Assembly (NCBI GenBank): GCA_041659505.1
Contig: JBAZYF010000003.1
Span: 22,026 to 86,025 of the forward strand
From: Parcubacteria group bacterium
Lineage (GTDB): Bacteria; Patescibacteriota; Minisyncoccia; Moranbacterales; UBA2206
DNA: 64,000 nucleotides
Direction: 5' to 3'
Shown: positions 1 through 64,000 of the stretch, in pieces
Position numbering within the stretch: the stretch's first letter is position 1
Layout: each line of letters opens with the position of its first letter
The notes under the pieces: generated by a model
What the model was told of the DNA's origin: nothing
Seen by the model: the letters and a program-made list of their open reading frames with translations, nothing else
The model's database searches: none
Position numbers and translations under genes: made by a program

Positions 1-2052
1 CTTATTTATCTCGACATACCAATCAGCAAAATCATTCCAGATGAATTTTTCCAGCGTCTCTCCGGCTGATGAAAACTTATACTCATTTAGATTTTTAGTA
101 ATCTCTTCGATAGTTTCGTGGAGTTGAGCGACGACCCATCTGTCAGAAAGTGATTTCAGATCGCGCTTTGTTATTTTTTCTACCAAAGCAAATTTATTGT
201 CCGCGTGGTCACAGTAACGATAAATATTCCACAGCTTAGTGACAAAATTTCGGTAACTGGCAATCTTTTCTTCCGACAGGCGCATATCATTCCCCGGCGT
301 TGAACCGATAAGCAAGGATAGTCTCACTGCATCTGCCCCAAATTTTTCAACCATACTTAATGGATCGATGCCATTACCTTTCGATTTTGACATTTTTTTG
401 CCAAATTGATCCAAGACCATCCCATGCAGATAAACATTTTCAAAGGGAATTTCATCCAGCGCAAAAAGCGTCATCATAATCATGCGCGAAACCCATAAAG
501 TTAGAATATCATAGCCGGTTTCCAAAACTTGAGTCGGATGAAACTTCGCCAAATCCCCTGTTTTAATGATTTTATACGGCTTGCCCGCCGTAGTTTTAAC
601 GGAGGTGGGCCAGCCGAGAGTAGAAAATGACCACATTCCAGAAGAAAACCAAGTGTCAAAAGTGTCTGGATCTTTGACCCAACCTTTACCTTTCGGCGCT
701 TTTTCACCAACAAATATTTCTTTTTCCTGCTCGCCCGCCGTAGCTTTAGCGAAGGAGGGTTCACTGTTTCTATACCAAACCGGAAATTCATGCCCAAACC
801 AGATTTGGCGTGAGATACACCAATCATGGAGATTGCTCATCCAATCAAGATAGCGTTTAGTAAAGCGATGCGGATGAAATTTTATCTTGCCTTTTCTGGC
901 TACCTCCAAAGCTTTTTCCTTCAATGATTTTCCCTTGAAGCGTTTGAGTTTTTTGTCCACCGCCAAAAACCACTGTTCGGACGGAATCGGCTCAATGGTT
1001 GTCCCGCAGCGATAACAAGTCGCCAGATTATGGACATAGCCTTCTTCAATGTGATCAATTAGTCCCATTTTTTCCATATCCGCTACGATGGCTTTCCGCG
1101 CTTCCAGCGTCGTCATTCCGGCATACTTTCCACAATTCGCCATCATCTTACCATCTTCATCAATGATCTGCTTTAGCGCAATATTGTGCTTTTGGGAAAT
1201 GGCATAGTCTGTGAAATCATGCGCTGGAGTAACTTTAATTGCCCCGCTTCCGAATTTTGGGTCAACCGCTCGATCAGCTACTACGGTAATTTCAAATTCT
1301 CCCAGTACTCCAGGAATCATAAATTTCTTGCCGACCATATCCGCATAACGCTTATCTCCTGGATAAACCGCGACGGCCGTATCGCCCAGTTTTGTTTCTG
1401 GTCGTGAGGTCGCCAAAACAAACGGACCGTATTTCAACCAATACAGTTTTCCAATTTCTTCCTTATATTCCACCTCGTCATCCGCCAAAGTCGATTTGCA
1501 ACGCGGACACCAATTGACAATTCTTTTTCCCCGATACACCAAACCTTCGTTGTGCATATCCAAAAACATCCGCGTCACCGCTTTTTGTCTTTGCTTGTCC
1601 AGCGTGAAAGCTTCGCGCGACCAATCAAAAGATCCGCCCATCTTGCGCGCTTGATTAAGGATTGTCGCTTGCGTTACGCGCAAAAATTTCCAAACTTCTT
1701 TCAAAAATTCTTCCCGACCCAAGTCGTGCCGCGTCAATCCTTGTTCTTTCAAAAGCTTCTTCTCTACTACATTTTGAGTGGCAATCGAAGCATGGTCAGT
1801 TCCGGGAAGATAGAGCGCGCGATATCCTTTCATGCGGTGGAAGCGGATGAGTAAATCTTCAATCGCAATAATCGACGCATGCCCCAGATGCAGCTTGTCG
1901 GTAATATTTGGCGGAGGCAGAATGATCGTGTAGGGCTTGGCATTTTTCGGCAACTTTAAATTATCCGGATTGAACTTTCCAGATTTTTCCCAAAGCGCAT
2001 AAATCTTGTCTTCGTATTTTTGGGGTTCGTAGGTTTTTGGAATTTCTTTCAT
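1..2052 (-). CDS. valS: Valine--tRNA ligase (ValRS), partial; C-terminal part lies beyond the left window edge
   Basis: Manual minus-strand translation from the ATG at 2052..2050 gives MKEIPKTYEPQKYE..PPPNITDKLHLGHA (HIGH-type motif), DTWFSSGMW and KMSKSKGNGIDP (KMSKS motif). The reading frame stays open to position 1. It is absent from the ORF track only because it is edge-truncated. Confidence 0.9.
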   Translation of the reverse strand, partial: MKEIPKTYEPQKYEDKIYALWEKSGKFNPDNLKLPKNAKPYTIILPPPNITDKLHLGHASIIAIEDLLIRFHRMKGYRALYLPGTDHASIATQNVVEKKLLKEQGLTRHDLGREEFLKEVWKFLRVTQATILNQARKMGGSFDWSREAFTLDKQRQKAVTRMFLDMHNEGLVYRGKRIVNWCPRCKSTLADDEVEYKEEIGKLYWLKYGPFVLATSRPETKLGDTAVAVYPGDKRYADMVGKKFMIPGVLGEFEITVVADRAVDPKFGSGAIKVTPAHDFTDYAISQKHNIALKQIIDEDGKMMANCGKYAGMTTLEARKAIVADMEKMGLIDHIEEGYVHNLATCYRCGTTIEPIPSEQWFLAVDKKLKRFKGKSLKEKALEVARKGKIKFHPHRFTKRYLDWMSNLHDWCISRQIWFGHEFPVWYRNSEPSFAKATAGEQEKEIFVGEKAPKGKGWVKDPDTFDTWFSSGMWSFSTLGWPTSVKTTAGKPYKIIKTGDLAKFHPTQVLETGYDILTLWVSRMIMMTLFALDEIPFENVYLHGMVLDQFGKKMSKSKGNGIDPLSMVEKFGADAVRLSLLIGSTPGNDMRLSEEKIASYRNFVTKLWNIYRYCDHADNKFALVEKITKRDLKSLSDRWVVAQLHETIEEITKNLNEYKFSSAGETLEKFIWNDFADWYVEINK

Positions 2053-2133
2053 TGATGATATATATTAAAAAAGTTTTTTTATAAGTTTTGGAGCGAGCTT
2101 GGCTAAGCATCGCCCCAATAATAGCGTCAGGGA

Positions 2134-2373
2134 TTAAATATAGCGTTGTGATGCCATCTTACGTAAATCAAGTATCCCTTTGGCCGGGACATTTGTCGCA
2201 TATCTATATTCCCGACCACATCCTTGACAAACTGGAGGACCATAATAATACACGCCCCGAAGAACGCTGCTCACACTTTTTGCGACCTCTCCTCCACAAT
2301 CCTTGCAGATATTGTCTGGAAGCGGCGTACCTTTTTCTATCATCTCATCAAAAATAGAAACCTCAAAAAGCAT
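2134..2373 (-). CDS. Small zinc-ribbon protein, four Cys in CxxC..CxxC arrangement, hypothetical
   Basis: ORF-track entry 2134..2391. The likely true start is the ATG at 2373, preceded by GGAGG (revcomp of cctcc at 2380-2384). Motifs CKDCGG..CQGCG. Lies between pheT and valS on the same strand. Confidence 0.45.
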   Translation of the reverse strand: MLFEVSIFDEMIEKGTPLPDNICKDCGGEVAKSVSSVLRGVYYYGPPVCQGCGREYRYATNVPAKGILDLRKMASQRYI

Positions 2374-2411
2374 CTTACACCTCCTTCTCAAAAAGAACAG
2401 TTGTTATTTTT

Positions 2412-4844
2412 TTATTTTCTTATCTCTATTTTCAAATTTTTATCCAATATCAATACAATCTTCTCCATCACCCCATCTATCTCTGCACTTTCCAATGTGC
2501 GGTCTTTGGCGCTCATTTCAATCCGGATGGCCATACTGTTTTTGGCTTCGAAACGATCAAACAGTGAAACACTGTCAACTAATTCGCCACCGATTTTTTT
2601 GACCAAAGTTTCAATCTCGGCATATTTTACCCCTCTTGGAACAATCATTGAAATATCGCGTGAGACAACCGGAAATCTATTGATCGGTTTATATTCCTTC
2701 GGCCCGCCGACTTGCCCGCCGGAGTTCTGATGAAGGAGGGAGCCTTGGCGAAGGAGGCCCAGATTGATTTGGGCAATCGCCAATCGCTTGCTAATTTTAT
2801 AGCTTGCAAGCACTGACTGACTGATTTCTCCGACATAACCGACAACTTTTCCATCCAAGCTTATCTCAGCCGTTCGATTAGAATTCATAAACGAAGCTGG
2901 TTTTGTACTTTCCAAAAACTCCAGCTCCAAATTAGAAGCTTCTATAGAGGCTTCTATGGAATCCTCTATTGCGCCTTTAAGATTATAGAAAGTTTCTGAG
3001 TTGCTGTCGTTTTCGAGCACTCTTGCCAAGATCAAATTGCGATCTTCTGTGGGCTCGTTATTTTTCAGCGCGTAGCATTTGCCGATTTCAAAAATGCCAA
3101 ACTCAGAAAAATTCTTGAGATTCTCGCGGACATTTTTCAAAATATTTACTGCCAGTTCCGCGCGGACAAACTGCTGATCCGGATTCATCGGGTTAGCCAG
3201 TTGCAAATGCTCCTTTTCCGAGAGACCCGTTTTTTTGAGATCATCGGCGCCATAAAAAGAATAATTATACACCTCGTCAAATCCAAGTCCGGTTAAAATA
3301 TCCTGTATCTTTCTTTCAAAAAAAACTTGTTCATTAATTTTGGCTGGTAGAACTTGCGCGATCATCGGCCGCGGAACGATTTTTTCATAACCCCAGATGC
3401 GTCCGATGTCTTCGATCAAATCTTCCGGCGTCCGCAAATCCAAACGATAGGTTGGAATAGTACATTCAAGTAGTTTCTTTTTCTGCGCTTTAATTCCAAG
3501 CAAACTCAAAATATTCAAAACATCTTTCTCTGGTACTTTCTCACCCAAAAGCCGATTGGCATATTCCAGATCCAATTTGACTGTCCATGATTTAACTCTC
3601 TTGGGATAAATATCAATAACTCCTTCCAGTTTGCCATCGGCAATATGTTCTAGAATATCGATGACCCGCACTATCGCTTTTTCCGCCAAGTTCGGATCAA
3701 TATCTTTTTCAAATCGATAGGATGAATCCGTATTCAGCCCCAGCGCCGTTCTTGTCTTTCTAATATTCACCGCATCAAAACTAGCCGCTTCCAATACGAT
3801 TGTCTTAGTATTTTCTGAAATTCCCGAATCCTTGCCACCCATGATTCCCGCCAATGCCAACGCATAATCGCCATTCGTGATCAATAAATTATTCTCGTTT
3901 AATTTAATCCCGCTATCATCCAGCAAAATCAAATCTTCATTCTTTTTTGCTCTACGTACAATAATATGAGCCTGTTCAGAGCTAAGCTCTCGGCTCCGAG
4001 AGCTTAGCTCTGTGATTTTTTCTAGGTCAAAAGCATGTAGTGGTTGCCCCAGCTCAAGCATGACATAATTCGTCGCATCAACAACATTGTTGATCGGTCG
4101 CAAACCGCAAACTTCCAATCTGTCTTTCAGCCATTTTGGCGATTCTTTGATAGTAATATTCTCCATTACTGCGCCGATATATCTTTTGCACAAAACCTTG
4201 TCCTTGATTTCCACTTTTAGTTTCTGGCTTTTTTTGACTGGCAAAATCAATTCGTCAAAAGAATAGTCGAACTTCTTTTTTTCCAAAATAGCCAACTCTC
4301 GTGCTACGCCGACATGACTCAAAATATCATGCGCGCGATCCGGCAGAACCTTGATTTCCAAAACACTATCACTATTCATTCCAAGATATTTCTGTGCCGG
4401 CTCGCCCACTTTTGCTTTTTTATCTAAAATCAAAATGCCTGCATGATCCTTACCTAGCCCTAATTCATCTTCCGCGCACAGCATCCCAAAAGATTTTACA
4501 CCACGGATTTCTGCTTCTTTAATTTCAAAATCACCTGGTAATTTTGTGCCAACCGTTGCCACTGGGACTTTTTGACCAACAGCAATATTTGGCGCACCAC
4601 AAACGATTTGTAATTTACCCACAGACGAGGCATGCCTCGTCTCTACGACTGCAATTTGCAATTTGTCGGCATTGGGATGTTTTGTGATTTTCAAAATTTC
4701 ACCAACAACCACGCCATCCAAACTAGAATTATTTTTTTCCAAACCCTCAATCTCAAACGAATGCATCGTCAAAAGCTCCGCCGCTTTTTCGGGGGATAAT
4801 TTCGTCTGAGATAATTCCTTGAGCCAATTAAAACTGTATTTCAT
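2412..4844 (-). CDS. pheT: Phenylalanine--tRNA ligase beta subunit (canonical, 810 aa, with N-terminal tRNA-binding OB domain)
   Basis: 810-aa ORF starting MKYSFNWLKEL. Carries the tRNA-binding segment VVVGEILKITKHPNADKLQIAVVE, B3/4 and B5 regions and a C-terminal FDX-ACB-like end. Confidence 0.95.
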   Translation of the reverse strand: MKYSFNWLKELSQTKLSPEKAAELLTMHSFEIEGLEKNNSSLDGVVVGEILKITKHPNADKLQIAVVETRHASSVGKLQIVCGAPNIAVGQKVPVATVGTKLPGDFEIKEAEIRGVKSFGMLCAEDELGLGKDHAGILILDKKAKVGEPAQKYLGMNSDSVLEIKVLPDRAHDILSHVGVARELAILEKKKFDYSFDELILPVKKSQKLKVEIKDKVLCKRYIGAVMENITIKESPKWLKDRLEVCGLRPINNVVDATNYVMLELGQPLHAFDLEKITELSSRSRELSSEQAHIIVRRAKKNEDLILLDDSGIKLNENNLLITNGDYALALAGIMGGKDSGISENTKTIVLEAASFDAVNIRKTRTALGLNTDSSYRFEKDIDPNLAEKAIVRVIDILEHIADGKLEGVIDIYPKRVKSWTVKLDLEYANRLLGEKVPEKDVLNILSLLGIKAQKKKLLECTIPTYRLDLRTPEDLIEDIGRIWGYEKIVPRPMIAQVLPAKINEQVFFERKIQDILTGLGFDEVYNYSFYGADDLKKTGLSEKEHLQLANPMNPDQQFVRAELAVNILKNVRENLKNFSEFGIFEIGKCYALKNNEPTEDRNLILARVLENDSNSETFYNLKGAIEDSIEASIEASNLELEFLESTKPASFMNSNRTAEISLDGKVVGYVGEISQSVLASYKISKRLAIAQINLGLLRQGSLLHQNSGGQVGGPKEYKPINRFPVVSRDISMIVPRGVKYAEIETLVKKIGGELVDSVSLFDRFEAKNSMAIRIEMSAKDRTLESAEIDGVMEKIVLILDKNLKIEIRK

Positions 4845-4847
4845 AAT

Positions 4848-5879
4848 TTAAAATTGCCTAACAAACCTCAAATCCCCACTGTGGAAATACCGCACATCAT
4901 CTATTTTATATTTCATCATCGCTAAGCGTTCCAAGCCAAAGCCCCAAGCAAAACCAGTGTAGGCATTACGTTTATAGCCCACCGCTTCAAACACATTTTG
5001 GTTGATCATGCCAGCACCGCCCAGTTCCAGCCATTTGTTATATTTACAAGCCTTGCAACCGACACCACCGCAAACCGTGCAAGAAATATCAAATTCAAAG
5101 CTTGGTTCCGTGAAGGGAAAATAGCTCGGTCTCAAGCGCACTTTGATTTCACGCCCAAAAAATTGCGAGAAAAAATCCTCCGCTACTTGTTTTAAGTGTC
5201 CAACGTTGATATTTTCTCCCACAATTAACGCTTCAAATTGATAGAAAGTATTGTCATGTGTCGCGTCTGATCCGTCACGGCGGAAACACTTACCCGGGAC
5301 AATAATTCGCAAGGGCGGTTTATGTTTTTCCATATACTTCGCTTGCACGGCTGAAGTCTGTGTACGCATTGCCAAATTCTCTTTGTTTTTTTTATTTTTC
5401 AACCAAAAAGTTTCTTGCATCTCACGGGCCGGATGATCAGCTGGCATATTCAAAGCATCAAAATTGTAGAATTCAGTTTCAATTTCCGGTCCATCGGCGA
5501 TTTCAAATCCCATTCCGGTAAAAATATCTTCAATGTCACGGCGCACGAGTGAAATCGGGTTGAGATGTCCCACGCCTCTTTTTTTGCCCGGGATCGTTAC
5601 ATCAATTTTCTCTTTTTCTGCGCTTGCTCCGACATTGGACAAATCGGCCTTTTTTCCGTTGATGATGGCCATAATTTCCAACTTGGTTTTATTGGCCAAT
5701 TCACCAATCTGCTTTTTCTCCTCCGGTGCCAAATTTTTCAGATTCTTAAGAAAACCAACAAATTCACTCTTGCGTCCCAAATATTTTTTTTCCAACTCAA
5801 AAAGCATGTCACTGTTTTTGACCTTCTCAGTTTCCTCCAAAACCTGCTTTTTCACCTCTTCAATTTTTGATTTCAACAT
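4848..5879 (-). CDS. pheS: Phenylalanine--tRNA ligase alpha subunit
   Basis: 343-aa ORF with class II core motifs FPFTEPSFEFDISC and LELGGAGMI. Sits immediately upstream of pheT. Confidence 0.95.
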   Translation of the reverse strand: MLKSKIEEVKKQVLEETEKVKNSDMLFELEKKYLGRKSEFVGFLKNLKNLAPEEKKQIGELANKTKLEIMAIINGKKADLSNVGASAEKEKIDVTIPGKKRGVGHLNPISLVRRDIEDIFTGMGFEIADGPEIETEFYNFDALNMPADHPAREMQETFWLKNKKNKENLAMRTQTSAVQAKYMEKHKPPLRIIVPGKCFRRDGSDATHDNTFYQFEALIVGENINVGHLKQVAEDFFSQFFGREIKVRLRPSYFPFTEPSFEFDISCTVCGGVGCKACKYNKWLELGGAGMINQNVFEAVGYKRNAYTGFAWGFGLERLAMMKYKIDDVRYFHSGDLRFVRQF

Positions 5880-5904
5880 AGTATTATTCTAGCCTTAAAG
5901 CCTA

Positions 5905-5946
5905 AAAAAGTCAAAATAATAGGGCGTTGATAAGATGCAACGCCCC
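5905..5946 (-). terminator. Rho-independent terminator (minus strand) of the operon upstream of pheS
   Basis: Hairpin gggcgttg-ataagatg-caacgccc at 5923-5946. On the minus strand it is followed by the T-run tattattttgactttttt. Confidence 0.55.
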
Positions 5947-5964
5947 AGTCCTGACTTCGCAGGG

Positions 5965-6156
5965 TTAAAGATCTTCATAAAAAAAGTCCTTTTTTGACGG
6001 TGACAAAAACGACACTGCTCCCGCCAATAAGATGCAGAAATCACCTATGGCGAATCCGTAAAAGCATTCACTTAAGGCTAATAGTAGAATAAGACTTCCC
6101 CTGTAAATACAGAGTCGCTTATTTGCTCGAAAATACAACGACAAGAATTTATTCAT
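5965..6156 (-). CDS. Small membrane protein (63 aa, one hydrophobic helix), hypothetical
   Basis: Internal ATG at 6156 preceded by AAAGGAGGG with 5-nt spacing. Hydrophobic stretch SLILLLALSECFYGFAIGDFCILLAGAVSFL. The longer ORF-track version (to 6189) has no RBS. Confidence 0.4.
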   Translation of the reverse strand: MNKFLSLYFRANKRLCIYRGSLILLLALSECFYGFAIGDFCILLAGAVSFLSPSKKDFFYEDL

Positions 6157-6300
6157 AGCCGCCCTCCTTTCATGAACGCACCCAAACAAGCAGCCAACCG
6201 ATAAAGAGCAAGAAACTAATTCTGCCTCCTATTATGCAATCAGAGTTAAAGAACAAACGCCATATATACGAAATGGCAAAAAATATATCTCCAAAATTGC

Positions 6301-6606
6301 CTATATTCCCATCTTTTCCTTGGCCAGTCTATATTGCTCCTCAGAAATTTGTCCGCTTTTTCGCATCATTTCCATCGCAGAAAGCAACTTATCCTTATTC
6401 TCCGGTTTCAAAACTTCTTGCATCATTTTAGCTTTTTCCTGCGGACTCATCCGCTCCATCCTTTTCATCGCCAAACGTTGCAGCATATTCATCTTGGGAG
6501 AATCATCGTCTTTCTTTGCGTCATCCGTTTTTACCGAAGCAGTTTGCGCGACACCAGTATTTTGATCTTCGGTTTGCTGATCATTTTTTTTAAATGGATT
6601 CCACAT
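6301..6606 (-). CDS. Small highly charged hypothetical protein, translationally coupled to secF
   Basis: 101-aa ORF. Its start overlaps the secF stop by 4 bp. Lys/Glu/Met-rich with no TM segment. Confidence 0.45.
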   Translation of the reverse strand: MWNPFKKNDQQTEDQNTGVAQTASVKTDDAKKDDDSPKMNMLQRLAMKRMERMSPQEKAKMMQEVLKPENKDKLLSAMEMMRKSGQISEEQYRLAKEKMGI

Positions 6607-6608
6607 AT

Positions 6609-7508
6609 CTATTTATTATTAATTTGTAAGTTATAACTCGTCACAAGCAAGGCTGAAGCGATAAAAATTGACGAGTATGTTCCGAAAGTCACACCAACCA
6701 GAAGCGCCAAAGAAAAATACTTGATCGATTCTCCGCCAAAAATATAGATTGCGAGAAGTGTCACGATCACGGTAAGTGAAGTATTGATTGAACGCACCAA
6801 TGTTTCGTTGAGACTACGATTGACAATTTCCGGGAATTTTTCTTTGCTCGAACTGCGTTGCAAATTTTCGCGTGTGCGATCATAGACCACAATTGTGTCA
6901 TGGACAGAGAAACCAAGAATGGTGAGCAAGGCCGCCACAAACGGCACGCCTACCTCTACGCCCCAGAAATGCCCCAAGACCGAGAAAACTCCAATAGTTA
7001 TGAGAACGTCATGAACAAGCGCAATCACCGCTCCTGCGCCATATTTCCAAGATGCGACGGGATGAGAAACGCGCCGGAACGCCCAAGCGACATAAGCCAT
7101 GATGCCCACGACTGCCCAAAAAATTGCCATCAATGATTTGGTTTTTAGCTCACTGGAAACGGAGGCATTGGCATAATCTGTCCGCAAATTTTGCGAGTCA
7201 GGATATTTTTCCAAGAGCGTCGAGAGAACCGTCTGATTGATCTTATCATCCTCAGAGGCATACCGGATCAGCACGGAATTATTTCCCGTCGATTGCAAAG
7301 TAAGACTCTTGAGATTTAAATCCTTGAGCGTCTCTTCTAGTTCCTGATTAGCAGGAACCTGATTTTCAAATTTCACTTCCATCAAAGTTCCGCCGGTGAA
7401 ATCGATGCCATATTTCAACCCCCAAGTGAACAGCGCCATAACACTAAGCACGGTAAGGGTGATGGAAAAAATATAGGCGTATTTGGTTTTGGAAATTATG
7501 TTGAGCAT
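6609..7508 (-). CDS. secF: Protein translocase subunit SecF
   Basis: 299-aa ORF MLNIISKTKYAYIFSITLTVLSVMALFTWGLKYGIDFTGGT with multiple TM segments. Adjacent to secD. Confidence 0.92.
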   Translation of the reverse strand: MLNIISKTKYAYIFSITLTVLSVMALFTWGLKYGIDFTGGTLMEVKFENQVPANQELEETLKDLNLKSLTLQSTGNNSVLIRYASEDDKINQTVLSTLLEKYPDSQNLRTDYANASVSSELKTKSLMAIFWAVVGIMAYVAWAFRRVSHPVASWKYGAGAVIALVHDVLITIGVFSVLGHFWGVEVGVPFVAALLTILGFSVHDTIVVYDRTRENLQRSSSKEKFPEIVNRSLNETLVRSINTSLTVIVTLLAIYIFGGESIKYFSLALLVGVTFGTYSSIFIASALLVTSYNLQINNK

Positions 7509-7523
7509 AGATTTTTTAATTTA

Positions 7524-7688
7524 TATATCCCCTTCTCCATTAGGGAGAAGGTGGCCGAAGGCCGGATGAGGGAGGAGCCTTTTAACAATCAATCAACAAT
7601 GTTTATATATAGCTTTTCTTATTTAATAGTGCCCTTTTCCCTCACCTGTCACGAGTACGTGACATCCTCTCCCTAAGGGCGAGGAGGA
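7524..7688. repeat. GC-rich structured intergenic repeat, copy 1 (between secD and secF)
   Basis: 5' arm tatatccccttctccattagggagaaggtggccgaaggccggatgagggaggagcc, then an AT-rich variable centre, then 3' arm ccctcacctgtcacgagtacgtgacatcctctccctaagggcgaggagg. Contains several internal hairpins. A second copy lies at 9429-9616. Confidence 0.6.
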
Positions 7689-7700
7689 TGTTTCGCAAAA

Positions 7701-9383
7701 TTATATACTTTCCTTCTTAGCTCCCACCAACCACATCTTACTCTCGATCCATGGTCCAAGGATAAAACGCAGAATTGTTCTGGTAATCACCACAGCTGTA
7801 AACATCGAAGCCAGCACTCCAATGATGAGCGTCACAGCAAAGCCTTTAACAAACCCCGTTCCCATTTCCACCAGAATCAAGGCTGTGATGATCGATGACA
7901 TATTGCCGTCCAAAATTGAAGTCCAGGCGCGCTTGAAACCTTCCTCAACTGCACTCAAAATATTGCGTCCTTTGCGCACTTCTTCTTTAGTCCGCTCAAA
8001 AATGAGAATGTTGGCGTCCACCGCCATTCCGATCGAAAGGACAAAGCCAGCAATTCCAGGAAGGGTGAGTGTGATTTGCCACGGCGTAAAGCCAGATAAT
8101 TTAAAAATACTAATCATCAGCGCGGAATAAATGAGGAGTGCAAAAGAAGCAATCAACCCCAGGAAACGATAATAAACAAGCATAAAAATAATCACGAGCA
8201 TTAGACCAATCAATCCCGCTTTCAGACTTTTTTCCAATGATACTTGTCCCAGTGTTGCTTCCACTGATTGCTGGCCTACCAATGTGATTGGTACCGGCAA
8301 AGCTCCCTCATTAAGCCTCTTGACCAATTCCTTAGCCGTTTCAACAGTATAGCTCCCAGTAACAACCGCTTCGCCGTTTAGAATTTCACTCTGCACGGTC
8401 GGCGCGGTAATTATCTCCCCGTCCAAAAAAATGGCGATCCGTTTTCCGATATCACGTTTAGTAATCTCCGCAAACAACTTCGTTCCCTCATCATCAAATT
8501 TCAAAGATACTTCTGGCTCGGAAAGTCCCTGGCTCTTAAATTGCACGCTAGCACTTTTGAGATTTTTTCCAGTTAGGCCTGTTGCCATCCAATCGGTCTG
8601 TGGCTGAGGCTGAGTTGTTTTCAGGATCAAAATATGCGCACTCTTGAACTCTTGATTATCTCCCTCACCTCTAATCTCAATCTTTTTGATGATATGCCAA
8701 CCATATTGAGATTCGACAAGTTTCGGATAAATCTCTCCGTCCTTAAGGCTTGGGTCAAAAACGGCATTTTCATATTCTGACACAAAAGATCCTTTTTTCA
8801 TAAAATCATAAACACCACCATTATCTTTCGATCCTGGATCTTGACTGTTATCTTTGGCAAGTTGCGCAAAATCCGCCCCAGCCAATGCTTTTTTCAAAAT
8901 ATCCTCCGCCTTGGCTTTCGCCTCCGCATTGGTTTTATCTAAAACATCTTGAGGTATTTGCTCCGGAGTAGTCTGGCTTTCTTCCTTGAACTCCAAAAAT
9001 GGCGTTTCGCTGATCATTTTCTTGGCCTCATTAATGTCTTTCACTCCAGCCAACTCCACTACTAACCTCTGCTCTCCGCCAGATTTAGTTGTGTACACAA
9101 CCGGCTCCGCCACGCCAAATGCATTGACGCGCCGTTCGATCACGTCCTGGACCGCCTGCATCGCATCTCCGACCTGAGAACTGTCAACTTGAGATGTGTC
9201 CGCCTTATATTCCAAATGGATTCCGCCCTGCAAGTCCAAGCCAAGATTGATTTTTGGCTTATTTAGGACATCAAAAAGCTTCGGTATTTTCGAAGCGGCC
9301 TGCGGATAAGCGATAAACCCAGCGACAACCGCCAGGACAATTACTAAGCTAAATTTCAATCTAAGTTTCTGTCTGTTATTCAT
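7701..9383 (-). CDS. secD: Protein translocase subunit SecD
   Basis: The ORF-track entry extends to 9425 on a TTG. The first in-frame ATG at 9383 gives MNNRQKLRLKFSLVIVLAVVAG. C-terminal multi-TM SecD/SecF domain. Confidence 0.92.
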   Translation of the reverse strand: MNNRQKLRLKFSLVIVLAVVAGFIAYPQAASKIPKLFDVLNKPKINLGLDLQGGIHLEYKADTSQVDSSQVGDAMQAVQDVIERRVNAFGVAEPVVYTTKSGGEQRLVVELAGVKDINEAKKMISETPFLEFKEESQTTPEQIPQDVLDKTNAEAKAKAEDILKKALAGADFAQLAKDNSQDPGSKDNGGVYDFMKKGSFVSEYENAVFDPSLKDGEIYPKLVESQYGWHIIKKIEIRGEGDNQEFKSAHILILKTTQPQPQTDWMATGLTGKNLKSASVQFKSQGLSEPEVSLKFDDEGTKLFAEITKRDIGKRIAIFLDGEIITAPTVQSEILNGEAVVTGSYTVETAKELVKRLNEGALPVPITLVGQQSVEATLGQVSLEKSLKAGLIGLMLVIIFMLVYYRFLGLIASFALLIYSALMISIFKLSGFTPWQITLTLPGIAGFVLSIGMAVDANILIFERTKEEVRKGRNILSAVEEGFKRAWTSILDGNMSSIITALILVEMGTGFVKGFAVTLIIGVLASMFTAVVITRTILRFILGPWIESKMWLVGAKKESI

Positions 9384-9428
9384 AAATTCTATTCTACCTG
9401 AATCTGAGAGTTTGGCAATAGTCAAACT

Positions 9429-9616
9429 TTATATCCCCTTCGCCCTCCGGGAGAAGGTGGCCGTAGGCCGGATGAGGGTAAGGGCTTTTGATATATTTTC
9501 TACCCTTAGTTAAAAAAAATTATCATTGTTAACAACACCCTTGCCCTCACCTGTCACGTGCTCGTGACATCCCTGCCTACCGGCAGGCAGGCTCTCCCGA
9601 AGGGCGAGGAGGCATT
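9429..9616. repeat. GC-rich structured intergenic repeat, copy 2 (upstream of secD)
   Basis: ttatatccccttcgccctccgggagaaggtggccgtaggccggatgagggtaagggc ... ccctcacctgtcacgtgctcgtgacatccctgcctaccggcaggcaggctctcccgaagggcgaggagg. Same ends as copy 1, with apparently compensatory changes in the hairpins. Confidence 0.6.
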
Positions 9617-10088
9617 AGCTATGGCTATCTACCAAAAACCGATTCGCTTTTTCCAGTACTTTTTTCGAATTCAAATTACTCACGCGATTATAAGCTTGTC
9701 CATATTCCATCCAAATATAATCGCGATGTTCGGGAGACAATGTGATTGCCGATTGATTCGTCTCGGCTAAATAGTAAAGCACTTTTTTGAAAATCCACCA
9801 ACCGCGTCCGGCTTTCAATCGTTTTTCTTTTTCTTCTCTTTTTGCCACATAAAAATATTTTTCTTGTCCTAAAAAACCAGGAATGATTTTTAGTTCAGTG
9901 ATACCCGTTTCTTCCTGCGCTTCTCGGCGCAAGGTCTTCTCATCAGTTTCATCCGCTTTATCCACCTTCCCTTTAATGAAACCCCAATGCCCGCCCAAAT
10001 AACGCAAAAGCAAAAACTTAACTTTTTCGCCTTCCCGCCGATAAACAACCGCCCCGATTGATTTTTCAAAAGTTATGATTGTGTTCAT
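9615..10088 (-). CDS. Nudix hydrolase (paralog 1 of 4 tandem)
   Basis: Nudix box GKVDKADETDEKTLRREAQEETGI. Confidence 0.85.
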   Translation of the reverse strand: MNTIITFEKSIGAVVYRREGEKVKFLLLRYLGGHWGFIKGKVDKADETDEKTLRREAQEETGITELKIIPGFLGQEKYFYVAKREEKEKRLKAGRGWWIFKKVLYYLAETNQSAITLSPEHRDYIWMEYGQAYNRVSNLNSKKVLEKANRFLVDSHS

Positions 10089-10510
10089 TTTTTTGATAGT
10101 TTAACAAACTCTTTGATGCCACTTAAAGTGTCAACTGTATTTATTTCCTCATTAGAAAACCACTTAACCTCAGAAACTTTCTTATCTCCCGGAACTGGCG
10201 TTCCCTTTTTTAGCTTCGCTTTATAGCAGAAGACTAATACATGCTGACTATCGCCATCAGATCTTGGCCAGATTGTCGATTGGACACAAGGGATTAATCT
10301 CACAATTTCAATCTCGCATCCAATTTCCTCCATGCACTCTCTTTTGATCGCCTCTTCAGGCGACTCGCCATAATCAATTCTACCGCCAGGAAACTCCCAC
10401 TTTCCATCCGCAGAAGGGATGAGCGGATCGACACGTCTTTGAAGTAAGATCTTCCCTTTGGCATTTCTGATAAGCGCAATAACCACGCTTAATTGTCGTT
10501 TACTTTCCAT
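10085..10510 (-). CDS. Nudix hydrolase (paralog 2)
   Basis: Nudix box GGRIDYGESPEEAIKRECMEEIG. 4-bp ATGA overlap with the downstream paralog. Confidence 0.85.
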   Translation of the reverse strand: MESKRQLSVVIALIRNAKGKILLQRRVDPLIPSADGKWEFPGGRIDYGESPEEAIKRECMEEIGCEIEIVRLIPCVQSTIWPRSDGDSQHVLVFCYKAKLKKGTPVPGDKKVSEVKWFSNEEINTVDTLSGIKEFVKLSKK

Positions 10511-10518
10511 CAGCTCTT

Positions 10519-10995
10519 TTATTTAAAATTATCCACGATTTCTAAATTATGTTCCAAAATTCCTGGTGTTTTTTCGCGACTAAATAAAAATCTGCCCTGA
10601 AATTTTTTCCCTGCTAAAAACAGTGGGAGCCACATTCTGTCGTCCGGCCACATTTCGTCAAAGGGTATGCAATCAACGTCAAACCATTGCGGTTTCATCT
10701 CATCGGTTTCACTTGGCGCACCGCTGAAGTCTTCCGCATAAAAAATATGCACTTCGAGAATTTCCGAATTACCTTGAATTTCAAAATCCAAGACGCCTCT
10801 TTTTACCAGATTTTCAACCGTCACGCAAGATTCTTCTTGCATTTCTCTTTTCGCCGCCTGCTCGATCGTTTCACCCGCGTCCACTTTTCCTCCAAATCCG
10901 TTCCACTTGCTCGCGCCAAATCCATACTTTTTCCTTCCCAGAAGGATCTGATTATCTTTCCTCAACAAACAAAGTGTTAGGATTTTTTTGGACAT
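10519..10995 (-). CDS. Nudix hydrolase, MutT/NUDT1-like (paralog 3)
   Basis: WNGFGGKVDAGETIEQAAKREMQEESCV, an MTH1-like motif. Confidence 0.85.
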   Translation of the reverse strand: MSKKILTLCLLRKDNQILLGRKKYGFGASKWNGFGGKVDAGETIEQAAKREMQEESCVTVENLVKRGVLDFEIQGNSEILEVHIFYAEDFSGAPSETDEMKPQWFDVDCIPFDEMWPDDRMWLPLFLAGKKFQGRFLFSREKTPGILEHNLEIVDNFK

Positions 10996-10999
10996 CTTT

Positions 11000-11476
11000 T
11001 TATTTTTTAATCCACTTCTCTAATTTATCCAAAACATCAGAAAATCCCGGTAAAATTTTTAAGCGTTTTGTTTCTGATAATTTTATCCAACGATAATTCT
11101 TTGCTTCCCAGTCTAGTTTGATTTTATCCGTCACCACTTCCACTAAGATTGGGTGCACGATCCAAGTTTTTTTGTATTTCGGCGCATCCTGATGAAAAAT
11201 TTCTCCCAGCTTGAAATCTAAAATGTTTCGACTCGCCATCCCCAACTCTTCTCTCAGCTCTTCTCGAATTTTCTGCTTTAAACTCTTTTGATCATCCAAA
11301 AATCCCGACACCCCATTCCAATATTCCGGATAAAAATTCAGTTCCTTGGTTCTTTGCACAATCAGAATTTTGTCCTGATATTTCAAAACACAATTGATCA
11401 CCGGCGCCCACCGCGCATTCGTGAAATCAACTTGGCCAGGTTTTGGTTTGAATTTTTTAATTCTTTCGTTTTTCAC
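11000..11476 (-). CDS. Nudix hydrolase (paralog 4), GTG start
   Basis: GVSGFLDDQKSLKQKIREELREELG. Confidence 0.8.
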   Translation of the reverse strand: MKNERIKKFKPKPGQVDFTNARWAPVINCVLKYQDKILIVQRTKELNFYPEYWNGVSGFLDDQKSLKQKIREELREELGMASRNILDFKLGEIFHQDAPKYKKTWIVHPILVEVVTDKIKLDWEAKNYRWIKLSETKRLKILPGFSDVLDKLEKWIKK

Positions 11477-11493
11477 GATTTTCTCCAGTTTAT

Positions 11494-11976
11494 TTACCTG
11501 TTTATTTCTAAAGTCAGGCTGTAATCCTTAAAGCCCAAACTGTGATAAAATTTTATCGCCTTCTCGTTCTGGATTGAAGCATTAACAGAAATACAATCAG
11601 CCTTTTTCTCCTTGCACCAAACTAAAAATTCTTTCGCTAATTTTTTTCCAATTCCCTTGCTCCTAAATTTTTCATCAACAAACATATTGTCCAATTCCGC
11701 ATATTTCAGGATTATTCTATATGTATAGGGCGAAGACTTGAAACTTCCACAAAGATAACCAATAATTTTTCCATTATCCGCAGCAATAATTGAAAAACCG
11801 TTTTTATCAGTAATATTCTTTTTAAAATATGTTCTTCCTATTTTTCCATAAGTCCACTTTAAATCTAGCTTTTTATCATATTCCTTACGTTCTTTTTCAA
11901 ACAAGTCCAAATTTAATCTTAAAATATCTTCAAGATCTTTGATAGTTGCACGTCTGACTAAAATATCGCTTTTCAT
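11494..11976 (-). CDS. GNAT family N-acetyltransferase
   Basis: Acetyl-CoA binding motif RSKGIGKKL. 160-aa ORF. Confidence 0.8.
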   Translation of the reverse strand: MKSDILVRRATIKDLEDILRLNLDLFEKERKEYDKKLDLKWTYGKIGRTYFKKNITDKNGFSIIAADNGKIIGYLCGSFKSSPYTYRIILKYAELDNMFVDEKFRSKGIGKKLAKEFLVWCKEKKADCISVNASIQNEKAIKFYHSLGFKDYSLTLEINR

Positions 11977-12185
11977 AAGCTATTTCCCACAACATTTTTT
12001 ATACTTCTTCTAGTATAGAAAGTGTTGCAGGGGTTTTAGTGGCTGTAAAATTTGCCCGTGCGTCGATTCTCGACTGCTCGTCTGCGAGGATGCGCAACCG
12101 AATGATTCGATGTTTGTTTGTTGTGCTTTATCCCTCGTGGACGAGTAGGCGAACTGTGATTTTCAATGTTCCTATTGGTATATTA

Positions 12186-12398
12186 CTATTTTGTCAGTTT
12201 CTTGTCAACTTTTTTGGAAGTGGATAACTTTTCATGATCTCTCACCGCTTCCCATACCCAGGTGTGACTCCTTTTGAAGCCATACAATTCCTTGAGCATT
12301 TTAGCGGCGGTGCGCGTATCAAAACCTTGCTTATACAGGCGCACCGCTTTTTCTTTCATCTCGTTTATTTGCTTTTTTTTGAATATTGATAGTGGCAT
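12186..12398 (-). CDS. Small basic putative DNA-binding (HTH) protein adjacent to the integrase; possible excisionase or regulator
   Basis: 70-aa ORF directly downstream of the integrase. Segment YKQGFDTRTAAKMLKELYG is HTH-like. Confidence 0.4.
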   Translation of the reverse strand: MPLSIFKKKQINEMKEKAVRLYKQGFDTRTAAKMLKELYGFKRSHTWVWEAVRDHEKLSTSKKVDKKLTK

Positions 12399-12447
12399 AT
12401 AAGTGTTAATATTATGTACTGCTATTATACGCCTCTGTCAACTTATG

Positions 12448-13620
12448 TCAAGTTGCGTATTGCGGATAAGGCACTTTTCCCTTGAACTGCTGGGCAAAAT
12501 AATTTGCCTGTTGCTCAAGATTTTTGGCTGTGACCGATTCCTTATCTTTGTCTTGGTTCTGGACGAAAGTCATGAATCCTTGAAGAGCTTTGCCGAATCC
12601 TGGATCAGCTTGCTTTTCGACGAACCTATCTTTATTGTCCCCGAGAAACAGTCGCGCCCGCTCTTCTAATTCTTTGCCACGCATCATCGTGTATATGGTC
12701 GTGCTTTGTATTGAAGAGTGCCCGAGAATATTCATCACGTCCGATGTTGATCCGCCGCTTTTGATGATGTGATGGCCACGGTGATGTCGGAAGCTGTGGG
12801 CGTTCATGTAGGGCATTTCAGCTTTATTGCAATATTTTCTGAGCATCTCGCCCAATCCTTTGATGGAAAATCTTTGTCCATATTTCGAGCTGGTGGCCGA
12901 TACGAAGAGCGCCTCCGGTTCGTCGAACTTCACTTTATTATCAAGGTGTTTTCTTTTCTCAAGCCAGCGCATCAGATGATCGTTAGTGGCCTTGGTCCAG
13001 AATATTTCCCGAAATGGCCGGCGCGATTTCGCCTTTTCCGTCCGAATGATGGCTCTCATTTCGGTAAGATCCAGATCATCCTTGTCGATTGAGCATATTT
13101 CTCCGTTGCGCGCACCTGTGTCCCATAGCATGCCGATAATCGCAAGGTTTCTGATATGGCGCGGATCGTTGGAATCTTTCGGAATAACCGAGATAAGCTG
13201 GTCGAATTGTTCGTCGCTTGCCACGCGCGGAAGTTTCATTACTTTGTCCGGAATCGGGATCAGTTCTTCGTCGATCACTTTGTACCCCTGCAGGCGATAA
13301 AATTCGAAGAACTTGCGGAGCGCCATGCACTTTCCGACAAAACTGTTTCTGTCCCAGCCGAGATCCGCCATACCATTTAAGTATTCCATCACGTTATTCA
13401 GCGTGATGTTTTCGATTTCGGGATTACGAAGAAATAGGCAGAAGTTTTTCAGCTCGCGGTCGTAACCTCGTACTGTTTCTTTTTTAACTTTGAATTGTCT
13501 CCAATTTGAAAATTGAATAATCGCTTCTTTTGTTAGCATATAACATAATGACTCTCTCGGGTGCGATTCACGATGAATTCGTGTAGCTTCCACGCGTTTT
13601 TTGTAAAATTTTAAATTCAT
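12448..13620 (-). CDS. int: Tyrosine-type site-specific integrase (phage integrase family)
   Basis: 390-aa ORF. C-terminal catalytic region contains HSFRHHRGHHII...LGHSSIQSTTIYT (R-H-R-Y signature). N-terminal SAM-like domain. Confidence 0.9.
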   Translation of the reverse strand: MNLKFYKKRVEATRIHRESHPRESLCYMLTKEAIIQFSNWRQFKVKKETVRGYDRELKNFCLFLRNPEIENITLNNVMEYLNGMADLGWDRNSFVGKCMALRKFFEFYRLQGYKVIDEELIPIPDKVMKLPRVASDEQFDQLISVIPKDSNDPRHIRNLAIIGMLWDTGARNGEICSIDKDDLDLTEMRAIIRTEKAKSRRPFREIFWTKATNDHLMRWLEKRKHLDNKVKFDEPEALFVSATSSKYGQRFSIKGLGEMLRKYCNKAEMPYMNAHSFRHHRGHHIIKSGGSTSDVMNILGHSSIQSTTIYTMMRGKELEERARLFLGDNKDRFVEKQADPGFGKALQGFMTFVQNQDKDKESVTAKNLEQQANYFAQQFKGKVPYPQYAT

Positions 13621-13942
13621 AGTATCGCATCCTCAGCTCCAAGGCTGTTGCTTCTTTTTCGAGAAACAATGAGATGAGTATTTTTAAAATTAATGTGTTT
13701 GACGAAAGACTTTTCGACGATGTCTTCCGCTATGCCAAGCGAAACACTACTCCCCCGCGCCAAAGAAGTCAAACGCGATTGGCATTGCGCTGTTATCTTA
13801 CAAAAAGAGTTATGCATTTTTAGTAAAAATTGTCAGAAGCAGGCTCAAGCGTGCCGAAATAAAAGTATTTTCAAATATCATTTGAAAAAATATTTTCAGG
13901 AGCAAGTTGGGTGCTTTATATTTATCTAAAATTGAAAACGAC

Positions 13943-13970
13943 ACAAAAAAGCCTAGTTTTGGCTAGGCTA
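13943..13970 (-). terminator. Rho-independent terminator downstream of the prophage lysis module
   Basis: Hairpin gcctag-ttttgg-ctaggc. On the minus strand it is followed by tttttt. Confidence 0.5.
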
Positions 13971-13990
13971 ATTTGAGTGTTTATTCGTAT

Positions 13991-14173
13991 TTATTTTCCT
14001 GCAAATGGTTGCGTCGAGTCCCCTTTGTTGGAAAAATAAAAGGAAAATGCCATGCCGGCGAGAAGCAAGAATTGATCGCCTGAAATTTTCCCTAAAAAGA
14101 GTGCGCCAACTGTGGCCAGCGCCATCAGGATAAATACAATCTTACTCGCTGATTTCAAAACTTCCATATTCAT
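13991..14173 (-). CDS. Putative holin / small 2-TM membrane protein
   Basis: 60-aa ORF with two hydrophobic segments. Overlaps the start of the amidase gene upstream. Confidence 0.5.
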   Translation of the reverse strand: MNMEVLKSASKIVFILMALATVGALFLGKISGDQFLLLAGMAFSFYFSNKGDSTQPFAGK

Positions 14174-14751
14174 TTTAGTGTTTGTTTTATTAGAGCTAGT
14201 CCTTCTTCGATTTTTTTTATTCCCTCCTCGACCTGAGAGGGATTTGTTTGTTGCTGGTTAGCTAGAGCGACCAGCTCATTCAGAATTTTTTTATCGTGCG
14301 ACGGACAATCCGGTTTTTTTGAATATATCTGGTAGTGTCCGATGATGTGATCTCGATCAATTGGAATTTGCCAATGCTGGCAAATTTCCCGTATCAATGA
14401 AGCGCTCGCCTGTTTCATTGCATCAGTCCAAACATCTTCAGGCTTGCCTTCATGTTCTATGCCGATCGTGTAAAGATTAGGATTGACATTGGATTTCACA
14501 AGCTTCGCACTGGGCGCATCCACTCGTCCGGCATGCCAGGCGGAGTCTTCTTCTTTCACGTATTGATGAACTTCTCCGTTCTTTCCGATTCCATAATGCG
14601 CACTTACCTGCGAAGCGGGATTAGCAAACCACGAATCGGTGCCAGACAATGTGCCATCCATGATGTGAATGACAATAATTTCCGGCTTATAGCCTTTTCG
14701 CCCGGTCCAGAAATTCGGTGATCCCTTCCAAATTTTTTGAATAATATTCAT
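14170..14751 (-). CDS. N-acetylmuramoyl-L-alanine amidase (Amidase_2/PGRP fold), phage endolysin
   Basis: Amidase_2-like residues: IVIHIMDG, AHYGIGKNGEVHQYV, AWHAG, GIEHEG, DCPS. Confidence 0.85.
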   Translation of the reverse strand: MNIIQKIWKGSPNFWTGRKGYKPEIIVIHIMDGTLSGTDSWFANPASQVSAHYGIGKNGEVHQYVKEEDSAWHAGRVDAPSAKLVKSNVNPNLYTIGIEHEGKPEDVWTDAMKQASASLIREICQHWQIPIDRDHIIGHYQIYSKKPDCPSHDKKILNELVALANQQQTNPSQVEEGIKKIEEGLALIKQTLK

Positions 14752-14762
14752 ATTTTTTGTTA

Positions 14763-14990
14763 TTATTTATTAATGGTAATTAGTAGATTAAGTAGAGCTG
14801 CGATAAGGCCACCAATTGAGGCGGTCGCGACAATCCAGAAAAACCGCTTGAGCCAATCGACATCCGTGCCTACTTGCATTAACTTTGTATAAATGTGAGG
14901 CAGATGGTTATTTTTGATCTCTGCGACATTTTTTTCTAAACTGTCGAGTCTTTTATCTTGCATTTTATTTTGATAGTTTTGTTTTTCCAT
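14763..14990 (-). CDS. Holin-like protein (C-terminal TM helix)
   Basis: 75-aa ORF with C-terminal hydrophobic helix FFWIVATASIGGLIAALLNLLI. Adjacent to the endolysin. Confidence 0.45.
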   Translation of the reverse strand: MEKQNYQNKMQDKRLDSLEKNVAEIKNNHLPHIYTKLMQVGTDVDWLKRFFWIVATASIGGLIAALLNLLITINK

Positions 14991-14998
14991 AAAAATTA

Positions 14999-17900
14999 TT
15001 ATTTGGAAGTCTGTCTCATTTGCTTCAGATCCGACTGCTGCAATCCTTGATTGGAAAACATCTGCCCCATTGTTTTCGATGAGCCGGCAGATTCAAGTTT
15101 GTCATATACGGATTTCTGCATTCTGGCTATATCTTGCATTTGGAATGTCACGCTTGATCTTAGCTTTTGCGCCTCCTGTGGATCATCTGCTGCTAGATAG
15201 GGTAAGATATCTGGCAATATTTTTTCCGCGGTCGCATTCCAGTTATCAATTATGGCTGTTGCTCTTTGAGTATTGTTAGCTTCCATTGCCCGCTTGGCCT
15301 GCTCTCTCGCCGTGTTATATCCGATTACTGTTTCATCTTTCAGATTCCAAGCCTGATTGCGTTTTTCCCCTCCTTCCGATCGATAAAATCTACTAGCAGT
15401 AGTTTCCAATATTTTTGCAGGATCAATCACTTCGCGACCGAATCCTCCGAGTAAACCATTAAGTCCGTAGGCTAATTTCATCGGTGAGGCGCCGAGAGCT
15501 CTTCCGATGACCACAGCCGCATAGGGTGTTTTGTCATCATATTGTTCCGTAGGTGCTACTTGCTCTAGGCGTCGTGGAACCACTGGTCCGTCAGTGAAAA
15601 ATGATTTATTAGTAGCCAGCTCTGCTGGCGTACGCAAAATCGGCGGCAATGCACCAGACAAAAACTGCGTAGTGGAAAGTTCTCCGTCGCGTGTAAACGG
15701 AATCGGCGCCAATTGACTCATCCATTCGAGTGCCAGCTTGGTAAAATTATTCGGCTCGCCCTTTCTGACATAGTCGAGAGCATATTCAATTGGATTATAG
15801 AAAATCTGACCAACATCTCCTTTCGGAATAAGCACCATCTTCGGTATGCGATTGCCGTCCTGATCTTTATCCTCTCCGACGATGAGGGGGAAATACGTGT
15901 CTTTGATCCAGCGCGGAACATCTTCATATAAATCTGGATAATTTAGAGCGTTCCAAAAATAAGTCGTTACGCCTGGTGTAACAATCAATGCTCCGGCTTT
16001 CGCTGAAGCTTTGACCGGACTATCTTTGAAAATGCGCGCCGTATTGAGAAGCGCCTGCCAGCGAGCATTCACGAATGGCACCCACATATTAATAATCCGC
16101 ATCTCTTGTCCAGATTTGGCGAAATCAATTGTGGAGTTGCGAGCTTCGAAGGCTGCTTCCAAAGTTGACGCACCTTTTTTGAGAGCTTTCGTATAAACAC
16201 CTAAGCGAGGGGCAAGCTCTGTAGCTTCAGCAAAATTGCTTACCAGATTAAACGGATTGATAACCGCCTTAGTCCGCTTCCACCACGTCGGTTCAAACAG
16301 TTGATTTTTTACTCCACTGAGTTCTTTCGTGCTTTGAATGAAACCGCCAAAGCCTCCGCCATTCTTGGCAAATTCATCAATAAGCTTGGAATCCCAACCA
16401 AAAGCGCCCTTTAGTCCTTCGGCAAATCCCTTAACCCAGTCAACCGGGTTGAAGCCGTATTTCGAAGTCATGACAGCCATCTGCGCGTCTCGTACGGCAT
16501 TGGAAAGCGAAAACGGAATATATAACGTCGTCGCACCTTTTCGAAAAGCCGCAGAGGTAAACTTCACGAAGTTACCGAGTATGCCAGCCTCTACTTCATT
16601 CATCTGATGCATTGCCCAAGAAAGTTCTTCTGGCACAATCCATTTGGTATTTTTCCCGTCGGTAAATACACTAATTGAACCCCAGCCTTTTGGAGCGCGC
16701 TCACTTTTTTCAAGCGGCTTTATGAAGTCTTTAGCTTCAGGCATGACATCTCGAATATTTATCAATTTCTGAGCAACTTCGTTTCTTTTAATAAGATTGA
16801 TCGCATTGGATAATTTATTGATTATCGAATCAAACGGATCACGAATTATTTTTTCCGTTCCCTCTAGCTCCTGTATTATTCCTTGTTTGCTCACGGAAAA
16901 TATTTCCATGCCTTTCGGAATTTTATCTAACGCTGCTGAATCTGGCAGTTCATCAATTACATGAAATGGCATCCAATGTCTGTTTTTCTCAATAACCGAA
17001 TCATAAACTTCTTGGGAAATAATTCCCGATTCAGTGGCAGGCCTGAGAATGTTATCATCCGCCCATTTTTGAATCGCCTGCTCTGCCATATTGAATTTGT
17101 CGAAAATTTCCGGACCGACTTTCGTTTTGAGTTCTTCCATTGCTTGTTTTGCCGTATCAGCCGTTACGCCCGCTGGATTCTCAAATCCTCGCTCGGCCCG
17201 TTCCAATGCCCGACGAGATAAAACAAAACGAGTAAAGTCAATGCGCTCCTTATTGAGTGGCGAAAGAATTTTCTGAAGATCGCCGAGATAAGACTCAACT
17301 GTTCCCATCCGGCCAGCATACATACGCGCAGAGACATAGGCACTGGAGTTAATATCAATTGGATGCCCCGCTAGATCACTAACCATTCCTTCAAAACGCT
17401 TGATTGGTGCAAAGCGATCATTAAACGCATCAGCGAATTTTTCAGGTGCACCCTTTAACCAGTCCAACAAATTTCTTGACTGGCTGGTTTTCCCTGTCAT
17501 ACTGTCGATGGCATCCAACGCACTTCCCTCGGGAATATTGTTCGCATTCAATGTTGGTGTTTCTGTCGCTATCGGCGGAGACGTTGGCGGAGGATTAATT
17601 TCATCCGCTCTCATATTTTGTGGGACAATTTCTCCGCCCTCCCTTGCTATTGGATTTCCTTTCTCATTTATTTTATCCAGTGCTTCTTCGGCGTTTGAGG
17701 TTAGATTGCGGGGATTAGACTCTTGGAGTTTTTCAGGATTCAAAATTTCTATTTTTTTAATATCATTCTTTATTGATCCAATTATCTTGTCGCCATTGCC
17801 TTCATTCGCTATTTCCAAATTTTGTTTGATTTCAGGAATTGCCTCTGTGACATTTTTTACGGTCTGCTCAATCGGCTCCGCAACTTTTGCCAGATCAATA

Positions 17901-18478
17901 CCAGCTTTTTCCAATAGCTTTTCTCCGCCATCTTTCAATGTTTGCTCTGCAAAACTTTTACCGCCTTTTTCCATGATCAGCTTGGCAACATCATCGCCAT
18001 ATCTCCTGATTAGTTGCTCACCAACTTCTTCAGCCACTTTCTTTTTTGGAATTCCTGGAATAATATCAAACGCGGTAAGCGCGAACCCGAGCGGGAGTCC
18101 GTATTTTTTTGCAGTTTTTTCGCTTCCGCCAAATGTTTGAATCATTTCTTCTCCGGTACCGCGAATATCTTTGATCGGTTTTTCTCCAAGAAGAAATTTT
18201 TCGAATCCTGGCGCAACCCCAGTGCCGGGAATGAATTCTTTTTGTCCTTCGGCGGAAAGCGTGGCGGATGCCGCCGCTCTCGGAGCTGCGCGAAGAACGT
18301 CTTTGCCGAAATTCAATATGGATGTCCCAACTTTTTCCGTTGCTCCCGGCAGTTCGCGAATGAAATCACGCGTCCGAACGTCATCAGAAACAGGCGCAAA
18401 AAAATCCCCGACAGTCTTTTTTGTTTTTTCAGCCGCCTTTTTGAATGGTGCGGTTATTGTATTCCAAAAGTTTTCCAT
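14999..18478 (-). CDS. Large phage virion protein (1159 aa); possible ejection/pilot or tape-measure-like protein, function unresolved
   Basis: Single long ORF inside the structural/lysis block. No recognisable enzymatic motif. Confidence 0.5.
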   Translation of the reverse strand: MENFWNTITAPFKKAAEKTKKTVGDFFAPVSDDVRTRDFIRELPGATEKVGTSILNFGKDVLRAAPRAAASATLSAEGQKEFIPGTGVAPGFEKFLLGEKPIKDIRGTGEEMIQTFGGSEKTAKKYGLPLGFALTAFDIIPGIPKKKVAEEVGEQLIRRYGDDVAKLIMEKGGKSFAEQTLKDGGEKLLEKAGIDLAKVAEPIEQTVKNVTEAIPEIKQNLEIANEGNGDKIIGSIKNDIKKIEILNPEKLQESNPRNLTSNAEEALDKINEKGNPIAREGGEIVPQNMRADEINPPPTSPPIATETPTLNANNIPEGSALDAIDSMTGKTSQSRNLLDWLKGAPEKFADAFNDRFAPIKRFEGMVSDLAGHPIDINSSAYVSARMYAGRMGTVESYLGDLQKILSPLNKERIDFTRFVLSRRALERAERGFENPAGVTADTAKQAMEELKTKVGPEIFDKFNMAEQAIQKWADDNILRPATESGIISQEVYDSVIEKNRHWMPFHVIDELPDSAALDKIPKGMEIFSVSKQGIIQELEGTEKIIRDPFDSIINKLSNAINLIKRNEVAQKLINIRDVMPEAKDFIKPLEKSERAPKGWGSISVFTDGKNTKWIVPEELSWAMHQMNEVEAGILGNFVKFTSAAFRKGATTLYIPFSLSNAVRDAQMAVMTSKYGFNPVDWVKGFAEGLKGAFGWDSKLIDEFAKNGGGFGGFIQSTKELSGVKNQLFEPTWWKRTKAVINPFNLVSNFAEATELAPRLGVYTKALKKGASTLEAAFEARNSTIDFAKSGQEMRIINMWVPFVNARWQALLNTARIFKDSPVKASAKAGALIVTPGVTTYFWNALNYPDLYEDVPRWIKDTYFPLIVGEDKDQDGNRIPKMVLIPKGDVGQIFYNPIEYALDYVRKGEPNNFTKLALEWMSQLAPIPFTRDGELSTTQFLSGALPPILRTPAELATNKSFFTDGPVVPRRLEQVAPTEQYDDKTPYAAVVIGRALGASPMKLAYGLNGLLGGFGREVIDPAKILETTASRFYRSEGGEKRNQAWNLKDETVIGYNTAREQAKRAMEANNTQRATAIIDNWNATAEKILPDILPYLAADDPQEAQKLRSSVTFQMQDIARMQKSVYDKLESAGSSKTMGQMFSNQGLQQSDLKQMRQTSK

Positions 18479-18486
18479 ATAGTTTT

Positions 18487-19584
18487 TTAGACTCCAATAC
18501 GGAAAAGTCTTCCTAAAAATCCGCCAATACCCGGAGCGGTTTTAATCTGCCACTCATCATCAATAATTTCTGCGGGAGATTTTTTCGAATCACTAAATCC
18601 TATATTTGAATAAGTTTGTTTTAATTGTTCTGGGTTATAGCCTTCTTTCCATGCGTCTCTGACTTCGCGCCTGAAAGTACTCTCGGCAGTTATGCCCTTT
18701 TGTCCGCCCGAAGAAGAGTCTGTTTGGGGCGTTTGCTTTTTAATATAATCCATCTCCGATTCAAGTTGCACAGCCAAGTCTCCGGTGTAACCAAGACGAG
18801 TTGGGTCGGAAACATTTTGACCTATAAGCCGTTGCGCAGTGGCACGCATAGTCGAATCAGGTTCCAATCCTTGCTCAATACGTGCCGATACTCTTTCTCC
18901 GGTTGTGCCGCCTCCATTTTTCGCTCGCTGGTTAGCATCCTGCAATTTCAACATAAATTCCATTTCCCAATGTTGCTCATTGCTTTGCTTATCCAATTCC
19001 GATTTGATTAAGTCCTGATAATCACTCATCTGCTTTGTGAGATTAGCAAGATTATATTTTAGATCTTCGACTTCACGTTCTTTTTCGGCAGTTTCTGTGG
19101 CAACTTTTTTAGTCACCTCATCAAGATTGGTATTGTAGCTACCTGCCAAACTATTTCTCTCGTCGACAAAATTATTAATTTTAGAATTAGCCAATCGTTC
19201 GATTTCGGACGATTCCCCTGTAATAGTTGCAGCTGAATAATATGGATTGAGCCGAGTTTTACTAACCGATTCATCGCGAATTCCTTTTTCGCTGGCAATC
19301 TTAGAATCAGTATCTGCGATTTTTATTTTGATATCTCCCAATCCCTGTTTGTTATATTCCTGATCATAGCGATCGGTATAATAATTTTTGAGCGTGCTCT
19401 GAGCCTTATCGATTTTTTTCTGAACAGTATTGATTTTATTTTTGAGAGAAGAAAAATCATATCCAGCCGGAGCACTAGCCATGTTTGATGCGGGTGCTGA
19501 CTGGGAGCTGATATTTTTGCCTAATTGCTCCATTTGTTGGCGAAACCCATCCCAGTCTATATTTGTTACGCTGTTATCTGCCAT
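18487..19584 (-). CDS. Phage coiled-coil protein, hypothetical
   Basis: 365-aa ORF. Long charged heptad-like stretches. Confidence 0.4.
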   Translation of the reverse strand: MADNSVTNIDWDGFRQQMEQLGKNISSQSAPASNMASAPAGYDFSSLKNKINTVQKKIDKAQSTLKNYYTDRYDQEYNKQGLGDIKIKIADTDSKIASEKGIRDESVSKTRLNPYYSAATITGESSEIERLANSKINNFVDERNSLAGSYNTNLDEVTKKVATETAEKEREVEDLKYNLANLTKQMSDYQDLIKSELDKQSNEQHWEMEFMLKLQDANQRAKNGGGTTGERVSARIEQGLEPDSTMRATAQRLIGQNVSDPTRLGYTGDLAVQLESEMDYIKKQTPQTDSSSGGQKGITAESTFRREVRDAWKEGYNPEQLKQTYSNIGFSDSKKSPAEIIDDEWQIKTAPGIGGFLGRLFRIGV

Positions 19585-19588
19585 ATAT

Positions 19589-19804
19589 TTAAATATTCAC
19601 TTTTTTGTTTGCCATTATCTTTCCCGTTTTCAAATCAAAAGTATATTCCTTGGCAGGATCAAGACCGTACCTATGAAATCTACCAAGGAGATACGCTTGC
19701 TTTTGCGCTTCCAGCGCCTGTGCGATAAGCGTATGCTGATGAATCATTTCCTGTCGTTTTCGAATTTCTTCAAGATCCGTTTTGTCTAATTTTTTTGCGA
19801 ACAT
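19589..19804 (-). CDS. Small phage hypothetical protein
   Basis: 71-aa ORF tightly packed between neighbouring genes. Confidence 0.3.
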   Translation of the reverse strand: MFAKKLDKTDLEEIRKRQEMIHQHTLIAQALEAQKQAYLLGRFHRYGLDPAKEYTFDLKTGKIMANKKVNI

Positions 19805-19845
19805 AAAATTAAAATTATTTTTATTAAGGTTTGACCATCTATTTT

Positions 19846-20955
19846 TTAGATATCATCATACCAGGCCACTCCATGCCAGCTGTAGCCGTTATAGATCATC
19901 AGTCTGCCACCAGATCCCATGTCATCAGGATTATTCTCCCAGTACATCTGGCCTTTTACCGGATCATCGGGCTGATTGCTTCCAATGCGCATTGATGTAA
20001 GAATATCGACGAAGCCTCCGCCGACGGCATTATTTCCATAGAGGCGCATAATATCACTTCCGCTTGATGCTTTGAAAAAAATACGATCATTGGACGTAGT
20101 GTCAATGACGAGCGGACGATTTCCTGAAGTATCAATCCATATTCGAGCATATCCATTTGCTCCGTCGTCGAGCATAAGTCCGTGTCCTGGGCCAGCCTGA
20201 AGTCCATAGATAGAAACACCATTAATCTGGCGCAGATAGCCAATGCGTATTCCGCCATATGGAGTAGCCAGATATCCAGCCGAAGTCAGATTGATCGTTC
20301 CAGCTGTAACCTTATCCGCACAGACATTAGCGATTTTAGCATTGTCAATCGCGAGATTGGCGATCTTGGCGTTGGTGACAGCCAGATCCTGAATTTTTGC
20401 GGCACTTACCGCTAGATTATCAATGTTAGCGTTTTGCACTTCCGCCAAACCAATTTTAGCCGAAGTGATTTGCCCATTACCGATTTTGGCATTAATGATT
20501 GCGCCATCGACTATTTTTGCTGAGCTAATGATGGCATTTCCCAGATGCGCGTTCTGAATCACTCCGGTACCGATGTGTGCGCTGATAATTACTGCTGTAT
20601 CGATTTGAGCCGACAATGTTACCACAGCTTCGGATTGAATAAGCTTTGAAGCATTGACCGCTCCGTTTTTTATTTTGGCCGTGGCAACAGCCGCATTGGC
20701 CAATTTCTGTTCAGTAACTGATAATGCATCAAGGTGCTGACTAAGTATGGCGCTATCAATTATCTTGTCGGAACTCACTGATTCATCCGCCAAAGCCGTT
20801 GTCCCGACAGCCCCTGATTTTATCTGAAGCGAATCAATTGATGAAGGAGCAAGCAAGGGAGAATTATCTCCATCGTGAGTATGCAGGGGAACTTCCGGAA
20901 AAGGTTGATCATCCACTTCCTGGTTGCCAAAAATTTTTTGCAAAAAATCGCTCAT
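19846..20955 (-). CDS. Phage tail fiber protein
   Basis: Tandem xAxIxNAKI / AKIxNxA repeats (tail-fibre repeat type). Gly-rich C-terminal domain. Confidence 0.7.
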   Translation of the reverse strand: MSDFLQKIFGNQEVDDQPFPEVPLHTHDGDNSPLLAPSSIDSLQIKSGAVGTTALADESVSSDKIIDSAILSQHLDALSVTEQKLANAAVATAKIKNGAVNASKLIQSEAVVTLSAQIDTAVIISAHIGTGVIQNAHLGNAIISSAKIVDGAIINAKIGNGQITSAKIGLAEVQNANIDNLAVSAAKIQDLAVTNAKIANLAIDNAKIANVCADKVTAGTINLTSAGYLATPYGGIRIGYLRQINGVSIYGLQAGPGHGLMLDDGANGYARIWIDTSGNRPLVIDTTSNDRIFFKASSGSDIMRLYGNNAVGGGFVDILTSMRIGSNQPDDPVKGQMYWENNPDDMGSGGRLMIYNGYSWHGVAWYDDI

Positions 20956-20962
20956 GATTTTT

Positions 20963-22405
20963 CTATAAAATGCCTACCGGCTCGAAATAAGTACTGGCCG
21001 CCACGATCTCGGGCGTGTCGTTTCCCGACGGGTGCAGATCAAAAGCCAGCTCAAAAGTCTCACCTTTACCTTTTTCCTCGTCTTCCTCATCACCGGTTTC
21101 AATCGTGAAAACTGTTTTCGTATTTCCTTCTTTATCGAAACAATCCGCACCGTCTTCCAGATATGCCTGTTTCCAATCGCCCTGCTCATTGATGCGGTAA
21201 TATGTTTTTATCCAACATTGAGCGGGAATGGGTCTGGTCAGCAATTTTATATGTCGGAATCCTTTTTGTAGTTCTGGTTCGCCAGCATCAAAGACTAATC
21301 CTTCATATCTGGCATCAGTTTTATTTTCAGTATCAACCGTGTCTATCCCGTATGTCGAACCGTCCTTCCAGGATAAGAATATCTGGTCCGTATACATCGT
21401 CACCGCGCCTATTTCCACGTCAGTCATTTTTCCGTGAGACGGAATATATTCCAGATTCAATGAATATGGCTCGTTCTTGCTCAATCGTCCGTAGGAATAT
21501 AATCCGCATTTATCCGAGCCCGTTACTCCGAAAAGGGCGATGCCTTTCTGGTTGGTCACTGCTCCAGGATTCACCCACCCGCCTCCGGGAAACGCTTTGA
21601 AACGCAGTATATTTACCGTGTCCCAATAATAGAGTCCACCACTGATGCCAGCCTGCACGATGATAAAATCTGTTTGGATCATGGCATTGATTCCTTTTTC
21701 GGCGATCATTCTCCTCAGAATCCACGAGGGTTGCTGTTTGTCCCACGTCCACATCCAACCTTCTTCTATTTTGTCGCCCTTGGTCGAGCCGATGATGGCG
21801 ATCTGATCCTGGGGCAGAATAGCTTTCGTTCGGTTGCCGGCGATGATATCCAATGCCTGGTTATTGAAATTTCCTTCGTAATCAATAAGCGCGATGTAGC
21901 GTCCGTCGCAAATCTGCAAAACTCCGACCGCCATAGTCATCGTGTGCCAGGAAGGATCACCATTCAAACTTCCCACCGTCTGGACATCAGTGCTCCAATT
22001 TCCAGCCAGAGGAATGCGCTTCAGTTTGGTTTCGGTCGCCCAATATAAATACGGGATATAACTTTCTGATCCGTTATTATTCGTGTACTCGTCCGCCCCG
22101 CTTATTCTTCCGTCAGGATCCGAATAAACCAGAGACCAAGCAGAAGTCAGAGAATCTTTGCGATATATTTTTCCCGTATTCCCGAAACCGTACAGCTTGC
22201 CATTGGAAGCCGGAACGAAAAACAGAATGAGGTCAATAACAACATCTCCCGAATCTTTTTTGAGTCCCTGATTGCATTTCATCGTATCCGCTCCATTTCT
22301 AATATCAAGACTATGTCCGAAACGAAATGCACCGGCAACGCCTTTATAAACATCATCCGCGATACCACCACGAAAACCTTTTATTCTGTACGCATTAAGC
22401 CCCAT
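20963..22405 (-). CDS. Phage structural protein (tail or baseplate candidate)
   Basis: 480-aa ORF in the tail region. Confidence 0.4.
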   Translation of the reverse strand: MGLNAYRIKGFRGGIADDVYKGVAGAFRFGHSLDIRNGADTMKCNQGLKKDSGDVVIDLILFFVPASNGKLYGFGNTGKIYRKDSLTSAWSLVYSDPDGRISGADEYTNNNGSESYIPYLYWATETKLKRIPLAGNWSTDVQTVGSLNGDPSWHTMTMAVGVLQICDGRYIALIDYEGNFNNQALDIIAGNRTKAILPQDQIAIIGSTKGDKIEEGWMWTWDKQQPSWILRRMIAEKGINAMIQTDFIIVQAGISGGLYYWDTVNILRFKAFPGGGWVNPGAVTNQKGIALFGVTGSDKCGLYSYGRLSKNEPYSLNLEYIPSHGKMTDVEIGAVTMYTDQIFLSWKDGSTYGIDTVDTENKTDARYEGLVFDAGEPELQKGFRHIKLLTRPIPAQCWIKTYYRINEQGDWKQAYLEDGADCFDKEGNTKTVFTIETGDEEDEEKGKGETFELAFDLHPSGNDTPEIVAASTYFEPVGIL

Positions 22406-22408
22406 AGT

Positions 22409-23065
22409 TTATTGGTTGAAATCTTGCGGATTACTGTTTTTATACAAGAAGCGCGAGCTGGTCGCCTGTCCGATATATCCGGCTTCTCCAATCTCTTCGT
22501 CTTGCCGGTCTTTTATCTGCTGAAGAATGGCGGTGGCTTCCATGATCTGCTTGTCGGCTTCCCCGCTCCGGTTCGGTTCTTTTTTGAGGCAGATGCCAAG
22601 CGCGAATTTCACAATCGCTTCATCCATCTCTTCTGGCGTAACTGGTTCATCGGTATCATTGACCAGCGGAATGAGTCGCCGACGATAATAGATATCGATA
22701 ATTTTTCCGTCTTCCACGGGTGTCGGTTTAATCAGATATTGATCGCCTATGAGGCAGCACACGAATTCCCACAAATGATTGCCACTTTGATAGTTCTCGA
22801 TGCTCGTTTTCACATATTCCTGACCGTCTATTTTCAGAAACATCAATCCGCCTGGTTTGTAATCGAAAGGCAGAAAATATGCCTCGACATCTTTTTCGGT
22901 CAGCTGGGTCGAATGATGATTGATAAAATTCCATCTGGTGAAAGTGCAGGCGCGAACGATTGATTTATTGATCCATCTTTTTTTGTCCGTCTCACTCCAA
23001 AATCCGGTCGCCTTGGCCGCCGACATGCGTGCATTGAGATCCTGTAGAAATTCTTGTAATTGCAT
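22409..23065 (-). CDS. Phage hypothetical protein
   Basis: 218-aa ORF, contiguous in the operon. Confidence 0.4.
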   Translation of the reverse strand: MQLQEFLQDLNARMSAAKATGFWSETDKKRWINKSIVRACTFTRWNFINHHSTQLTEKDVEAYFLPFDYKPGGLMFLKIDGQEYVKTSIENYQSGNHLWEFVCCLIGDQYLIKPTPVEDGKIIDIYYRRRLIPLVNDTDEPVTPEEMDEAIVKFALGICLKKEPNRSGEADKQIMEATAILQQIKDRQDEEIGEAGYIGQATSSRFLYKNSNPQDFNQ

Positions 23066-23069
23066 AATG

Positions 23070-24764
23070 TTAAGGAATAAGTTGGCCGGTGGTCCGGTAG
23101 CGTTTTATATACTCCATAAGATTGTCACCCGGACAATCGGTTGCGTCCGGAACCTCCCTGTGTCCGAGCACCCGTTCTTTCGGAATGCCACGCTCTTTTC
23201 TTATTTTGTCGAGCAGTTTTTGAAGCGTGGCCAGCTGTTCAGAACTCGGCTGTTCATTTCCGCTTGTCGGATGAAAATTTCCGCACACGGCGATGCCGAT
23301 CGAGCGGTAGTTCATCTTTTCGGTGTCGGCGTGCGCTCCGATCTTGTTTTCCGGCCGACCAGGAATGTGCGTCCCGAGTCCGTCCATCGCTCCCGCGATC
23401 CAATGATGATAAGCTATATCTCCCCAACCGATGCCAATATGATTATTTCTGATAGTGAAATATCTAGTGGAATCACGTGGCGTCGCCGTGTGATGCACAA
23501 TAATAAATTCCGGGTAGTTGGCCTTGTCATATTTTGGCGCGTCTTTTTTCGCCCAGCGAAAGGTGCGAAGCGTATCCCATACAACCACCAGTTTGACTGC
23601 GAATTCTCCATTGTTCTTGGCATAATCCCAAGGTAACTTATATTGCCCGCCCCACGACGAGTAGTTTTCCAGCACCAGGCCAAGATTGCTGGAAGTCGTC
23701 CAGCCCTCACGATCGACGATTTCCTGAACAATTTCCTTTATATCTGGCGATTCATAAACACTGTTAGCCGACCAGTGGATTCCGACAAACGTGCCGTTGA
23801 CCGTTTCGCCGATTGTCCATTCAACCTGCGCTTTTGTTTTGGTTCGCGTAGACGGTCGATTTGATCCGTTTGCGACGAATGGCGGTGCATTGTCTTCCGC
23901 GAAACCTTTTATAAGAAGATTGGGGAAGCGATTATTCTGATCCGCTTCAGTAAGAAGAAGATGGGCTCCAACGATGTTCGCGTAGCGGGGGATATTTAGC
24001 GCACTGAATATAAATCCACCCTCATTGACCGATATGCCGTCATGACCAAGCGTGATGACGTTTCCGGTCGGACTTGATTGCCATGAAGACTTATCCGTTT
24101 CCACACCGTCACGATCCGTGCCGGCAATCGTACCAATACTGACATTCATCACGGTCGTATATAAAATTTCCAACTCCGCTCCGTAATTTTTTCCTTTACT
24201 GAGGTCGTAGCATGTCTCAGCCTGATTCGTTGCTGATCCGTTGTCTTCGATTGTCAACGCCAGAGAATTACCCGCTTTCCATCCGACCTGCGCCACGATT
24301 TCTTCGATCAAAAGTTTCAGGTTCGGAGTCTGCGTCCATTCGTGAACTTCCCATTTTTTGACGATGTGCCAAGGCACGCTGTTTACGGTTTTTGTCCGCT
24401 GGCTTGGCCGGGAAGTTTGCGTGAACGGCTTGGTGTCAGTTTCTTTTATTCCTTTTATAATCAGCTTCACATCCGGATCCGCTAAATCAGTAACTGCCGG
24501 ACGGATTCTGAGCCGCGCCAAAACTATTTTTGAATTTCTTGGAATGTCAATGTGTCTGAAGCGAAATGCGCCGGAATATAATAAACCGCTAACATTCCCG
24601 AAAGAAATTACGTTTCCGGCATTGCCGACACCATTCCATGCCACTGCATCCTGTTCGCGCCCATCATCGACAGTTTCCGCTACCGTTTTTTTAATTTTGG
24701 CAATATAATTCATCGACATTTTTATGCTTTGCGAAGAGCGATGAGCGGAACCGGCAAACTCCAA
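23070..24764 (-). CDS. Virion-associated peptidoglycan hydrolase: structural N-terminus with a C-terminal Amidase_2 domain
   Basis: C-terminus contains IIVHHTATPRDS...GIGWGDIAYHHWI...IGAHADTEK...DCPG, an Amidase_2/PGRP signature. Sits within the tail gene block. Confidence 0.65.
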   Translation of the reverse strand: MEFAGSAHRSSQSIKMSMNYIAKIKKTVAETVDDGREQDAVAWNGVGNAGNVISFGNVSGLLYSGAFRFRHIDIPRNSKIVLARLRIRPAVTDLADPDVKLIIKGIKETDTKPFTQTSRPSQRTKTVNSVPWHIVKKWEVHEWTQTPNLKLLIEEIVAQVGWKAGNSLALTIEDNGSATNQAETCYDLSKGKNYGAELEILYTTVMNVSIGTIAGTDRDGVETDKSSWQSSPTGNVITLGHDGISVNEGGFIFSALNIPRYANIVGAHLLLTEADQNNRFPNLLIKGFAEDNAPPFVANGSNRPSTRTKTKAQVEWTIGETVNGTFVGIHWSANSVYESPDIKEIVQEIVDREGWTTSSNLGLVLENYSSWGGQYKLPWDYAKNNGEFAVKLVVVWDTLRTFRWAKKDAPKYDKANYPEFIIVHHTATPRDSTRYFTIRNNHIGIGWGDIAYHHWIAGAMDGLGTHIPGRPENKIGAHADTEKMNYRSIGIAVCGNFHPTSGNEQPSSEQLATLQKLLDKIRKERGIPKERVLGHREVPDATDCPGDNLMEYIKRYRTTGQLIP

Positions 24765-25309
24765 TCAGTTGAGTTGTCTGACGGAAAATTAACTGGCAGC
24801 GCGCCATAAGTCTGAGTAACAGCGTAACCGAGAAAAGGCGTACCGGAGAGGCTGTTGTCAAGTCCCAAAAATGTGGCCAACGCATCAGCGGACGGAATTG
24901 CAGCGGCGACCAATGACGCAGTGTCCTGCCCTATCAGCGCGAGCCAATAAAGTTTCCCTCCTTTTAAAGTAAGATCAACTACTAATTCTTTGAGGCCGAT
25001 AGTGTTGACGACGACTTCTCCTGCATCAAGTTTGAGCACACCCGGATAAACACTTCCATCTCCCTTATCTTCATAAACGCCAAGACGGACACGCGGCGTG
25101 GTGCCGGTAGCCGCTGTACTGATGCGAATCGCAATCCTGTCGAACTTCATTGTTTTCGGAACGAAAAATGGAAAAGCACGAAGAGAATTAGCTGAAGTTA
25201 ATGCTTGCGTTGTGATCGTACCACCCGTAAGAAACGACCCGAAATATCTGCCCGCCTTTTTTATTCGGAGGAATGAAAAGTCTCCTTTTTGTGGAATGAA
25301 CTCAGCCAT
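24722..25309 (-). CDS. Phage hypothetical structural protein
   Basis: 195-aa ORF. Confidence 0.4.
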   Translation of the reverse strand: MAEFIPQKGDFSFLRIKKAGRYFGSFLTGGTITTQALTSANSLRAFPFFVPKTMKFDRIAIRISTAATGTTPRVRLGVYEDKGDGSVYPGVLKLDAGEVVVNTIGLKELVVDLTLKGGKLYWLALIGQDTASLVAAAIPSADALATFLGLDNSLSGTPFLGYAVTQTYGALPVNFPSDNSTDWSLPVPLIALRKA

Positions 25310-25315
25310 AAATAA

Positions 25316-25609
25316 TTATTGTTCTACGATTATTTCGACTTTGTCCCCGCTTATCTCGGCGTCTATGTACACCTTGTTTGCGTTGCCGATGCCAAGCTTT
25401 ACCGCTTCGCCCGACTCCAACGTGAACTTTCCAGCCTGAGCTTGTGCTGCGGATTCTCCGACCTTGATCGCTCCCCGGTTCGTGCGCTTGGCTTTAATCA
25501 CAAGCGTGCATCCTTCTCCAACAACGATCTCAGGAAGCTGAACAGCCACACCTGCGACAGCTACTGTCGCCTCGTTCACGGTGAATTTTGATTTGCTTTC
25601 TATTGGCAT
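25316..25609 (-). CDS. Phage hypothetical protein
   Basis: 97-aa ORF. Confidence 0.35.
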   Translation of the reverse strand: MPIESKSKFTVNEATVAVAGVAVQLPEIVVGEGCTLVIKAKRTNRGAIKVGESAAQAQAGKFTLESGEAVKLGIGNANKVYIDAEISGDKVEIIVEQ

Positions 25610-25657
25610 ATCTTTGTTTGCTTAATGGTAATTATTCGACCTTTAATTACCAGACAC

Positions 25658-26092
25658 TTAAAACTTCGCTTGTTTATTTTTCGACTTTTCTTTTGTTACT
25701 GCTTCATCTCCTATCGAGAGTCCGGCTCCTTCTTCTTTGCCTTGAATCGACATTTCCCGGCGTTTCAATTCCTCTTCCTTGGCTTTTAGTTCCGCTTCTC
25801 TTTCAGCCAGCGATCTCGTGACCAGCGCCGAAGTCACTTCCTTGGTGACTTCCTGATAATCGATGCCAGCGAACGGGGAATTGTCCAGGAACTCCTGTTC
25901 CTGTAGATCTTTCGTTTCATAGATGCCGTTTTTGAATTCAATCGTTTTTCCCTGTCGCGTCACTGCAATTCCATTAATCACTTCCGTGACAGTCGGAATC
26001 ATCACGATGCTGTAGTGATGTCCGTAGCGCGTAGCGTAGCGCTTGGCTTTCTCCTTTGATTTTTCCAGCGTTGATGTTTTGTTCTTTGCCAT
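25658..26092 (-). CDS. Phage hypothetical protein
   Basis: 144-aa ORF. Confidence 0.35.
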   Translation of the reverse strand: MAKNKTSTLEKSKEKAKRYATRYGHHYSIVMIPTVTEVINGIAVTRQGKTIEFKNGIYETKDLQEQEFLDNSPFAGIDYQEVTKEVTSALVTRSLAEREAELKAKEEELKRREMSIQGKEEGAGLSIGDEAVTKEKSKNKQAKF

Positions 26093-26243
26093 ACGAATTT
26101 GTTGAGAATTTATTTTTTATACTTGCCGCGGGTCGACCTTTATATCCCGCGGAAACCCTCAAGGGCTTTCCACTTGGTCAGGCGGATTTGGAAAGCATGT
26201 CCGTCCGACCAAGACTTGAAGGATTATTAAACTTAAAAAACTA

Positions 26244-27422
26244 TCAGGAAAACTTGACGACAGCATGACGTTCCGGCTGTTCCATCTGCAGACCGCATTC
26301 CGTCAAATACTCGTTGACATTAGAATCTTCTCCTGGTGCCTGTCGGTTGGTAAGCAGTTTCGTATCGCGATTGGAAAGATACCGATATGTCAAAGCTTCC
26401 ATATCCAGACCCACCGCGCTCTTGCCATACAAATCTCCCGTCAGTAGATCATGTTTCAAAATATTAAGCGTACCGTGCGGAGAAACATATTTTACGATGC
26501 TCAATCCAAAAGTTTTTTCACCCTGCAAAACCTGAAGTTTGTCATGCGCAAAGCTACTGAGCTTATCTAAGACATACCCGGAAGAAAGCAAATATTTTTC
26601 AGTGTTCCCGTGCGCGAACAAGGTTCGCAGAAAGCCGTTGAAGTCATCACGCGTCGCCACATTTGATGCAACCTGGTTGATTCTCTGAAAAATTCCGCCA
26701 GTAAATCTCTTCGGATGAACGCCACTCATAATCAATTCTTTTTTTCCAAACAGAAACGCTCTCTCGACATCGACCAAATGTTCGATGCCTTTTTTTCTGG
26801 TCTGATAATCAAAATCGCTTTCTTTCGTCCATCCTGTTGTATTTTTTGCGGTTTCGGTAATACCAATAGTCGTTCGGAAGATCTGGCAATAATTGATAGC
26901 TTCTGCGATAGCCGTGGCTTTTATCTCACGAATATTAGCTCCTTCTTCGTTAGCATTTCCGATGATCCAAACGACGTCGTTTAACTGAAGCAGACCGCCG
27001 CCCAATGATCCATCACCCACCTGACGCTGAAGCGTCAAAGTGTTGGTATTCACGTCCGTAACAATCATAACTTCTCCTGTCGGATTGCCTGTGCTCTGAG
27101 TCGACTTCACGCAAAGCAGAACATCCCCGATACTAAAATACAATCCGTTAGTCACAACCAGCGAAGTTGCCCCGCTCTGGTTAGCGGCAACAATATCTTC
27201 TCTCGCACCAAATTTGTCTTCGAACCATTTGAATTCGGGATCAGTTGTCTCTTTTTTCTTAAGCGCATCTCCTTGTTTAGTGACTGGATCTTTTCCAGCG
27301 TTAGTCAAGATAGCTAGAAGCGGATAACGGGCGACGTCCAGAAGTGAAATAACATCGGCTACGTCATATTTTCTGGTTACGCCCAAATTATCCGTTCCTC
27401 TTACCCCATTTATTGGAGGCAT
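26244..27422 (-). CDS. Putative major capsid protein
   Basis: 392-aa ORF immediately downstream of an acidic scaffold-like gene. Position-based call only. Confidence 0.4.
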   Translation of the reverse strand: MPPINGVRGTDNLGVTRKYDVADVISLLDVARYPLLAILTNAGKDPVTKQGDALKKKETTDPEFKWFEDKFGAREDIVAANQSGATSLVVTNGLYFSIGDVLLCVKSTQSTGNPTGEVMIVTDVNTNTLTLQRQVGDGSLGGGLLQLNDVVWIIGNANEEGANIREIKATAIAEAINYCQIFRTTIGITETAKNTTGWTKESDFDYQTRKKGIEHLVDVERAFLFGKKELIMSGVHPKRFTGGIFQRINQVASNVATRDDFNGFLRTLFAHGNTEKYLLSSGYVLDKLSSFAHDKLQVLQGEKTFGLSIVKYVSPHGTLNILKHDLLTGDLYGKSAVGLDMEALTYRYLSNRDTKLLTNRQAPGEDSNVNEYLTECGLQMEQPERHAVVKFS

Positions 27423-27472
27423 ATATTTATATCTTTAAATTGGTTAATTATAGGAGGTTCGACCTTCGGGGA

Positions 27473-28399
27473 TTAGACCCCCAATCCTCCTAAGGGACTT
27501 TTTGACCCGCTTGTTCCGAAGATTTGTTCGAGGCGGCGTTCTTCCGCACCCTTTTCTTCGCCGTGCGAGGTTGGAGCACCTGCTCCTCTCTCAACTTGCG
27601 CTTTGGCTTTTTTAAGACGAATCTTTTCGGTATCGGTCACTTTCGTATCTCCTTTAACTGTTCCGACGAATCCATCAACTTTTGCGCAAGCGTCTTTGAG
27701 TGAAATGACCGTTCCTTTTTGCGAAGCGGTATCAATCAAAGACAATACTAATTCCCGGTATTCTGCGCTGGTTTTGAGAAGCGGATGGTCTTTCTGCGCC
27801 TCTCTGATTTCCTGCGTTACAGAATCACGCATTTGACTCCGCGTGTCGTAGGTGTCGCTCACAATAGTTTTCACGGTCGACACCATCCATTCGGCAAACT
27901 GCTTCGGCGTCATTTTGGACAGCTCTTCATCCGAAGGCACCTCAACACCATTATCAGAATCCGCCTTTTCGTTTTCATCTTTTTTCTCGACTTTAGTGTC
28001 GGGAGTTTTTGTCTTGGTCAATTCTGTGTTTTCCAAATCTTCATACATCCGAATCACTTCTTCACGACTTTTGCCGTGCCATTTATCTTTGTCTTTGGAT
28101 TCTTCATCATCTTTCTTATTTTTCTCTGCTTCGGCTTCCTCCTCTGATTTTTCCTCCTCCTTATCCTCTTTATTTTTTTCCTCATCGTCATCCAATTCTT
28201 CTTCTTCGTTTTTCTCATCCTCTATTTCTTTCTTATTGTCTTTATTTTCCTCTTTTTTCGACTCATCATCTTCATTATTTTTCTCGTCATCTTCCTTGGA
28301 TTTATTGTCCTTTTCTTCCTCTTTTTCTTCGGTTTCCGTTTCCTCTTTCGAATCAGCGTTGAGAAGCGTATCAAGCTCCTTTTTTCGATCTTTATTCAT
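27473..28399 (-). CDS. Highly acidic E/D/K-rich protein, scaffold-like
   Basis: 308 aa. The N-terminal 170 aa are low-complexity EEKDNK repeats. Lies between portal-like and capsid-like genes. Confidence 0.45.
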   Translation of the reverse strand: MNKDRKKELDTLLNADSKEETETEEKEEEKDNKSKEDDEKNNEDDESKKEENKDNKKEIEDEKNEEEELDDDEEKNKEDKEEEKSEEEAEAEKNKKDDEESKDKDKWHGKSREEVIRMYEDLENTELTKTKTPDTKVEKKDENEKADSDNGVEVPSDEELSKMTPKQFAEWMVSTVKTIVSDTYDTRSQMRDSVTQEIREAQKDHPLLKTSAEYRELVLSLIDTASQKGTVISLKDACAKVDGFVGTVKGDTKVTDTEKIRLKKAKAQVERGAGAPTSHGEEKGAEERRLEQIFGTSGSKSPLGGLGV

Positions 28400-28478
28400 A
28401 AATGCTGTTATAATTAATTTTTATTTTCTAAAATTGGGCTCGACCTTATCCCAATATTTTTCCAATTTATGAGCCACT

Positions 28479-28760
28479 CTAGTATTCTCTGTTCATATCG
28501 CTGGCCGCTTCGTCCTTTTCCCTGATGGCGGTTTCGACTAGAGAGAGAATTTTTTCATAAGCGTTCGCGTTGGCTCTATGCTGGAGATAATCGGCAGCGA
28601 TTTCTTCAGAAGTTTTTCCGATAATTTCGAATTCCCGCAGTTCCGCATATTCGATTACTAACTCTTCTCTGATTTTCACTTCCAGCCACTTCCAACCAGA
28701 AGTTCTGGTCATCTCCAGCACGGCTAATCCTGCTTCGAATTTTTTCTCATTGCTTTCCAT
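28479..28760 (-). CDS. Phage hypothetical protein
   Basis: 93-aa ORF. Confidence 0.3.
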   Translation of the reverse strand: MESNEKKFEAGLAVLEMTRTSGWKWLEVKIREELVIEYAELREFEIIGKTSEEIAADYLQHRANANAYEKILSLVETAIREKDEAASDMNREY

Positions 28761-28765
28761 AATCT

Positions 28766-29113
28766 TTATTGTGGCTGATCATCAGCTGTCGGTTCCGGTC
28801 CTGCGGGAATATCCATTTGCGGGCCTCCGTAGAGACCGCCCAATTGACTATTGCCGTCTTCACTAGCCAGCAAATCCTGCAAAGTTGCCACTAAACTCTC
28901 AACCACGTCATGAAAGCTTGATTTTCCAGACTGATAAATTTCTTTTGCAACGCTTATGACACTTTCCACTTTTTTCCATTTTTCATCTGCGTCTCCAGCA
29001 TTCACGACATTTGTTTTTTGATCTTTGAAACCAATCTTTCTATCATTTTCCTGATTTATATCTTGGTTCATATTTTCATCCGCAGAATTTTTTTCTATTG
29101 GTTTATTTTGCAT
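28766..29113 (-). CDS. Phage hypothetical protein
   Basis: 115-aa ORF. Confidence 0.3.
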   Translation of the reverse strand: MQNKPIEKNSADENMNQDINQENDRKIGFKDQKTNVVNAGDADEKWKKVESVISVAKEIYQSGKSSFHDVVESLVATLQDLLASEDGNSQLGGLYGGPQMDIPAGPEPTADDQPQ

Positions 29114-29134
29114 ATAAATATTTATGCTAATTAA

Positions 29135-29335
29135 TTATGATTTAGCTTCGACCTTTTCAATTGTAAATTTTAATTTGTGCCCCAAATCAATCTTGGAAGA
29201 TTCTTCTAGGGAAAGGTAGATTGTGTGCACCCTGCCTTGGCCTTCCTGCAATGACACAATGCAATCACCTCCGCTAAGTGTTTTACTCAAAACAGTAACC
29301 GTGACGGATATTGCCAATGAATTTGTTTTTGCCAT
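29135..29335 (-). CDS. Phage hypothetical protein
   Basis: 66-aa ORF. Confidence 0.3.
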   Translation of the reverse strand: MAKTNSLAISVTVTVLSKTLSGGDCIVSLQEGQGRVHTIYLSLEESSKIDLGHKLKFTIEKVEAKS

Positions 29336-29347
29336 AAATTTATTATT

Positions 29348-31210
29348 TTATTTTATTTTTGAGCCTATAAATGGAATGCGTGATAATATTTTTTTCATAA
29401 AACTTGGCTGTGGTTGTGGTGTCGCTGGTAACGATTTTTCAGGTAAAGCTTTTGGTTCGGTTATAACCGGCAATTCTTCTGTTTTTCTTTCCTGCTCTTT
29501 TTGCGCCAGTTCATCGGGTTCTTCGCCAAGCAATATTGCTCGATAAGCTTCTTTATCCATTTCCTCAAGAATCATTTCCTGTATCACCCGCTTGCGTTTT
29601 TTCCATTGTTTGAATTCATCGATATTATTCGGATCAGGTTTGTCCTGAGCCACTAATTTATCGTAAAGAAGTAGTACTTGGTTCAATCTTGTTTGCTGAT
29701 CGGGCGGTATAATCGGATCAACTGCCACTACGGCATCGACTTTTATTTTCTTATCCGCCGACGTAAACTCTTTAAAACTCACATCATCTCCAACTACGCG
29801 ATAAAGTTTATTCTCTTCAATAAATTCCTGATTCATTTCAATCAAGATGTTTGCGAGCCGGGTGAGTGTTTCCGAAAGATTTTGAGCGAATGAGCTCAGG
29901 CGCAGATTGCTTTGTCCGATAAGCATAGCCACTTTGCCAAGTGGCTCACTGGATGATTTCGGCACACCCTGAACATACTCAGAAATAGCCAGCGTCTTTT
30001 CAATCTCCTCATGAAGCATTCTTTCTTCGTTTACTCCCATCAAAGAAATGTCGGGCAAGCGCTCCACGACCACATCATCCATTTTACGAAGCTCCCATTT
30101 CGCTCCCGGCGCGAAAATAATATCGTTTTTCGAGATGCCGGAATCCTTACGAATTTTAATGACTGGATCAAGCATTAAAATGACGTCGTCCATGCGCTGA
30201 TTCCGAAGATCAGCAATTTCCACAATAGTCGTCTCAACCGGTTCAATGTGTCCAATAGCCCACAACTCCCAGTTCACTTCGTGATCATAAAGATTAAGAA
30301 AAATACGGCCGTGATTTACTTCTTGATAGGGATTTTCATCGTTGCGCATCAGAATTTCACGATTACCCAATGTAATCAGTTTTCCTTCCTCGAAGTCATA
30401 GCATTCCCACACTTCAATCAACTTTTCTCGTTCATATTTTTCGCTGGATATCTTTATGACTGAATCGCCTTGCACTCTTGATTCGGCGCTTTGAATTTGT
30501 CCCATCTTTTTGATATTGATGTCATAGCGTTCCTGCTTCCAGTCATCTATTTGTTTTGGCTGGAGAAAATTTACGTTTTCGTAAAGAGCATTATCCCCTC
30601 GCGCTTTTTCCTCACGCTCGATTTTTGACTTTGATTTGAGAATACGTCGAATGAGCCATGGACAATCTTCTTCTAAATCTTCAGTTTCAGGAGCGGGCAA
30701 AATATCCCACAAATCGCAAATCGCCAGGAATGGATCATCGTGATCAATGCTCTCATCGGTAAGCCAACTCACCATAGCGATACCATTACCGAAAGTTATT
30801 GCTGATTTCACCCACCGCGGAAGCTTTTTTTGAAGCTTCATAACGTCGAAATCATAATTGACAAGATCATCCCACGCTTGCACTGATTTTGAATTGACAT
30901 CTTTTTTTTCACGCGGAAGCACTCTCGTCTTGCGTTTCGCTGTTATCATGCGAGAAGCCACTGTTTCCACAATCTGAAACGCGATCGGTGGCATAAGACG
31001 TGTCTTGTAGGCATAGTTCATTTTTTCCTGATAAGCACGATACAGTTTATACATACGCAACCATTTTGCACGATATGGCCGCAAATAGTTTTCCGCTCTC
31101 GTGAATCTCTTTTTCCATTTTTCAATGAGCGCTAATTCTTCACTAGACGGCGAATAAGTCTCATTACCCACGACCCCTTCTCTTTTAATTTTCGTAGTTA
31201 CTTCCGCCAT
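29348..31210 (-). CDS. Putative portal (head-tail connector) protein
   Basis: 620 aa with no Walker A, so not a terminase. First gene of the structural operon. Size and position fit a portal. Confidence 0.45.
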   Translation of the reverse strand: MAEVTTKIKREGVVGNETYSPSSEELALIEKWKKRFTRAENYLRPYRAKWLRMYKLYRAYQEKMNYAYKTRLMPPIAFQIVETVASRMITAKRKTRVLPREKKDVNSKSVQAWDDLVNYDFDVMKLQKKLPRWVKSAITFGNGIAMVSWLTDESIDHDDPFLAICDLWDILPAPETEDLEEDCPWLIRRILKSKSKIEREEKARGDNALYENVNFLQPKQIDDWKQERYDINIKKMGQIQSAESRVQGDSVIKISSEKYEREKLIEVWECYDFEEGKLITLGNREILMRNDENPYQEVNHGRIFLNLYDHEVNWELWAIGHIEPVETTIVEIADLRNQRMDDVILMLDPVIKIRKDSGISKNDIIFAPGAKWELRKMDDVVVERLPDISLMGVNEERMLHEEIEKTLAISEYVQGVPKSSSEPLGKVAMLIGQSNLRLSSFAQNLSETLTRLANILIEMNQEFIEENKLYRVVGDDVSFKEFTSADKKIKVDAVVAVDPIIPPDQQTRLNQVLLLYDKLVAQDKPDPNNIDEFKQWKKRKRVIQEMILEEMDKEAYRAILLGEEPDELAQKEQERKTEELPVITEPKALPEKSLPATPQPQPSFMKKILSRIPFIGSKIK

Positions 31211-31544
31211 AAAGAAAAAATAAGCCGAACCCTTTTGAGAGCTCGGCCTAAATTATTTTCAATCTGGTACTTATCGTATCAATGCAAGGCCAAAGCCCCA
31301 AGGAGGATACGGTACTTTTTTTGGTGTCCGCAAACCAAACAAAAAAAACGAGACTACCACTTCATGTCATCAAAACCCGACCATTAATTTTGGTCGAAAG
31401 ATTTTTGATAACAGAAGTCGTAGCCCCGTCTCGTTTAGTTCCATTTTATTGGAACGCCGTCAAGCAAACCTTCTGCGTATTTTGTAATTTTATTTTAGCA
31501 AATAGCCCGAATCTGTCAATAGCTCGATTTTGATTTGACGATTT

Positions 31545-31778
31545 TTACGAGTGGCGATATACTAAAAGCACGAAAATCCGATGAAATGTCGACGTGGCCT
31601 AACCATCCACTGAGTTTCTGCCAAAAGCTGGCAAAATAGCTTAACTAAAGTGTTCGCCACGGAGGCGAAAATTTGGGTGGAACCACGAGTCAGAATAAAA
31701 AAGGCCCGTCCCAGAAATCTTACGTTTTATGCTTTGCATATTACGTTTAAAGATTTTTGAGACGGGTTTTTGTTTTGT
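31545..31778 (+). promoter_or_regulatory. T-box riboswitch leader for thrS, including the intrinsic terminator
   Basis: T-box sequence aaatttgggtggaaccacgag at 31669-31690 (consensus AATTAGGGTGGTACCGCG). Candidate Thr specifier ACC-A in ctaACCAtcc at 31602-31605. Stem I arms gtggcga/tcgccac. Terminator arms cccgtcccagaaatctt / aagatttttgagacggg, followed by tttttgtttt at 31767-31777. Confidence 0.7.
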
Positions 31779-31804
31779 AATTAATTATTTTTTAATTTAA
31801 ATTT

Positions 31805-33571
31805 ATGACAACTAAAAAAACAAGTGAAAATTTGGAAGTTCTGCGCCACTCAACTTCCCACGTCCTCGCGGCATCGGTTTTGGAAATGTTTCCTGAGGCG
31901 AAATTCGCCATTGGACCGGCCATTGAAAATGGCTTCTATTACGACTTTGACTTACCAAGAACTCTTATTCCAGAAGATTTGGAAATATTGGAAGAAAAGA
32001 TGCGCGCCATCATCAAAGCAAACTACCAATTTGAACGAGCAGAGATTTCCACTTCCGAAGCAAGAGCAGATTTCAAAAAACTCGCGCAAGATTATAAAGT
32101 CGAATTGATTGATGAGTTAGAAAAAGCGGGAAACACCAACGTTTCTATCTACAAATCCGACTCATTCGTTGATCTGTATTCTGGACCACACCTAGATTCA
32201 ACTGGAGAAATTCCCGCGGATGGTTTTAAATTAACAAAAATTTCCGGTGCCTATTGGCGAGGCGACGAAAAAAATAAACAATTGCAAAGAATTTATGGCG
32301 TGGCCTTTGCCAGCAAAGTGGAACTAAAAGATTATTTGCATATGCTTGAGGAGGCGGAGAAAAGAGATCATCGGAAAATTGGGAAAGAATTGGATCTATT
32401 TGTCTTTTCTGACTTAGTTGGACCTGGACTTCCTCTCTATACGCACAAAGGTGCGACTATTCGCCGAGAAATTATTAAATACTCAAATGAATTACAAATA
32501 GCCATTGGCTATCAAGAAGTTCATACTCCAAATATTAATAAGGCTGAATTATTTAAGGTTTCTGGCCACTACGAAAAATACAAGGAAGATATGTTGCGCG
32601 TAGTTTCAAATTATACAGATGAGGAATACTTTCTAAAGCCCATGAATTGTCCTCAACATACGCAAATCTTTGCTTCAAGAATGCGAAGCTACAAAGACTT
32701 GCCTATTAGGATTTCTGATTTTGCAAATCTTTACCGCGATGAAAAACCAGGCGAATTATCTGGCCTTACCCGCTTGCGTTGCTTCTGCCAAGATGACGGG
32801 CATTCTTTTTGTCGAGAAGATCAAATTAGAGAAGAATTTGTTTCCGTTCTTGGAGCTATCCAAAAAGCTATGAAAACATACGGGCTAGAATATAAAATAC
32901 GCCTTTCTCTTTGGGATCCACAAAAGCCAGAAAAATATTTAGGAGATCCGGCAGTATGGGAAAATTCGCAAAAACTATTAGAAGAGATATTGATTGAAAA
33001 TAAAATCGAATACGCAGTTGGAATTGGTGAAGCAGCAATTTATGGACCAAAAATGGACTTGATAGCGAAGGACTCGCTCGGCAGAGAATGGCAATTATCG
33101 ACAATCCAACTTGATTTTATTATGCCAAAGCGTTTTGAGCTTGAATACATCGATTCTAATGGAGAGAAAAAAACTCCAGTTATGGTTCACCGCGCGATAA
33201 CGGGATCGCCAGAAAGATTTTTAGGAGTTTTAATCGAACACTACGCCGGAGCATTTCCGACTTGGCTCTCCCCTGTTCAAGTAATGATTGTTCCGATTTC
33301 CGAAAAATTTAATGACTACGCCAAATCCGTAGAGACGCAATTCATTGCGTCTAGTGTTCGCACCTCAATTGATGATTCCAATGAATCCCTCGGCAAACGC
33401 ATCCGACTAGCTGAAAAACAAAAAATCCCCTACATTTTGGTTGTAGGAGAAAAAGAAATGACTGACGGAACTGTTGCTATTCGAAAAAGAGGTGAAGAAA
33501 AAAAGCAGGAGATTTTGAAGGTGGAGGAGTTTTCGGAAAGGATTAAAAAGGAAATTGATGAGAAGTTATAA
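31805..33571 (+). CDS. thrS: Threonine--tRNA ligase (starts at the N2 editing domain; no TGS domain)
   Basis: 588-aa ORF. RHSTSHVLAASVLEMFPEAKFAIGPAIENGFYYDF (editing domain), class II core, C-terminal anticodon-binding domain. Confidence 0.95.
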   Translation: MTTKKTSENLEVLRHSTSHVLAASVLEMFPEAKFAIGPAIENGFYYDFDLPRTLIPEDLEILEEKMRAIIKANYQFERAEISTSEARADFKKLAQDYKVELIDELEKAGNTNVSIYKSDSFVDLYSGPHLDSTGEIPADGFKLTKISGAYWRGDEKNKQLQRIYGVAFASKVELKDYLHMLEEAEKRDHRKIGKELDLFVFSDLVGPGLPLYTHKGATIRREIIKYSNELQIAIGYQEVHTPNINKAELFKVSGHYEKYKEDMLRVVSNYTDEEYFLKPMNCPQHTQIFASRMRSYKDLPIRISDFANLYRDEKPGELSGLTRLRCFCQDDGHSFCREDQIREEFVSVLGAIQKAMKTYGLEYKIRLSLWDPQKPEKYLGDPAVWENSQKLLEEILIENKIEYAVGIGEAAIYGPKMDLIAKDSLGREWQLSTIQLDFIMPKRFELEYIDSNGEKKTPVMVHRAITGSPERFLGVLIEHYAGAFPTWLSPVQVMIVPISEKFNDYAKSVETQFIASSVRTSIDDSNESLGKRIRLAEKQKIPYILVVGEKEMTDGTVAIRKRGEEKKQEILKVEEFSERIKKEIDEKL

Positions 33572-33657
33572 AAAACTTTTCACAGCAATGCCAAGTCTTA
33601 GCCTGTAAAATATGTAAAATTTCGAAAGAGATGTTTTGCAAAAAACAGCTGACATTT

Positions 33658-34506
33658 CTATATTTCTTTTTCCCCAAAAATTACCGCATAACCCCCGACT
33701 TTCACTTTATCATCAACCACTACATATATCTTTCCGCCTTTTCCCATGCAATAACCCTGCTCGATTACAAAATCTTTTTTATCTGAAATCTTATGTTCGA
33801 CCGCATACGCTCCCAAAGCTCCGGCTGCCACTCCGGTTATTGGATCTTCATTAATTCCCGCCAAGGGATTAAATTGTCTGGCATGAAAATCTGAATCCTT
33901 ATCTATCGTTTCCGTGGTAAATGGATAAAATCCTTTTACCAAATGCTCTTTGCAGTAAATTTTCATCTCTTCGAGATCCGGCTTTATTTTGAACAAAGTT
34001 TCCAAAGAATTAACTCCAACTATCAATTTCGGAGTTCCCGTGGAAACCGTCTGAATCGGATAATCCATAATTTCCTGCATTGATAGACCCAATAATCCAG
34101 CAACCTTATTTTTGCTATGTTCATCTCCCCAAAATTGTGGCTGGGCTTGGGTCATCACAATCGAGCCATCTTTTTGAACCTCAACAGGTATAATCCCGGC
34201 TCTTGTTTCAATCGTTACTGTTTTCGATTTCTCTCGGCCTAAATAGATTTTTCTTTTTTTGAATAACGCCCAAACAGTCGCTATTGTTGCGTGACCGCAT
34301 AAATCAACTTCTTGAGTTGGCGTGAAATATCTTATGCCAAAATTAGCTTTATCCGATTTGATAACAAAAGCTGACTCTGAAAATCCTAATTTTTTGGAAA
34401 TTTCAAGCATCTGATTATCCAGTAATTTATCAGCATCAAAAATAACCCCGGCTGGATTGCCTTGGGTTTTATCTTGAGTAAATGCTTTAACTAAAATCAC
34501 TTTCAT
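33658..34506 (-). CDS. PhzF family phenazine-biosynthesis-like isomerase
   Basis: 282-aa ORF. N-terminal GNPAGV motif. DAP-epimerase-like fold family. Confidence 0.75.
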   Translation of the reverse strand: MKVILVKAFTQDKTQGNPAGVIFDADKLLDNQMLEISKKLGFSESAFVIKSDKANFGIRYFTPTQEVDLCGHATIATVWALFKKRKIYLGREKSKTVTIETRAGIIPVEVQKDGSIVMTQAQPQFWGDEHSKNKVAGLLGLSMQEIMDYPIQTVSTGTPKLIVGVNSLETLFKIKPDLEEMKIYCKEHLVKGFYPFTTETIDKDSDFHARQFNPLAGINEDPITGVAAGALGAYAVEHKISDKKDFVIEQGYCMGKGGKIYVVVDDKVKVGGYAVIFGEKEI

Positions 34507-34525
34507 GATCTCACTTTTGGGTATT

Positions 34526-35515
34526 TTAATTTTTTAGATATTTCTCAATATTGGCCTGATGCTCCTCTAGAGTTTTCGCGCAATGGATTTGCCGATTGCT
34601 ATCATGAAGATAATACAAACAATCCGTTTCAGTCGGGTGCAAAACCGCCTCAATCGCATCCAATCCTGGATTGTCAATTGGATAAGGAGGCAGACCTTTG
34701 TTTTTATAGGTATTATAGGGCGAATTAATATTCCTGACATCATCCGCTGTAATAGGCGCCCACCAGCCAGTATCGGTTTTTCCTCTGGCATACTGAACAG
34801 TCGCGTCTATCTCCAGGTTCATTCCTTGATTGAGTCGATTCCATAGTATTCCGGCGATCAGAGGCATATCGCCTTTTCCGGCCGCTTCCCGCTGAATGAT
34901 TGAAGCGAGTTTCAGCCCTGTTGTCCAAACAATATTTTGCTGAGCAAATTGACCAATATAGGGAGCAAATTTTTCATCGAAATTTCTGGTCATTCGTTCG
35001 GCAATTTTCAAGCCACCTTCATCCACTGGAATAAGATATGTATCGGGAAAATATGTTCCTTCAATATAATCTATTTTAATTTTGGTGTAAGTCGTGTTCC
35101 AATTATCGAGATCCTCATCGCTCCAGTTGAAGGTCTTGGCCAGAATTTCCCCGATCTGCTCTTTTCGCAAGCCTTCCGGAATCACTACCCACTTCATATC
35201 AGGACCACTGGTCAGTTTTTCCGCCAATTGCCAAGCAGTCAGATTTTTGGACACACTGTATCCGCCCGGCTGTATTGTATTATGTTTTCGCTTGAAAGAT
35301 AACACGAGATCAAAGGCGAACTTATTTTTTATTAAACCCTGACTTTTCAGTTTATCCAAAGTCTGCGATTCGTTTTGTTTTAGACCTACCGTGAAAACTT
35401 CTTTATTTTCCTGCAACTGAGGCGCGCCGAAAAATATTCGTTGCATCAAGAACAGTCCTGCGCCAATAAGCAAGACTACTCCTAGGATTGCGCCAATTTT
35501 TACTTTTCTACTCAT
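34526..35515 (-). CDS. mltG: Endolytic murein transglycosylase MltG/YceG family
   Basis: 329 aa. N-terminal TM anchor, then YceG-like domain. Confidence 0.8.
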   Translation of the reverse strand: MSRKVKIGAILGVVLLIGAGLFLMQRIFFGAPQLQENKEVFTVGLKQNESQTLDKLKSQGLIKNKFAFDLVLSFKRKHNTIQPGGYSVSKNLTAWQLAEKLTSGPDMKWVVIPEGLRKEQIGEILAKTFNWSDEDLDNWNTTYTKIKIDYIEGTYFPDTYLIPVDEGGLKIAERMTRNFDEKFAPYIGQFAQQNIVWTTGLKLASIIQREAAGKGDMPLIAGILWNRLNQGMNLEIDATVQYARGKTDTGWWAPITADDVRNINSPYNTYKNKGLPPYPIDNPGLDAIEAVLHPTETDCLYYLHDSNRQIHCAKTLEEHQANIEKYLKN

Positions 35516-36038
35516 GCTCTAAGCTTCTCACAAATAGCCATTTCAGTCAAAAACACGATAATTTAAGCATTGCTCTTTTATATGCGCGAGTGGATAACTA
35601 AACAATATTCGGTTATTTATGGCTCAAAAGCGCCAAATTATCCCACCAGAAACAGCCCTCCAAATTACTTGACTTTACCCTTCATCTATCCTAACATCAC
35701 AACACTTCAGGAAAGATAATGCCCAACATAAAGCTTTTGGAGCAAAGGCGGGAGCGTAAAAAATACCCCAAAAGATTGACCAAGATTGCATAGGAACTTT
35801 ACAGAAACTTTACCGGCATTATTTTATACTAAAGTTGTTAATTTAAGATTTGCGCGTTTTGAACCATCCGGCTATTTGGGTGCCCCTCTGTCCACGACTC
35901 GATTGAGCTCATCGCAGTCCGGCAGATTCTCAAATCAAGATCACTTCAAAATCTTTCCAAGTGACTTGATTCAATTGAGTTGGTGTCTGAATTTCTCGAA
36001 TGGCAAAACGCTTAAGTCGCATATAATTATTTAAAGTA

Positions 36039-36806
36039 TTGCTTATGAACAAACAACACTCGAAAAAGAAAATCCTCAAACTGGCAGGAGTCAGTGCTCT
36101 TGCTCTGGTTTTAGGAATAGGCGTGACAAGCGCTTTCGCTTCCAATGAAAGCGGAAAAGGTGTGCAAGAAAAAATCCAATCTTTATTGGACAAATTACAG
36201 GTTACGTCACAGCACGAACAAGAAACCGGCCAGCTTGTGGAAACTTCTCACGGTAAAGTTTTCGCAGGAGAGTCGGCAGAAAAAATGAAAAAATTGCACG
36301 ATGAAACACAGGCGCAAATTGATGCTTTGGTTGCTAGACCGGAAAGCGAAAGACAGAAGGCTGTCACTGAAATCAAAAAAATCGCAGGCAACCAAGACTT
36401 GGCTGTTAATTATAAAAACACCAGCACGTCATCATATAACGCCAATATCCCGGTAGAAATTTACACGACCGATTCTGATCAATTTGAAGTAGACGCTCGT
36501 AATAATAAGATCATTCAATTTGGTCCTCGCCCGCTTGCTATTGGAGAAAAACCCAAGAGTCTCGATACTACTGCCCGCTATTCGAAAGAAGAACTGGAAA
36601 CAATGGCTCGAAAGTTCATTGCCCAAAATGCGCCGGACGTGAAACTAGATGATCTCACTCCGAATTTCGGTGACAAAGAAGGTGTGAACTATTTCTTTCG
36701 TTGGGAAAATACATCACAGGAAGTTGAAGACATGCATCCATTTATTCAGGTCGGATTTTCTCGCGGAGGAAGCTTGCTAAGTTACACTAATTCTCTTGGA
36801 CTTTAA
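36039..36806 (+). CDS. Secreted hypothetical protein (signal peptide)
   Basis: N-terminal KKKILKLAGVSALALVLGIGVTSAFA. Confidence 0.5.
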   Translation: MLMNKQHSKKKILKLAGVSALALVLGIGVTSAFASNESGKGVQEKIQSLLDKLQVTSQHEQETGQLVETSHGKVFAGESAEKMKKLHDETQAQIDALVARPESERQKAVTEIKKIAGNQDLAVNYKNTSTSSYNANIPVEIYTTDSDQFEVDARNNKIIQFGPRPLAIGEKPKSLDTTARYSKEELETMARKFIAQNAPDVKLDDLTPNFGDKEGVNYFFRWENTSQEVEDMHPFIQVGFSRGGSLLSYTNSLGL

Positions 36807-36835
36807 TTCTTAATTATTAAATTCAAAATAAACAT

Positions 36836-37363
36836 ATGAGAATTTTGAAAACAAAGCAAGCAATACTTTTCTCAATGCTTGCGATGATTGCAGTACTAGC
36901 CGGTGGCGTTAAGTCGGCATTCGCGCTCTCCGGAACATACAATTATGCCAGCAGTGGTTCTTATTATTCTGAAACTGGTCCTTCTCAATATTGGCACACG
37001 ACAACCAGTGCCGGCTATTGCGGACACATCAGTGGAACTTGTAGTCCCAACAGTATGCGCTGGACATACAACAATAGTTGCACTGTCAGCAACGAGGCTT
37101 TGTGGGACAACATAAATTCAGCTCAGAATGCTGTGCATAAGGTTTTCATTCCTGGCGTCAATGCTACGACCAGAATGGCGCCTTATGATTTGGTCTATGA
37201 TGGCGCCAGTGAATACGCCTTCACTATTGATCAATACTCTTACTATGATGCTTGGGTGCAAACCGGAACCAAATATGACATCCGCCATACTTGGCTAACC
37301 GATGCAACCTGCGAAGGAGTTTCAACAAAAGTGGGGTTTGACGAGATGCGTATCACTTACTAG
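36836..37363 (+). CDS. Secreted Cys-rich hypothetical protein
   Basis: Signal peptide MRILKTKQAILFSMLAMIAVLAGGVKSAFA. Several Cys in the mature part. Confidence 0.5.
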   Translation: MRILKTKQAILFSMLAMIAVLAGGVKSAFALSGTYNYASSGSYYSETGPSQYWHTTTSAGYCGHISGTCSPNSMRWTYNNSCTVSNEALWDNINSAQNAVHKVFIPGVNATTRMAPYDLVYDGASEYAFTIDQYSYYDAWVQTGTKYDIRHTWLTDATCEGVSTKVGFDEMRITY

Positions 37364-37384
37364 GAATTTTCCTGCCTATCTCAC

Positions 37385-37421
37385 AAAAACAAAAACGGGA
37401 TTAACCCCGTTTTTGTTTTTT
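37385..37421. terminator. Bidirectional rho-independent terminator
   Basis: aaaaacggg-attaac-cccgtttttgtttttt. Confidence 0.5.
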
Positions 37422-37531
37422 GTACATGAAAAGCAGATAATCTGGGCAAACAAAAAAACACCCCAAATGGTGCTTTAAGAAATTTTTAGTGGCAGAGGAA
37501 TCAGGAGTTCCTGAATTATCCTCTGCCTTGT

Positions 37532-37819
37532 TTATGAAAGTTCACGTTCAATTTTCCCTTGAGTTTCTTTGATATTTTTGGAATAAACACGAACTTCTTG
37601 GATACAGGTGCTTCCTCTGACTTTCAGTAGAAGTCCACCAACCATCCCTTCAATTTTGACGTGTTGTTTTCCCCCTCTGATGCCTGAGGTTATATATCCA
37701 GCCACCACCTTTTTCACTTCTGGCATCTTTTGAGCTAGGTCAACTATTTTCTGGGCAGCATCGATCACGGTTGTGTGTCTGCCACCCATTTTACCTCCTT
37801 GACGATGATTTTTGGCCAT
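37532..37819 (-). CDS. Hypothetical protein (95 aa)
   Basis: ORF with AAGGGAGG upstream. Confidence 0.45.
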   Translation of the reverse strand: MAKNHRQGGKMGGRHTTVIDAAQKIVDLAQKMPEVKKVVAGYITSGIRGGKQHVKIEGMVGGLLLKVRGSTCIQEVRVYSKNIKETQGKIERELS

Positions 37820-37880
37820 AAGTTTCCTCCCTTAAAAAGTACTGGCTGGACGAAAAATTGTCCAGCCGTTTTGAGACCCG

Positions 37881-38099
37881 TTAGCCTCTGGAGTAAATGG
37901 CAGTTCTTGGATGATTTCTGCCTCTTACGAGACCGCCTTGGGCTGTGGACAAAATCGATGCTCCTTCTCGTTTCCATAAGCCTTGTTGAACTTTGTAGAT
38001 TTTGCCACTGGACTTGTTTACGCAAGCCCGAAAGTTTTTGCATCTTTTCCCCATTCTGAAAGATGGGCAACTATTGCAAGGCGAACCAGTCAATCCCAT
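37881..38099 (-). CDS. Small basic Cys-rich (zinc-ribbon-like) hypothetical protein
   Basis: Internal ATG at 38099 preceded by AAGGAG with 7-nt spacing. MGLTGSPCNSCPSF..CKNFRAC. Followed by hairpin ggctggac-aatttttc-gtccagcc. Confidence 0.4.
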   Translation of the reverse strand: MGLTGSPCNSCPSFRMGKRCKNFRACVNKSSGKIYKVQQGLWKREGASILSTAQGGLVRGRNHPRTAIYSRG

Positions 38100-38224
38100 A
38101 ACAATCTCCTTTTCCAAAAAGCTGAAAAACAACCCAGAGCTTAAAGAACTATCCCAATAAACTCCTTGAACTAGATTCGCATTTGAATCCGAACAGTAGT
38201 AAAATAAAAAGAGTAAAATTTTAA

Positions 38225-39256
38225 AAAAATAACGATGAAAAAAATGAAAAGAAGTTCTCGCATTTATCAAAGAGTGAACGGAGTGAGTTATCCATTTTAA
38301 GAAAGAAAAGCTATACGTTGCGAGAGATTGCCAAGGTCATGCAACGCAGTATTTCCACTCTTTCCGATGAGTTGAAACGGAATCAAGTTAAGGGAATCTA
38401 TGACGCAAAAAAAGCCCAACATAAAGCGTACGCCAGGAGAAAGTATAGCAAGTATCAAGGAATGAAAATTGTTTCAGAAAATAGACTGAGAGATTTCGTA
38501 GAAGAAAATTTATTGGACGGTCAGTCTCCGGAAAACATCTCGGGACGAATCAAGAAAGTTGAGAAAGAATTGCCAACAGTTTCCAAGGATAGTATCTATC
38601 GTTTCATTGAAAGTCCCTATGGCAGACAGATTGAGTTTGCCCGCACGAACGGCAGAAGAAAAGGAAACAAGCGCGGAAAGAAGAAGCAACCCATTGCAGA
38701 CAGGAACTTCATTAACGAACGGCCTGAGAGCATAAATGAGCGGTCTGAGATTGGTGACGCGGAAGCGGACTTCATTGTTTCGGGAAAAGATGGCAAAGGT
38801 ATTTTGCTGGTAATTGTAGACCGAAAAACCAGAGCGGCTTTTGTTGAAAAAATTACAGATGTTTCAATCGAAAATGTGCATTTGTCTTTTGTAAAAATTC
38901 AACAAAGATTTCCGGAAATGAAAACCATTACCACGGACAATGATATCCTTTTTCGAAAACATAAGGAGTTGGAAAAATTACTTTCGATAAAAATATATTT
39001 TTGTCATCCATATCATTCTTGGGAAAAAGGCACGGTGGAAAACACCAATAAATACATCCGCAAAGATATTCCGAAGGAAAGTAATATTTCCAAATATTCC
39101 AAAAAATTCATTCTCTCCGTCGAAGAGAAATTAAACAGAAGATTTATGAAATGTTTAGCGCATGCTACCCCAAACGAACTGCTGAAAGAATTTAGAAACC
39201 AAAAAAATCGCCAAGTGGCGAAATGTAAAAGTGTTCGGATTGAGCCCGTCGGGTAG
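38225..39256 (+). mobile_element. IS30-family insertion sequence transposase. The N-terminal HTH is encoded in a different frame from the nearest upstream ATG (poly-A tract at 38238-38250).
   Basis: DDE region HPYHSWEKGTVENTNKYIRKDIPK. Frame-2 reading upstream of 38318 gives LSKSERSELSILRKKSYTLREIAKV, matching the IS30 HTH, but with no in-frame ATG back to the stop at 38222. The ATG at 38235 or 38244 in frame 0 ends after 21 aa. Terminal inverted repeats could not be delimited. Confidence 0.75.
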
Positions 39257-39316
39257 GTGAGTTCATATACTATCTTCATAACATACAGAGGAGAAAAAGG
39301 CAACTTTAAGGAGTGG

Positions 39317-39871
39317 CTAGAGCAATCCGAGATAGTCAAGCCCAATATATCCCACCTCGATATCAGTATTCTTTCCACTCTTAAGTAATTCTCGAAATTT
39401 TTGCAGGGACACCAACACCACCTCCGCAAATTCATTTTTACCCAAATTTTGCTCTGCCACTTTTTCGCAATCGGTTACAACAACGCAATATCTGTTCATT
39501 GTGGAATAAGCGCAATCAAAAGCTGTAGCCACCAGCCTAGCCCTACCCTTATAGCCAGTCTCTTCGAGGAGCTCTCTTTCCCCGGCTTGCTCTGGAGTCT
39601 CATTTGCGTCGACATATCCACCAGGAAGCTCGTTTAAAATTTCATTTGGACCGGGACGAAATTGCCTGACAAGAATTATTTGCTGGTCTTTCGTTATGGC
39701 TAAAATTCCGGTAGCTGGACCTTCTTTCTTTAAATAAAAATCACTTTCCTTGCCATCAGGCATTTTATACATCACTTTTTCAATTTTTCGGCTGTATTTC
39801 TGGAAGGCTATTTCTCTAGACAGCTCTTCCCATTTTTCGACTTTGGTTGGCATAAGATTAGGCACAAACAA
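39317..39871 (-). CDS. Nudix hydrolase (ADP-ribose pyrophosphatase-like), fifth Nudix in the window
   Basis: GGYVDANETPEQAGERELLEETGY. Confidence 0.8.
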   Translation of the reverse strand: MFVPNLMPTKVEKWEELSREIAFQKYSRKIEKVMYKMPDGKESDFYLKKEGPATGILAITKDQQIILVRQFRPGPNEILNELPGGYVDANETPEQAGERELLEETGYKGRARLVATAFDCAYSTMNRYCVVVTDCEKVAEQNLGKNEFAEVVLVSLQKFRELLKSGKNTDIEVGYIGLDYLGLL

Positions 39872-39875
39872 ATAC

Positions 39876-40904
39876 TTAAATAAGCCATGGCTCTATTATC
39901 CCAAATCTTTTATTCTCACAATCAATCTCCGCGTTGGCGCCCAGTGGCAAAACGAATTGTGGATCAGTGTGACCAAAGTCCATATTGGTTATGATTGGCA
40001 AATCTGCTCGGCCGAATTCATCCTTGACAATAGTGATGATTCTTTTCTCCAGCTCTAGTTTTTCTTCCGCAGAATAATCTCGCGCTCGACCAAAAACAAT
40101 TCCATTGATTCGATCAAATATTCCTTGCATTCCGTAATTTCTAAGCTCGTGATCTATTTCATGTATTGTTGGTTTTTCTTCTGATGTTTCCAGGATTAAG
40201 ATCTTGCCGTCCCAAAATTCCGATTTTGGCCAAAATTGGGTGCCCTTCATCATTTCCAAAACTTCGATGCAACCACCAAATAATTCGCCTCTCACAATCC
40301 CCTTTCCTTGCAAAAATTTCCAACCATCATCTTTTTTGAATTCCTTTGTTTTTCCAAGATTATTTTCATCACTCCAATCCAAATAACCATCAGCATATTC
40401 TCCATAAGGACTATATGCATAAGTAGCTCTTGGTTCAAATAGCATTTCTTTAACATGACGCTCAAAACTTTCCGATAAATTTTTCATCTGCGAAAAACCC
40501 GCCATAATTGATGGGCCATAGAAAGTAACCAGCTCCAATTGATTGCAAAATGCGTGAATTGTTGTTGTGTCAGAAAAACCCAAAAGTATCTTTGGATTGT
40601 TTTTGATAATTTCCTTATTGAGATAGGGCAAGATCCGTACTGAGTCATCTCCTCCGATTGAAGTAAAAATAGCTTTTACTTCTGGATCAGAAAAAGCATC
40701 ATTGATATCTTTCGCGCGAACTTCTGGATTTTTGCGTAGATAATCAGCATCCGCTCGAGCAGTTGGATATTCTTTAATTTTCAGCCCCCAGTTCGTAAGA
40801 ATTTTCAGTCCATTTTCATAGACATGCGGAAAGACGCTTGGGCCACCCCAAGAAGGAGAAACAATTGCGACCGTGTCGCCTGGTTTTAGTTTTCGTGGAA
40901 GCAT
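39876..40904 (-). CDS. LD-carboxypeptidase, peptidase S66 family (LdcA/MccF-like)
   Basis: 342 aa. Ser-nucleophile motif LLGFSDTTT. Overall S66 architecture. Confidence 0.8.
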   Translation of the reverse strand: MLPRKLKPGDTVAIVSPSWGGPSVFPHVYENGLKILTNWGLKIKEYPTARADADYLRKNPEVRAKDINDAFSDPEVKAIFTSIGGDDSVRILPYLNKEIIKNNPKILLGFSDTTTIHAFCNQLELVTFYGPSIMAGFSQMKNLSESFERHVKEMLFEPRATYAYSPYGEYADGYLDWSDENNLGKTKEFKKDDGWKFLQGKGIVRGELFGGCIEVLEMMKGTQFWPKSEFWDGKILILETSEEKPTIHEIDHELRNYGMQGIFDRINGIVFGRARDYSAEEKLELEKRIITIVKDEFGRADLPIITNMDFGHTDPQFVLPLGANAEIDCENKRFGIIEPWLI

Positions 40905-40953
40905 AAAATTATATCAAAACCATTTCTTTTTCATTTTCAAAATATTACTAGGC

Positions 40954-41439
40954 TTATTTCTGCTTATTCAGTTTGCTTAAAATAACATTGGCTGTTTCTC
41001 TTGGGGTTTGATTCGTATTGTCGATAACTTCTCCAAAGGCGGGATTATTAATCCCAATGGAATAGTGATGCTTAATTCTTTCTTTTTCCCATTCGTTTAG
41101 TTCTCGCTCTCCTCTGTTTTTCGATGCTTCTTCAATTTTAGGATTTAAGGTGAAAACCAGAATCTCAGCATCATCTTTTAGTTTTTCTGTGAGATATTCA
41201 TAATTCTTTTGTGAAAGCGGATATGGGACAATCACGTCAAATTTTCTCTTGGTAAAATTTTTAATTACCGAAACAGCATTTTCCAAATTTAGCTCTATTT
41301 TTTCCTCAATTGGCATCCATTCAATAAACGCCGAAAGACTATCAATTTCAACCACAGCAGATTCCTTAATCTCCTGTGCTAAAATTTTTGCAATAGTGCT
41401 TTTGCCTGAATTGATTGAACCATTGATAAATATAATCAT
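40954..41439 (-). CDS. Small P-loop kinase (AAA_33 / chloramphenicol-phosphotransferase-like)
   Basis: Walker A INGSINSGKST. 161 aa. Confidence 0.6.
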   Translation of the reverse strand: MIIFINGSINSGKSTIAKILAQEIKESAVVEIDSLSAFIEWMPIEEKIELNLENAVSVIKNFTKRKFDVIVPYPLSQKNYEYLTEKLKDDAEILVFTLNPKIEEASKNRGERELNEWEKERIKHHYSIGINNPAFGEVIDNTNQTPRETANVILSKLNKQK

Positions 41440-41481
41440 ACTTTCTTGACATCTTTTGTCTGGTTTTATATGCTCATATTA

Positions 41482-42552
41482 TTATACTCCGATATTTTCG
41501 CTATCCAATCCCACCCTTATCATATCCACAACCTGATCCATTACACCACCTAATCCAACAGTTAATCTGATGTATCTTGCTAATGGATTTGGCGTTTCTT
41601 TAAACTCTATATTATTGTTCACAAAAATTTTTACTACTGCTTCTCTATACTTACCAAAATCGACTAAAATAAAATTGCCACCACCCTCAATTACATCTAA
41701 TTCTAACTTTCTTAAATTATTAGCGAACTTTTTTCTCGCATTTATTATTTTTTTAACAGAAGTTCTCAAAAATTTACCATCAGAACAAACCACTTCAACT
41801 GCTCTTGCCGCCAGCGAAGTTATTTCTCTGAATGGTTTAAATTTTCCTATCATTCTAGCTAATCTTTCTGCGGTTAATATATATCCGATTCTCAGACCAG
41901 CCATCCCAACATTTTTGGAAAAGCTACGTATAATAATAACATTTGAAAATTCATCGACCAATGAAGAAGCATCAATACACCCAAAATCAGCATATACCTC
42001 ATCGATTACCACCAAGATATTTAATCTTTCGGTTTTTTTGATAAACTCTCGTAGCCTATCAATAGTAAAGATGTAACCCGTAGCACCATTTGGATTAGCA
42101 ATAAGAGCTACTTTCACTTCAGGTGAAATTAATTGAGACAAGACATCATCAGAGCATTTTCCTTCATTGCCACAATAAACTTCAATCAACTTACAATCTA
42201 GTTCCTGTGAATGTATTTTATACATTTCAAACGTCGGAGCAACAGTTGCAATGACATCGCCGGGATCACAAAATGTCTCTAGTATCATTTTCATTGCACC
42301 GTCAGCTCCATTTGACAATATCAATTTTTCATTAGGCTGTTTTAAATATTGAGACAATGCGTCATACGCTCTATTAACTTCAGGATAAGCACTAGCCATC
42401 TCCGCCGAAAATCCTTTTATTATTTTCTTGAATAAGGGTTTTGGCATGGAAGGAATATATTCATTCATTCCTAATCGAACCCTATCCAGTCTAGTAAGAA
42501 AATCTTGATTTTTACGTACAATATTATTTACGTGTTTTCTGCAATTAATCAT
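41482..42552 (-). CDS. Class I/II PLP aminotransferase (HisC-like; histidinol-phosphate/aromatic aminotransferase family)
   Basis: PLP-lysine motif SFSKNVGMAGLRIGY. Confidence 0.8.
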   Translation of the reverse strand: MINCRKHVNNIVRKNQDFLTRLDRVRLGMNEYIPSMPKPLFKKIIKGFSAEMASAYPEVNRAYDALSQYLKQPNEKLILSNGADGAMKMILETFCDPGDVIATVAPTFEMYKIHSQELDCKLIEVYCGNEGKCSDDVLSQLISPEVKVALIANPNGATGYIFTIDRLREFIKKTERLNILVVIDEVYADFGCIDASSLVDEFSNVIIIRSFSKNVGMAGLRIGYILTAERLARMIGKFKPFREITSLAARAVEVVCSDGKFLRTSVKKIINARKKFANNLRKLELDVIEGGGNFILVDFGKYREAVVKIFVNNNIEFKETPNPLARYIRLTVGLGGVMDQVVDMIRVGLDSENIGV

Positions 42553-42838
42553 AATGAGAAAATTATTTTTTAATTATCAAAAGCTCTATTTATAAAAATA
42601 AAAGGATACCCTCATATTTCTATAGTATAACTAAATAAATTTTTATTCAAGGCCTAGCCTAATCCTAGCCTAATCCCCGTTTGATTTAAATAACAAAATA
42701 AAACCAATAGCCCAATAAAAATAGTGAAAAATTGACTAAAGTGCTAATATTATGATATACATATAGGTCAGCTGGACTTAATTATATAAAATACAGCATG
42801 TTATGTTTTGACCTATAATAACTCATTGTCTTAGGCTT

Positions 42839-44749
42839 ATGGGCATATCACAGAAAATAAAAGCGGATTTAAATATTAAGCGACACGTATCAATATTGAA
42901 AGATATGATTTTTACTATTGATGAAAAGAAAAGATTAATAAGTTTATTCATTAACGGGGTTTTTTTAGAATTACCAAGATTACGGCTAGAAGCACCTTTC
43001 ATAGTAAAAACAGAAACAGGAATTATTACCATTGAAGATCTCGAAACTCATCCTATGAATTTAGCTAATAGATGGGGCATTTTAAAAGATTTGCCAGATT
43101 ATAAAATATCCGATCACCAGATGAGATTTATTATTACGTTTAAAGGATCAAATATCTTTGAAAGCTATATTCTTCCAAAAATTCTAGAGGAAGCTGAGCC
43201 AATTGCTCGAGTTATCCTCCAGGATAAAAAATTACCATTACCATTTATTATTGAAATGGCGGAAGTAAAATATGGAAAGATTCAATCCATAATACCACAA
43301 AAGCCAGAGGGACAATCGAAGATTCTTTTAGGTACTCAAATATTGGGACATGTTCAGGACGCGGCAAAAATTCTGCGATGGGCAAACGAGAATGGAACGT
43401 TGCAGACTAAATGGAGGTTTGCTTTGCCAGCAACAAAACGAACTGAAGTTACTAAGGATGCTTTGCGAAACGAAAGCGTTCCGGTAGATGAGTTAATTAT
43501 CGATTGGTCGTATGCGGGTGGAAAAGATTTTAGGACTGGCTATGGATATAAAGAAGATTTTAGTAAACAAGAGTCATTTTCAACCGTTGCCGCATTTGTA
43601 GCTGCAAATACTAGATTGTGCGTTGATGTCGCAAAGGGAAAATATGCCGTTGTTTCAACTAATTTTCGAGCAGAAACACAAATAATGAAAGAGATCAATC
43701 CGAATATAATAACCGTTGGAGTTTCACATACATTTCTAACAGGAAAACTAAAGGAACGTATTAATCTGCATAATGATCTCCCCAGGCTTGCCAAAATGCT
43801 TCAGCAAGTACAAGAATCACTTGACCTTGTGCCAAAGAGAGTCGTCAAATTGGGAGGAGATATAAAATGCATCGACTATTATTGGAAAGTTAGCAATGAA
43901 AAAATGCGAATGCTTGATACATTATTATATCGTACTTTCAATATCGATTCGAAAATTACATTGCAACTCAATGATACAACTCAAGTTATTCAGATTCCCT
44001 TGGCAATTCCCGATATAAAAATAACAAAAGAAAAAGCTAGAAAAAATATTGCTTCTATCGTAGGTAAAAAATTATCGCCAACGGATAAAGTAATCATACT
44101 TTCTGGAGAAAGTAATGACGGATCATTTAAAAAAAGAGCACGAGAAGTTCTTGAATTCGCAAAATCACATCCCAATATTCATGTTATCATGCCCTTAGAA
44201 ATTAATGACGAAAGAATCTCCGGAATTGATGTACCGGAGAATGCTTATGCAATAGGCTTCCGAAAGGATTGGGGTGAAATTATCCCAGGAGGAGACATTG
44301 CTTTTATTAGAGGAAGTTGGGGTGAGCTAATTGATTTAGTATTTTCAGAAACAATCCCCATAATTACTTCCCCCGGCACGGTTCCAACGGATGCCGACTT
44401 AGGTACTACTCAATTTCTCACTGAAGTATCGGAAGAACGTGCTTGCAACATATCATTACTCGTAGAAACGCTACAATCACAGGGCGTGAAGACAAAAACA
44501 ATAAATGGATTATTAGTTGATTTTAGCAATACCCTAGATAAATACACCTTGCAAGAAGCAATAAAACACGCCTTAAGACCTAACGTTGCAAATGAAATAC
44601 GGTCAGCTCTTTTGAATATTCCGAGAGGTGTTTCTGGATGTATTGGAAAATTGCACGAACAACTATTGAGCCAAAAAAGGATATTTTCGGCTAGAGAAAT
44701 TATAAAGATACAAAAAAATATTTGGAGCCAAGATAAAACAGCACAATAA
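42839..44749 (+). CDS. Hypothetical 636-aa protein with C-terminal GT-B (MurG/UDP-glycosyltransferase)-like region
   Basis: Only plus-strand gene in the cluster. C-terminal AFIRGSWGELIDLVFSETIPIITSP resembles the GT-B nucleotide-sugar binding loop. N-terminal 400 aa unassigned. Confidence 0.45.
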   Translation: MGISQKIKADLNIKRHVSILKDMIFTIDEKKRLISLFINGVFLELPRLRLEAPFIVKTETGIITIEDLETHPMNLANRWGILKDLPDYKISDHQMRFIITFKGSNIFESYILPKILEEAEPIARVILQDKKLPLPFIIEMAEVKYGKIQSIIPQKPEGQSKILLGTQILGHVQDAAKILRWANENGTLQTKWRFALPATKRTEVTKDALRNESVPVDELIIDWSYAGGKDFRTGYGYKEDFSKQESFSTVAAFVAANTRLCVDVAKGKYAVVSTNFRAETQIMKEINPNIITVGVSHTFLTGKLKERINLHNDLPRLAKMLQQVQESLDLVPKRVVKLGGDIKCIDYYWKVSNEKMRMLDTLLYRTFNIDSKITLQLNDTTQVIQIPLAIPDIKITKEKARKNIASIVGKKLSPTDKVIILSGESNDGSFKKRAREVLEFAKSHPNIHVIMPLEINDERISGIDVPENAYAIGFRKDWGEIIPGGDIAFIRGSWGELIDLVFSETIPIITSPGTVPTDADLGTTQFLTEVSEERACNISLLVETLQSQGVKTKTINGLLVDFSNTLDKYTLQEAIKHALRPNVANEIRSALLNIPRGVSGCIGKLHEQLLSQKRIFSAREIIKIQKNIWSQDKTAQ

Positions 44750-44761
44750 TACCGCAAGAAT

Positions 44762-45733
44762 TTACCCTATATTTCCAGGTATAGAACAATGCTTACACAT
44801 ATTAATATTGTTCTTTCCCTTAATAATGTTGTCTTGTATTTTTCTTCTTCCTTCAGTATCCCACCAATTATCATCCTTTAAAATATTACCAAGCTTATAA
44901 TCTGAATTATAATCATGACAACACAAGCAAATATCGCCATTTGCACTTACAACCAAATTTTCCCATGGCCATGCGCAACGACTTAACGCATATTGGCTGG
45001 AGACTTCCTTTGCTGAAGCTGTTTTGTATCTTGAATAATTGATATTTTTCGGTATAAATTTTAAATTTATTTTTCTATCTTCATACCCACCCATATAGGC
45101 ATTGAACGTTTTAAATACAACCTCATCAACTCCTATATTTTTGCAAATTTCTGAAAATTTTTCTATTTCATGCTCATTGTGTTTCATGACTACAAATTGA
45201 ACCTCAAGAGCAGGCTTTTTGGCGCCCATGTCTTTTTTGACTGCAATAAAATCCTTAATATTTTTTAATATTAAATTTAGATCGCCCCCTACTCGATATT
45301 TTTTATATGTATCATTTGACGCCCCATCAATAGAAATAGTGATATTATCTAAACCTGAGTTAATTAATTTTCTTGATAATTTTTTATTTAATAATAGTCC
45401 ATTCGAATAAATACTTACCATTTTTATTCCACTAACTTTCGCGAGTTTTACCATTTTAGCAATATCTGGATTTATCAATGGCTCACCATAATTAAATAAC
45501 GCTATTTCAATTACGCTTTTTTTTATTAACTTTATTATTTTTTTAAAATCATCCAAAGACATTATCCCCTTATTCTTGATCTTATTCATTCCCATAGGGC
45601 AAGAGCGACACTTTAGATTACACAAGCGACTCACCTCTATTCTAGCTCTTAATGGCATTGGAATCTTATGGAAACTCGCTTGTTCCTTTCCATGATTAGA
45701 AATACTATTAACGCCCAACGCGGATTTATTCAT
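44762..45733 (-). CDS. Radical SAM enzyme with C-terminal SPASM domain
   Basis: CNLKCRSC (Cx3Cx2C) near the N-terminus. C-terminal Cys cluster CLCCHDYNSD...NMCKHC. Confidence 0.8.
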   Translation of the reverse strand: MNKSALGVNSISNHGKEQASFHKIPMPLRARIEVSRLCNLKCRSCPMGMNKIKNKGIMSLDDFKKIIKLIKKSVIEIALFNYGEPLINPDIAKMVKLAKVSGIKMVSIYSNGLLLNKKLSRKLINSGLDNITISIDGASNDTYKKYRVGGDLNLILKNIKDFIAVKKDMGAKKPALEVQFVVMKHNEHEIEKFSEICKNIGVDEVVFKTFNAYMGGYEDRKINLKFIPKNINYSRYKTASAKEVSSQYALSRCAWPWENLVVSANGDICLCCHDYNSDYKLGNILKDDNWWDTEGRRKIQDNIIKGKNNINMCKHCSIPGNIG

Positions 45734-45778
45734 AATAATATATTTAATATTGATTAAAGGTTAAGAGATATGCAATGA

Positions 45779-47395
45779 TTATTTTAAAGGATGAGGATGT
45801 TCTGATTCTGAATCTGCCTTTGTATTCTTAAAATCAAACTGTGAATCAATATCCTTTTTGAGATCAACTAGGAATTTCACAAATTTAAGATTTGATTCTG
45901 TACTTGAATAAGGTGACATTATATAAGCTTTTAAGGAATAAAAGGGATGCGGATTGGCACCCGTAGAATTACTTGGCATCTCATCTATATAATATGGATT
46001 TCCTAGTTCAGAAATCTTTTTTAAAAAAAATGATGTGTAATTATTACGAACTACAGCTTCATCTTCCCAGTTAGAAAAAGAGACCTCCTTGGGTGTGCGT
46101 GGTATGAACATAACACAAACACCGAGACCTTTTGAATTTACAACTTCAAAATCCCCTGTTTTATTGAGTTTATTCTGAAGATCTACCGCTACTTCAGTAA
46201 GATATGCGACTAAACTTTGAAATCCCGTTACGCCTAGAACATTTAACGCAACATACGCCGAGTTTGGCCCATCGCCTGGCCTAGAATTCTCAATTGAATA
46301 TTTAAAAGGCCACTTCCAAAATTCAGGACTTTTATATAGGGAAATTTTACTTTTTACCATAAAAGCGCACGACATATATGGACAAAAGCCCATTTTATGA
46401 AAATCTATTCCAAAGGAATCGGCCTTATGAATATCTTTTAAATATTTTATTACTTCCGATATTCTTCCCAGCGCCACCGGCTCAATATTCAAAGGATTCG
46501 ACTTAAAATCATAATCCTTAAAGAAGATCCAGGGAAATGAAACTACGGCATCAACATGCACATGGGGCACATAACCCAATCCAAGTTCTTCAACAAGCCT
46601 ATCTCTTAGTTCAACTACTTTTTCAATAGGATCAACAACCATATTATTAGTTGATCCGCCTGAAATGATAATAGCAGCAATTTTCTTACCTTTTTTGGTT
46701 TGTTCCTTAATAATTCTTTCCATTTCCAAAAGGTCAACCCTACTATCATCACCAGTTTTTACTTTAAAAAAATTAGATGTCCCAATGCCCAGCCAATCAA
46801 CATCTTGTTTGTGAGCAGGATGTCCCGATGCTGTAGAGAGAACAATCACATCTTCTTTTACGCCTTGCTCAGAAGAATCTGGGGAACAATTCTTCAATCC
46901 TAATTTAACCCCATACATTATTGTTGCTTTTCCACCCCAAGTGAAAGTTCCTCCTGCATCCCGCCAATCCCAGCCAATATATTCTGCAATGGATTTCACA
47001 ACTTTCTGCTCTATCACAAGACTTTTTCCGGAAGCAGTATCCATGCAAAGATTAGGATTATACAAAGACGTAAACGTTTTAGCAGTAACGGTAGGAATAA
47101 TAGGAGATGCAACAACATTATACATTGAGTTAGGAGAATGCCATCGACAAGCGCCTTGAAACAATTCAGATATCAATGATGCAAAGCGCTCCTTTGATAA
47201 ACCCTCACTTGGTATTTCAAAACTCTCAATGGCAGATTCATCAGTTTCCGATTTAGATAAAAGGGTGCATTTTGATAAATCAGTGCTTTTTAGAATCTCG
47301 ACATGCGTATCTTCGATATCCTTAAGCAAAGAAGAAATTGAATCTGTCTCTGGATTATAAAACAAGTCTCTTATTTCTTTAGGTAATGTAACCAT
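45779..47395 (-). CDS. Group II PLP-dependent amino-acid decarboxylase (aromatic/Tyr/Glu decarboxylase family)
   Basis: 538 aa. SGGSTNNMVVDP, HVDAVVSFPW, and the FHKMGF lysine motif. Confidence 0.7.
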   Translation of the reverse strand: MVTLPKEIRDLFYNPETDSISSLLKDIEDTHVEILKSTDLSKCTLLSKSETDESAIESFEIPSEGLSKERFASLISELFQGACRWHSPNSMYNVVASPIIPTVTAKTFTSLYNPNLCMDTASGKSLVIEQKVVKSIAEYIGWDWRDAGGTFTWGGKATIMYGVKLGLKNCSPDSSEQGVKEDVIVLSTASGHPAHKQDVDWLGIGTSNFFKVKTGDDSRVDLLEMERIIKEQTKKGKKIAAIIISGGSTNNMVVDPIEKVVELRDRLVEELGLGYVPHVHVDAVVSFPWIFFKDYDFKSNPLNIEPVALGRISEVIKYLKDIHKADSFGIDFHKMGFCPYMSCAFMVKSKISLYKSPEFWKWPFKYSIENSRPGDGPNSAYVALNVLGVTGFQSLVAYLTEVAVDLQNKLNKTGDFEVVNSKGLGVCVMFIPRTPKEVSFSNWEDEAVVRNNYTSFFLKKISELGNPYYIDEMPSNSTGANPHPFYSLKAYIMSPYSSTESNLKFVKFLVDLKKDIDSQFDFKNTKADSESEHPHPLK

Positions 47396-47400
47396 ATAAT

Positions 47401-49365
47401 TTATTGAAGATTAAAAGTTTCTAGATGAATCTTTTTAGCTTCTTGATCGGATAATTCTTTATACGTAACTCTTAATGTGTATCTGACTGATTTTTCTAAT
47501 TTATATGTATCTGCTATATCTATTCCCCATATGCTATCCTTGTTCATCTTTTTATTAAGCTTTTCCAGATATTCGAAAATTGATTCTTCATTTTTTAGTT
47601 CGATATTCACATCTAAAAATATCAACTTTTGAGTAATTTCCACTACAGGATTATTTTTCTTTTCAGAAAGTAGTTCCACGGACTTATCTATATCTATTTC
47701 AGACGCATAGACATTCATTTTAATATCCTGAGGAATTAGCTTATACAGTATCCCTATACGCTGCTCTCCCGAATAAATATCCCAGCATGAATTAGGATTG
47801 GCTATTTCAGGTTTTATTTTTGACTCGAAATACTTTATATCGTCAAGTCCAAGCAATCGCAATAGAGACTCAACCCTATCTTTAAATTCGCTTAACGCTT
47901 CATTATTCGAAGTTGACATTACTCCGAGAGATTCACGCTCTATATAATTTTCATCTTTTTTACCAAAAATTTTACCAATCTCAAAAATATTCATAAAATC
48001 GACATTTTTCTTAAAATACTCATTCAATTGATCCAATAATCCTGTTATCATTGATTGTCTGAGATTCGGATAAATATCATTAACGGAATTTTGAGTAGAA
48101 ACAGTATCCCAATCAGTATGATTAACAAGGTTATTATCGTCGACTTTCGTTAACGGCCACGATAAGATTTCGTCAAATCCCAGAGTACTTAGAACATCTC
48201 TTATTTTATCTGCTAATATAATGTTCTTAGGAGTGATATTTTTAACAACTTCTAACTTAGGGATTTCATCTACAGGAATACGATTGTAACCATAGATCCT
48301 TAATACTTCTTCAACTAAATCTTCAGGGAGGGAAAGATCCAGCCTATATGCAGGAGGCGTAACAAGCAACAAATCCCCTTTCACTTCAACAACAAGACCA
48401 AGGCACTCGAATATATTTAACACGTCTTCTTCCTTAATTTCGATACCAGCGAACTTGCTTGGTAAGCCTGTTTTAAATTCTATTACAGGAGATACGTATT
48501 TTTGGGGATAATATTCAAATAAATCACTGGCTATTTTTCCGCCTCCATATTCCAAAATCAGAGAAACAAGTAAATTCATTGCATACTCGGATTCGCTCGG
48601 ATCAAGATCTTTTTCCAATCTGTGACTAGCTTCCGTAACTATATTTAAATTTCTTGAATTCTTCCTGACAACTGAACGGTCATAAACCGCAATTTCAGCA
48701 AGAACAGACTTTGTCTCTAAACTAATTGCAGCTTCGGTCCCTCCTACTATACCCGCTAAGGCTATAATATTTTTTCGATCTCTAATTATTAGCTCCGTAT
48801 TCTTTTGCAATTTTATGGAAGTTCCCATTAAAGTCGTCATTTCATCAAAACTATTATTTAATGACCAAGATAATTGTCCTTTAGTTTTTTTGTAATCAAT
48901 CAGATGCGACGGATACCCAGTAAGCAGCATCACATAATTCGATAAGTCTACTAAAAGATTTATACTATTTAATCCATAAAAATTCATATATTCTCTAAGC
49001 CAATCCGGAGAATCTACATTTGTGACATCATCTATTTTTATTGCTAAAACTCGTTTAACATGATCAACTGCTTCAACGCTAATATTTAATTTATCCTCGC
49101 CCTTGAAAATTTGTTTGACACCAGGTATTAAAACCTGAAGCCTATAATATGCAGCGACTTCTCTAGCTAATCCCATAACAGAAAGACAATCGGCACGATT
49201 TTGTCTTATTTCTAATCCTATTAAATAATCCTTGGCACCTTTATAAGAAACTTCTGTAAAACTATCCATCATAAAACCAGTCAGAGTTAAAGCCTCTCCA
49301 ACTTCTTTTGGACTAACATTTAAATCTGGCACCAATTCTTTAATTTGACTGTATAATACTTTCAT
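47401..49365 (-). CDS. pheT2: Second, divergent phenylalanine--tRNA ligase beta subunit (654 aa, lacks the N-terminal tRNA-binding OB domain)
   Basis: MKVLYSQIKELVPDLNVSPKEVGEALTLTGFMMD parallels the canonical MKYSFNWLKEL..LTMHSFEIEG. Retains B3/4, B5, catalytic-like and FDX-ACB regions. Overlaps pheS2 by 26 bp. Confidence 0.85.
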   Translation of the reverse strand: MKVLYSQIKELVPDLNVSPKEVGEALTLTGFMMDSFTEVSYKGAKDYLIGLEIRQNRADCLSVMGLAREVAAYYRLQVLIPGVKQIFKGEDKLNISVEAVDHVKRVLAIKIDDVTNVDSPDWLREYMNFYGLNSINLLVDLSNYVMLLTGYPSHLIDYKKTKGQLSWSLNNSFDEMTTLMGTSIKLQKNTELIIRDRKNIIALAGIVGGTEAAISLETKSVLAEIAVYDRSVVRKNSRNLNIVTEASHRLEKDLDPSESEYAMNLLVSLILEYGGGKIASDLFEYYPQKYVSPVIEFKTGLPSKFAGIEIKEEDVLNIFECLGLVVEVKGDLLLVTPPAYRLDLSLPEDLVEEVLRIYGYNRIPVDEIPKLEVVKNITPKNIILADKIRDVLSTLGFDEILSWPLTKVDDNNLVNHTDWDTVSTQNSVNDIYPNLRQSMITGLLDQLNEYFKKNVDFMNIFEIGKIFGKKDENYIERESLGVMSTSNNEALSEFKDRVESLLRLLGLDDIKYFESKIKPEIANPNSCWDIYSGEQRIGILYKLIPQDIKMNVYASEIDIDKSVELLSEKKNNPVVEITQKLIFLDVNIELKNEESIFEYLEKLNKKMNKDSIWGIDIADTYKLEKSVRYTLRVTYKELSDQEAKKIHLETFNLQ

Positions 49366-50383
49366 TTTCGTAATATTTATAACCTAAATTACCACCTAGC
49401 AAAGTTCTTATGTCCGTGATATTATATTTAGCCATCACCCATCGATCAAGACCCAACCCAAAAGCAAAACCCATCCATTTATCAGTATCAATTCCTGCTC
49501 TTTTCATTACGCTTGGATGAATCATTCCTGCGCCACCCATTTCGATCCAGCCCACACCCTTACACAAGGAACAACCTTCGCCATGGCAATTAAAACATTG
49601 CATATCTGGACCAACTCCTGGTTCGACTTCTGGATAATATTTATTGCGAAATCTGATGACTACGCCAGGCCCATACATCTTCTTGAATAAGTGGTTGAAT
49701 ATTCCGAATAAATCCTTAAGACTCGTCTTCTCAACGACCACTACGCCTTGATAATGATGAAATATAAAGTGGTTACTTTTATTAACGCTCTCGTTTCTGT
49801 AAACTCTTCCTGGAGAAACAATCTTAAATGGAGGCTTATAATTAGCCAATGTGCGAGATTCAATCGATGATGTTTGCGTTCTTAATAAATAATCCGGCTC
49901 TTTGATATAAATAGTATCCTGCATATCTCTAGCAGGATGGTCAAGAGGAACATTTAATCTTTGAAAGCAAAATTCATCTTTTTCAATCTCTGGTCCATCC
50001 ATTATGCTAAAACCCATGCTTACGAACAAATCGTTCATTTCTCTGATAGTCTTAGATATGGGATGGAGATGTCCAATTTTTGAAATAGAGTAATCAAAGT
50101 TTTCCGATTGCATCTTCAGGCTTTCAACCAATTCGCCTTTTTTCATTAAGTCTTCTTTTTTCCTAAATAAATCCGAAGCTTCCTTGTGGCGTTGCTGTAT
50201 TAAAGGTGCCATTGTCTTTTTTTCTTCAGGTAATAAATTTTTTATTTCCTTCAAAAAAGATTTAATAGTGCCCCTATCGCCTAAATATTTTCGCCAAATA
50301 ACATCCATCTCCACAAGGTTTTTTGCGGTTGTCAAGTCATTTTTAAGCTCATTTATTGAGTTTTTTATATCATTTTCTAGCAT
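49340..50383 (-). CDS. pheS2: Second, divergent phenylalanine--tRNA ligase alpha subunit
   Basis: Starting at the ATG at 50383, MLENDIKNSINELKNDL aligns to the canonical MLKSKIEEVKKQV. Motifs YPEVEPGVGPDMQC and IEMGGAGMIHPSV match FPFTEPSFEFDISC and LELGGAGMINQNV in pheS. The ORF track extends to a TTG at 50446. Confidence 0.85.
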   Translation of the reverse strand: MLENDIKNSINELKNDLTTAKNLVEMDVIWRKYLGDRGTIKSFLKEIKNLLPEEKKTMAPLIQQRHKEASDLFRKKEDLMKKGELVESLKMQSENFDYSISKIGHLHPISKTIREMNDLFVSMGFSIMDGPEIEKDEFCFQRLNVPLDHPARDMQDTIYIKEPDYLLRTQTSSIESRTLANYKPPFKIVSPGRVYRNESVNKSNHFIFHHYQGVVVVEKTSLKDLFGIFNHLFKKMYGPGVVIRFRNKYYPEVEPGVGPDMQCFNCHGEGCSLCKGVGWIEMGGAGMIHPSVMKRAGIDTDKWMGFAFGLGLDRWVMAKYNITDIRTLLGGNLGYKYYENESIIQSN

Positions 50384-50514
50384 AATAAAAAAAGAAGTAT
50401 TAAATAATACTATTAAAACAATACACCGTTCTTTTAAAAAAATCAATGACGCTTAGCACATAGCGTGACTTCCGCAGTTACTCGTTAAATGCGCGCTAAA
50501 ATAAAATATCCAAA

Positions 50515-50886
50515 TCAACCAGTTTCAATAATCTTCTTAACCTCCCCTACCAACTCAGTTGGGGTAAATTTTGATTTTGGGATAAAACCATTGGCGCCCA
50601 AGTCAATTGCTTTTTTGCGATTGTCTCCCTCGCCGATATTGCTGAGCATAATGATTTTGATGTTAGCGTCATAGTCACCACTGCGTAAACCTTTTATTAA
50701 ATCAAAACCATCTATTTCCGGCATAATCGAATCAGTTAGCACAATATCCACTTTTTCTTTTTTAGCGACGCTCAAGGCGATTTTACCATTTTCCGCCAAG
50801 AAGACTTCGAAGCCGGAATCGGTAAATTTCTTTTGATAAATCTCCAAGAGCATTTGATCATCCTCGGCGATAAGCAGTTTTGGCAT
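50515..50886 (-). CDS. Stand-alone response-regulator receiver (CheY-like)
   Basis: MPKLLIAEDDQMLLEIY..VDIVLTDSIMPEIDG. Confidence 0.8.
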   Translation of the reverse strand: MPKLLIAEDDQMLLEIYQKKFTDSGFEVFLAENGKIALSVAKKEKVDIVLTDSIMPEIDGFDLIKGLRSGDYDANIKIIMLSNIGEGDNRKKAIDLGANGFIPKSKFTPTELVGEVKKIIETG

Positions 50887-50890
50887 AATG

Positions 50891-51307
50891 TTATTTTACT
50901 AAATTATTAGACTCAATTTTGCTGAAAATTTCCTTGATCTTTTCCGCCATTTGTTTTGTGGTCAAACCTTTTCGAACAATGAAATCAACCACGCCTAGTC
51001 CTTTGACTTTTTCGCGTATTCCATTGTCATTTTCGTCAATAAAAATTACGACAGGAAAACGCTTCATTCTTTGGTCGTCTCGCATATGTTGCAAAATATC
51101 CAGGCCATTATGCTTGCCCACTTTTGTGTCTATGAGAACAATGTCAAAATGATAATCATACAAAAGATATTGCGTTGCGTCCCATTCGCTGTCAGTCGCC
51201 GTTACGACGACTCTTTCCGCCAGAAATTTATTTGACTCAGTCAAAATAGTGCCTGGATCGGTTATGATAAAAAATGCATATACTTCTCGTTTTATTTCTT
51301 CCGGCAT
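50891..51307 (-). CDS. Receiver-domain protein
   Basis: DIVLIDTKVGKHNGLDILQHMRDD. 138 aa. Confidence 0.6.
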   Translation of the reverse strand: MPEEIKREVYAFFIITDPGTILTESNKFLAERVVVTATDSEWDATQYLLYDYHFDIVLIDTKVGKHNGLDILQHMRDDQRMKRFPVVIFIDENDNGIREKVKGLGVVDFIVRKGLTTKQMAEKIKEIFSKIESNNLVK

Positions 51308-51319
51308 ATTGTTTATAGA

Positions 51320-52075
51320 TTATTTTTTATCCGCTGTTTGCTCTAGGATTTCTTTGGGAGTTTCAATCGGCAATTCAACAATGAATTGCGCGCCTCTGTC
51401 CTTGCCTTCGCTCTCTACTAAGATTCTACCGCCATTTTTTCCGATAATCAAGCGATCCACGTAGAGATTCAGTCCAAGCCCGTCAGGATTAAAAAGACTA
51501 GTGCCTTTTCCACGAGAAATTTTTTGGAACAGCTTTGGGGTTTCTTCTGGCGCTACGCCGATGCCGGTATCGGAAATGGTTATGCGGATATTTTTCTCCA
51601 TTTGTTCGAGTTTGACTGTCACGCCACCTTTGGTCGTATAGCGCAAAGCATTATCCACGATGTCCGAGATGACTTTGCGTACCTTGACGCCGTCAACAAT
51701 GAGTTCCGGTAATGTGGTTTTTGGTTTTTTGTATTCCAAATATAACCCTTTGTCCTTGGCTTTAGAGGTAAAAGTATCCACCACTTCTTGGCAAATCGCT
51801 TCCAGCTTCTCCGATGCGAATGTAAAATCCATTTTATTGAGTTCAATACGGGGAATATCCAACAGCTCCTCAACCAAATTCGCCATTCGTTCATTGCTGG
51901 CATATACGCCCTTCAGTATTTCATATTGCTTTGGGTCAACTTTTCCGTATGATCCTTCCAGGAGCATGGAAACATAACCCTTAACGGCGGTCAATGGCGT
52001 TCTCAATTGATGAGAGGCGATGGAGATAAATTCAGATTTGGCCTTGTCTAGCTTGATTGCTTCTTCTTGACTCAT
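51320..52075 (-). CDS. Cytoplasmic histidine kinase (HisKA + HATPase_c)
   Basis: H-box SHQLRTPLTAVKGY. G-box region DTGIGV. Confidence 0.8.
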   Translation of the reverse strand: MSQEEAIKLDKAKSEFISIASHQLRTPLTAVKGYVSMLLEGSYGKVDPKQYEILKGVYASNERMANLVEELLDIPRIELNKMDFTFASEKLEAICQEVVDTFTSKAKDKGLYLEYKKPKTTLPELIVDGVKVRKVISDIVDNALRYTTKGGVTVKLEQMEKNIRITISDTGIGVAPEETPKLFQKISRGKGTSLFNPDGLGLNLYVDRLIIGKNGGRILVESEGKDRGAQFIVELPIETPKEILEQTADKK

Positions 52076-52446
52076 TGTTTTTCCATTAACTTTTTAGTTT
52101 TCGCCAATAACTCACTTGGAGTAGTATGGGATTTATTCACAAAAGCATCCGCGCCAACTTCAATGGACATATCCTCATCTTCTTGTATGTCATGATATCC
52201 CGTGATGATAATTTTCATATTCGGATTACTTCCATCTTTGCGTATTTTTTTCACAATTTCAAATCCGTTCATAAGCAAGCTAACTAAAACCACATCAATT
52301 TTTTCTTTTTCAATAATATCAAAAGTCTCTTTTTCATTCAAAGCGATGAAAACCTCAAAACCAGAATCGGAAAACTTTTTCCGATACATATCATCCATCA
52401 TTTTGTCATCCTCCGCGATTAATATTTTTGGCATAAACTTTATCAT
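52072..52446 (-). CDS. Stand-alone response-regulator receiver
   Basis: MPKILIAEDDKMMDDMYRKKF..IDVVLVSLLM. Confidence 0.75.
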   Translation of the reverse strand: MIKFMPKILIAEDDKMMDDMYRKKFSDSGFEVFIALNEKETFDIIEKEKIDVVLVSLLMNGFEIVKKIRKDGSNPNMKIIITGYHDIQEDEDMSIEVGADAFVNKSHTTPSELLAKTKKLMEKQ

Positions 52447-54278
52447 TTTTTAATTGTATTTTGAACTTGCGCTAAGATTTCTTCAGGAGTTTTCACCGGC
52501 AACTCAATGATGAATTGCGCGCCCTTGCCTTCGCCTTCCGACTCTGCCCAAGTGCGTCCGCCGTGGGCTTCAATGGTCAATTTAACCAAATACAATCCAA
52601 GACCAGTGCCATTAGCATTGAGCTTGGCGACATCTTTACGAGAAAATTTAGCAAAAAGTTGAGAAATGTTTTCCTTGGAAATTCCACTGCCCGTGTCAGC
52701 TACCGTCACACGGACAACTTGACCAGCAATCGCTTTTTTGTCCTGATCCTCTAGGCTTTGCGGTTTATAGCGAGAAGACGAGTCTAGCTCGACCTTCAGG
52801 ACAATTTTCCCTGCTGGTGTATATTTTACCGCATTATCCACAAAATTGAAAATGGCCTCAAAAATCTTGCTTTTATCCAAAACCAATTCCGGCAGTGCTG
52901 TTTTTGGTTTTTCGTATTCAAGCACCAGATTCTTTTCTTTGGCGGTCGGTTCCACATTAACATAGACGCCCTGACAGATATCTTCCAGTTTTTCTTTCGT
53001 GAAAGTCAGCTCTATTTTCCCCGACTCCATGCGTGTAACGGCCATCAAGTCTTCCGTCAGGTGAATTTGCCTATCATTAGCAGCATTGATATTTTTCAAA
53101 ACCTTAATTTGATTTTCCGGTATCTCCCCATAGGAACCCTCCAAAAGCATTGCCAGGTAATCCTTGATTGGCGTTGGTGCATGCAATAGTTGATGATTAA
53201 CTAGACCGATAAATTCTGTTTTGGCATTATCTAGTTGCCTTAATTTATCATTAGCAATCGCCAAAGAATCTGCCATTCTTTGCAACTCCCCTCCTCTTTT
53301 ACTGATTTCCTTGTTAGCTACTTCCAAGGCTTCTTTTCTTTTACTAATTTCCTTATTAGCGATGCTTAATTTTACATTTTTTCTATCAATCTTTTTATTG
53401 GCAACTTCCAATTCTTCTTTCTGCTGGACTTCTTTTTTGACCGAGTTTATAAGCACCCAGCCAAAAATTACCAACAAAATCAAGGTAAATCCGGTTAAGA
53501 GTTGATTGACAAAAGATCTTATAAAAAAGAATTGAGAACCAATAAGGATGACCAGCCACACAACCAACGCCTGCACCAAAAGAACTTTTATATTTAAAAA
53601 TTTATATTTAGTAATAGAATATGCCACAAAAAACACAAACACTATAGCACCGATAGGGCCAAAAAAAGAAAGTTTATCTAAACCAATAAGAGGGGCCGTG
53701 ACATTAGTTACTAGCGCCCATGCAATTAAAGATGAAAAGCCTATAAGAACCAATTTTATTTGTTTTTTTATTTGATCCGTTCCTTTTTTAAACTTTTTAA
53801 ATAACACGATAAAGGACCAAAGCACATACGTAACAAAAACTACCGGAATTAGATAATAGAGCGAACCCAAAACTGCATCGCAATCAGGAGTAGAAGAATC
53901 AATATATTCAATATTGAATTTGGTTGGTGCTAAAAAAATAAAAGGTAAAATTGGAATAAAGATGAGCAAAACTTTTTTCAATGACACATTATTTTCATCA
54001 GGAAAAGCATAGCTGAAATAAGTGAAGATTGCGGGGACAAGAACACCAACTATGGAAAGCTTGGAATAAATTTCTGATATATTCGGATCAATACTAACCC
54101 AATCCATCATAGTGAATAGAATCCACAAACCTATACTTATGGATAATAGAAAGAACAAGCGATTTGTTAGATTTTTTTTGTTACTGAGAAAAACCAAAAA
54201 CCCTAACACCATAACCAGCACTAAGCAGGGTATGAATGTATAATAAACTAAACTTGGTGCAGGACTACACATAAGCAA
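52443..54278 (-). CDS. Membrane sensor histidine kinase (multi-TM N-terminus, coiled-coil repeats, HisKA/HATPase_c)
   Basis: About 7 N-terminal TM helices. Repeated EALEVANKEISKR coiled-coil units. C-terminal ADTGSGI and GTGLGL (HATPase_c). Confidence 0.8.
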   Translation of the reverse strand: MLMCSPAPSLVYYTFIPCLVLVMVLGFLVFLSNKKNLTNRLFFLLSISIGLWILFTMMDWVSIDPNISEIYSKLSIVGVLVPAIFTYFSYAFPDENNVSLKKVLLIFIPILPFIFLAPTKFNIEYIDSSTPDCDAVLGSLYYLIPVVFVTYVLWSFIVLFKKFKKGTDQIKKQIKLVLIGFSSLIAWALVTNVTAPLIGLDKLSFFGPIGAIVFVFFVAYSITKYKFLNIKVLLVQALVVWLVILIGSQFFFIRSFVNQLLTGFTLILLVIFGWVLINSVKKEVQQKEELEVANKKIDRKNVKLSIANKEISKRKEALEVANKEISKRGGELQRMADSLAIANDKLRQLDNAKTEFIGLVNHQLLHAPTPIKDYLAMLLEGSYGEIPENQIKVLKNINAANDRQIHLTEDLMAVTRMESGKIELTFTKEKLEDICQGVYVNVEPTAKEKNLVLEYEKPKTALPELVLDKSKIFEAIFNFVDNAVKYTPAGKIVLKVELDSSSRYKPQSLEDQDKKAIAGQVVRVTVADTGSGISKENISQLFAKFSRKDVAKLNANGTGLGLYLVKLTIEAHGGRTWAESEGEGKGAQFIIELPVKTPEEILAQVQNTIKK

Positions 54279-54329
54279 AGAATTTATCTTTTACTAAAAT
54301 ATAGCACATAATTAAAAATAACCAAAATA

Positions 54330-54376
54330 AATAACCAAAATAAAACTCCTCAATCGCATGATTCTGCGATGAGGAG
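54330..54376 (-). terminator. Rho-independent terminator downstream of the OMP-like gene
   Basis: Hairpin ctcctcaatcgca-tgattc-tgcgatgaggag. On the minus strand it is followed by ttttattttggttattt. Confidence 0.5.
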
Positions 54377-54431
54377 CTTTAGCTATTGGAAGATATGCGT
54401 ACGGCTTCTACGCGAATCCCTTATTGATTTT

Positions 54432-55175
54432 TTACCAGACAGCGATATTCACTCCGCCAATAACTCTTGATCCGGTTTCAGCGATTCCCCCAAAGTCTTG
54501 CTGAAAAATTATTAATGGAGACACCTCCAGCCCACAGATTTTAATCGGAGTTGAGATTGTGCACCTGGCGAAGCTAACAAGCATTGGGTCGGTATCATAG
54601 ATACCGCTATTTCCGCCCGCTTCTAGCTTCAACGCGATCAACCATTCTCCGATTTTGAGGAAATCTTTTTTCTCAGCGCCGACTTTCCAAACAAAGCCAC
54701 CTCTACCGATGTATTCTTCACGAATGGAAAACATCTTTTCAAGGTAAGCAAATGGCACAAAGCCATATACCTCTTGAAATTTGACACCGGCATATGCTCC
54801 GATAGAATCTCCTTCCATATCACTCAGTGTGTCCACGTTATAGTACACAACGCCGAGATCAAATGTGAGACCCTTGATTTTGAATGAATCTCCGAGATAC
54901 ACGTCAACCTCATCAAAACCTTTCTCGGAAATATAACTGAGGGCTCCGAAATATAGTCCCGATGGATTATGTGTTAGCGAGAAGCCAGCCGTTGTCATCA
55001 GACCATTGGTATATTCGCCTGTGTTTTCATTGATGTAGGAAGAGAAAACTCCCAACTCCGCAGAAACCAAAAAGGTTTTTTCTTTTTCTTCTCCAGACAC
55101 TTCCGCGGCTCTTACTAAAGCCGAACTGAAGAAAGCCATAACCAGCATCATTGAAGCTATATATGCTCTTTTCAA
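54432..55175 (-). CDS. Putative outer-membrane β-barrel protein (signal peptide, alternating amphipathic strands, C-terminal aromatic residue)
   Basis: MKRAYIASMMLVMAFFSSALVRAAE signal peptide. Ends ...VNIAVW. Confidence 0.45.
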   Translation of the reverse strand: MKRAYIASMMLVMAFFSSALVRAAEVSGEEKEKTFLVSAELGVFSSYINENTGEYTNGLMTTAGFSLTHNPSGLYFGALSYISEKGFDEVDVYLGDSFKIKGLTFDLGVVYYNVDTLSDMEGDSIGAYAGVKFQEVYGFVPFAYLEKMFSIREEYIGRGGFVWKVGAEKKDFLKIGEWLIALKLEAGGNSGIYDTDPMLVSFARCTISTPIKICGLEVSPLIIFQQDFGGIAETGSRVIGGVNIAVW

Positions 55176-55190
55176 CTTATTCTCCTTTTT

Positions 55191-55721
55191 TTAAGCAACC
55201 GCTATGGTTTCAATGTAATCGAAAGGCTCTTCATTACAATCAACATACCTCTCAATTCTTCTTATTATTTCCGCTCCAAATTCCTTTTGGATTCTTTTGC
55301 TGAAGCCAGTAACGACTCGGCAATGAAAAGAAAATCTTGAAACGCGCCGATTGTTTGCTTCTCTAATCATCTCTGTAATGAGAAGCATCCCTATGCTGGG
55401 CCTAATACTGTTTTTATCCGCAATAACGATATCCACATAAAACATCCCGACATCGCTTGCTGCCATTACCGGATCCTCAATTAGATAATCCAGCACCGCC
55501 TCGTTATGCGGCCTCGCCAGAATATACCCCGAAATTCGATTGTCGCCATTTCTGTGAACAATGTTAATATTCCGTGGATTCTGAAATTGATCTTTGTAAT
55601 AATCAACGTCCGAATCCTGCCACGTGCCACTTCGCTTTCCCAGATCCAAGACCTGAGCAACAATCTCCGGCGTGAAATCAGCCGGTTTTAGAATTTCAAA
55701 CATAGCCATCCTCCTTTGCAC
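55191..55721 (-). CDS. Hypothetical protein (176 aa)
   Basis: ORF only. Confidence 0.35.
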   Translation of the reverse strand: MQRRMAMFEILKPADFTPEIVAQVLDLGKRSGTWQDSDVDYYKDQFQNPRNINIVHRNGDNRISGYILARPHNEAVLDYLIEDPVMAASDVGMFYVDIVIADKNSIRPSIGMLLITEMIREANNRRVSRFSFHCRVVTGFSKRIQKEFGAEIIRRIERYVDCNEEPFDYIETIAVA

Positions 55722-56191
55722 AGATAGTCAAGTGATAGTTTAAAAAGATAACCAAACAGGCCAAGCACGCCACCATAGACGGCCGTGCAATAGATACTTC
55801 CGATTGCGATGACTCCAAAGACTTTCCAAAATTGTTTTTTGGAACTTTCCCGAAAAAACAAATAACTGGCAATTGGGCTCGGCCAAATAGATAGCGCGAT
55901 GAAAGTCAATCTCTTGCTTTCTCTGACATACTTTTTAAATTTCAAAAGTCTGCCAGTGTCGCTCTTGATCCAATTTTTTCCGAGTTCAAGGAAGAGCACG
56001 TCTTCCTTGAGAAAGTCATACAGATAGACTCCCAAAAGGTTGACGATTACAATTGATGAATACAAGGGAGCAAAAACGGTAAAGCCGAATTTGATTCCCA
56101 GCCATGGTAGATAGACATAATCAAACACGTAATAGATCGCCGTTGCAAGCACATAGGCGAAAGTAAACTTAAAAGTCTTTTTAGTTTTCAT
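55688..56191 (-). CDS. Integral membrane protein, hypothetical
   Basis: About 4 predicted TM helices. Confidence 0.45.
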   Translation of the reverse strand: MKTKKTFKFTFAYVLATAIYYVFDYVYLPWLGIKFGFTVFAPLYSSIVIVNLLGVYLYDFLKEDVLFLELGKNWIKSDTGRLLKFKKYVRESKRLTFIALSIWPSPIASYLFFRESSKKQFWKVFGVIAIGSIYCTAVYGGVLGLFGYLFKLSLDYLCKGGWLCLKF

Positions 56192-56264
56192 GCTCCCTCC
56201 TATGCGTTGAATTTTAGGAACAGATTTTTTCTGTCCTCCGTTATGCTATTGTCAAAAAACAACC

Positions 56265-57074
56265 CTAAACAGTAGCATATTTCTCCTTCATTGTCAAGCG
56301 AACCGGCGATCGATAAGCGCGAAATCCCCGTAATAGAGACTTTTTCGCAATTTTTTCGATAAAAAGAAAGGCACCTTTTTCCCCGAAACTGGGAATAAAG
56401 ACGTCTGAACGCGACACACGGGAAAAATGTTTTTTGGCTATTCCATCTACAATCTTAATCATATTCAAATAATAGCCATTGGTTTCCGAAGCGCCAGCTT
56501 GAATACTCATCCAGCCATTTTTTTGGAGCACCTTTGAAGATATGGCGATCAGCTCTTCATAGAAATTGACAAAATCCTTTTTCTTTTTTCGGCCAATTGG
56601 AATGTCGGTCAGGTCGCAGATAATGCCGTCAAATTTTCCGTTGATTTTTTTGATTGTGGACTTCATGTGATGCAAGGCGTCTCCAATGTAGAGATTGACG
56701 CGCGGATCATCGAAGATTTTTTGTCCGAAGTGTTTTTTGCAACAATTGATCACTTCCACGTCCAAGTCAATTATTTGGATATGCGCATGGGGATTTTTTT
56801 CTAAAATCGATTCCGCCAGACTACCATCGCCACCGCCGAGGATCAAAATCTTTTCATCGGTTCTTTTGAGAAATTTGAGCATTTCTCTGTCATAGATGTC
56901 ACTGTCATCATCCGTTCCCTGGATAACTCCGTCGATAACGAGACAGCGCCCGAAGATATCCGTATCCACCACAGAAATGTCTTGGAATTCCGATTTGATG
57001 TTTTCCACAATCTTTTTTACCTTAATCTTCATTTTTTCTCCTGTGGAGTAGATGGGGATGTGTATGTATTCCAT
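56265..57074 (-). CDS. Spermidine-synthase-like polyamine aminopropyltransferase family protein
   Basis: ILILGGGDGSLAESILE...IQIIDLDVEV...DGIICDLTD. Confidence 0.55.
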   Translation of the reverse strand: MEYIHIPIYSTGEKMKIKVKKIVENIKSEFQDISVVDTDIFGRCLVIDGVIQGTDDDSDIYDREMLKFLKRTDEKILILGGGDGSLAESILEKNPHAHIQIIDLDVEVINCCKKHFGQKIFDDPRVNLYIGDALHHMKSTIKKINGKFDGIICDLTDIPIGRKKKKDFVNFYEELIAISSKVLQKNGWMSIQAGASETNGYYLNMIKIVDGIAKKHFSRVSRSDVFIPSFGEKGAFLFIEKIAKKSLLRGFRAYRSPVRLTMKEKYATV

Positions 57075-57573
57075 TTGCTTGGCTCTAAATTTATTAAAAT
57101 AAACTTTATAAAAAAGGACAGCCCGCGCCGTCCCCCTAAAACACTAATTTTAAATTGGAAAAACTAAAAAATAGACCAACTTTCTCCAGAGAGAAAGCAT
57201 ATTTGAGGTTTATTTGAAATAGAGATTTTCTGGTTTTTCGCATAGATTTTTGAATCTTTCTTAGGCTAAAATAACTTACCAGCCTAGCACAAAACAATCT
57301 ACTTGTCAATTGGCTGTTGGGCGACCATTTTTTGAGTTTAGTCCCAATCGACAAAAAAACGCCCGAATGGACGCTTTAGACAATATTCAATTCAAACCAT
57401 AAGTATTCATCGACTGAGTCGATGAATCAAATTCATCTTGTATCTGATCTATATTTGGTCGGAAAATTAGCATAAAATTCTTCTCTGTCCCCCACTGATT
57501 TTACCTTGAGGCTATTGTAGCAAGAAAGTGTGGAGAGAGCAAGCAAATATTTTTCAGTCACCTTTTCAATCAC

Positions 57574-58956
57574 CTATTGTTCCAAAATCTCCCAATATCC
57601 ACCTTTATAACCAATTCTTTTTAATACCTTTTTTTGTCTTAATTTCTTTATATTATTTTCGATAGCAGTAGTGCTAATTTTTAATTCTTCTGCTAATTTA
57701 TCAATGGTAATTTGTGGTTTCTCCCTTATCAATTCAAGAATCTTCTTCTCGTTTTCTCCCAACCTTTCTCCCAACTTTACTCCCAACTTTACTCCCAACC
57801 CTAACTGGTATCTTTCCATTCTTTGCTCAACACTCATCTTTTGCAAATCCGGCCGTTCAAAAGTGATGCTGAAGCGCACATCACTTACATCCAGCAAGGG
57901 ATGCGGTAATAAATATTCGTCCATCATCTCGCCTATTCTCATTAGTCCAGAGCCGATCTTCTCAACCAATTCCATTCTTTGCATTAGTCCAAAAAGAAGC
58001 GTGTTTCGGGGAAAACTTTTTTTGTATAAATCTTCAACCTTAATATTGCCAATTAAACTTCCAGGGTTATCAATTTCTACCCGGTCGGAAAAAATACTGA
58101 TTTGAATGTTGCCAATGGAAAAATAGTCCCGATGAGCGATTGCGTTAAGAAGCGCTTCCCGCAAAGCTTCCGCGGGCAATTCCAAAACTTCTTTTCTTGG
58201 ACCGCCACCCTTGATAATATACTCAGTATTTAATTTTGACTGCAAATAGTTAAGGGCTTCTTGGTAATTCGTATATAAGTCTGTATCAAATTCTTTTCTA
58301 TCAATTACTTTTGTTTTGGATTTACCAAGAAACAATGCGCAAGTGATCGTGGCACTACTGATAAACCGTGAGGCTTTATTGCAAAACATCAATACTCCGG
58401 CATTTTTCAGTTTATTATCTCCTAGCAATTCCAGGTTTTGCAAGACCTCATCCCGGCTTAGCTTGGTTTCTATGCCTATTTTTTTCAAAAAATTCCCATA
58501 AGCCTCGTCATTAAAATCTTTTACTAGATCAAATTTTTTATTCAATTTTTCGTCAAAGCGAATAAGGCCTTCGTCCATAAAAAGATCTCTAATTTCGTCT
58601 CGAGAAAGTTGTTGGCTATTAGCGCCCTGACGCATATAGAATTTTCCTCCAGTTGAATAGGGTTTCTTTTTGCCTTCGGGTACGTCAATAATCACCACGC
58701 CTTCAAATTCGCTTATACCCACCGAGAAGATTGGATCGAATTTTCTGACCAAGTCTTGAATTTCCGATTTCATCCGATTGTTTAAAGTGGCCGGCTTTAT
58801 TTTCCCATCATCAGTAACGCCAATCAAAATCTTGCCTCCATTGACATTGGCCATGGCACAAATTTCTTTGGCAATATTGGAAGTATAGCTTTCTTTAAAT
58901 TCAAGATTAAATCCCTCGCCCTCTTGGATTAAAAAATCAAGTTCTTTATTGTTCAT
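57574..58956 (-). CDS. Transcriptional regulator with divergent-AAA (Schlafen/AlbA_2-like) domain and C-terminal HTH
   Basis: N-terminal LEFKESYTSNIAKEICAMANVNGGKILIGVTDDGKI. C-terminal HTH region. Contains a 12-bp tandem repeat at 57757-57800. Confidence 0.65.
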   Translation of the reverse strand: MNNKELDFLIQEGEGFNLEFKESYTSNIAKEICAMANVNGGKILIGVTDDGKIKPATLNNRMKSEIQDLVRKFDPIFSVGISEFEGVVIIDVPEGKKKPYSTGGKFYMRQGANSQQLSRDEIRDLFMDEGLIRFDEKLNKKFDLVKDFNDEAYGNFLKKIGIETKLSRDEVLQNLELLGDNKLKNAGVLMFCNKASRFISSATITCALFLGKSKTKVIDRKEFDTDLYTNYQEALNYLQSKLNTEYIIKGGGPRKEVLELPAEALREALLNAIAHRDYFSIGNIQISIFSDRVEIDNPGSLIGNIKVEDLYKKSFPRNTLLFGLMQRMELVEKIGSGLMRIGEMMDEYLLPHPLLDVSDVRFSITFERPDLQKMSVEQRMERYQLGLGVKLGVKLGERLGENEKKILELIREKPQITIDKLAEELKISTTAIENNIKKLRQKKVLKRIGYKGGYWEILEQ

Positions 58957-59264
58957 AGAAATAAAAAATTAACAATATTTTATTCTATTGTAGCAATAAA
59001 AATGTCGAGAAGCAATGGTGATGGGGGGCTGACGCCTTAATTTGATTCATTAAAATAAAAAGGTTATAATATAAATAACAATTCATTGCCTAAACCCCAC
59101 AAAAATGTGGGGCATGGCGCTAAAACCAACCAAGGTAGTAAGCTCCTCGTCCAGAGCACCTTGGTTGGTCGTGCATCGAAAGGTGTGCGGGTGACCTGAA
59201 AGGGTCATCGCTGGCGGGGAGCTTTTTGTATTCTCACCAGCAAAAATAATCTTAGAAACGGGAA

Positions 59265-60311
59265 TTATTTCAGCCAAAACCAATATTGATTCAGAAGTTC
59301 CTGTTCCAAATCGTAAGCATCGGCGTGAGAAAGAACGCCTAGATACGATTGCAGACACTGGTTCAGTGATTTCTCATTTCTTTTGCTTGCTTTATATTCC
59401 AGGATGCGTTCTTGAAGTTTTTTAAAAATGCGCTTTTTCGTCTTTGTCCGCAACGCCCGACAATGCGGAAGAGTTACGTAGCCGAGAAAATCTATTCCTT
59501 GTTTGCATTTTCTGATACTAACTTTTCCAGGATGAAGCTTCAGCGAAAGTTTTTCTTCGATAAACCGACCAACAGGATTGAGGATATTCGACAAAAACTC
59601 CTGACTATTACTGACGATCACGAAATCATCGGTATAGCGGGCATAGTGTTTTATTTTCAACTCATGCTTTACAAACTGGTCGAGTTCGTTCATGTAGACA
59701 TTGGCGAAAAGCTGGGAGGTAAGATTGCCAATCGGCACGCCTCTGCTACTGAAAATGTCTGATTGATCGGAAGAAAAACTTTCTACGATTTCTTTCAAGA
59801 GCCACCGCACATTCTCGTCCTTTATTCTCTTGAATAAAATTCGCAGCAGAATGGCATGATCGACCGTATCAAAAAATTTTTTGATATCGCACTTTAAAAC
59901 GAAGCACGGTCTCGAATAATTTTTGCTTTCTTTTTCGATCATTTTTTCCAAGGCCGTAACACCCTTGTGCGTCCCCTTCCCGATGCGACAGGAAAAAGAA
60001 TGTGAGATAAAAGACTGCTCGAAAATCGGGCTAAGCACTGAAAAAATGGCATGATGCAATACTCTGTCCTTCACTTCTGCTTTGTGAATATGTCGCTGTT
60101 TCGGATCACGGATATAAAATGACGAATAGCTCTGGTGTTTGTATGTGCGACTCCTCAGCTCTTCGCGAAGCTGAAAAATATTTCGCTCCAATTCCCATTC
60201 GAACTTCAAGACATCCGCCTTTTTTCGCTTACCCTCCTTGAAGTTGTCCCAGGCCAAAAACAGGTTTTCCAGCGAAATTATTTCTTCAAAAATATCTTTG
60301 TAGGTTTTCAT
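59265..60311 (-). CDS. Diversity-generating retroelement (DGR) reverse transcriptase
   Basis: RT motifs FVLKCDIKKFFDTVDH and YARYTDDFVIV (YxDD). The motif PIGNLTSQ (IGxxxSQ) is diagnostic of DGR RTs, as opposed to QGxxxSP in group II intron RTs. TR/VR pair lies adjacent. Confidence 0.85.
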   Translation of the reverse strand: MKTYKDIFEEIISLENLFLAWDNFKEGKRKKADVLKFEWELERNIFQLREELRSRTYKHQSYSSFYIRDPKQRHIHKAEVKDRVLHHAIFSVLSPIFEQSFISHSFSCRIGKGTHKGVTALEKMIEKESKNYSRPCFVLKCDIKKFFDTVDHAILLRILFKRIKDENVRWLLKEIVESFSSDQSDIFSSRGVPIGNLTSQLFANVYMNELDQFVKHELKIKHYARYTDDFVIVSNSQEFLSNILNPVGRFIEEKLSLKLHPGKVSIRKCKQGIDFLGYVTLPHCRALRTKTKKRIFKKLQERILEYKASKRNEKSLNQCLQSYLGVLSHADAYDLEQELLNQYWFWLK

Positions 60312-60331
60312 AATTCAATAACAATAAAAAT

Positions 60332-60682
60332 ATGGATGAATTTGACATTCCGATCTTCAAAAAAATCTGCGATATGTATAAAAATTTCTACAGTTTCAGG
60401 AATTCCGTTCCCAAACAGGACCGTTATACACTTTGGCAAAAATGCGAGAATATTTTGCTGGAAATATTGGAAAGTATATTACTTGCCAGCCAAATGCCTA
60501 AAAAAGAAAAGCTACCGATTCTGGAAAAAACAAGCCTACAGCTTAACTCGTTCAGGATTTTTGTCCGTCTGGCCAAAGAAGTTCGCGCCATTGATACTAA
60601 AAAATACATCTTACTGCAAGAGAACACAGATGAGATTGGAAGAATGTTGGGTGGCTGGATACGCTCCAATCATTCTGATTAA
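60332..60682 (+). CDS. avd: DGR accessory variability determinant (Avd), transcribed divergently from the RT
   Basis: 116 aa. C-terminus EIGRMLGGWIRSNHSD parallels Bordetella phage Avd ...EVGRILGSWIAR. Predicted helical bundle. Confidence 0.8.
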   Translation: MDEFDIPIFKKICDMYKNFYSFRNSVPKQDRYTLWQKCENILLEILESILLASQMPKKEKLPILEKTSLQLNSFRIFVRLAKEVRAIDTKKYILLQENTDEIGRMLGGWIRSNHSD

Positions 60683-60688
60683 GACACA

Positions 60689-60720
60689 AAAGACATCCCC
60701 CTCTGGATGTCTTTTTGTTT
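60689..60720 (+). terminator. Terminator downstream of avd
   Basis: aaagacatcc-ccctct-ggatgtcttt followed by ttgttt. Confidence 0.5.
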
Positions 60721-60723
60721 TGA

Positions 60724-60850
60724 GAAGAGACTTCGGGAGAAATCCCGAGGCGGAACCGAACTGCTTGTTGACATTGTTCGTCCAGTTAGTGTTGAAGTTG
60801 AGGTCGCCGTCGTTCCAGTTGAAGTTGGGCGCGTTCACGAACTCACCATC
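60724..60850 (-). repeat. DGR template repeat (TR), 127 bp, read on the minus strand
   Basis: Matches the VR at 114/127 positions. All 13 mismatches are A in this copy (minus strand) against G/T/C in the VR. Translating it gives the Asn-rich NFNWNDGDLNFNTNWTNNVNKQFG (AAC codons). Confidence 0.85.
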
Positions 60851-61259
60851 GCCGTCGGGATTTTGCTTCTACCCGTCCATTATCACCAGGAGTTGAAATT
60901 TACTGTCTGAATAAATCAGGCCTATATTCTCTCCTCCTTGAATTTTATTCGGGAGTAGTTCTTTTTATCGAACATCTCCACCAGGTAAAAGCAAGCAGTA
61001 TCTCCTCAAGATAACACACTTCTTCCAGCCGTAGCCGAATAGAACTCCGGTTATTTTCCTTGAAGAAAGAGAGGGCGACAGCTATCCGTGGACAACTGCT
61101 CATTGGCCCGCTCATTCAGAAGTATATCAGAACAGCTTATTCTAGCAAATGAAAGAGGCTACCCACAAGTGGATAGCCTCGATTTTGAACCGACCGCCTT
61201 CGGCGGAAAGTTCAAGGAATAAAAGGCACGAGAGGGACAAGGTTTCGAAATTTCGAGTT

Positions 61260-62138
61260 TCAATTCTGCGGGAGAAATCCCGAGGCGGAACCGAACTGCT
61301 CGTTGACATCGCTCGTCCAGCTAGCGCTGAAGTAGAGGTCGCCGTCGCCCCAGTCGAAGTAGGGCGCGCCCACGAACTCACCATCGCCGTCGGGAGCATA
61401 CTCGTCGCCCGCACAATCGATGTGGAGCTGTTCCCACTGAATCTCACGTTCGGGGTGGGTCAGCAACATGATTCCGATTGCAAAGGCTCCGAGTCCAAAC
61501 TCATTGACAATGAAGACCTCACGTCCCCGGCGCACCGAACGACCCTTATGACGGAGACCGAACTGGGCCGGAACGACGAGGATGTCGAAGTCCTTCTGCT
61601 CGTCGCCGAGCTTCTGGAACATCTTCACCGTCTTGACATGCTGCCTGAGGTACTCCGCTCCGAGATGGCCGTCACGGTAGTTGTAGAACTTCCGCTTGGA
61701 CGCGATCATCGCGAGAACCTTCTCGACCGCTTCGCCATACGTCGGTGCGAGCGTCTCCCACTTCGGAATAGCAAACCATCCTTCAGCGTTTGAGGGTAGC
61801 GTCTGCTCGGCGATCTTCTCATCGGCGAATCCGATGCCCGGGAATAACTGACGCAGGATGTTGGTCTGTTCCGTAATCCCCTTGACCTTGTAGCCCTTGG
61901 GGTACGTGTAGCTGGAACTGACTTCCTCGTCGGCGAACTGATTGGACACCGAAAGCTCTCTGATGGCAGTGATGATGCGAGCTTGAAACTCGTCGCCGTT
62001 TTCAATGAGTTTCTGGGTACCGTCCTTGTCTCCGAGAAGACCATCTGCAATTGCGCGATCAATGGCGTCTTCGGAAAACCGCTTGACTTGCTTCTTCTGT
62101 CCGTCTGTGATACCGGTGATCAATGTTTCCATTGTCAT
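61260..62138 (-). CDS. DGR target protein with C-terminal variable C-type-lectin/FGE-like fold
   Basis: 292-aa ORF with the VR at its extreme C-terminus. The W/G/D/Y-rich end is typical of CLec-fold DGR variable proteins. Confidence 0.8.
   Translation of the reverse strand: MTMETLITGITDGQKKQVKRFSEDAIDRAIADGLLGDKDGTQKLIENGDEFQARIITAIRELSVSNQFADEEVSSSYTYPKGYKVKGITEQTNILRQLFPGIGFADEKIAEQTLPSNAEGWFAIPKWETLAPTYGEAVEKVLAMIASKRKFYNYRDGHLGAEYLRQHVKTVKMFQKLGDEQKDFDILVVPAQFGLRHKGRSVRRGREVFIVNEFGLGAFAIGIMLLTHPEREIQWEQLHIDCAGDEYAPDGDGEFVGAPYFDWGDGDLYFSASWTSDVNEQFGSASGFLPQN
61269..61395 (-). repeat. DGR variable repeat (VR) at the 3' end of the target gene
   Basis: Encodes YFDWGDGDLYFSASWTSDVNEQFGSASGFLPQN. 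A GAAA-loop hairpin cgggagaaatcccg sits at its 3' end and is shared with the TR. Confidence 0.85.
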
Positions 62139-62395
62139 CCTCCTTTGGTAATTTTATTTTCCCGAACCCCGGGATTAGGGCTTGTATCTCGAATGAGATG
62201 AGCACCTTGGAAGCCAAAAATGACGCCCAAAATGCTCATCTCATTGCTTTTATGGATTTAAGGTACTAACAGGCTATCCTAGCATATTTAAAGCCGTTTG
62301 TCAAACTCGTTGACGGACGGATTGCATAGCTAAAAAAGAGAGGTCACCTTTGAAATATTACCGATATTCTCTTTTTTTCATCCTTACTGAAAGCT

Positions 62396-63727
62396 TTATT
62401 GTTCTGATTGATATCTTTCAACATTTTTTTTTAAATATTTTTTCAATTCAGTTCTGAATAATATCATATCTTTATCGCTAGTGTTTTTGCGTGAAGAATA
62501 AAATTGCCCAAAGCTGTCCCGAATTAAATACAATGCAAGCTCGTCTAATTTCATTAAAAGCCAACCGTCTACTTCCATAGATTCTTCTTCATAATTTATA
62601 TATGGCAATAATACTTCATCGGCATATTCTTTTATAAAATTTTTCCTTGATTCATCGTTATCATGTTCCTCTATTGTTTCCTCGGGAAGATTCGCAGTCA
62701 CATCTAAAAAATTGATGGAATGCTCATACAAATTTTTTATAAAATCTTTCTCTTCAAATTTACGAAAGGGCTTTAATAAATAAACTAATGCTTTTATCGA
62801 AGCTTCAAAATCATATTGAGTGCCTTGTAAAATACCTTCAAGCTTTGTTTTTGTCCATTCGGCAGGCGGGTCCCCTATTGATTGTTTATTTTCTTGAACT
62901 TTGTTGGTATTATTACTTTTCTTTTTTATGCTTTCTATCCATGATTCTATCAGCGAAGTCCACTCTGTCCAGTTGTATGCCTTACTTAAATTAGGAATAA
63001 GTTCGCTGTCGAAGTCCTTTATGATCTTATCGTCGCTGTAATTCCAGTAGTTGCGTAAAACAGCTACGTATTCCTGAAGTAAAATAGCTGATTTTCTGGG
63101 ATCGTAATAAGCCAAACTATTTTTAGCATTATTCTTAATATGCATCAACTTTTGTTCTATCGGAGACAGTCTTCTCACAAAAAGCACTCCTCCCAACTTA
63201 TCCAGAAACTTCTCCACGCTTTCTTTTACAATCCCTTCCGTATTGGAAAATTTCAGATAAGTAGTTGCCGAGGCATCGATCGCGTCCAACACTTCATTGA
63301 CACCGTATTTTCGTAAATGATTCCGAAGATTATTTTCCCCGTGTTCACTTATTGTAAGCGGCTCAATTTTTGCCTCAACATATTCCTTGATCATTTTCAA
63401 TGTTTCATCGTCCAGATTAGACAACGATTTCTTCCATTTAAACATCAGCTCAATCTGTTCTCTTCTCTCCTGGATCAGCTCCAACTGCTTGCGTTGTTTT
63501 TCAACTACGGAATTATCATTCAACTTTCTGTCGCTCTTGCCAAGATTGCAATCAAAACAACTCGTAATCAGATTTACAATACCATTATCCCCGCCCTTCG
63601 AAACTGGCTCAATGTGATCTATATGCAAAACAACATCAGGAGCTTTCTCACCACAATATTGGCAGGTAAACCTGTCTCTCTTAAATACTTCAAATCGTAT
63701 GGATTTTGATATGCCTTTTCTTTTCAT
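62396..63727 (-). CDS. HNH endonuclease-domain protein with large uncharacterised C-terminal region
   Basis: N-terminal FTCQYCGEK...HIDHIEPVSKGG...NLITSCFDCN (HNH). Confidence 0.7.
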   Translation of the reverse strand: MKRKGISKSIRFEVFKRDRFTCQYCGEKAPDVVLHIDHIEPVSKGGDNGIVNLITSCFDCNLGKSDRKLNDNSVVEKQRKQLELIQERREQIELMFKWKKSLSNLDDETLKMIKEYVEAKIEPLTISEHGENNLRNHLRKYGVNEVLDAIDASATTYLKFSNTEGIVKESVEKFLDKLGGVLFVRRLSPIEQKLMHIKNNAKNSLAYYDPRKSAILLQEYVAVLRNYWNYSDDKIIKDFDSELIPNLSKAYNWTEWTSLIESWIESIKKKSNNTNKVQENKQSIGDPPAEWTKTKLEGILQGTQYDFEASIKALVYLLKPFRKFEEKDFIKNLYEHSINFLDVTANLPEETIEEHDNDESRKNFIKEYADEVLLPYINYEEESMEVDGWLLMKLDELALYLIRDSFGQFYSSRKNTSDKDMILFRTELKKYLKKNVERYQSEQ

Positions 63728-64000
63728 ACTCCTGTACTTTCTTGATAGCCATGTTTAACCCGACGTCGACTTATTAAAAATAGTATTTTTATCGTATCCC
63801 TAAATCACCATAAAGTAAAGAAAACAGCCCCTATTTCGCTAAATTTTGCCCTACGGGCGCTTTTTGTGCTGATATGGTGTAACTATACCAAAAGCCAGAA
63901 CATTCCGCCCCGGCTTTGATATTTCGTTATTGCGTATAATCACATTATTTATCACAAACAGCTCTCTTGTTCCCTGTGTTTTCTTGATTCAAAAGAAGCC

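Follow-up and report, generated by a model that had tools for sequence, protein, structure and literature searches.

A tiny symbiotic CPR bacterium carries a second phenylalanyl-tRNA synthetase (PheRS2) that appears to have been horizontally acquired and is probably co-transcribed with biosynthetic enzymes. We found this gene pair in a 64-kb Patescibacteria stretch (the window), with gene calls checked against Pfam and NCBIfam. As the preliminary description had proposed, the extra PheRS is operon-linked to a decarboxylase and a radical SAM (rSAM) enzyme and shares a block with a GT-B-like protein and an aminotransferase; this block is not a primary-metabolism operon. The reading we favor, tentatively, is that the genes form a mobile pathway which uses up an aromatic amino acid to make a small molecule, while the companion synthetase protects tRNA charging. 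No description of such a module, or of any cluster of this composition, was found in the literature searched; the preliminary description likewise knew of none.

Table 1. Features of the window with domain and family scores
Feature	Position	Strand	Evidence
Canonical pheT, full-length β of 810 aa	2412-4844	-	Resident type A
Canonical pheS	4848-5879	-	Resident type A
IS30 transposase	38318-39256	+	NF033563 208.8 bits; at island edge
Nudix hydrolase	39317-39853	-	NUDIX 61.4 bits (Pfam)
S66 LD-carboxypeptidase, MccF-type	39876-40904	-	PDB matches
Small P-loop kinase	40954-41439	-	Similar to CPT (25.3 bits) and Gar/GrdA (29 bits), both weakly
HisC-like class I/II aminotransferase	41482-42552	-	Aminotran_1_2 131.9 bits; TIGR01141 hisC 205 (cutoff 276.55)
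636-aa GT-B ORF	42839-44749	+	Without Pfam or NCBIfam match
Radical SAM + SPASM enzyme	44762-45733	-	Radical_SAM 70.7 bits; SPASM 33.8 bits
Group II PLP decarboxylase	45779-47395	-	Pfam Pyridoxal_deC; HK lysine motif retained
PheT2, 654 aa	47401-49365	-	B3/4 (150.6 bits), B5 and CLM domains; TIGR00472 380.4 (cutoff 402.65), model positions 155-785 aligned
PheS2, 347 aa	49340-50383	-	Pfam tRNA-synt_2d 249.8 bits; TIGR00468 241.1 (cutoff 237.45)
Two histidine kinases and three receivers	50515-54278	-	Pfam; beside operon head

A second PheRS in a block of foreign composition

Both pheS/pheT pairs and all of the neighbors named in the preliminary description were confirmed in place with Pfam and NCBIfam (Table 1), including the 26-bp overlap of the second pair. 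PheS2 starts at the ATG at 50383, while 50446 is merely an upstream TTG of the ORF, and it is the first gene of a minus-strand operon that continues through PheT2, the decarboxylase (gap of 5 bp) and the rSAM/SPASM enzyme (gap of 45 bp). This operon converges on the GT-B gene, which is itself divergent from the aminotransferase gene, with 286 bp between them. A terminator-like hairpin (50466-50449) separates PheS2 from the histidine kinase and receiver genes, which are possible regulators of the operon with a weak link to it; in the related locus L015 a receiver and a kinase, the latter 31% identical, likewise lie on the synthetase side.

The AT-rich block is real and compositionally foreign. 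Over the 42.5-50.5 kb singled out earlier and on to the kinase, GC3 is 0.255-0.333 (kinase through PheS2) compared with 0.40-0.50 for native genes; the kinase (0.30) is island-like and the Nudix gene (0.40) host-like. The same contrast, with the synthetase and its neighbors foreign, also holds in L013 and L015, and a tyrosine integrase occupies the L015 edge equivalent to that of the IS30 element. The arrangement is not a chimera, because assemblies made independently from other samples show it too (L002, L003 and L004). On sequence evidence, the low-GC3 block at about 40.9-50.4 kb is a horizontally acquired, self-contained Patescibacteria pathway module.

The canonical pair sits in a housekeeping context and is native, since PheS1 has its best matches among Candidatus Moranbacteria PheS proteins and the surrounding SecD-SecF-pheS-pheT synteny is conserved in Moranbacteria; its GC3 is 0.42-0.44. 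This pair is the resident housekeeping PheRS, and PheRS2 is an extra copy. The extra synthetase is additional to a canonical PheRS in a second genome too, because the type-A PheS P0174 and the GT-B homolog P0126 share the same longest contig, JAKLFF010000001.1 of 470,928 bp.

PheS1 and PheS2 are only 33-36% identical, and the preliminary description had regarded PheRS2 as strongly diverged and had suggested inspecting it for resistance-type changes. The view of a diverged copy with such changes was not supported. PheS2 shares 65-88% identity with over 120 CPR proteins, its motif KYYPEVEPGVGPD is common to its whole PheS lineage, and YPEVEPGVGPD is invariant in a large CPR PheS lineage, housekeeping-context copies included. 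The N-terminal OB/tRNA_bind domain is indeed absent from PheT2, but this short β subunit is a lineage-wide feature as well. Alignment of the active and editing sites gave no resistance-type substitutions: the PheRS2 pocket is the same as in housekeeping type-B enzymes, and in PheT2 the editing-site positions equivalent to E. coli βH265, G318, E334, T354 and A356 are conserved. Relatives of PheRS2 at 69-74% identity occur in housekeeping contexts of other CPR genomes. PheRS2 is thus a member of a widespread Patescibacteria "type B" short-β lineage rather than a paralog that has decayed or acquired special mutations, and by its motifs and editing residues it looks fully functional and editing-competent.

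Module enzymes and their synthetase partners

A locus search that started from the GT-B protein and not from PheRS (GT-B identities 30-87%) gave a conserved core of PheRS, group II PLP decarboxylase, rSAM/SPASM enzyme and 636-aa protein, with or without the HisC-like aminotransferase. Orthologs of the decarboxylase, rSAM, GT-B and aminotransferase genes, 55-96% identical, occur in L013, L015/L019, L017/L028, L027, L018, L026 and L033. The idea that the cluster genes travel together is correct for these, but the MccF-like peptidase, kinase and Nudix genes were found in no other module instance, the closest included, and are accessory, outside the conserved module. No kinase follows the aminotransferase in L013, and the peptidase has its sole other match among the loci in a 29% homolog from the unrelated locus L009. 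The MccF-type assignment itself stands (PDB matches to the 'MccC family protein Ba3275', 5f9m, at 1.7e-84, MccF at 1e-38 and LdcA at 1e-10 to 1e-15); the microcin-C immunity analogy that was built on it, however, rests on strain-specific neighbors, because all three genes are missing elsewhere.

The decarboxylase is the best-conserved gene of the module, with orthologs of 62-89% identity in all clade-1 loci. It is a divergent group II enzyme that retains the FHK lysine motif, and its PDB matches are GADL1 (1.4e-16) and the TyrDC of L. brevis and E. faecalis (~1e-11). The rSAM protein has a CX3CX2C motif at residues 38-45 plus C-terminal Cys clusters, and orthologs at 60-96% identity in L013, L015, L017, L027, L029 and L035. 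In the PDB it is most similar to BlsE, Tes, MoaA and BtrN; no RRE domain was found in it, nor any likeness to TYW1 or MiaB among NCBIfam and PDB matches. It is probably a small-molecule enzyme, closest to rSAMs like BlsE and BtrN. Aminotransferase orthologs (78-79% identity) occupy the equivalent position in L013 and L015.

The 636-aa protein consists of an N-terminal β domain (~1-160) followed by a GT1-like GT-B fold (~160-636), which bears out the glycosyltransferase-like C-terminus recognized earlier. Sequence searches of Pfam, NCBIfam and PDB gave no match, and Foldseek with the AF2 model (pLDDT 86.6, pTM 0.86) returned Kcn28 (8.7e-10), then OleD, CalG4 and EryCIII. The model suggests a GT1-like glycosyltransferase closest by fold to natural-product GT1 enzymes, although it is just 7-14% identical to these (Kcn28, OleD/OleI, CalG4 and EryCIII) and has the β domain of 160 residues in addition. 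That domain had no structural neighbor and is neither an OB fold nor a known RNA-binding fold. With 25 clusters at 90% identity and seven strong representatives (E < 1e-30) among 1.84 billion entries, the family is extremely rare and is the marker gene of the module.

Every GT-B locus with enough flank has an extra aromatic aminoacyl-tRNA synthetase (aaRS) beside the GT-B gene. The partner is a type-B PheST in the window and L013, a monomeric mito-like PheRS (tRNA-synt_2d + FDX-ACB) in L015, L017 and L027, an SrmL-like ligase in L018, L026 and L034, and a TyrRS in L016, L021, L022 and L023; it is obligatory but interchangeable in architecture. The module has one chromosomal location in the window and L015 (PhzF-YceG, module, RR-HK) but different PheRS types, the aaRS having been replaced in place. 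The 538-aa decarboxylase pairs with the PheRS types and an MfnA/PanP-like 493-aa decarboxylase with TyrRS, and the amino acid of the partner aaRS thus co-varies with decarboxylase type.

Possible roles for the companion synthetase

In the reading that we favor, the module enzymes would most likely turn an aromatic amino acid, phenylalanine in the clade of the window, into a decarboxylated, rSAM-modified and glycosylated small molecule. PheRS2 would be a normal Phe-tRNA synthetase of a structural lineage unlike that of the host, keeping tRNA-Phe charged during pathway activity. This could be needed because the resident PheRS is inhibited by a Phe analogue or adenylate mimic that arises as product or intermediate of the pathway, making PheRS2 a target-replacement form of self-immunity, or because the decarboxylase pathway depletes a Phe supply that is scavenged and scarce, along the lines put forward for tyrS in tyramine clusters. 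We infer the substrate, reaction order, product and protective role, and the decarboxylase substrate is a guess from the identity of the partner aaRS. We know of no natural inhibitor of PheRS that comes from a gene set of this kind.

Self-resistance and a dedicated aminoacyl-tRNA supply are both possible. The latter, a live but less probable rival, would have the synthetase provide Phe-tRNA (in clade 2, Tyr-tRNA) as the activated donor from which one of the module enzymes transfers the amino acid to an amine/sugar scaffold built by the decarboxylase, the rSAM and the GT-B protein, in the manner of VlmL/VlmA in valanimycin or of Fem- and PEARL-type enzymes. All loci have an aaRS that carries an anticodon-binding domain, yet no Fem/GNAT, CDPS, LanB/PEARL or MprF was recognized in the window cluster with Pfam and NCBIfam. 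In favor of this rival, the GT-B protein is basic (pI 9.05) and has the novel 160-residue N-terminal domain; against it, that domain is not a known RNA-binding fold. In clade 2, loci L016 and L022 each encode, next to the GT-B homolog, a 73-nt tRNA-Tyr(GUA) whose variable arm is short; together with the two TyrRS genes of L016 this hints at a dedicated pair, whereas no tRNA or tRNA-like RNA was found in the window or clade-1 loci, permissive settings included. Since the housekeeping PheRS could itself supply Phe-tRNA, it is not evident why a further complete editing enzyme would be required. Type-B PheST pairs from the subclade of PheRS2 also head two other rSAM/sugar clusters (L010 and L044), making three different operons of this kind, which could mean an active biosynthetic role. 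The tRNA-Tyr inside two clade-2 modules also fits protection alone less well than a pathway in which tRNA is consumed.

We consider it improbable that the module acts on tRNA-Phe or another macromolecule, with the PheRS-like proteins as the tRNA-Phe recognition or ligase component of a hypermodification pathway, or that it encodes a Pyl-like new amino acid. tRNA hypermodification pathways do include rSAM, PLP and GT enzymes (GluQRS acting on tRNA-Asp and glycosyl-queuosine are analogies), and SepRS and PylRS arose from class IIc synthetases; the SrmL-like and monomeric partners, moreover, retain the FDX-ACB anticodon-binding domain with a diverged amino-acid pocket. Against these stand the housekeeping-type pocket and intact Tyr-editing residues of PheRS2, a clade 1 without dedicated tRNA, a GT-B fold nearest to small-molecule GT1 enzymes and an rSAM unlike TYW1 or MiaB. 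Just as improbable is the lack of any functional link, with PheST-B a mobile or duplicated housekeeping operon and pathway genes hitch-hiking at a downstream insertion hot spot: type-B PheST does have variable downstream genes in plain housekeeping contexts, aaRS genes tend to cluster in CPR genomes (e.g. trpS-pheST, hisS-tyrS) and IS30 or integrase genes lie at the edges, but the GT-B-seeded search still gave aromatic aaRSs of four unrelated architectures, gaps of 5-23 bp join PheT to the next gene, and aaRS and module share a foreign composition.

Relation to known systems

Self-immunity synthetases are exemplified by mupirocin/IleRS, indolmycin/TrpRS, agrocin 84/LeuRS and borrelidin/ThrRS. 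Such genes occur in antibiotic producers (PMC7916415), and like them the window has a complete, structurally different second synthetase inside a co-transcribed, non-housekeeping cluster that is mobile and compositionally foreign. It differs in that its enzyme set matches no described aaRS-inhibitor pathway, its host is a CPR bacterium and the architecture of the partner synthetase changes between orthologous modules.

The closest precedent in gene content, absent from the preliminary description, is provided by the tyrS-tdcA-tyrP and hisS-hdc loci, in which aaRS genes are embedded in amino-acid decarboxylase (biogenic amine) loci and tyrS is proposed to safeguard tRNA charging during consumption of its amino acid (PMC3315439). 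Similarly, the window aaRS directly adjoins a PLP decarboxylase presumed to use its amino acid and weakly similar to the Enterococcus and Lactobacillus TyrDC. Unlike the tdc loci, the window adds GT-B, rSAM and aminotransferase genes, so the amine would be processed further. Also unlike them, the window locus gave no precursor/product antiporter or other transporter (among the loci only L023 has an AA_permease) and no T-box leader, which speaks against the reading that we favor.

Valanimycin VlmL/VlmA is a case of a pathway-dedicated aaRS in tRNA-dependent biosynthesis; the window cluster likewise encodes an extra synthetase inside a small-molecule cluster, but has no recognizable aminoacyl-tRNA-dependent transferase. 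A further relative is the 'PheS-related mystery ligase SrmL' (NCBIfam NF051887), for which no published function was found in the literature searched. PheS2 is not itself SrmL (101 bits, cutoff 300) but a genuine α subunit that pairs with a β subunit. In the rSAM-rich cluster L010, SrmL (446 bits) lies directly 3′ of a type-B PheST whose PheS is 86% identical to PheS2, and in the orthologous modules L018, L026 and L034 SrmL-like proteins stand in for PheST.

Gene content and composition of the cluster

All of the genes listed in the preliminary description were recovered by ORF calling together with Pfam and NCBIfam scans, and their positions are collected in the table.

Features of the cluster and its neighbors, with window positions and the basis of each call
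Feature	Position	Strand	Basis
Canonical pheT	2412-4844
Canonical pheS	4848-5879
IS30 transposase	38318-39256	+	ORF calling + Pfam/NCBIfam
Nudix	39317-39853	-	ORF calling + Pfam/NCBIfam
S66 peptidase	39876-40904	-	ORF calling + Pfam/NCBIfam
P-loop kinase	40954-41439	-	ORF calling + Pfam/NCBIfam
HisC-like aminotransferase	41482-42552	-	ORF calling + Pfam/NCBIfam
636-aa ORF	42839-44749	+	family match: none
Radical SAM/SPASM	44762-45733	-	ORF calling + Pfam/NCBIfam
Group II PLP decarboxylase	45779-47395	-	ORF calling + Pfam/NCBIfam
PheT2	47401-49365	-	ORF calling + Pfam/NCBIfam
PheS2	49340-50383	-	ATG start; 26-bp overlap with PheT2
Two kinases and three receivers	50515-54278

The overlapping PheS2 and PheT2 genes are followed by gaps of 5 bp (to the decarboxylase) and 45 bp (to the radical SAM, or rSAM, gene), and because of this order and spacing we take the four genes to be one transcription unit. 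The unit is convergent with the gene for the 636-aa protein (the GT-B gene), which is separated from the aminotransferase, kinase, S66 and Nudix genes by a 286-bp divergent region. A scan for promoters and terminators returned the same counts as shuffled sequence. No tRNA was found in the window cluster, and a search for a T-box or any other Rfam family gave no match at E < 0.5. An exact-protein look-up puts the window, which comes from a MAG of the Patescibacteria (CPR), on a 216-kb ENA contig (ERZ27247358 k141_536199). The same arrangement was found in independent assemblies from other samples (loci L002-L004).

The block had been described as AT-rich, and GC3 per gene bears this out, at 0.255-0.333 from the kinase to PheS2 compared with 0.40-0.50 in genes taken as native. 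The module and its aminoacyl-tRNA synthetase (aaRS) share a low GC3 unlike that of their flanks in the window and in two related loci, L013 and L015; in L017, from a 30%-GC genome, module composition matches the host. The island edge is marked by IS30 in the window and by an integrase in L015.

Elsewhere in the window, a mobile or prophage-like stretch (12448-31210) carries a tyrosine integrase (12448-13620), a 1159-aa protein with an LPD38 'large polyvalent protein' domain (14999-18478) and a P22-like portal protein (29348-31210). A reverse-transcriptase gene (59265-60311, minus strand; RVT_1 match, 177 bits with the PADLOC RT model) is flanked by a Schlafen/AlbA_2-HATPase protein with a C-terminal HTH (57574-58956) and a 443-aa HNH endonuclease (62396-63727), and the region looks like a defence or mobile island beside the two-component genes. 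The 3′ end of the reverse-transcriptase gene is 56 bp away from a LOOT RNA on the other strand (Rfam RF03000, 93.5 bits; 59087-59209, plus strand). At 60731-62100 there is a GC-rich patch of ~900 bp (57-60% GC compared with 40% for the window), which had no Pfam or Rfam match and includes a 130-nt direct repeat, 89% identical (60731-60860 and 61266-61395).

The two PheRS pairs

Both PheRS pairs occur in one 64-kb window, with PheS2T2 placed immediately upstream of the decarboxylase. PheS1 has its best matches in Candidatus Moranbacteria and lies in a SecD-SecF-pheS-pheT order that is conserved among relatives; PheS1/PheT1 is the resident housekeeping enzyme. Identity between PheS1 and PheS2 is only 33-36% and the two belong to separate lineages, which rules out a recent tandem duplicate. 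More than 120 proteins are 65-88% identical to PheS2; those named by lineage are all Patescibacteria (Paceibacteria, Falkowbacteria, Minisyncoccales), with one match labelled Clostridia. At three loci (L005, L007 and L009) PheS2 relatives at 69-74% identity sit in plain housekeeping surroundings without any cluster gene, adjoining trpS and in one case near rpmH-rnpA-yidC-dnaA-dnaN, and their β subunits are likewise short (653-655 aa).

PheS2 had been described as strongly diverged, and a check for resistance-type substitutions had been proposed. The canonical Phe-pocket motif FPFTEPS (E. coli F248, F250 and T251) is indeed replaced by YPEVEPG, and the motif flagged earlier (YYPEVEPGVGPDMQC) is invariant in all type-B PheS of the Patescibacteria (CPR), housekeeping-context copies included. 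Because the same motif is invariant across type-B CPR PheS, YPEVEPG is a trait of the lineage and not of the cluster, and we reject it as a sign of cluster-specific resistance substitutions.

PheS2 contains the class II catalytic core (PF01409, tRNA-synt_2d, 249.8 bits), only just passes TIGR00468 (241.1 against a cutoff of 237.45) and is matched by PheS α chains in the PDB at 6e-68. PheT2 has B3_4 (150.6 bits), B5 (67.5 bits) and CLM (82.3 bits) domains and keeps equivalents of the E. coli editing-site residues βH265, G318, E334, T354 and A356. The OB-fold tRNA_bind (B2) domain is missing from PheT2, as had been noticed: PF01588 gave no match, the TIGR00472 alignment begins at model position 155, and the score falls below the full-length equivalog cutoff (380.4 against 402.65). 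No FDX-ACB domain (PF03147) was found in PheT2 at E ≤ 1e-3, though the TIGR00472 alignment extends to position 785 of 798. Since the motif is lineage-wide, the editing residues are kept and a short β subunit is common to the lineage, we conclude on sequence grounds that CPR bacteria have a second PheRS of different structure ('type B') and that PheRS2 is a normal member of this type, brought into a type-A genome, and not a paralog that has decayed or been specially altered. PheRS2 resembles an ordinary PheRS with editing function, and the conserved motifs and editing residues rule out, at the level of primary structure, a truncated or dead enzyme.

A mobile module with an exchangeable synthetase

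We surveyed all findable loci from exact-protein look-ups and from genome and metagenome scans seeded with the 636-aa family, and ran tblastn between these loci and the window proteins. Orthologs of the decarboxylase (62-89% identity), the rSAM/SPASM protein (60-96%) and, where present, the aminotransferase (78-79%) accompany the 636-aa gene in L013/L024, L015/L019/L025, L017/L028/L031, L027, L018, L026, L029, L033 and L035. An aromatic aaRS gene adjoins the 636-aa gene at every locus with a usable flank, and this association is not circular because the survey was seeded with the 636-aa protein and not with the synthetase.

The synthetase itself takes four forms: a type-B PheST in the window and L013; a monomeric tRNA-synt_2d protein with FDX-ACB, just below the pheS_mito and SrmL cutoffs, in L015, L017 and L027; a ligase resembling SrmL (NCBIfam NF051887, 'PheS-related mystery ligase') in L018, L026 and L034; and a TyrRS in L016, L021, L022 and L023, where the GT-B protein is only 30-40% identical. 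Loci L021-L023 come from MAGs labelled Gammaproteobacteria or Bdellovibrionota. Partners at the TyrRS loci include an MfnA/PanP-like decarboxylase, an M20 peptidase, a GH10-like protein, an APH kinase and HAD/His phosphatases, and the amino-acid class of the aaRS tracks the decarboxylase type. The aaRS lies next to a PLP amino-acid decarboxylase in the window, L013, L015, L018, L026, L016 and L022. In the Moranbacteria loci L015/L019, the module occupies the same chromosomal position as in the window (PhzF-YceG ... module ... receiver-kinase), with a monomeric PheRS-like gene where the window has PheST; their 470,928-bp contig appears to carry a canonical type-A PheS as well. The aaRS architecture is freely exchangeable among the four kinds, and two related genomes differ by a swap in place.

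We show that the module is mobile and that three of its parts are invariant: the GT1-like glycosyltransferase of the orphan family, the amino-acid decarboxylase and an aromatic aaRS that is complete. An rSAM of the small-molecule type and either an aminotransferase or an amidotransferase are usually present as well. The strongest evidence comes only from the related loci, in which an aaRS partner is obligatory but its kind can change and the GT-B/decarboxylase core is conserved. A phage-borne origin was rejected, as neither GT-B relatives nor close type-B PheS were found in IMG/VR.

The monomeric PheRS-like proteins (L015:14589-15749, L017:4387-5526 and L027:7650-8789) combine a class II core with an FDX-ACB anticodon-binding domain in 379-386 aa and score 243.7 against a cutoff of 258.35 on the mitochondrial pheS model, a mitochondrial-type architecture in CPR bacteria that apparently also possess canonical pheST. 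The most distant GT-B homolog, 30% identical, is found in a Bdellovibrionota-labelled MAG (L023:1128-7720), divergent from an operon encoding a TyrRS-like protein, an amino-acid permease, an AMP-binding enzyme, an aldehyde dehydrogenase/LuxC-like reductase and a second, short class Ic aaRS-like protein of 321 aa.

The 636-aa family is very rare, with 25 clusters at 90% identity and only 7 matches at E < 1e-30 in a profile search of 1.84 billion representatives. No sequence-level match was found in Pfam, NCBIfam or PDB. AlphaFold, run on the alignment of the family, gave a confident model (pLDDT 86.6, pTM 0.86) that agrees with the earlier guess of a glycosyltransferase-like protein, residues ~160-636 forming a two-Rossmann GT-B fold. 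The top Foldseek ranks are natural-product GT1 enzymes (Kcn28, OleD/OleI, CalG4, EryCIII and VinC) at only 7-14% identity, and the invariant TQILGH, RGSWGE and QF..SEER resemble the GT1 His-base and HxGxxxxE motifs by visual inspection only. The protein is soluble and basic (pI 9.05), and an OB or tRNA-binding fold for its N-terminal domain was unsupported.

The decarboxylase retains the catalytic HK lysine, and its distant relatives are GADL1/CSAD, DABA decarboxylase and the Enterococcus/Lactobacillus tyrosine decarboxylases. The rSAM protein has a canonical CX3CX2C motif (C38, C42, C45) and a Cys-rich SPASM tail (Cys 253, 269, 271, 272, 313 and 316; PF13186, 33.8 bits), and its best structural relatives are the small-molecule enzymes BlsE, Tes, MoaA and BtrN. 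A RiPP maturase or cluster is ruled out, as the 323-aa protein has no N-terminal extension or RRE domain and no precursor peptide was found. A prokaryotic viperin defence system was also rejected: PADLOC gave only a generic rSAM match to pVip (60 bits), and the NCBIfam viperin score was 49.9 against a cutoff of 180. Nor is this a his or polyamine operon of primary metabolism, given that the aminotransferase falls below the hisC cutoff and his genes are never among the neighbors.

The S66 peptidase is of the MccF type proposed for it and not of the LdcA type (PDB 5f9m at 1.7e-84; MccF at ~1e-38 against 1e-10 to 1e-15 for LdcA). Its assignment to the system is not supported, since it is missing from all other module loci. 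The kinase and Nudix genes likewise occur in no other module instance, and even L013, with 78-96% identity across its module proteins, has none of the three. The headline elements of the preliminary description (MccF, kinase, Nudix and 'divergent active site') are its weakest parts.

Possible roles of the companion synthetase

CPR bacteria rely on scavenged amino acids and have minimal genomes, with almost no specialised metabolism known. We propose that the pathway would use the amino acid to which its synthetase corresponds, Phe in the window and Tyr at the TyrRS loci (clade 2), and that this amino acid would be decarboxylated or transaminated, altered by radical chemistry and glycosylated. 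The product or an intermediate may poison the resident PheRS, with the extra PheRS providing self-immunity; alternatively, the pathway could deplete the scavenged amino acid and the extra synthetase would compensate. We hold such a protective role tentatively, at a little short of even chances. An exchangeable aaRS architecture, an aaRS class that tracks the decarboxylase and an ordinary PheRS2 would be expected if a further functional PheRS is all that the pathway requires.

Producers of aaRS inhibitors carry self-immunity aaRS genes (PMC7916415), and the window resembles them in logic, with an extra synthetase beside the housekeeping one and inside a biosynthetic cluster. Enterococcal tyrS lies beside a tyrosine decarboxylase in a role proposed to be tied to amino-acid depletion (PMC3315439), and the window module shares the adjoining aaRS and PLP amino-acid decarboxylase. 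However, the window cluster differs from tyrS-tdc loci in having no transporter or antiporter (Pfam) and no T-box on the aaRS (Rfam, E < 0.5), and the enzyme set of the module is unlike that of either situation. Because of these differences, and because no inhibitor is known, the module belongs to neither group. It represents an aaRS paralog that lies within a pathway cluster, with an orphan enzyme family and an unusual, well-supported comparative pattern. The literature searched gave nothing relevant on CPR PheRS duplication or on PheRS-linked or PheRS self-resistance clusters.

It is possible, if doubtful, that the GT-B/decarboxylase module with its obligatory private synthetase represents a new kind of pathway. 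One option is that aminoacyl-tRNA serves as a building block, the product being a glycosylated aromatic aminoacyl or amine compound; the other is a first natural family of PheRS/TyrRS inhibitors from CPR episymbionts, with target-replacement immunity. In some relatives the private synthetase would, on this reading, be paired with a private, structurally unusual tRNA-Tyr.

The main rival to a protective role is that the synthetase feeds aminoacyl-tRNA into the pathway, which we judge unlikely while giving it real weight. A 73-nt tRNA-Tyr(GUA) with a short variable arm beside the GT-B gene in two clade-2 loci, two TyrRS genes in L016, and PheST of the same type-B subclade at the head of two other rSAM/sugar operons (L010 and L044) are in keeping with it, but the Phe-type loci (clade 1) have no tRNA, and the window cluster lacks the known aminoacyl-tRNA-dependent transferase families (VlmA, Fem, CDPS or PEARL type). 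Two further suggestions, hitch-hiking with no functional link and a tRNA-modification or new-amino-acid system, are each highly improbable.

Given a mobile module that always brings its own aromatic aaRS, these organisms may produce a compound that disturbs Phe/Tyr charging, or aminoacyl-tRNA may be used outside translation in an undescribed way. If true, interference with charging would bear on host manipulation by episymbionts and on new aaRS-targeting chemistry, and a CPR PheRS/TyrRS inhibitor could be used against hosts or competitors. The module offers testable parts in its two co-resident PheRS enzymes, orphan GT1-like family and decarboxylase, and it ties SrmL and bacterial monomeric mitochondrial-type PheRS-like proteins to one genomic theme.

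Several further features of the related loci were observed. The tRNA-Tyr(GUA) genes (L016:8102-8174 and L022:2569-2641) are 73 nt long with G1-C72 and lie 0.5-1.8 kb from the GT-B homolog in TyrRS-associated modules. A long variable arm is normal for bacterial tRNA-Tyr, and these genes may represent a dedicated TyrRS/tRNA pair or an integration site. At L010:10001-20617, four radical SAM genes come 8 bp after a type-B PheST that shares 86% identity with PheS2. The cluster continues with an unknown 332-aa protein, an epimerase/SDR and SrmL itself (bona fide, 446 bits), and adjoins phage-like terminase, integrase and methylase genes. PheS2 itself scores 101.4 bits on the SrmL model, under the 300-bit cutoff, and no literature on SrmL function was found. 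A third type of PheST-led cluster is present in a Candidatus Pacebacteria MAG (L044:6982-18016), where type-B PheST (77% identical) is followed after 23 bp by two rSAM/SPASM genes, with an unknown 346-aa protein, a GT4 glycosyltransferase, AstE/AspA, an M24 peptidase and a carbamoyltransferase. Finally, aromatic-pathway genes recur near modules (L021:8536-9522 and 15873-17817; window 33658-34506; L015:1961-2818): in L021, the gene immediately upstream of the GT-B homolog encodes prephenate dehydratase, and a DAHP-synthase-like gene and PhzF are also present; the window and L015 each have a PhzF-family gene ~7-8 kb away from the module.

Follow-up and report, generated by a model that had tools for sequence, protein, structure and literature searches.

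A chromosomal B3-type diversity-generating retroelement in a Parcubacteria group bacterium, with a probable structured scaffold in its template-repeat RNA

Diversity-generating retroelements (DGRs) of CPR bacteria are dominated by one architecture, B3, which has the order TR-(avd)-RT and was reported in 90% of CPR DGRs (Wu et al. 2018, PMC5758913). The Bordetella phage BPP-1 carries the order mtd-avd-TR-brt (Handa 2018, PMC6182149), and a spacer of about 140 nt downstream of its TR holds the primer, the Thumb Ring and the RT-binding stem-loop (Handa 2024, 10.1101/2023.10.23.563531). Here, we report a locus of architecture B3 in a Parcubacteria (CPR) MAG, found in a stretch of 64,000 nucleotides that is referred to as the window throughout; proteins identical to those of the window carry the NCBI name 'Parcubacteria group bacterium'. 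The locus matches the B3 elements of CPR bacteria (PMC5758913; 'DGR clade 2', Roux et al., 10.1101/2020.04.01.020958) in its TR-(avd)-RT core, in the opposite strand of avd, in having one target next to the cassette, in a host from the Parcubacteria/Patescibacteria, in being cellular and in its adenine-specific substitutions. No difference in gene layout from these elements was found, and the host and the relatives make membership in the CPR-restricted 'DGR clade 2' most likely. With BPP-1 the locus shares an RT and an Avd, adenine mutagenesis between TR and VR, a VR at the 3' end of a protein of C-type-lectin fold, and an invariant 3' segment common to TR and VR. It differs from BPP-1 in that avd is inverted and placed between TR and RT, that the element is chromosomal and that the target has no signal peptide. 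All observations taken together are very probably best explained by a chromosomal, currently active B3 DGR with a structured TR RNA scaffold. The genes, repeats and target flanks are as follows.

59265..60311, minus strand: DGR reverse transcriptase (RT), 348 aa; RVT_1 92.7 bits; motifs PIGNLTSQ and YTDD
60332..60682, plus strand: avd, 116 aa; PF22296 bAvd 63.6 bits; C-terminal end EIGRMLGGWIRSNHSD
60734..60860, minus strand: template repeat (TR), AAC-rich (NFNWNDGDLNFNTNWTNNVNKQFG), the 127-bp core aligned to VR
61269..61395, minus strand: variable repeat (VR), occupying the final 127 nt of the target ORF ahead of the codons QN-stop
61260..62138, minus strand: DGR target gene, 292 aa (290 aa if started at the second ATG), with an N-terminal helical part and a C-terminal variable domain
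61150..61259, minus strand: conserved target 3' UTR with YCTTGR-type repeats, a small hairpin and a terminator
61180-61155, minus strand: target terminator hairpin GAGGCTATCCAC..GTGGGTAGCCTC, from a terminator scan
62245-62192, minus strand: 5'-UTR hairpin or palindrome of the target, an inverted repeat
62304-62276, minus strand: predicted target promoter TTGACA-17-TG-TAGGAT (promoter scan, 10/12 matches plus extended TG)

The TR and VR form a direct repeat (60731-60860 and 61266-61395, offset 535). A preliminary description had claimed that the 127-bp repeats differ at 13 positions, all of them TR adenines, and had taken this as the hallmark of adenine-specific mutagenesis. Alignment and tabulation by TR base bear this out: read on the minus strand, the 13 mismatches of the core are each an A in the TR (A>G at 11, A>T at two), and one further A>C at each core edge (60861/61396 and 60733/61268) brings the count to 15/15, the chance that every mismatch hits an A being p ~3e-10 (hypergeometric). 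Every substitution lies at codon position 1 or 2 of the target ORF, where 31 of the 32 TR adenines are placed, and the VR ends 9 nt upstream of the target stop codon. The identical 3' end of the two repeats, proposed at about 35 bp, stands at a slightly shorter length, namely the final 32 bp.

The other parts of the cassette described at the outset were likewise recovered. The RT carries PIGNLTSQ and, as its YxDD, YTDD, both invariant among eight aligned relatives; it is called DGR-type from the (I/L)GxxxSQ and YxDD motifs and the RVT_1 profile match rather than from a DGR-specific RT model, and its top NCBIfam match is a group II intron RT model, far under the cut-off of that model. Relatives of this RT at 45-71% identity are all found in TR/avd cassettes. 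Avd exceeds the cut-off of 40 bits for PF22296 and falls 0.8 under that of NF033474 (NCBIfam DivGenRetAVD; 79.2 bits, cut-off 80). RT, Avd and the 292-aa target are all intact, and with TR and VR present the reading of the locus as a complete DGR holds. The coordinates also agree with avd lying opposite to RT, TR and target, its start codon 20 nt from that of the RT. What must be given up is the view that this layout is unusual, considering the prevalence of B3 among CPR DGRs and the fact that 82/82 related loci have avd divergent from RT, the two start codons being 0-42 nt apart. The chromosomal placement apart from the prophage was confirmed: genes for phage head, portal, tail-fibre and endolysin proteins occupy about 15-31 kb of the window, and PheS/PheT and two-component genes separate them from the DGR, which is cellular and not phage-borne.

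The target belongs to a large family: 2686 homologues share 70-98% identity with it, most of them from Patescibacteria, and clustering at 50% identity gives 1761 clusters. Sequence searches gave no match in Pfam, NCBIfam or PDB and no family match common to 68 diverse relatives; they placed the target neither in FGE-sulfatase or DUF1566 nor in any other curated CLec family. In the predicted structure (AF2 pLDDT 95.6) the C-terminal domain that bears the VR has a C-type-lectin fold of the CLec/FGE-like kind, in agreement with the domain type first suggested. Compared with known CLec variable proteins (TvpA 2y3c, Mtd 1yu0) and FGE-like proteins, the target stands apart by this lack of a Pfam or PDB sequence match, by an N-terminal helical half without an assigned fold, and by a family unusually conserved across CPR lineages at the identities given above. 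The gene is also a strong GC outlier, its GC3 being 0.71 against 0.39 +/- 0.07 for 33 other ORFs of the window. Its flanks are conserved as well. The promoter box TTGACA-N17-TGnTAnnnT aligns in more than 30 target loci, and the inverted repeat of the 5' UTR recurs at the equivalent place in L013, L014, L015, L018, L026 and L031. The 3' UTR contains degenerate YCTTGR-type repeats spaced 8-9 nt apart (31 loci aligned by eye; 3.6 per 90 nt against 0.41 in control windows), together with a small CCGCC-GAA-GGCGG hairpin.

The features of the RNA around the TR are listed here.

61121..61148, minus strand: promoter-like site for a TR transcript, TTGCTA-16-TG-TATACT (promoter scan), directly past the target terminator
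60863..61108, minus strand: structured 5' domain of about 250 nt, directly upstream of TR, from covariation
61108-61074, minus strand: helix P1
61053-61012, minus strand: helix P2
61007-61001, minus strand: GAGGAGA, 5' strand of a long-range helix
61000-60995, minus strand: UACUGC segment of the 5' domain
60994-60983 with 60874-60863, minus strand: helix P3, enclosing P4 and P5
60979-60952, minus strand: helix P4
60938-60888, minus strand: helix P5
60722..60734, minus strand: TR-end segment GAAGUC-UCUUCUC, pairing with GAGGAGA-UACUGC of the 5' domain
60687..60717, no strand assigned: stem-loop where TR and avd converge; its stem of 11 bp has an A run on one side and a T run on the other

The 5' domain is kept in 62/72 related RT loci, always on the RT strand and at a median distance of 514 nt from the RT start. 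Its RNAalifold structure has 68 pairs, 57 of them with compensatory changes, and the helices are 91-100% paired. For the full structure of 81 pairs, 93.1% of the cells are paired, a value reached by 0/500 shuffles; the alignment was built by sequence similarity from related loci, and the shuffle control is inflated by this relatedness, so that the slid controls, at 41-49% still far lower, are the fairer comparison. The single-sequence MFE fold of the window reproduces the helices, including the one that spans the TR, with z = -3.74. No Rfam family matches the domain, which is absent from the descriptions of CPR DGRs by Wu 2018 and Roux et al., and a structured leader of the TR RNA is apparently new to the literature.

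The helix across the TR joins 61007-61001 to 60728-60722 (A5 columns 141-147 and 464-471). It is 85.8% paired, changing from GAGGAGA:UCUCCUC in one subclade to GAGAUAG:CUAUCUC in the other; at the extension pair 150:462, 38 sequences have AU and two have GC, and the register shifts in some sequences. Compensatory changes occur in 7/7 of its pairs; it corresponds to an element of the Bordetella-type RNA scaffold (Handa 2024), and functional equivalence is suggested by analogy. Since bases at the end of the TR pair with the 5' domain, the TR would be closed into a loop. A stem-loop lies directly 3' of the TR, as in the BPP-1 ribonucleoprotein; it starts 16 nt past the TR end and shows compensatory changes in 10/11 pairs. 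It is probably a bidirectional terminator, and by position it matches the Avd-binding stem-loop of the Bordetella phage, from which binding of Avd may be proposed. In contrast to the spacer downstream of the phage TR, only about 45 nt separate the TR from the end of the terminator here, antisense avd following, and the large structured part is upstream. In a further difference from BPP-1, about 140 nt of sequence lie between the TR and the 5' strand of the cross-TR duplex, and helix P3 brings this strand next to the TR.

From promoters and terminators, four separate transcription units may be proposed, one for the target mRNA, one dedicated to the TR RNA, and one each for avd and RT. The TR transcript would start at the promoter-like site, whose -10 box is kept at the equivalent place in 11 loci. 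As drawn from covariation, this RNA would run from the domain of about 250 nt (P1 to P5) through the 127-nt TR to the stem-loop and terminator, with the TR held in a loop by pairing of GAGGAGA-UACUGC with the bases at and just past its end. On the model of the Bordetella phage RNP, this scaffold would be where RT and Avd assemble; the role of the Avd-binding stem-loop would fall to the stem-loop 3' of TR and that of the 'cPRT Stop' duplex to the cross-TR helix, and the upstream domain would supply the elements that the phage holds in its downstream spacer. Alternatively, the stem-loop may serve only as a terminator, or read-through past it could yield an antisense-avd RNA that supplies the spacer-like elements instead of the 5' domain. 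The transcript ends, the priming site and the protein contacts of the TR RNP are those that we infer. Judging from the outcome in the sequences, RT and Avd would synthesize adenine-mutagenic cDNA from the TR RNA, with misincorporation opposite adenines, and this cDNA would replace the VR at the 3' end of the target, recoding some 13-20 residues on the ligand-binding face of the C-type-lectin-fold domain.

Two readings depart from this account of an active element with a structured TR RNA. Degenerate DGRs are numerous in databases (Wu et al. 2018, PMC5758913), and L033 and 26 target-only loci keep target genes or the 5' domain without an RT, so the locus might be a relic whose TR/VR differences record past activity of a DGR that no longer works. 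Against such decay stand the intact ORFs, the invariant catalytic motifs and the alleles of the same species. An independent metagenome contig, L040, is 99.7% identical to the window across 3.7 kb, with 12 differences in 3700 bp, and 9/12 of these are packed in 31 bp of the VR, all at TR-A sites, the TR being identical in both though the VR differs. P0002 holds a third VR allele, and nothing but TR-A positions distinguishes the three; the TR together with 3.6 kb of flank hardly varies among same-species assemblies, and in another sample the assembly is broken exactly at the TR. As read from these assemblies, diversification is confined to the VR and ongoing and the element is recently or currently active, which leaves the relic highly improbable. 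The conserved region upstream of the TR might also be taken for a small RNA of its own or for a 3' part of the target transcript, as it follows the target gene in most loci. Yet a terminator stands between it and the target gene and a -10 box precedes P1, and in the inverted loci L008, L032 and L036 the region stays with TR-avd-RT and not with the target. P3, moreover, ends 2-4 nt ahead of the TR, and a covarying helix links the region to bases just past the TR. We therefore consider an RNA separate from the TR transcript extremely improbable, and retain the structured TR RNA.

Two further proposals concern elements beyond this scaffold. The preliminary description had seen in the 3' ends of TR and VR a hairpin with a GNRA (GAAA) loop, reminiscent of the Bordetella homing hairpin or cruciform, of which it might be a functional equivalent. 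The phage hairpin is found 4-34 bp downstream of VR, with no copy in TR; a GC stem of 7-10 bp carries a GRNA loop on the sense strand, GAAA being the Bordetella loop, and a CTTT loop abolishes the function of the hairpin (Guo 2011, PMC3240598). A GC-rich inverted repeat with a 4-nt loop is indeed present at both repeats, in the TR at 60733-60748 (stem 6 bp) and in the VR at 61268-61283 (stem 5 bp); its GAAA matches the phage loop, and two or three central G-C pairs are possible in 15-18 of 27 relatives. The string cgggagaaatcccg, however, is present only in the plus-strand reading: the strand of TR, VR and target reads UCGGGA-UUUC-UCCCGA, and the GAAA loop is therefore on the antisense strand. 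The stem is shorter than that of the phage, and it is found in the TR, inside the TR/VR homology, whereas the phage element marks the VR only; no GRNA hairpin is present downstream of the VR here. Its bases fall within codons for the conserved residues SGFLP. Of the hairpin cells only 75% are paired, with the inner pairs lost in about half of the 27 relatives; the segment is deleted in 13/40 sequences, and there is one compensatory cell in total. A hairpin or cruciform of the Bordetella type was thus rejected on location, stem length, loop and conservation, and an equivalent function is very unlikely. The other proposal concerns an RNA next to the cassette.

59087..59209, plus strand: LOOT RNA (Rfam RF03000), 56 nt past the RT stop codon and convergent with RT

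The match to LOOT is full length (1-121) at 93.5 bits against a gathering score of 46.4, with four hairpins, two of them with GAAA loops, a predicted promoter at 59042-59070 and a 3' extension conserved to about 59228 (..GGCGGGGAGCUUUUUG). The motif is one of the 224 surveyed by Weinberg et al. 2017 (PMC5737381), whose main text does not discuss it. Of the literature searched, only two papers mention LOOT, one of them on RNA structure prediction. Compared with LOOT as given in Rfam, the RNA adjoins a DGR cassette here and in 13 related loci, and copies near DGRs share the promoter, a 5' leader ACAAYUNAAU and the 3' extension GGYGGGGAGCUUUUUG beyond the Rfam model. This orphan RNA is possibly associated with DGRs. 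A functional accessory of this DGR class, such as an RNA acting in trans by binding RT-Avd or by regulating the cassette, is a tentative reading that we hold to be possible but doubtful. LOOT is found in 14 DGR loci in all and in 0/26 target-only loci (Fisher p = 0.001, genome-derived loci). Within this clade it runs antiparallel to RT in 14/14 loci (binomial p = 1e-4). Its distance from RT or the target gene is often 23-170 nt, and 6/15 related loci with long flanks have a copy within 4 kb. A search made independently of DGRs gave two solid viral copies, one of them 167 nt from a B3 DGR RT. On the other hand, it is missing from the other 9/15 long-flank loci and hence not obligatory, and its position varies (after RT, before or after the target, or at a distance of up to 4 kb). 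In L138 it shares the strand of RT, and the phage contig L173 has LOOT and no DGR in 12.8 kb. By eye, no consistent complementarity to the TR RNA was found, and LOOT and DGRs may both just prefer mobile or variable regions. Neither the LOOT neighbour nor the GC excess of the target is described in Wu 2018 or Roux et al.

As a DGR the element is ordinary, because its layout is already known as the standard one in CPR bacteria. It is the RNA features, the 5' domain of the TR RNA and LOOT, that deserve follow-up.

The diversity-generating retroelement (DGR) at 59265-62138 consists of a template repeat (TR), a variable repeat (VR) carried by a 292-aa target protein, a reverse transcriptase (RT) and the accessory gene avd, and a LOOT RNA (Rfam RF03000) lies next to it. 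The features of the locus are as follows.

59042-59070, promoter of the LOOT RNA
59087-59209, plus strand, LOOT RNA, scoring 93.5 bits (gathering score 46.4), 56 nt past the RT stop and with a 3' extension to about 59228
59265-60311, minus strand, RT, matching RVT_1 at 92.7 bits, with the motifs PIGNLTSQ and YTDD invariant among relatives
60285-60314, plus strand, and 60500-60473, minus strand, promoter-like sites near the RT and avd starts
60332-60682, plus strand, avd, matching bAvd above the cut-off and falling 0.8 bit under the NCBIfam Avd cut-off
60734-60860, minus strand, core of the TR
60863-61108, minus strand, structured RNA upstream of the TR (5' domain)
61150-61259, minus strand, 3' untranslated region (UTR) of the target gene, conserved, covering the first 90-110 nt past the stop in about 30 loci
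61260-62138, minus strand, target gene
61269-61395, minus strand, core of the VR
62192-62304, minus strand, strong target promoter (TTGACA-17-TG-TAGGAT), conserved across target loci, and 5'-UTR hairpin

The two repeats form a direct repeat of 130 nt at an offset of 535 (60731-60860 and 61266-61395), whose 127-bp core contains 13 mismatches. Alignment by TR base places an A in the TR at all 13 (11 A>G, 2 A>T; the chance probability of adenine-only mismatches is about 3e-10), and one further A>C difference flanks the core on each side. The differences fall at codon positions 1 or 2 only of the target ORF, and 31 of the 32 TR adenines occupy these positions. With the RVT_1 and bAvd matches, the adenine-only mismatches confirm the preliminary description of the repeats, the RT and avd. 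No further VR was found elsewhere in the 64-kb window.

The RT, Avd, HNH and PheS proteins encoded in the window have exact matches in an NCBI MAG that bears the name 'Parcubacteria group bacterium'. The target protein has no exact match in that MAG, and its nearest homologues (P0001 and P0002) differ from it inside the VR only. A contig of another metagenome (L040) is 99.68% identical to the window over 3700 bp, and nine of the 12 differences are confined to 31 bp of the VR; the TR base is A at each of these nine and the TR itself is identical. Another assembly ends 81 nt past avd, at the TR, as expected of a repeat with variable copies. These comparisons show that the element, a complete DGR, is active. 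Some close homologues of the target and DGR also occur in MAGs labelled as lying outside the candidate phyla radiation (CPR), namely Gammaproteobacteria (L008, L024, L030), Bdellovibrionales (L022), Humimicrobiaceae (L013) and Limisphaerales (protein P0110), and would be due either to horizontal transfer or to mis-binned contigs.

Related loci were gathered with the target protein (37 from genomes) and with the RT (80 from metagenomes, where 589 candidates were present). The divergent avd had been described as a departure from the usual cassette, which is true solely in relation to the Bordetella phage, since the same layout is known in the CPR as Architecture B3, TR-(avd)-RT (Wu et al. 2018, PMC5758913), and avd is divergent from the RT in 82 of 82 loci where the RT is 51-71% identical to that of the window and avd is findable. 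In these relatives the TR converges on the avd 3' end and every TR/VR pair is adenine-specific; in a few related loci the block TR-avd-RT is turned around with respect to the target. A cellular DGR clade confined to Patescibacteria has been reported (Roux et al., bioRxiv 10.1101/2020.04.01.020958). Within the CPR B3 class the window DGR is an ordinary case. A B3 DGR that is more distantly related, with an RT 46% identical, is found on the contig IMGVR_UViG_3300032024_000414, classified as viral (L138, 5520-8922), where one TR (7218-7339) is accompanied by two VRs (7605-7726 and 8699-8820) in tandem paralogous targets.

The start codons of RT and avd are separated by 20 nt in the window (60312-60331) and by 0-42 nt across relatives, abutting in many loci; such back-to-back starts are seen also in L024, L030, L032, L064-L071 and others. 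The promoter of each gene must consequently sit within the other gene, and antisense overlap is expected between the 5' ends of both transcripts. The neighbouring HNH and Schlafen/AlbA_2 genes were considered as DGR accessories and rejected, as both genes are missing from all of the roughly 115 related loci. The prophage-like block at about 15000-31200 (tail-fibre-like protein, amidase/endolysin, major head protein, portal/adaptor) stands apart from the DGR as originally described, with housekeeping genes between the phage structural and lysis genes and the element, and no link of the block to the DGR was seen.

The target has 2686 homologues at E <= 1e-3, the best 120 of which are 61-98% identical, and most of the matches listed are from Parcubacteria, Magasanikbacteria and further Patescibacteria; clustering at 50% identity divides the family into 1761 groups. 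Structure prediction from 64 close homologues was unusable (pLDDT 57.8), and an alignment of diverse representatives, used instead, gave a model with a pLDDT of 95.6. The proposed CLec assignment holds on this model at the level of the fold and lacks a counterpart at the level of sequence, where profile searches against Pfam, NCBIfam and PDB gave no match for the target. No hydrophobic N-terminal segment was seen when the target sequence was read by eye. Of the genome loci, about two thirds have a target homologue whose VR looks diversified and no RT, avd or TR within 6 kb (L003, L005-L007, L009-L012, L014-L016, L020, L022, L023, L025-L029, L031, L033-L035); they may represent remote or orphaned targets, or assemblies that are fragmented. 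In one of them (L033) a complete 5' RNA domain follows the target, with no recognisable TR, avd or RT, and three (L020, L025, L029) have kept fragments of this domain.

The target gene is 56% GC with a GC3 of 0.71, A and T both being depleted at third positions, while the 33 other ORFs of the window have a GC3 of 0.39 +/- 0.07 (maximum 0.52) and RT and avd are host-like in composition. Across 42 loci the target family is 49-66% GC (43% in the outlier L034) in hosts of 33-57% GC. Its untranslated regions are also conserved. The 5'-UTR hairpin has a 13-bp stem, and at least six other loci have similar inverted repeats at the corresponding position. The 3' UTR (for example 5986-6095 in L007 and 6853-6960 in L008) is conserved in DGR-linked and orphan target genes alike and contains 4-6 YCTTGR repeats at a spacing of 8-9 nt, often a small GC hairpin, and a terminator with the conserved sequence GGGGCTATCCAC..GTGGATAGCCCC. 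YCTTGR occurs 3.6 times per 90 nt against 0.41 in controls, a nine-fold enrichment; the repeats are degenerate in the window copy. A target gene that stays at about 60% GC, with conserved UTRs, in genomes of 33-55% GC is relevant to the spread or expression of target cassettes.

The preliminary description was correct in identifying a DGR and wrong in likening a GNRA hairpin at the shared 3' end of TR and VR to the homing hairpin of the Bordetella phage. In the Bordetella element the hairpin has a GC-rich stem of 7-10 bp and a 4-nt sense-strand loop GRNA, lies 4-34 bp downstream of the VR and is absent from the TR, and a GAAA to CTTT change of the loop abolishes homing (Guo et al. 2011, PMC3240598). 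The window hairpin, in contrast, reads UCGGGA-UUUC-UCCCGA on the sense strand, has 5-6 pairs, lies within the TR/VR homology in both copies and encodes conserved residues. Nor is it conserved as a structure: when 40 related TR RNAs are aligned, only 75% of cells are paired, the inner pairs are lost in about half of the sequences, the segment is missing in 13 and a single cell is compensatory. With loop, stem, location and conservation all differing, we conclude that the hairpin is incidental. The small GC hairpin CCGCC-GAA-GGCGG, about 80 nt downstream of the VR, was also rejected as a homing hairpin, being outside the 4-34 bp range and present in several loci and missing in others, with loops that are not conserved.

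Conserved structure is found instead in the approximately 250 nt just upstream of the TR, which are conserved in 11 of 11 genome loci. A plain sequence profile recovers this 5' domain in 62 of the 72 RT loci with enough upstream sequence, in every case on the RT strand, the median distance to the RT start being 514 nt. It begins right after a -10 box, itself 3' of the target gene terminator. RNAalifold, run on 40 non-redundant sequences, predicts five helices in which 57 of 68 pairs show compensatory change; by pair counts each helix is 91-100% paired. Taken over the full structure, pairing reaches 93.1% of cells, compared with 41-49% once the partners are shifted by 1-3 columns. The window sequence alone folds into the same helices (z = -3.74), and no Rfam family matched the domain even at E <= 10. 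The domain is no conserved reading frame: a 56-aa ORF at 60945-61115 was discarded as a gene because stop codons, on reading, break its frame in relatives. A further helix spans the TR, pairing GAGGAGA of the 5' domain (61007-61001) with UCUUCUC (60728-60722), 5 nt past the TR/VR homology, and extends, after an interruption, with UACUGC opposite GAAGUC. Compensatory change is found in seven of its seven pairs, and the helix becomes GAGAUAG with CUAUCUC in a second B3 subclade that shares the 5' domain (L042, L044, L046, L047, L049, L053-L057, L072, L080). The TR of that subclade is different and shorter, ending in ..GVSSARNF, which implies a different target family. Since the 5' domain is common to subclades with different targets, the RNA scaffold predates the association with the target.

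In the Bordetella phage RNP an Avd-binding stem-loop lies just 3' of the TR, and a spacer of about 140 nt contains the primer and the RT-binding elements (Handa et al. 2018, PMC6182149; 2024, bioRxiv 10.1101/2023.10.23.563531). The window DGR likewise has a covarying stem-loop after the TR, in addition to the cross-TR duplex; this stem-loop also resembles a terminator acting in both directions, on the TR RNA and on avd. Unlike in the phage, there is no room for a spacer downstream of the TR, so the bulk of the structure is upstream. By analogy the scaffold would be permuted relative to the phage RNP. The full proposal, which we offer tentatively and consider rather unlikely to hold in its entirety, is that B3 DGRs use a permuted scaffold for positioning template and primer, in which a five-helix upstream domain of about 250 nt would replace the spacer and clamp the TR 3' end by the covarying helix, and the LOOT RNA would be a further RNA component or regulator.

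Besides the window copy, LOOT occurs in four of 11 DGR loci derived from genomes (L008 7020-7144; L017 5549-5678; L018 1622-1751; L021 10864-10987), in nine of the 80 metagenome RT loci and in six of the 15 loci that extend 4 kb or more to either side (window counted), and in none of 26 loci with a target homologue only. The copies outside the genome-derived loci are in L043, L060, L081, L085, L091, L102, L104, L109, L113, L138 and L173. The copies have in common a promoter, a leader at the 5' end and an extension at the 3' end past the Rfam model. In all 14 LOOT loci of this clade the RNA runs antiparallel to the RT, whichever side of the cassette it lies on. A reciprocal search of viral contigs gave two solid copies: in L138 LOOT lies 167 nt after the RT of the two-target DGR and on the same strand, which breaks an invariable antiparallel orientation, and the phage contig L173 contains LOOT but no DGR in 12.8 kb, which rules out an invariable association. 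The linkage of LOOT and DGR is statistically real and neither obligatory nor exclusive. Complementarity of the LOOT loops to the GAGGAGA element, seen by eye in the window, is not found in L021 or L008.

The window DGR is one more active example of a class that has been known since 2017, which makes the finding in its first form unsurprising to a specialist; the interest is in the RNA anatomy and the LOOT neighbour rather than in the DGR itself. RT-Avd recruitment and cDNA priming by DGR RNA have been solved for one phage element only, with its scaffold downstream of the TR, and a published survey of other DGRs examined only 40 nt upstream of the TR. A large, strongly covarying domain upstream of the TR with almost nothing downstream offers a natural test for the RNA elements that a DGR truly needs, and the link between LOOT and DGRs would supply the first genomic context for an RNA family without known function.
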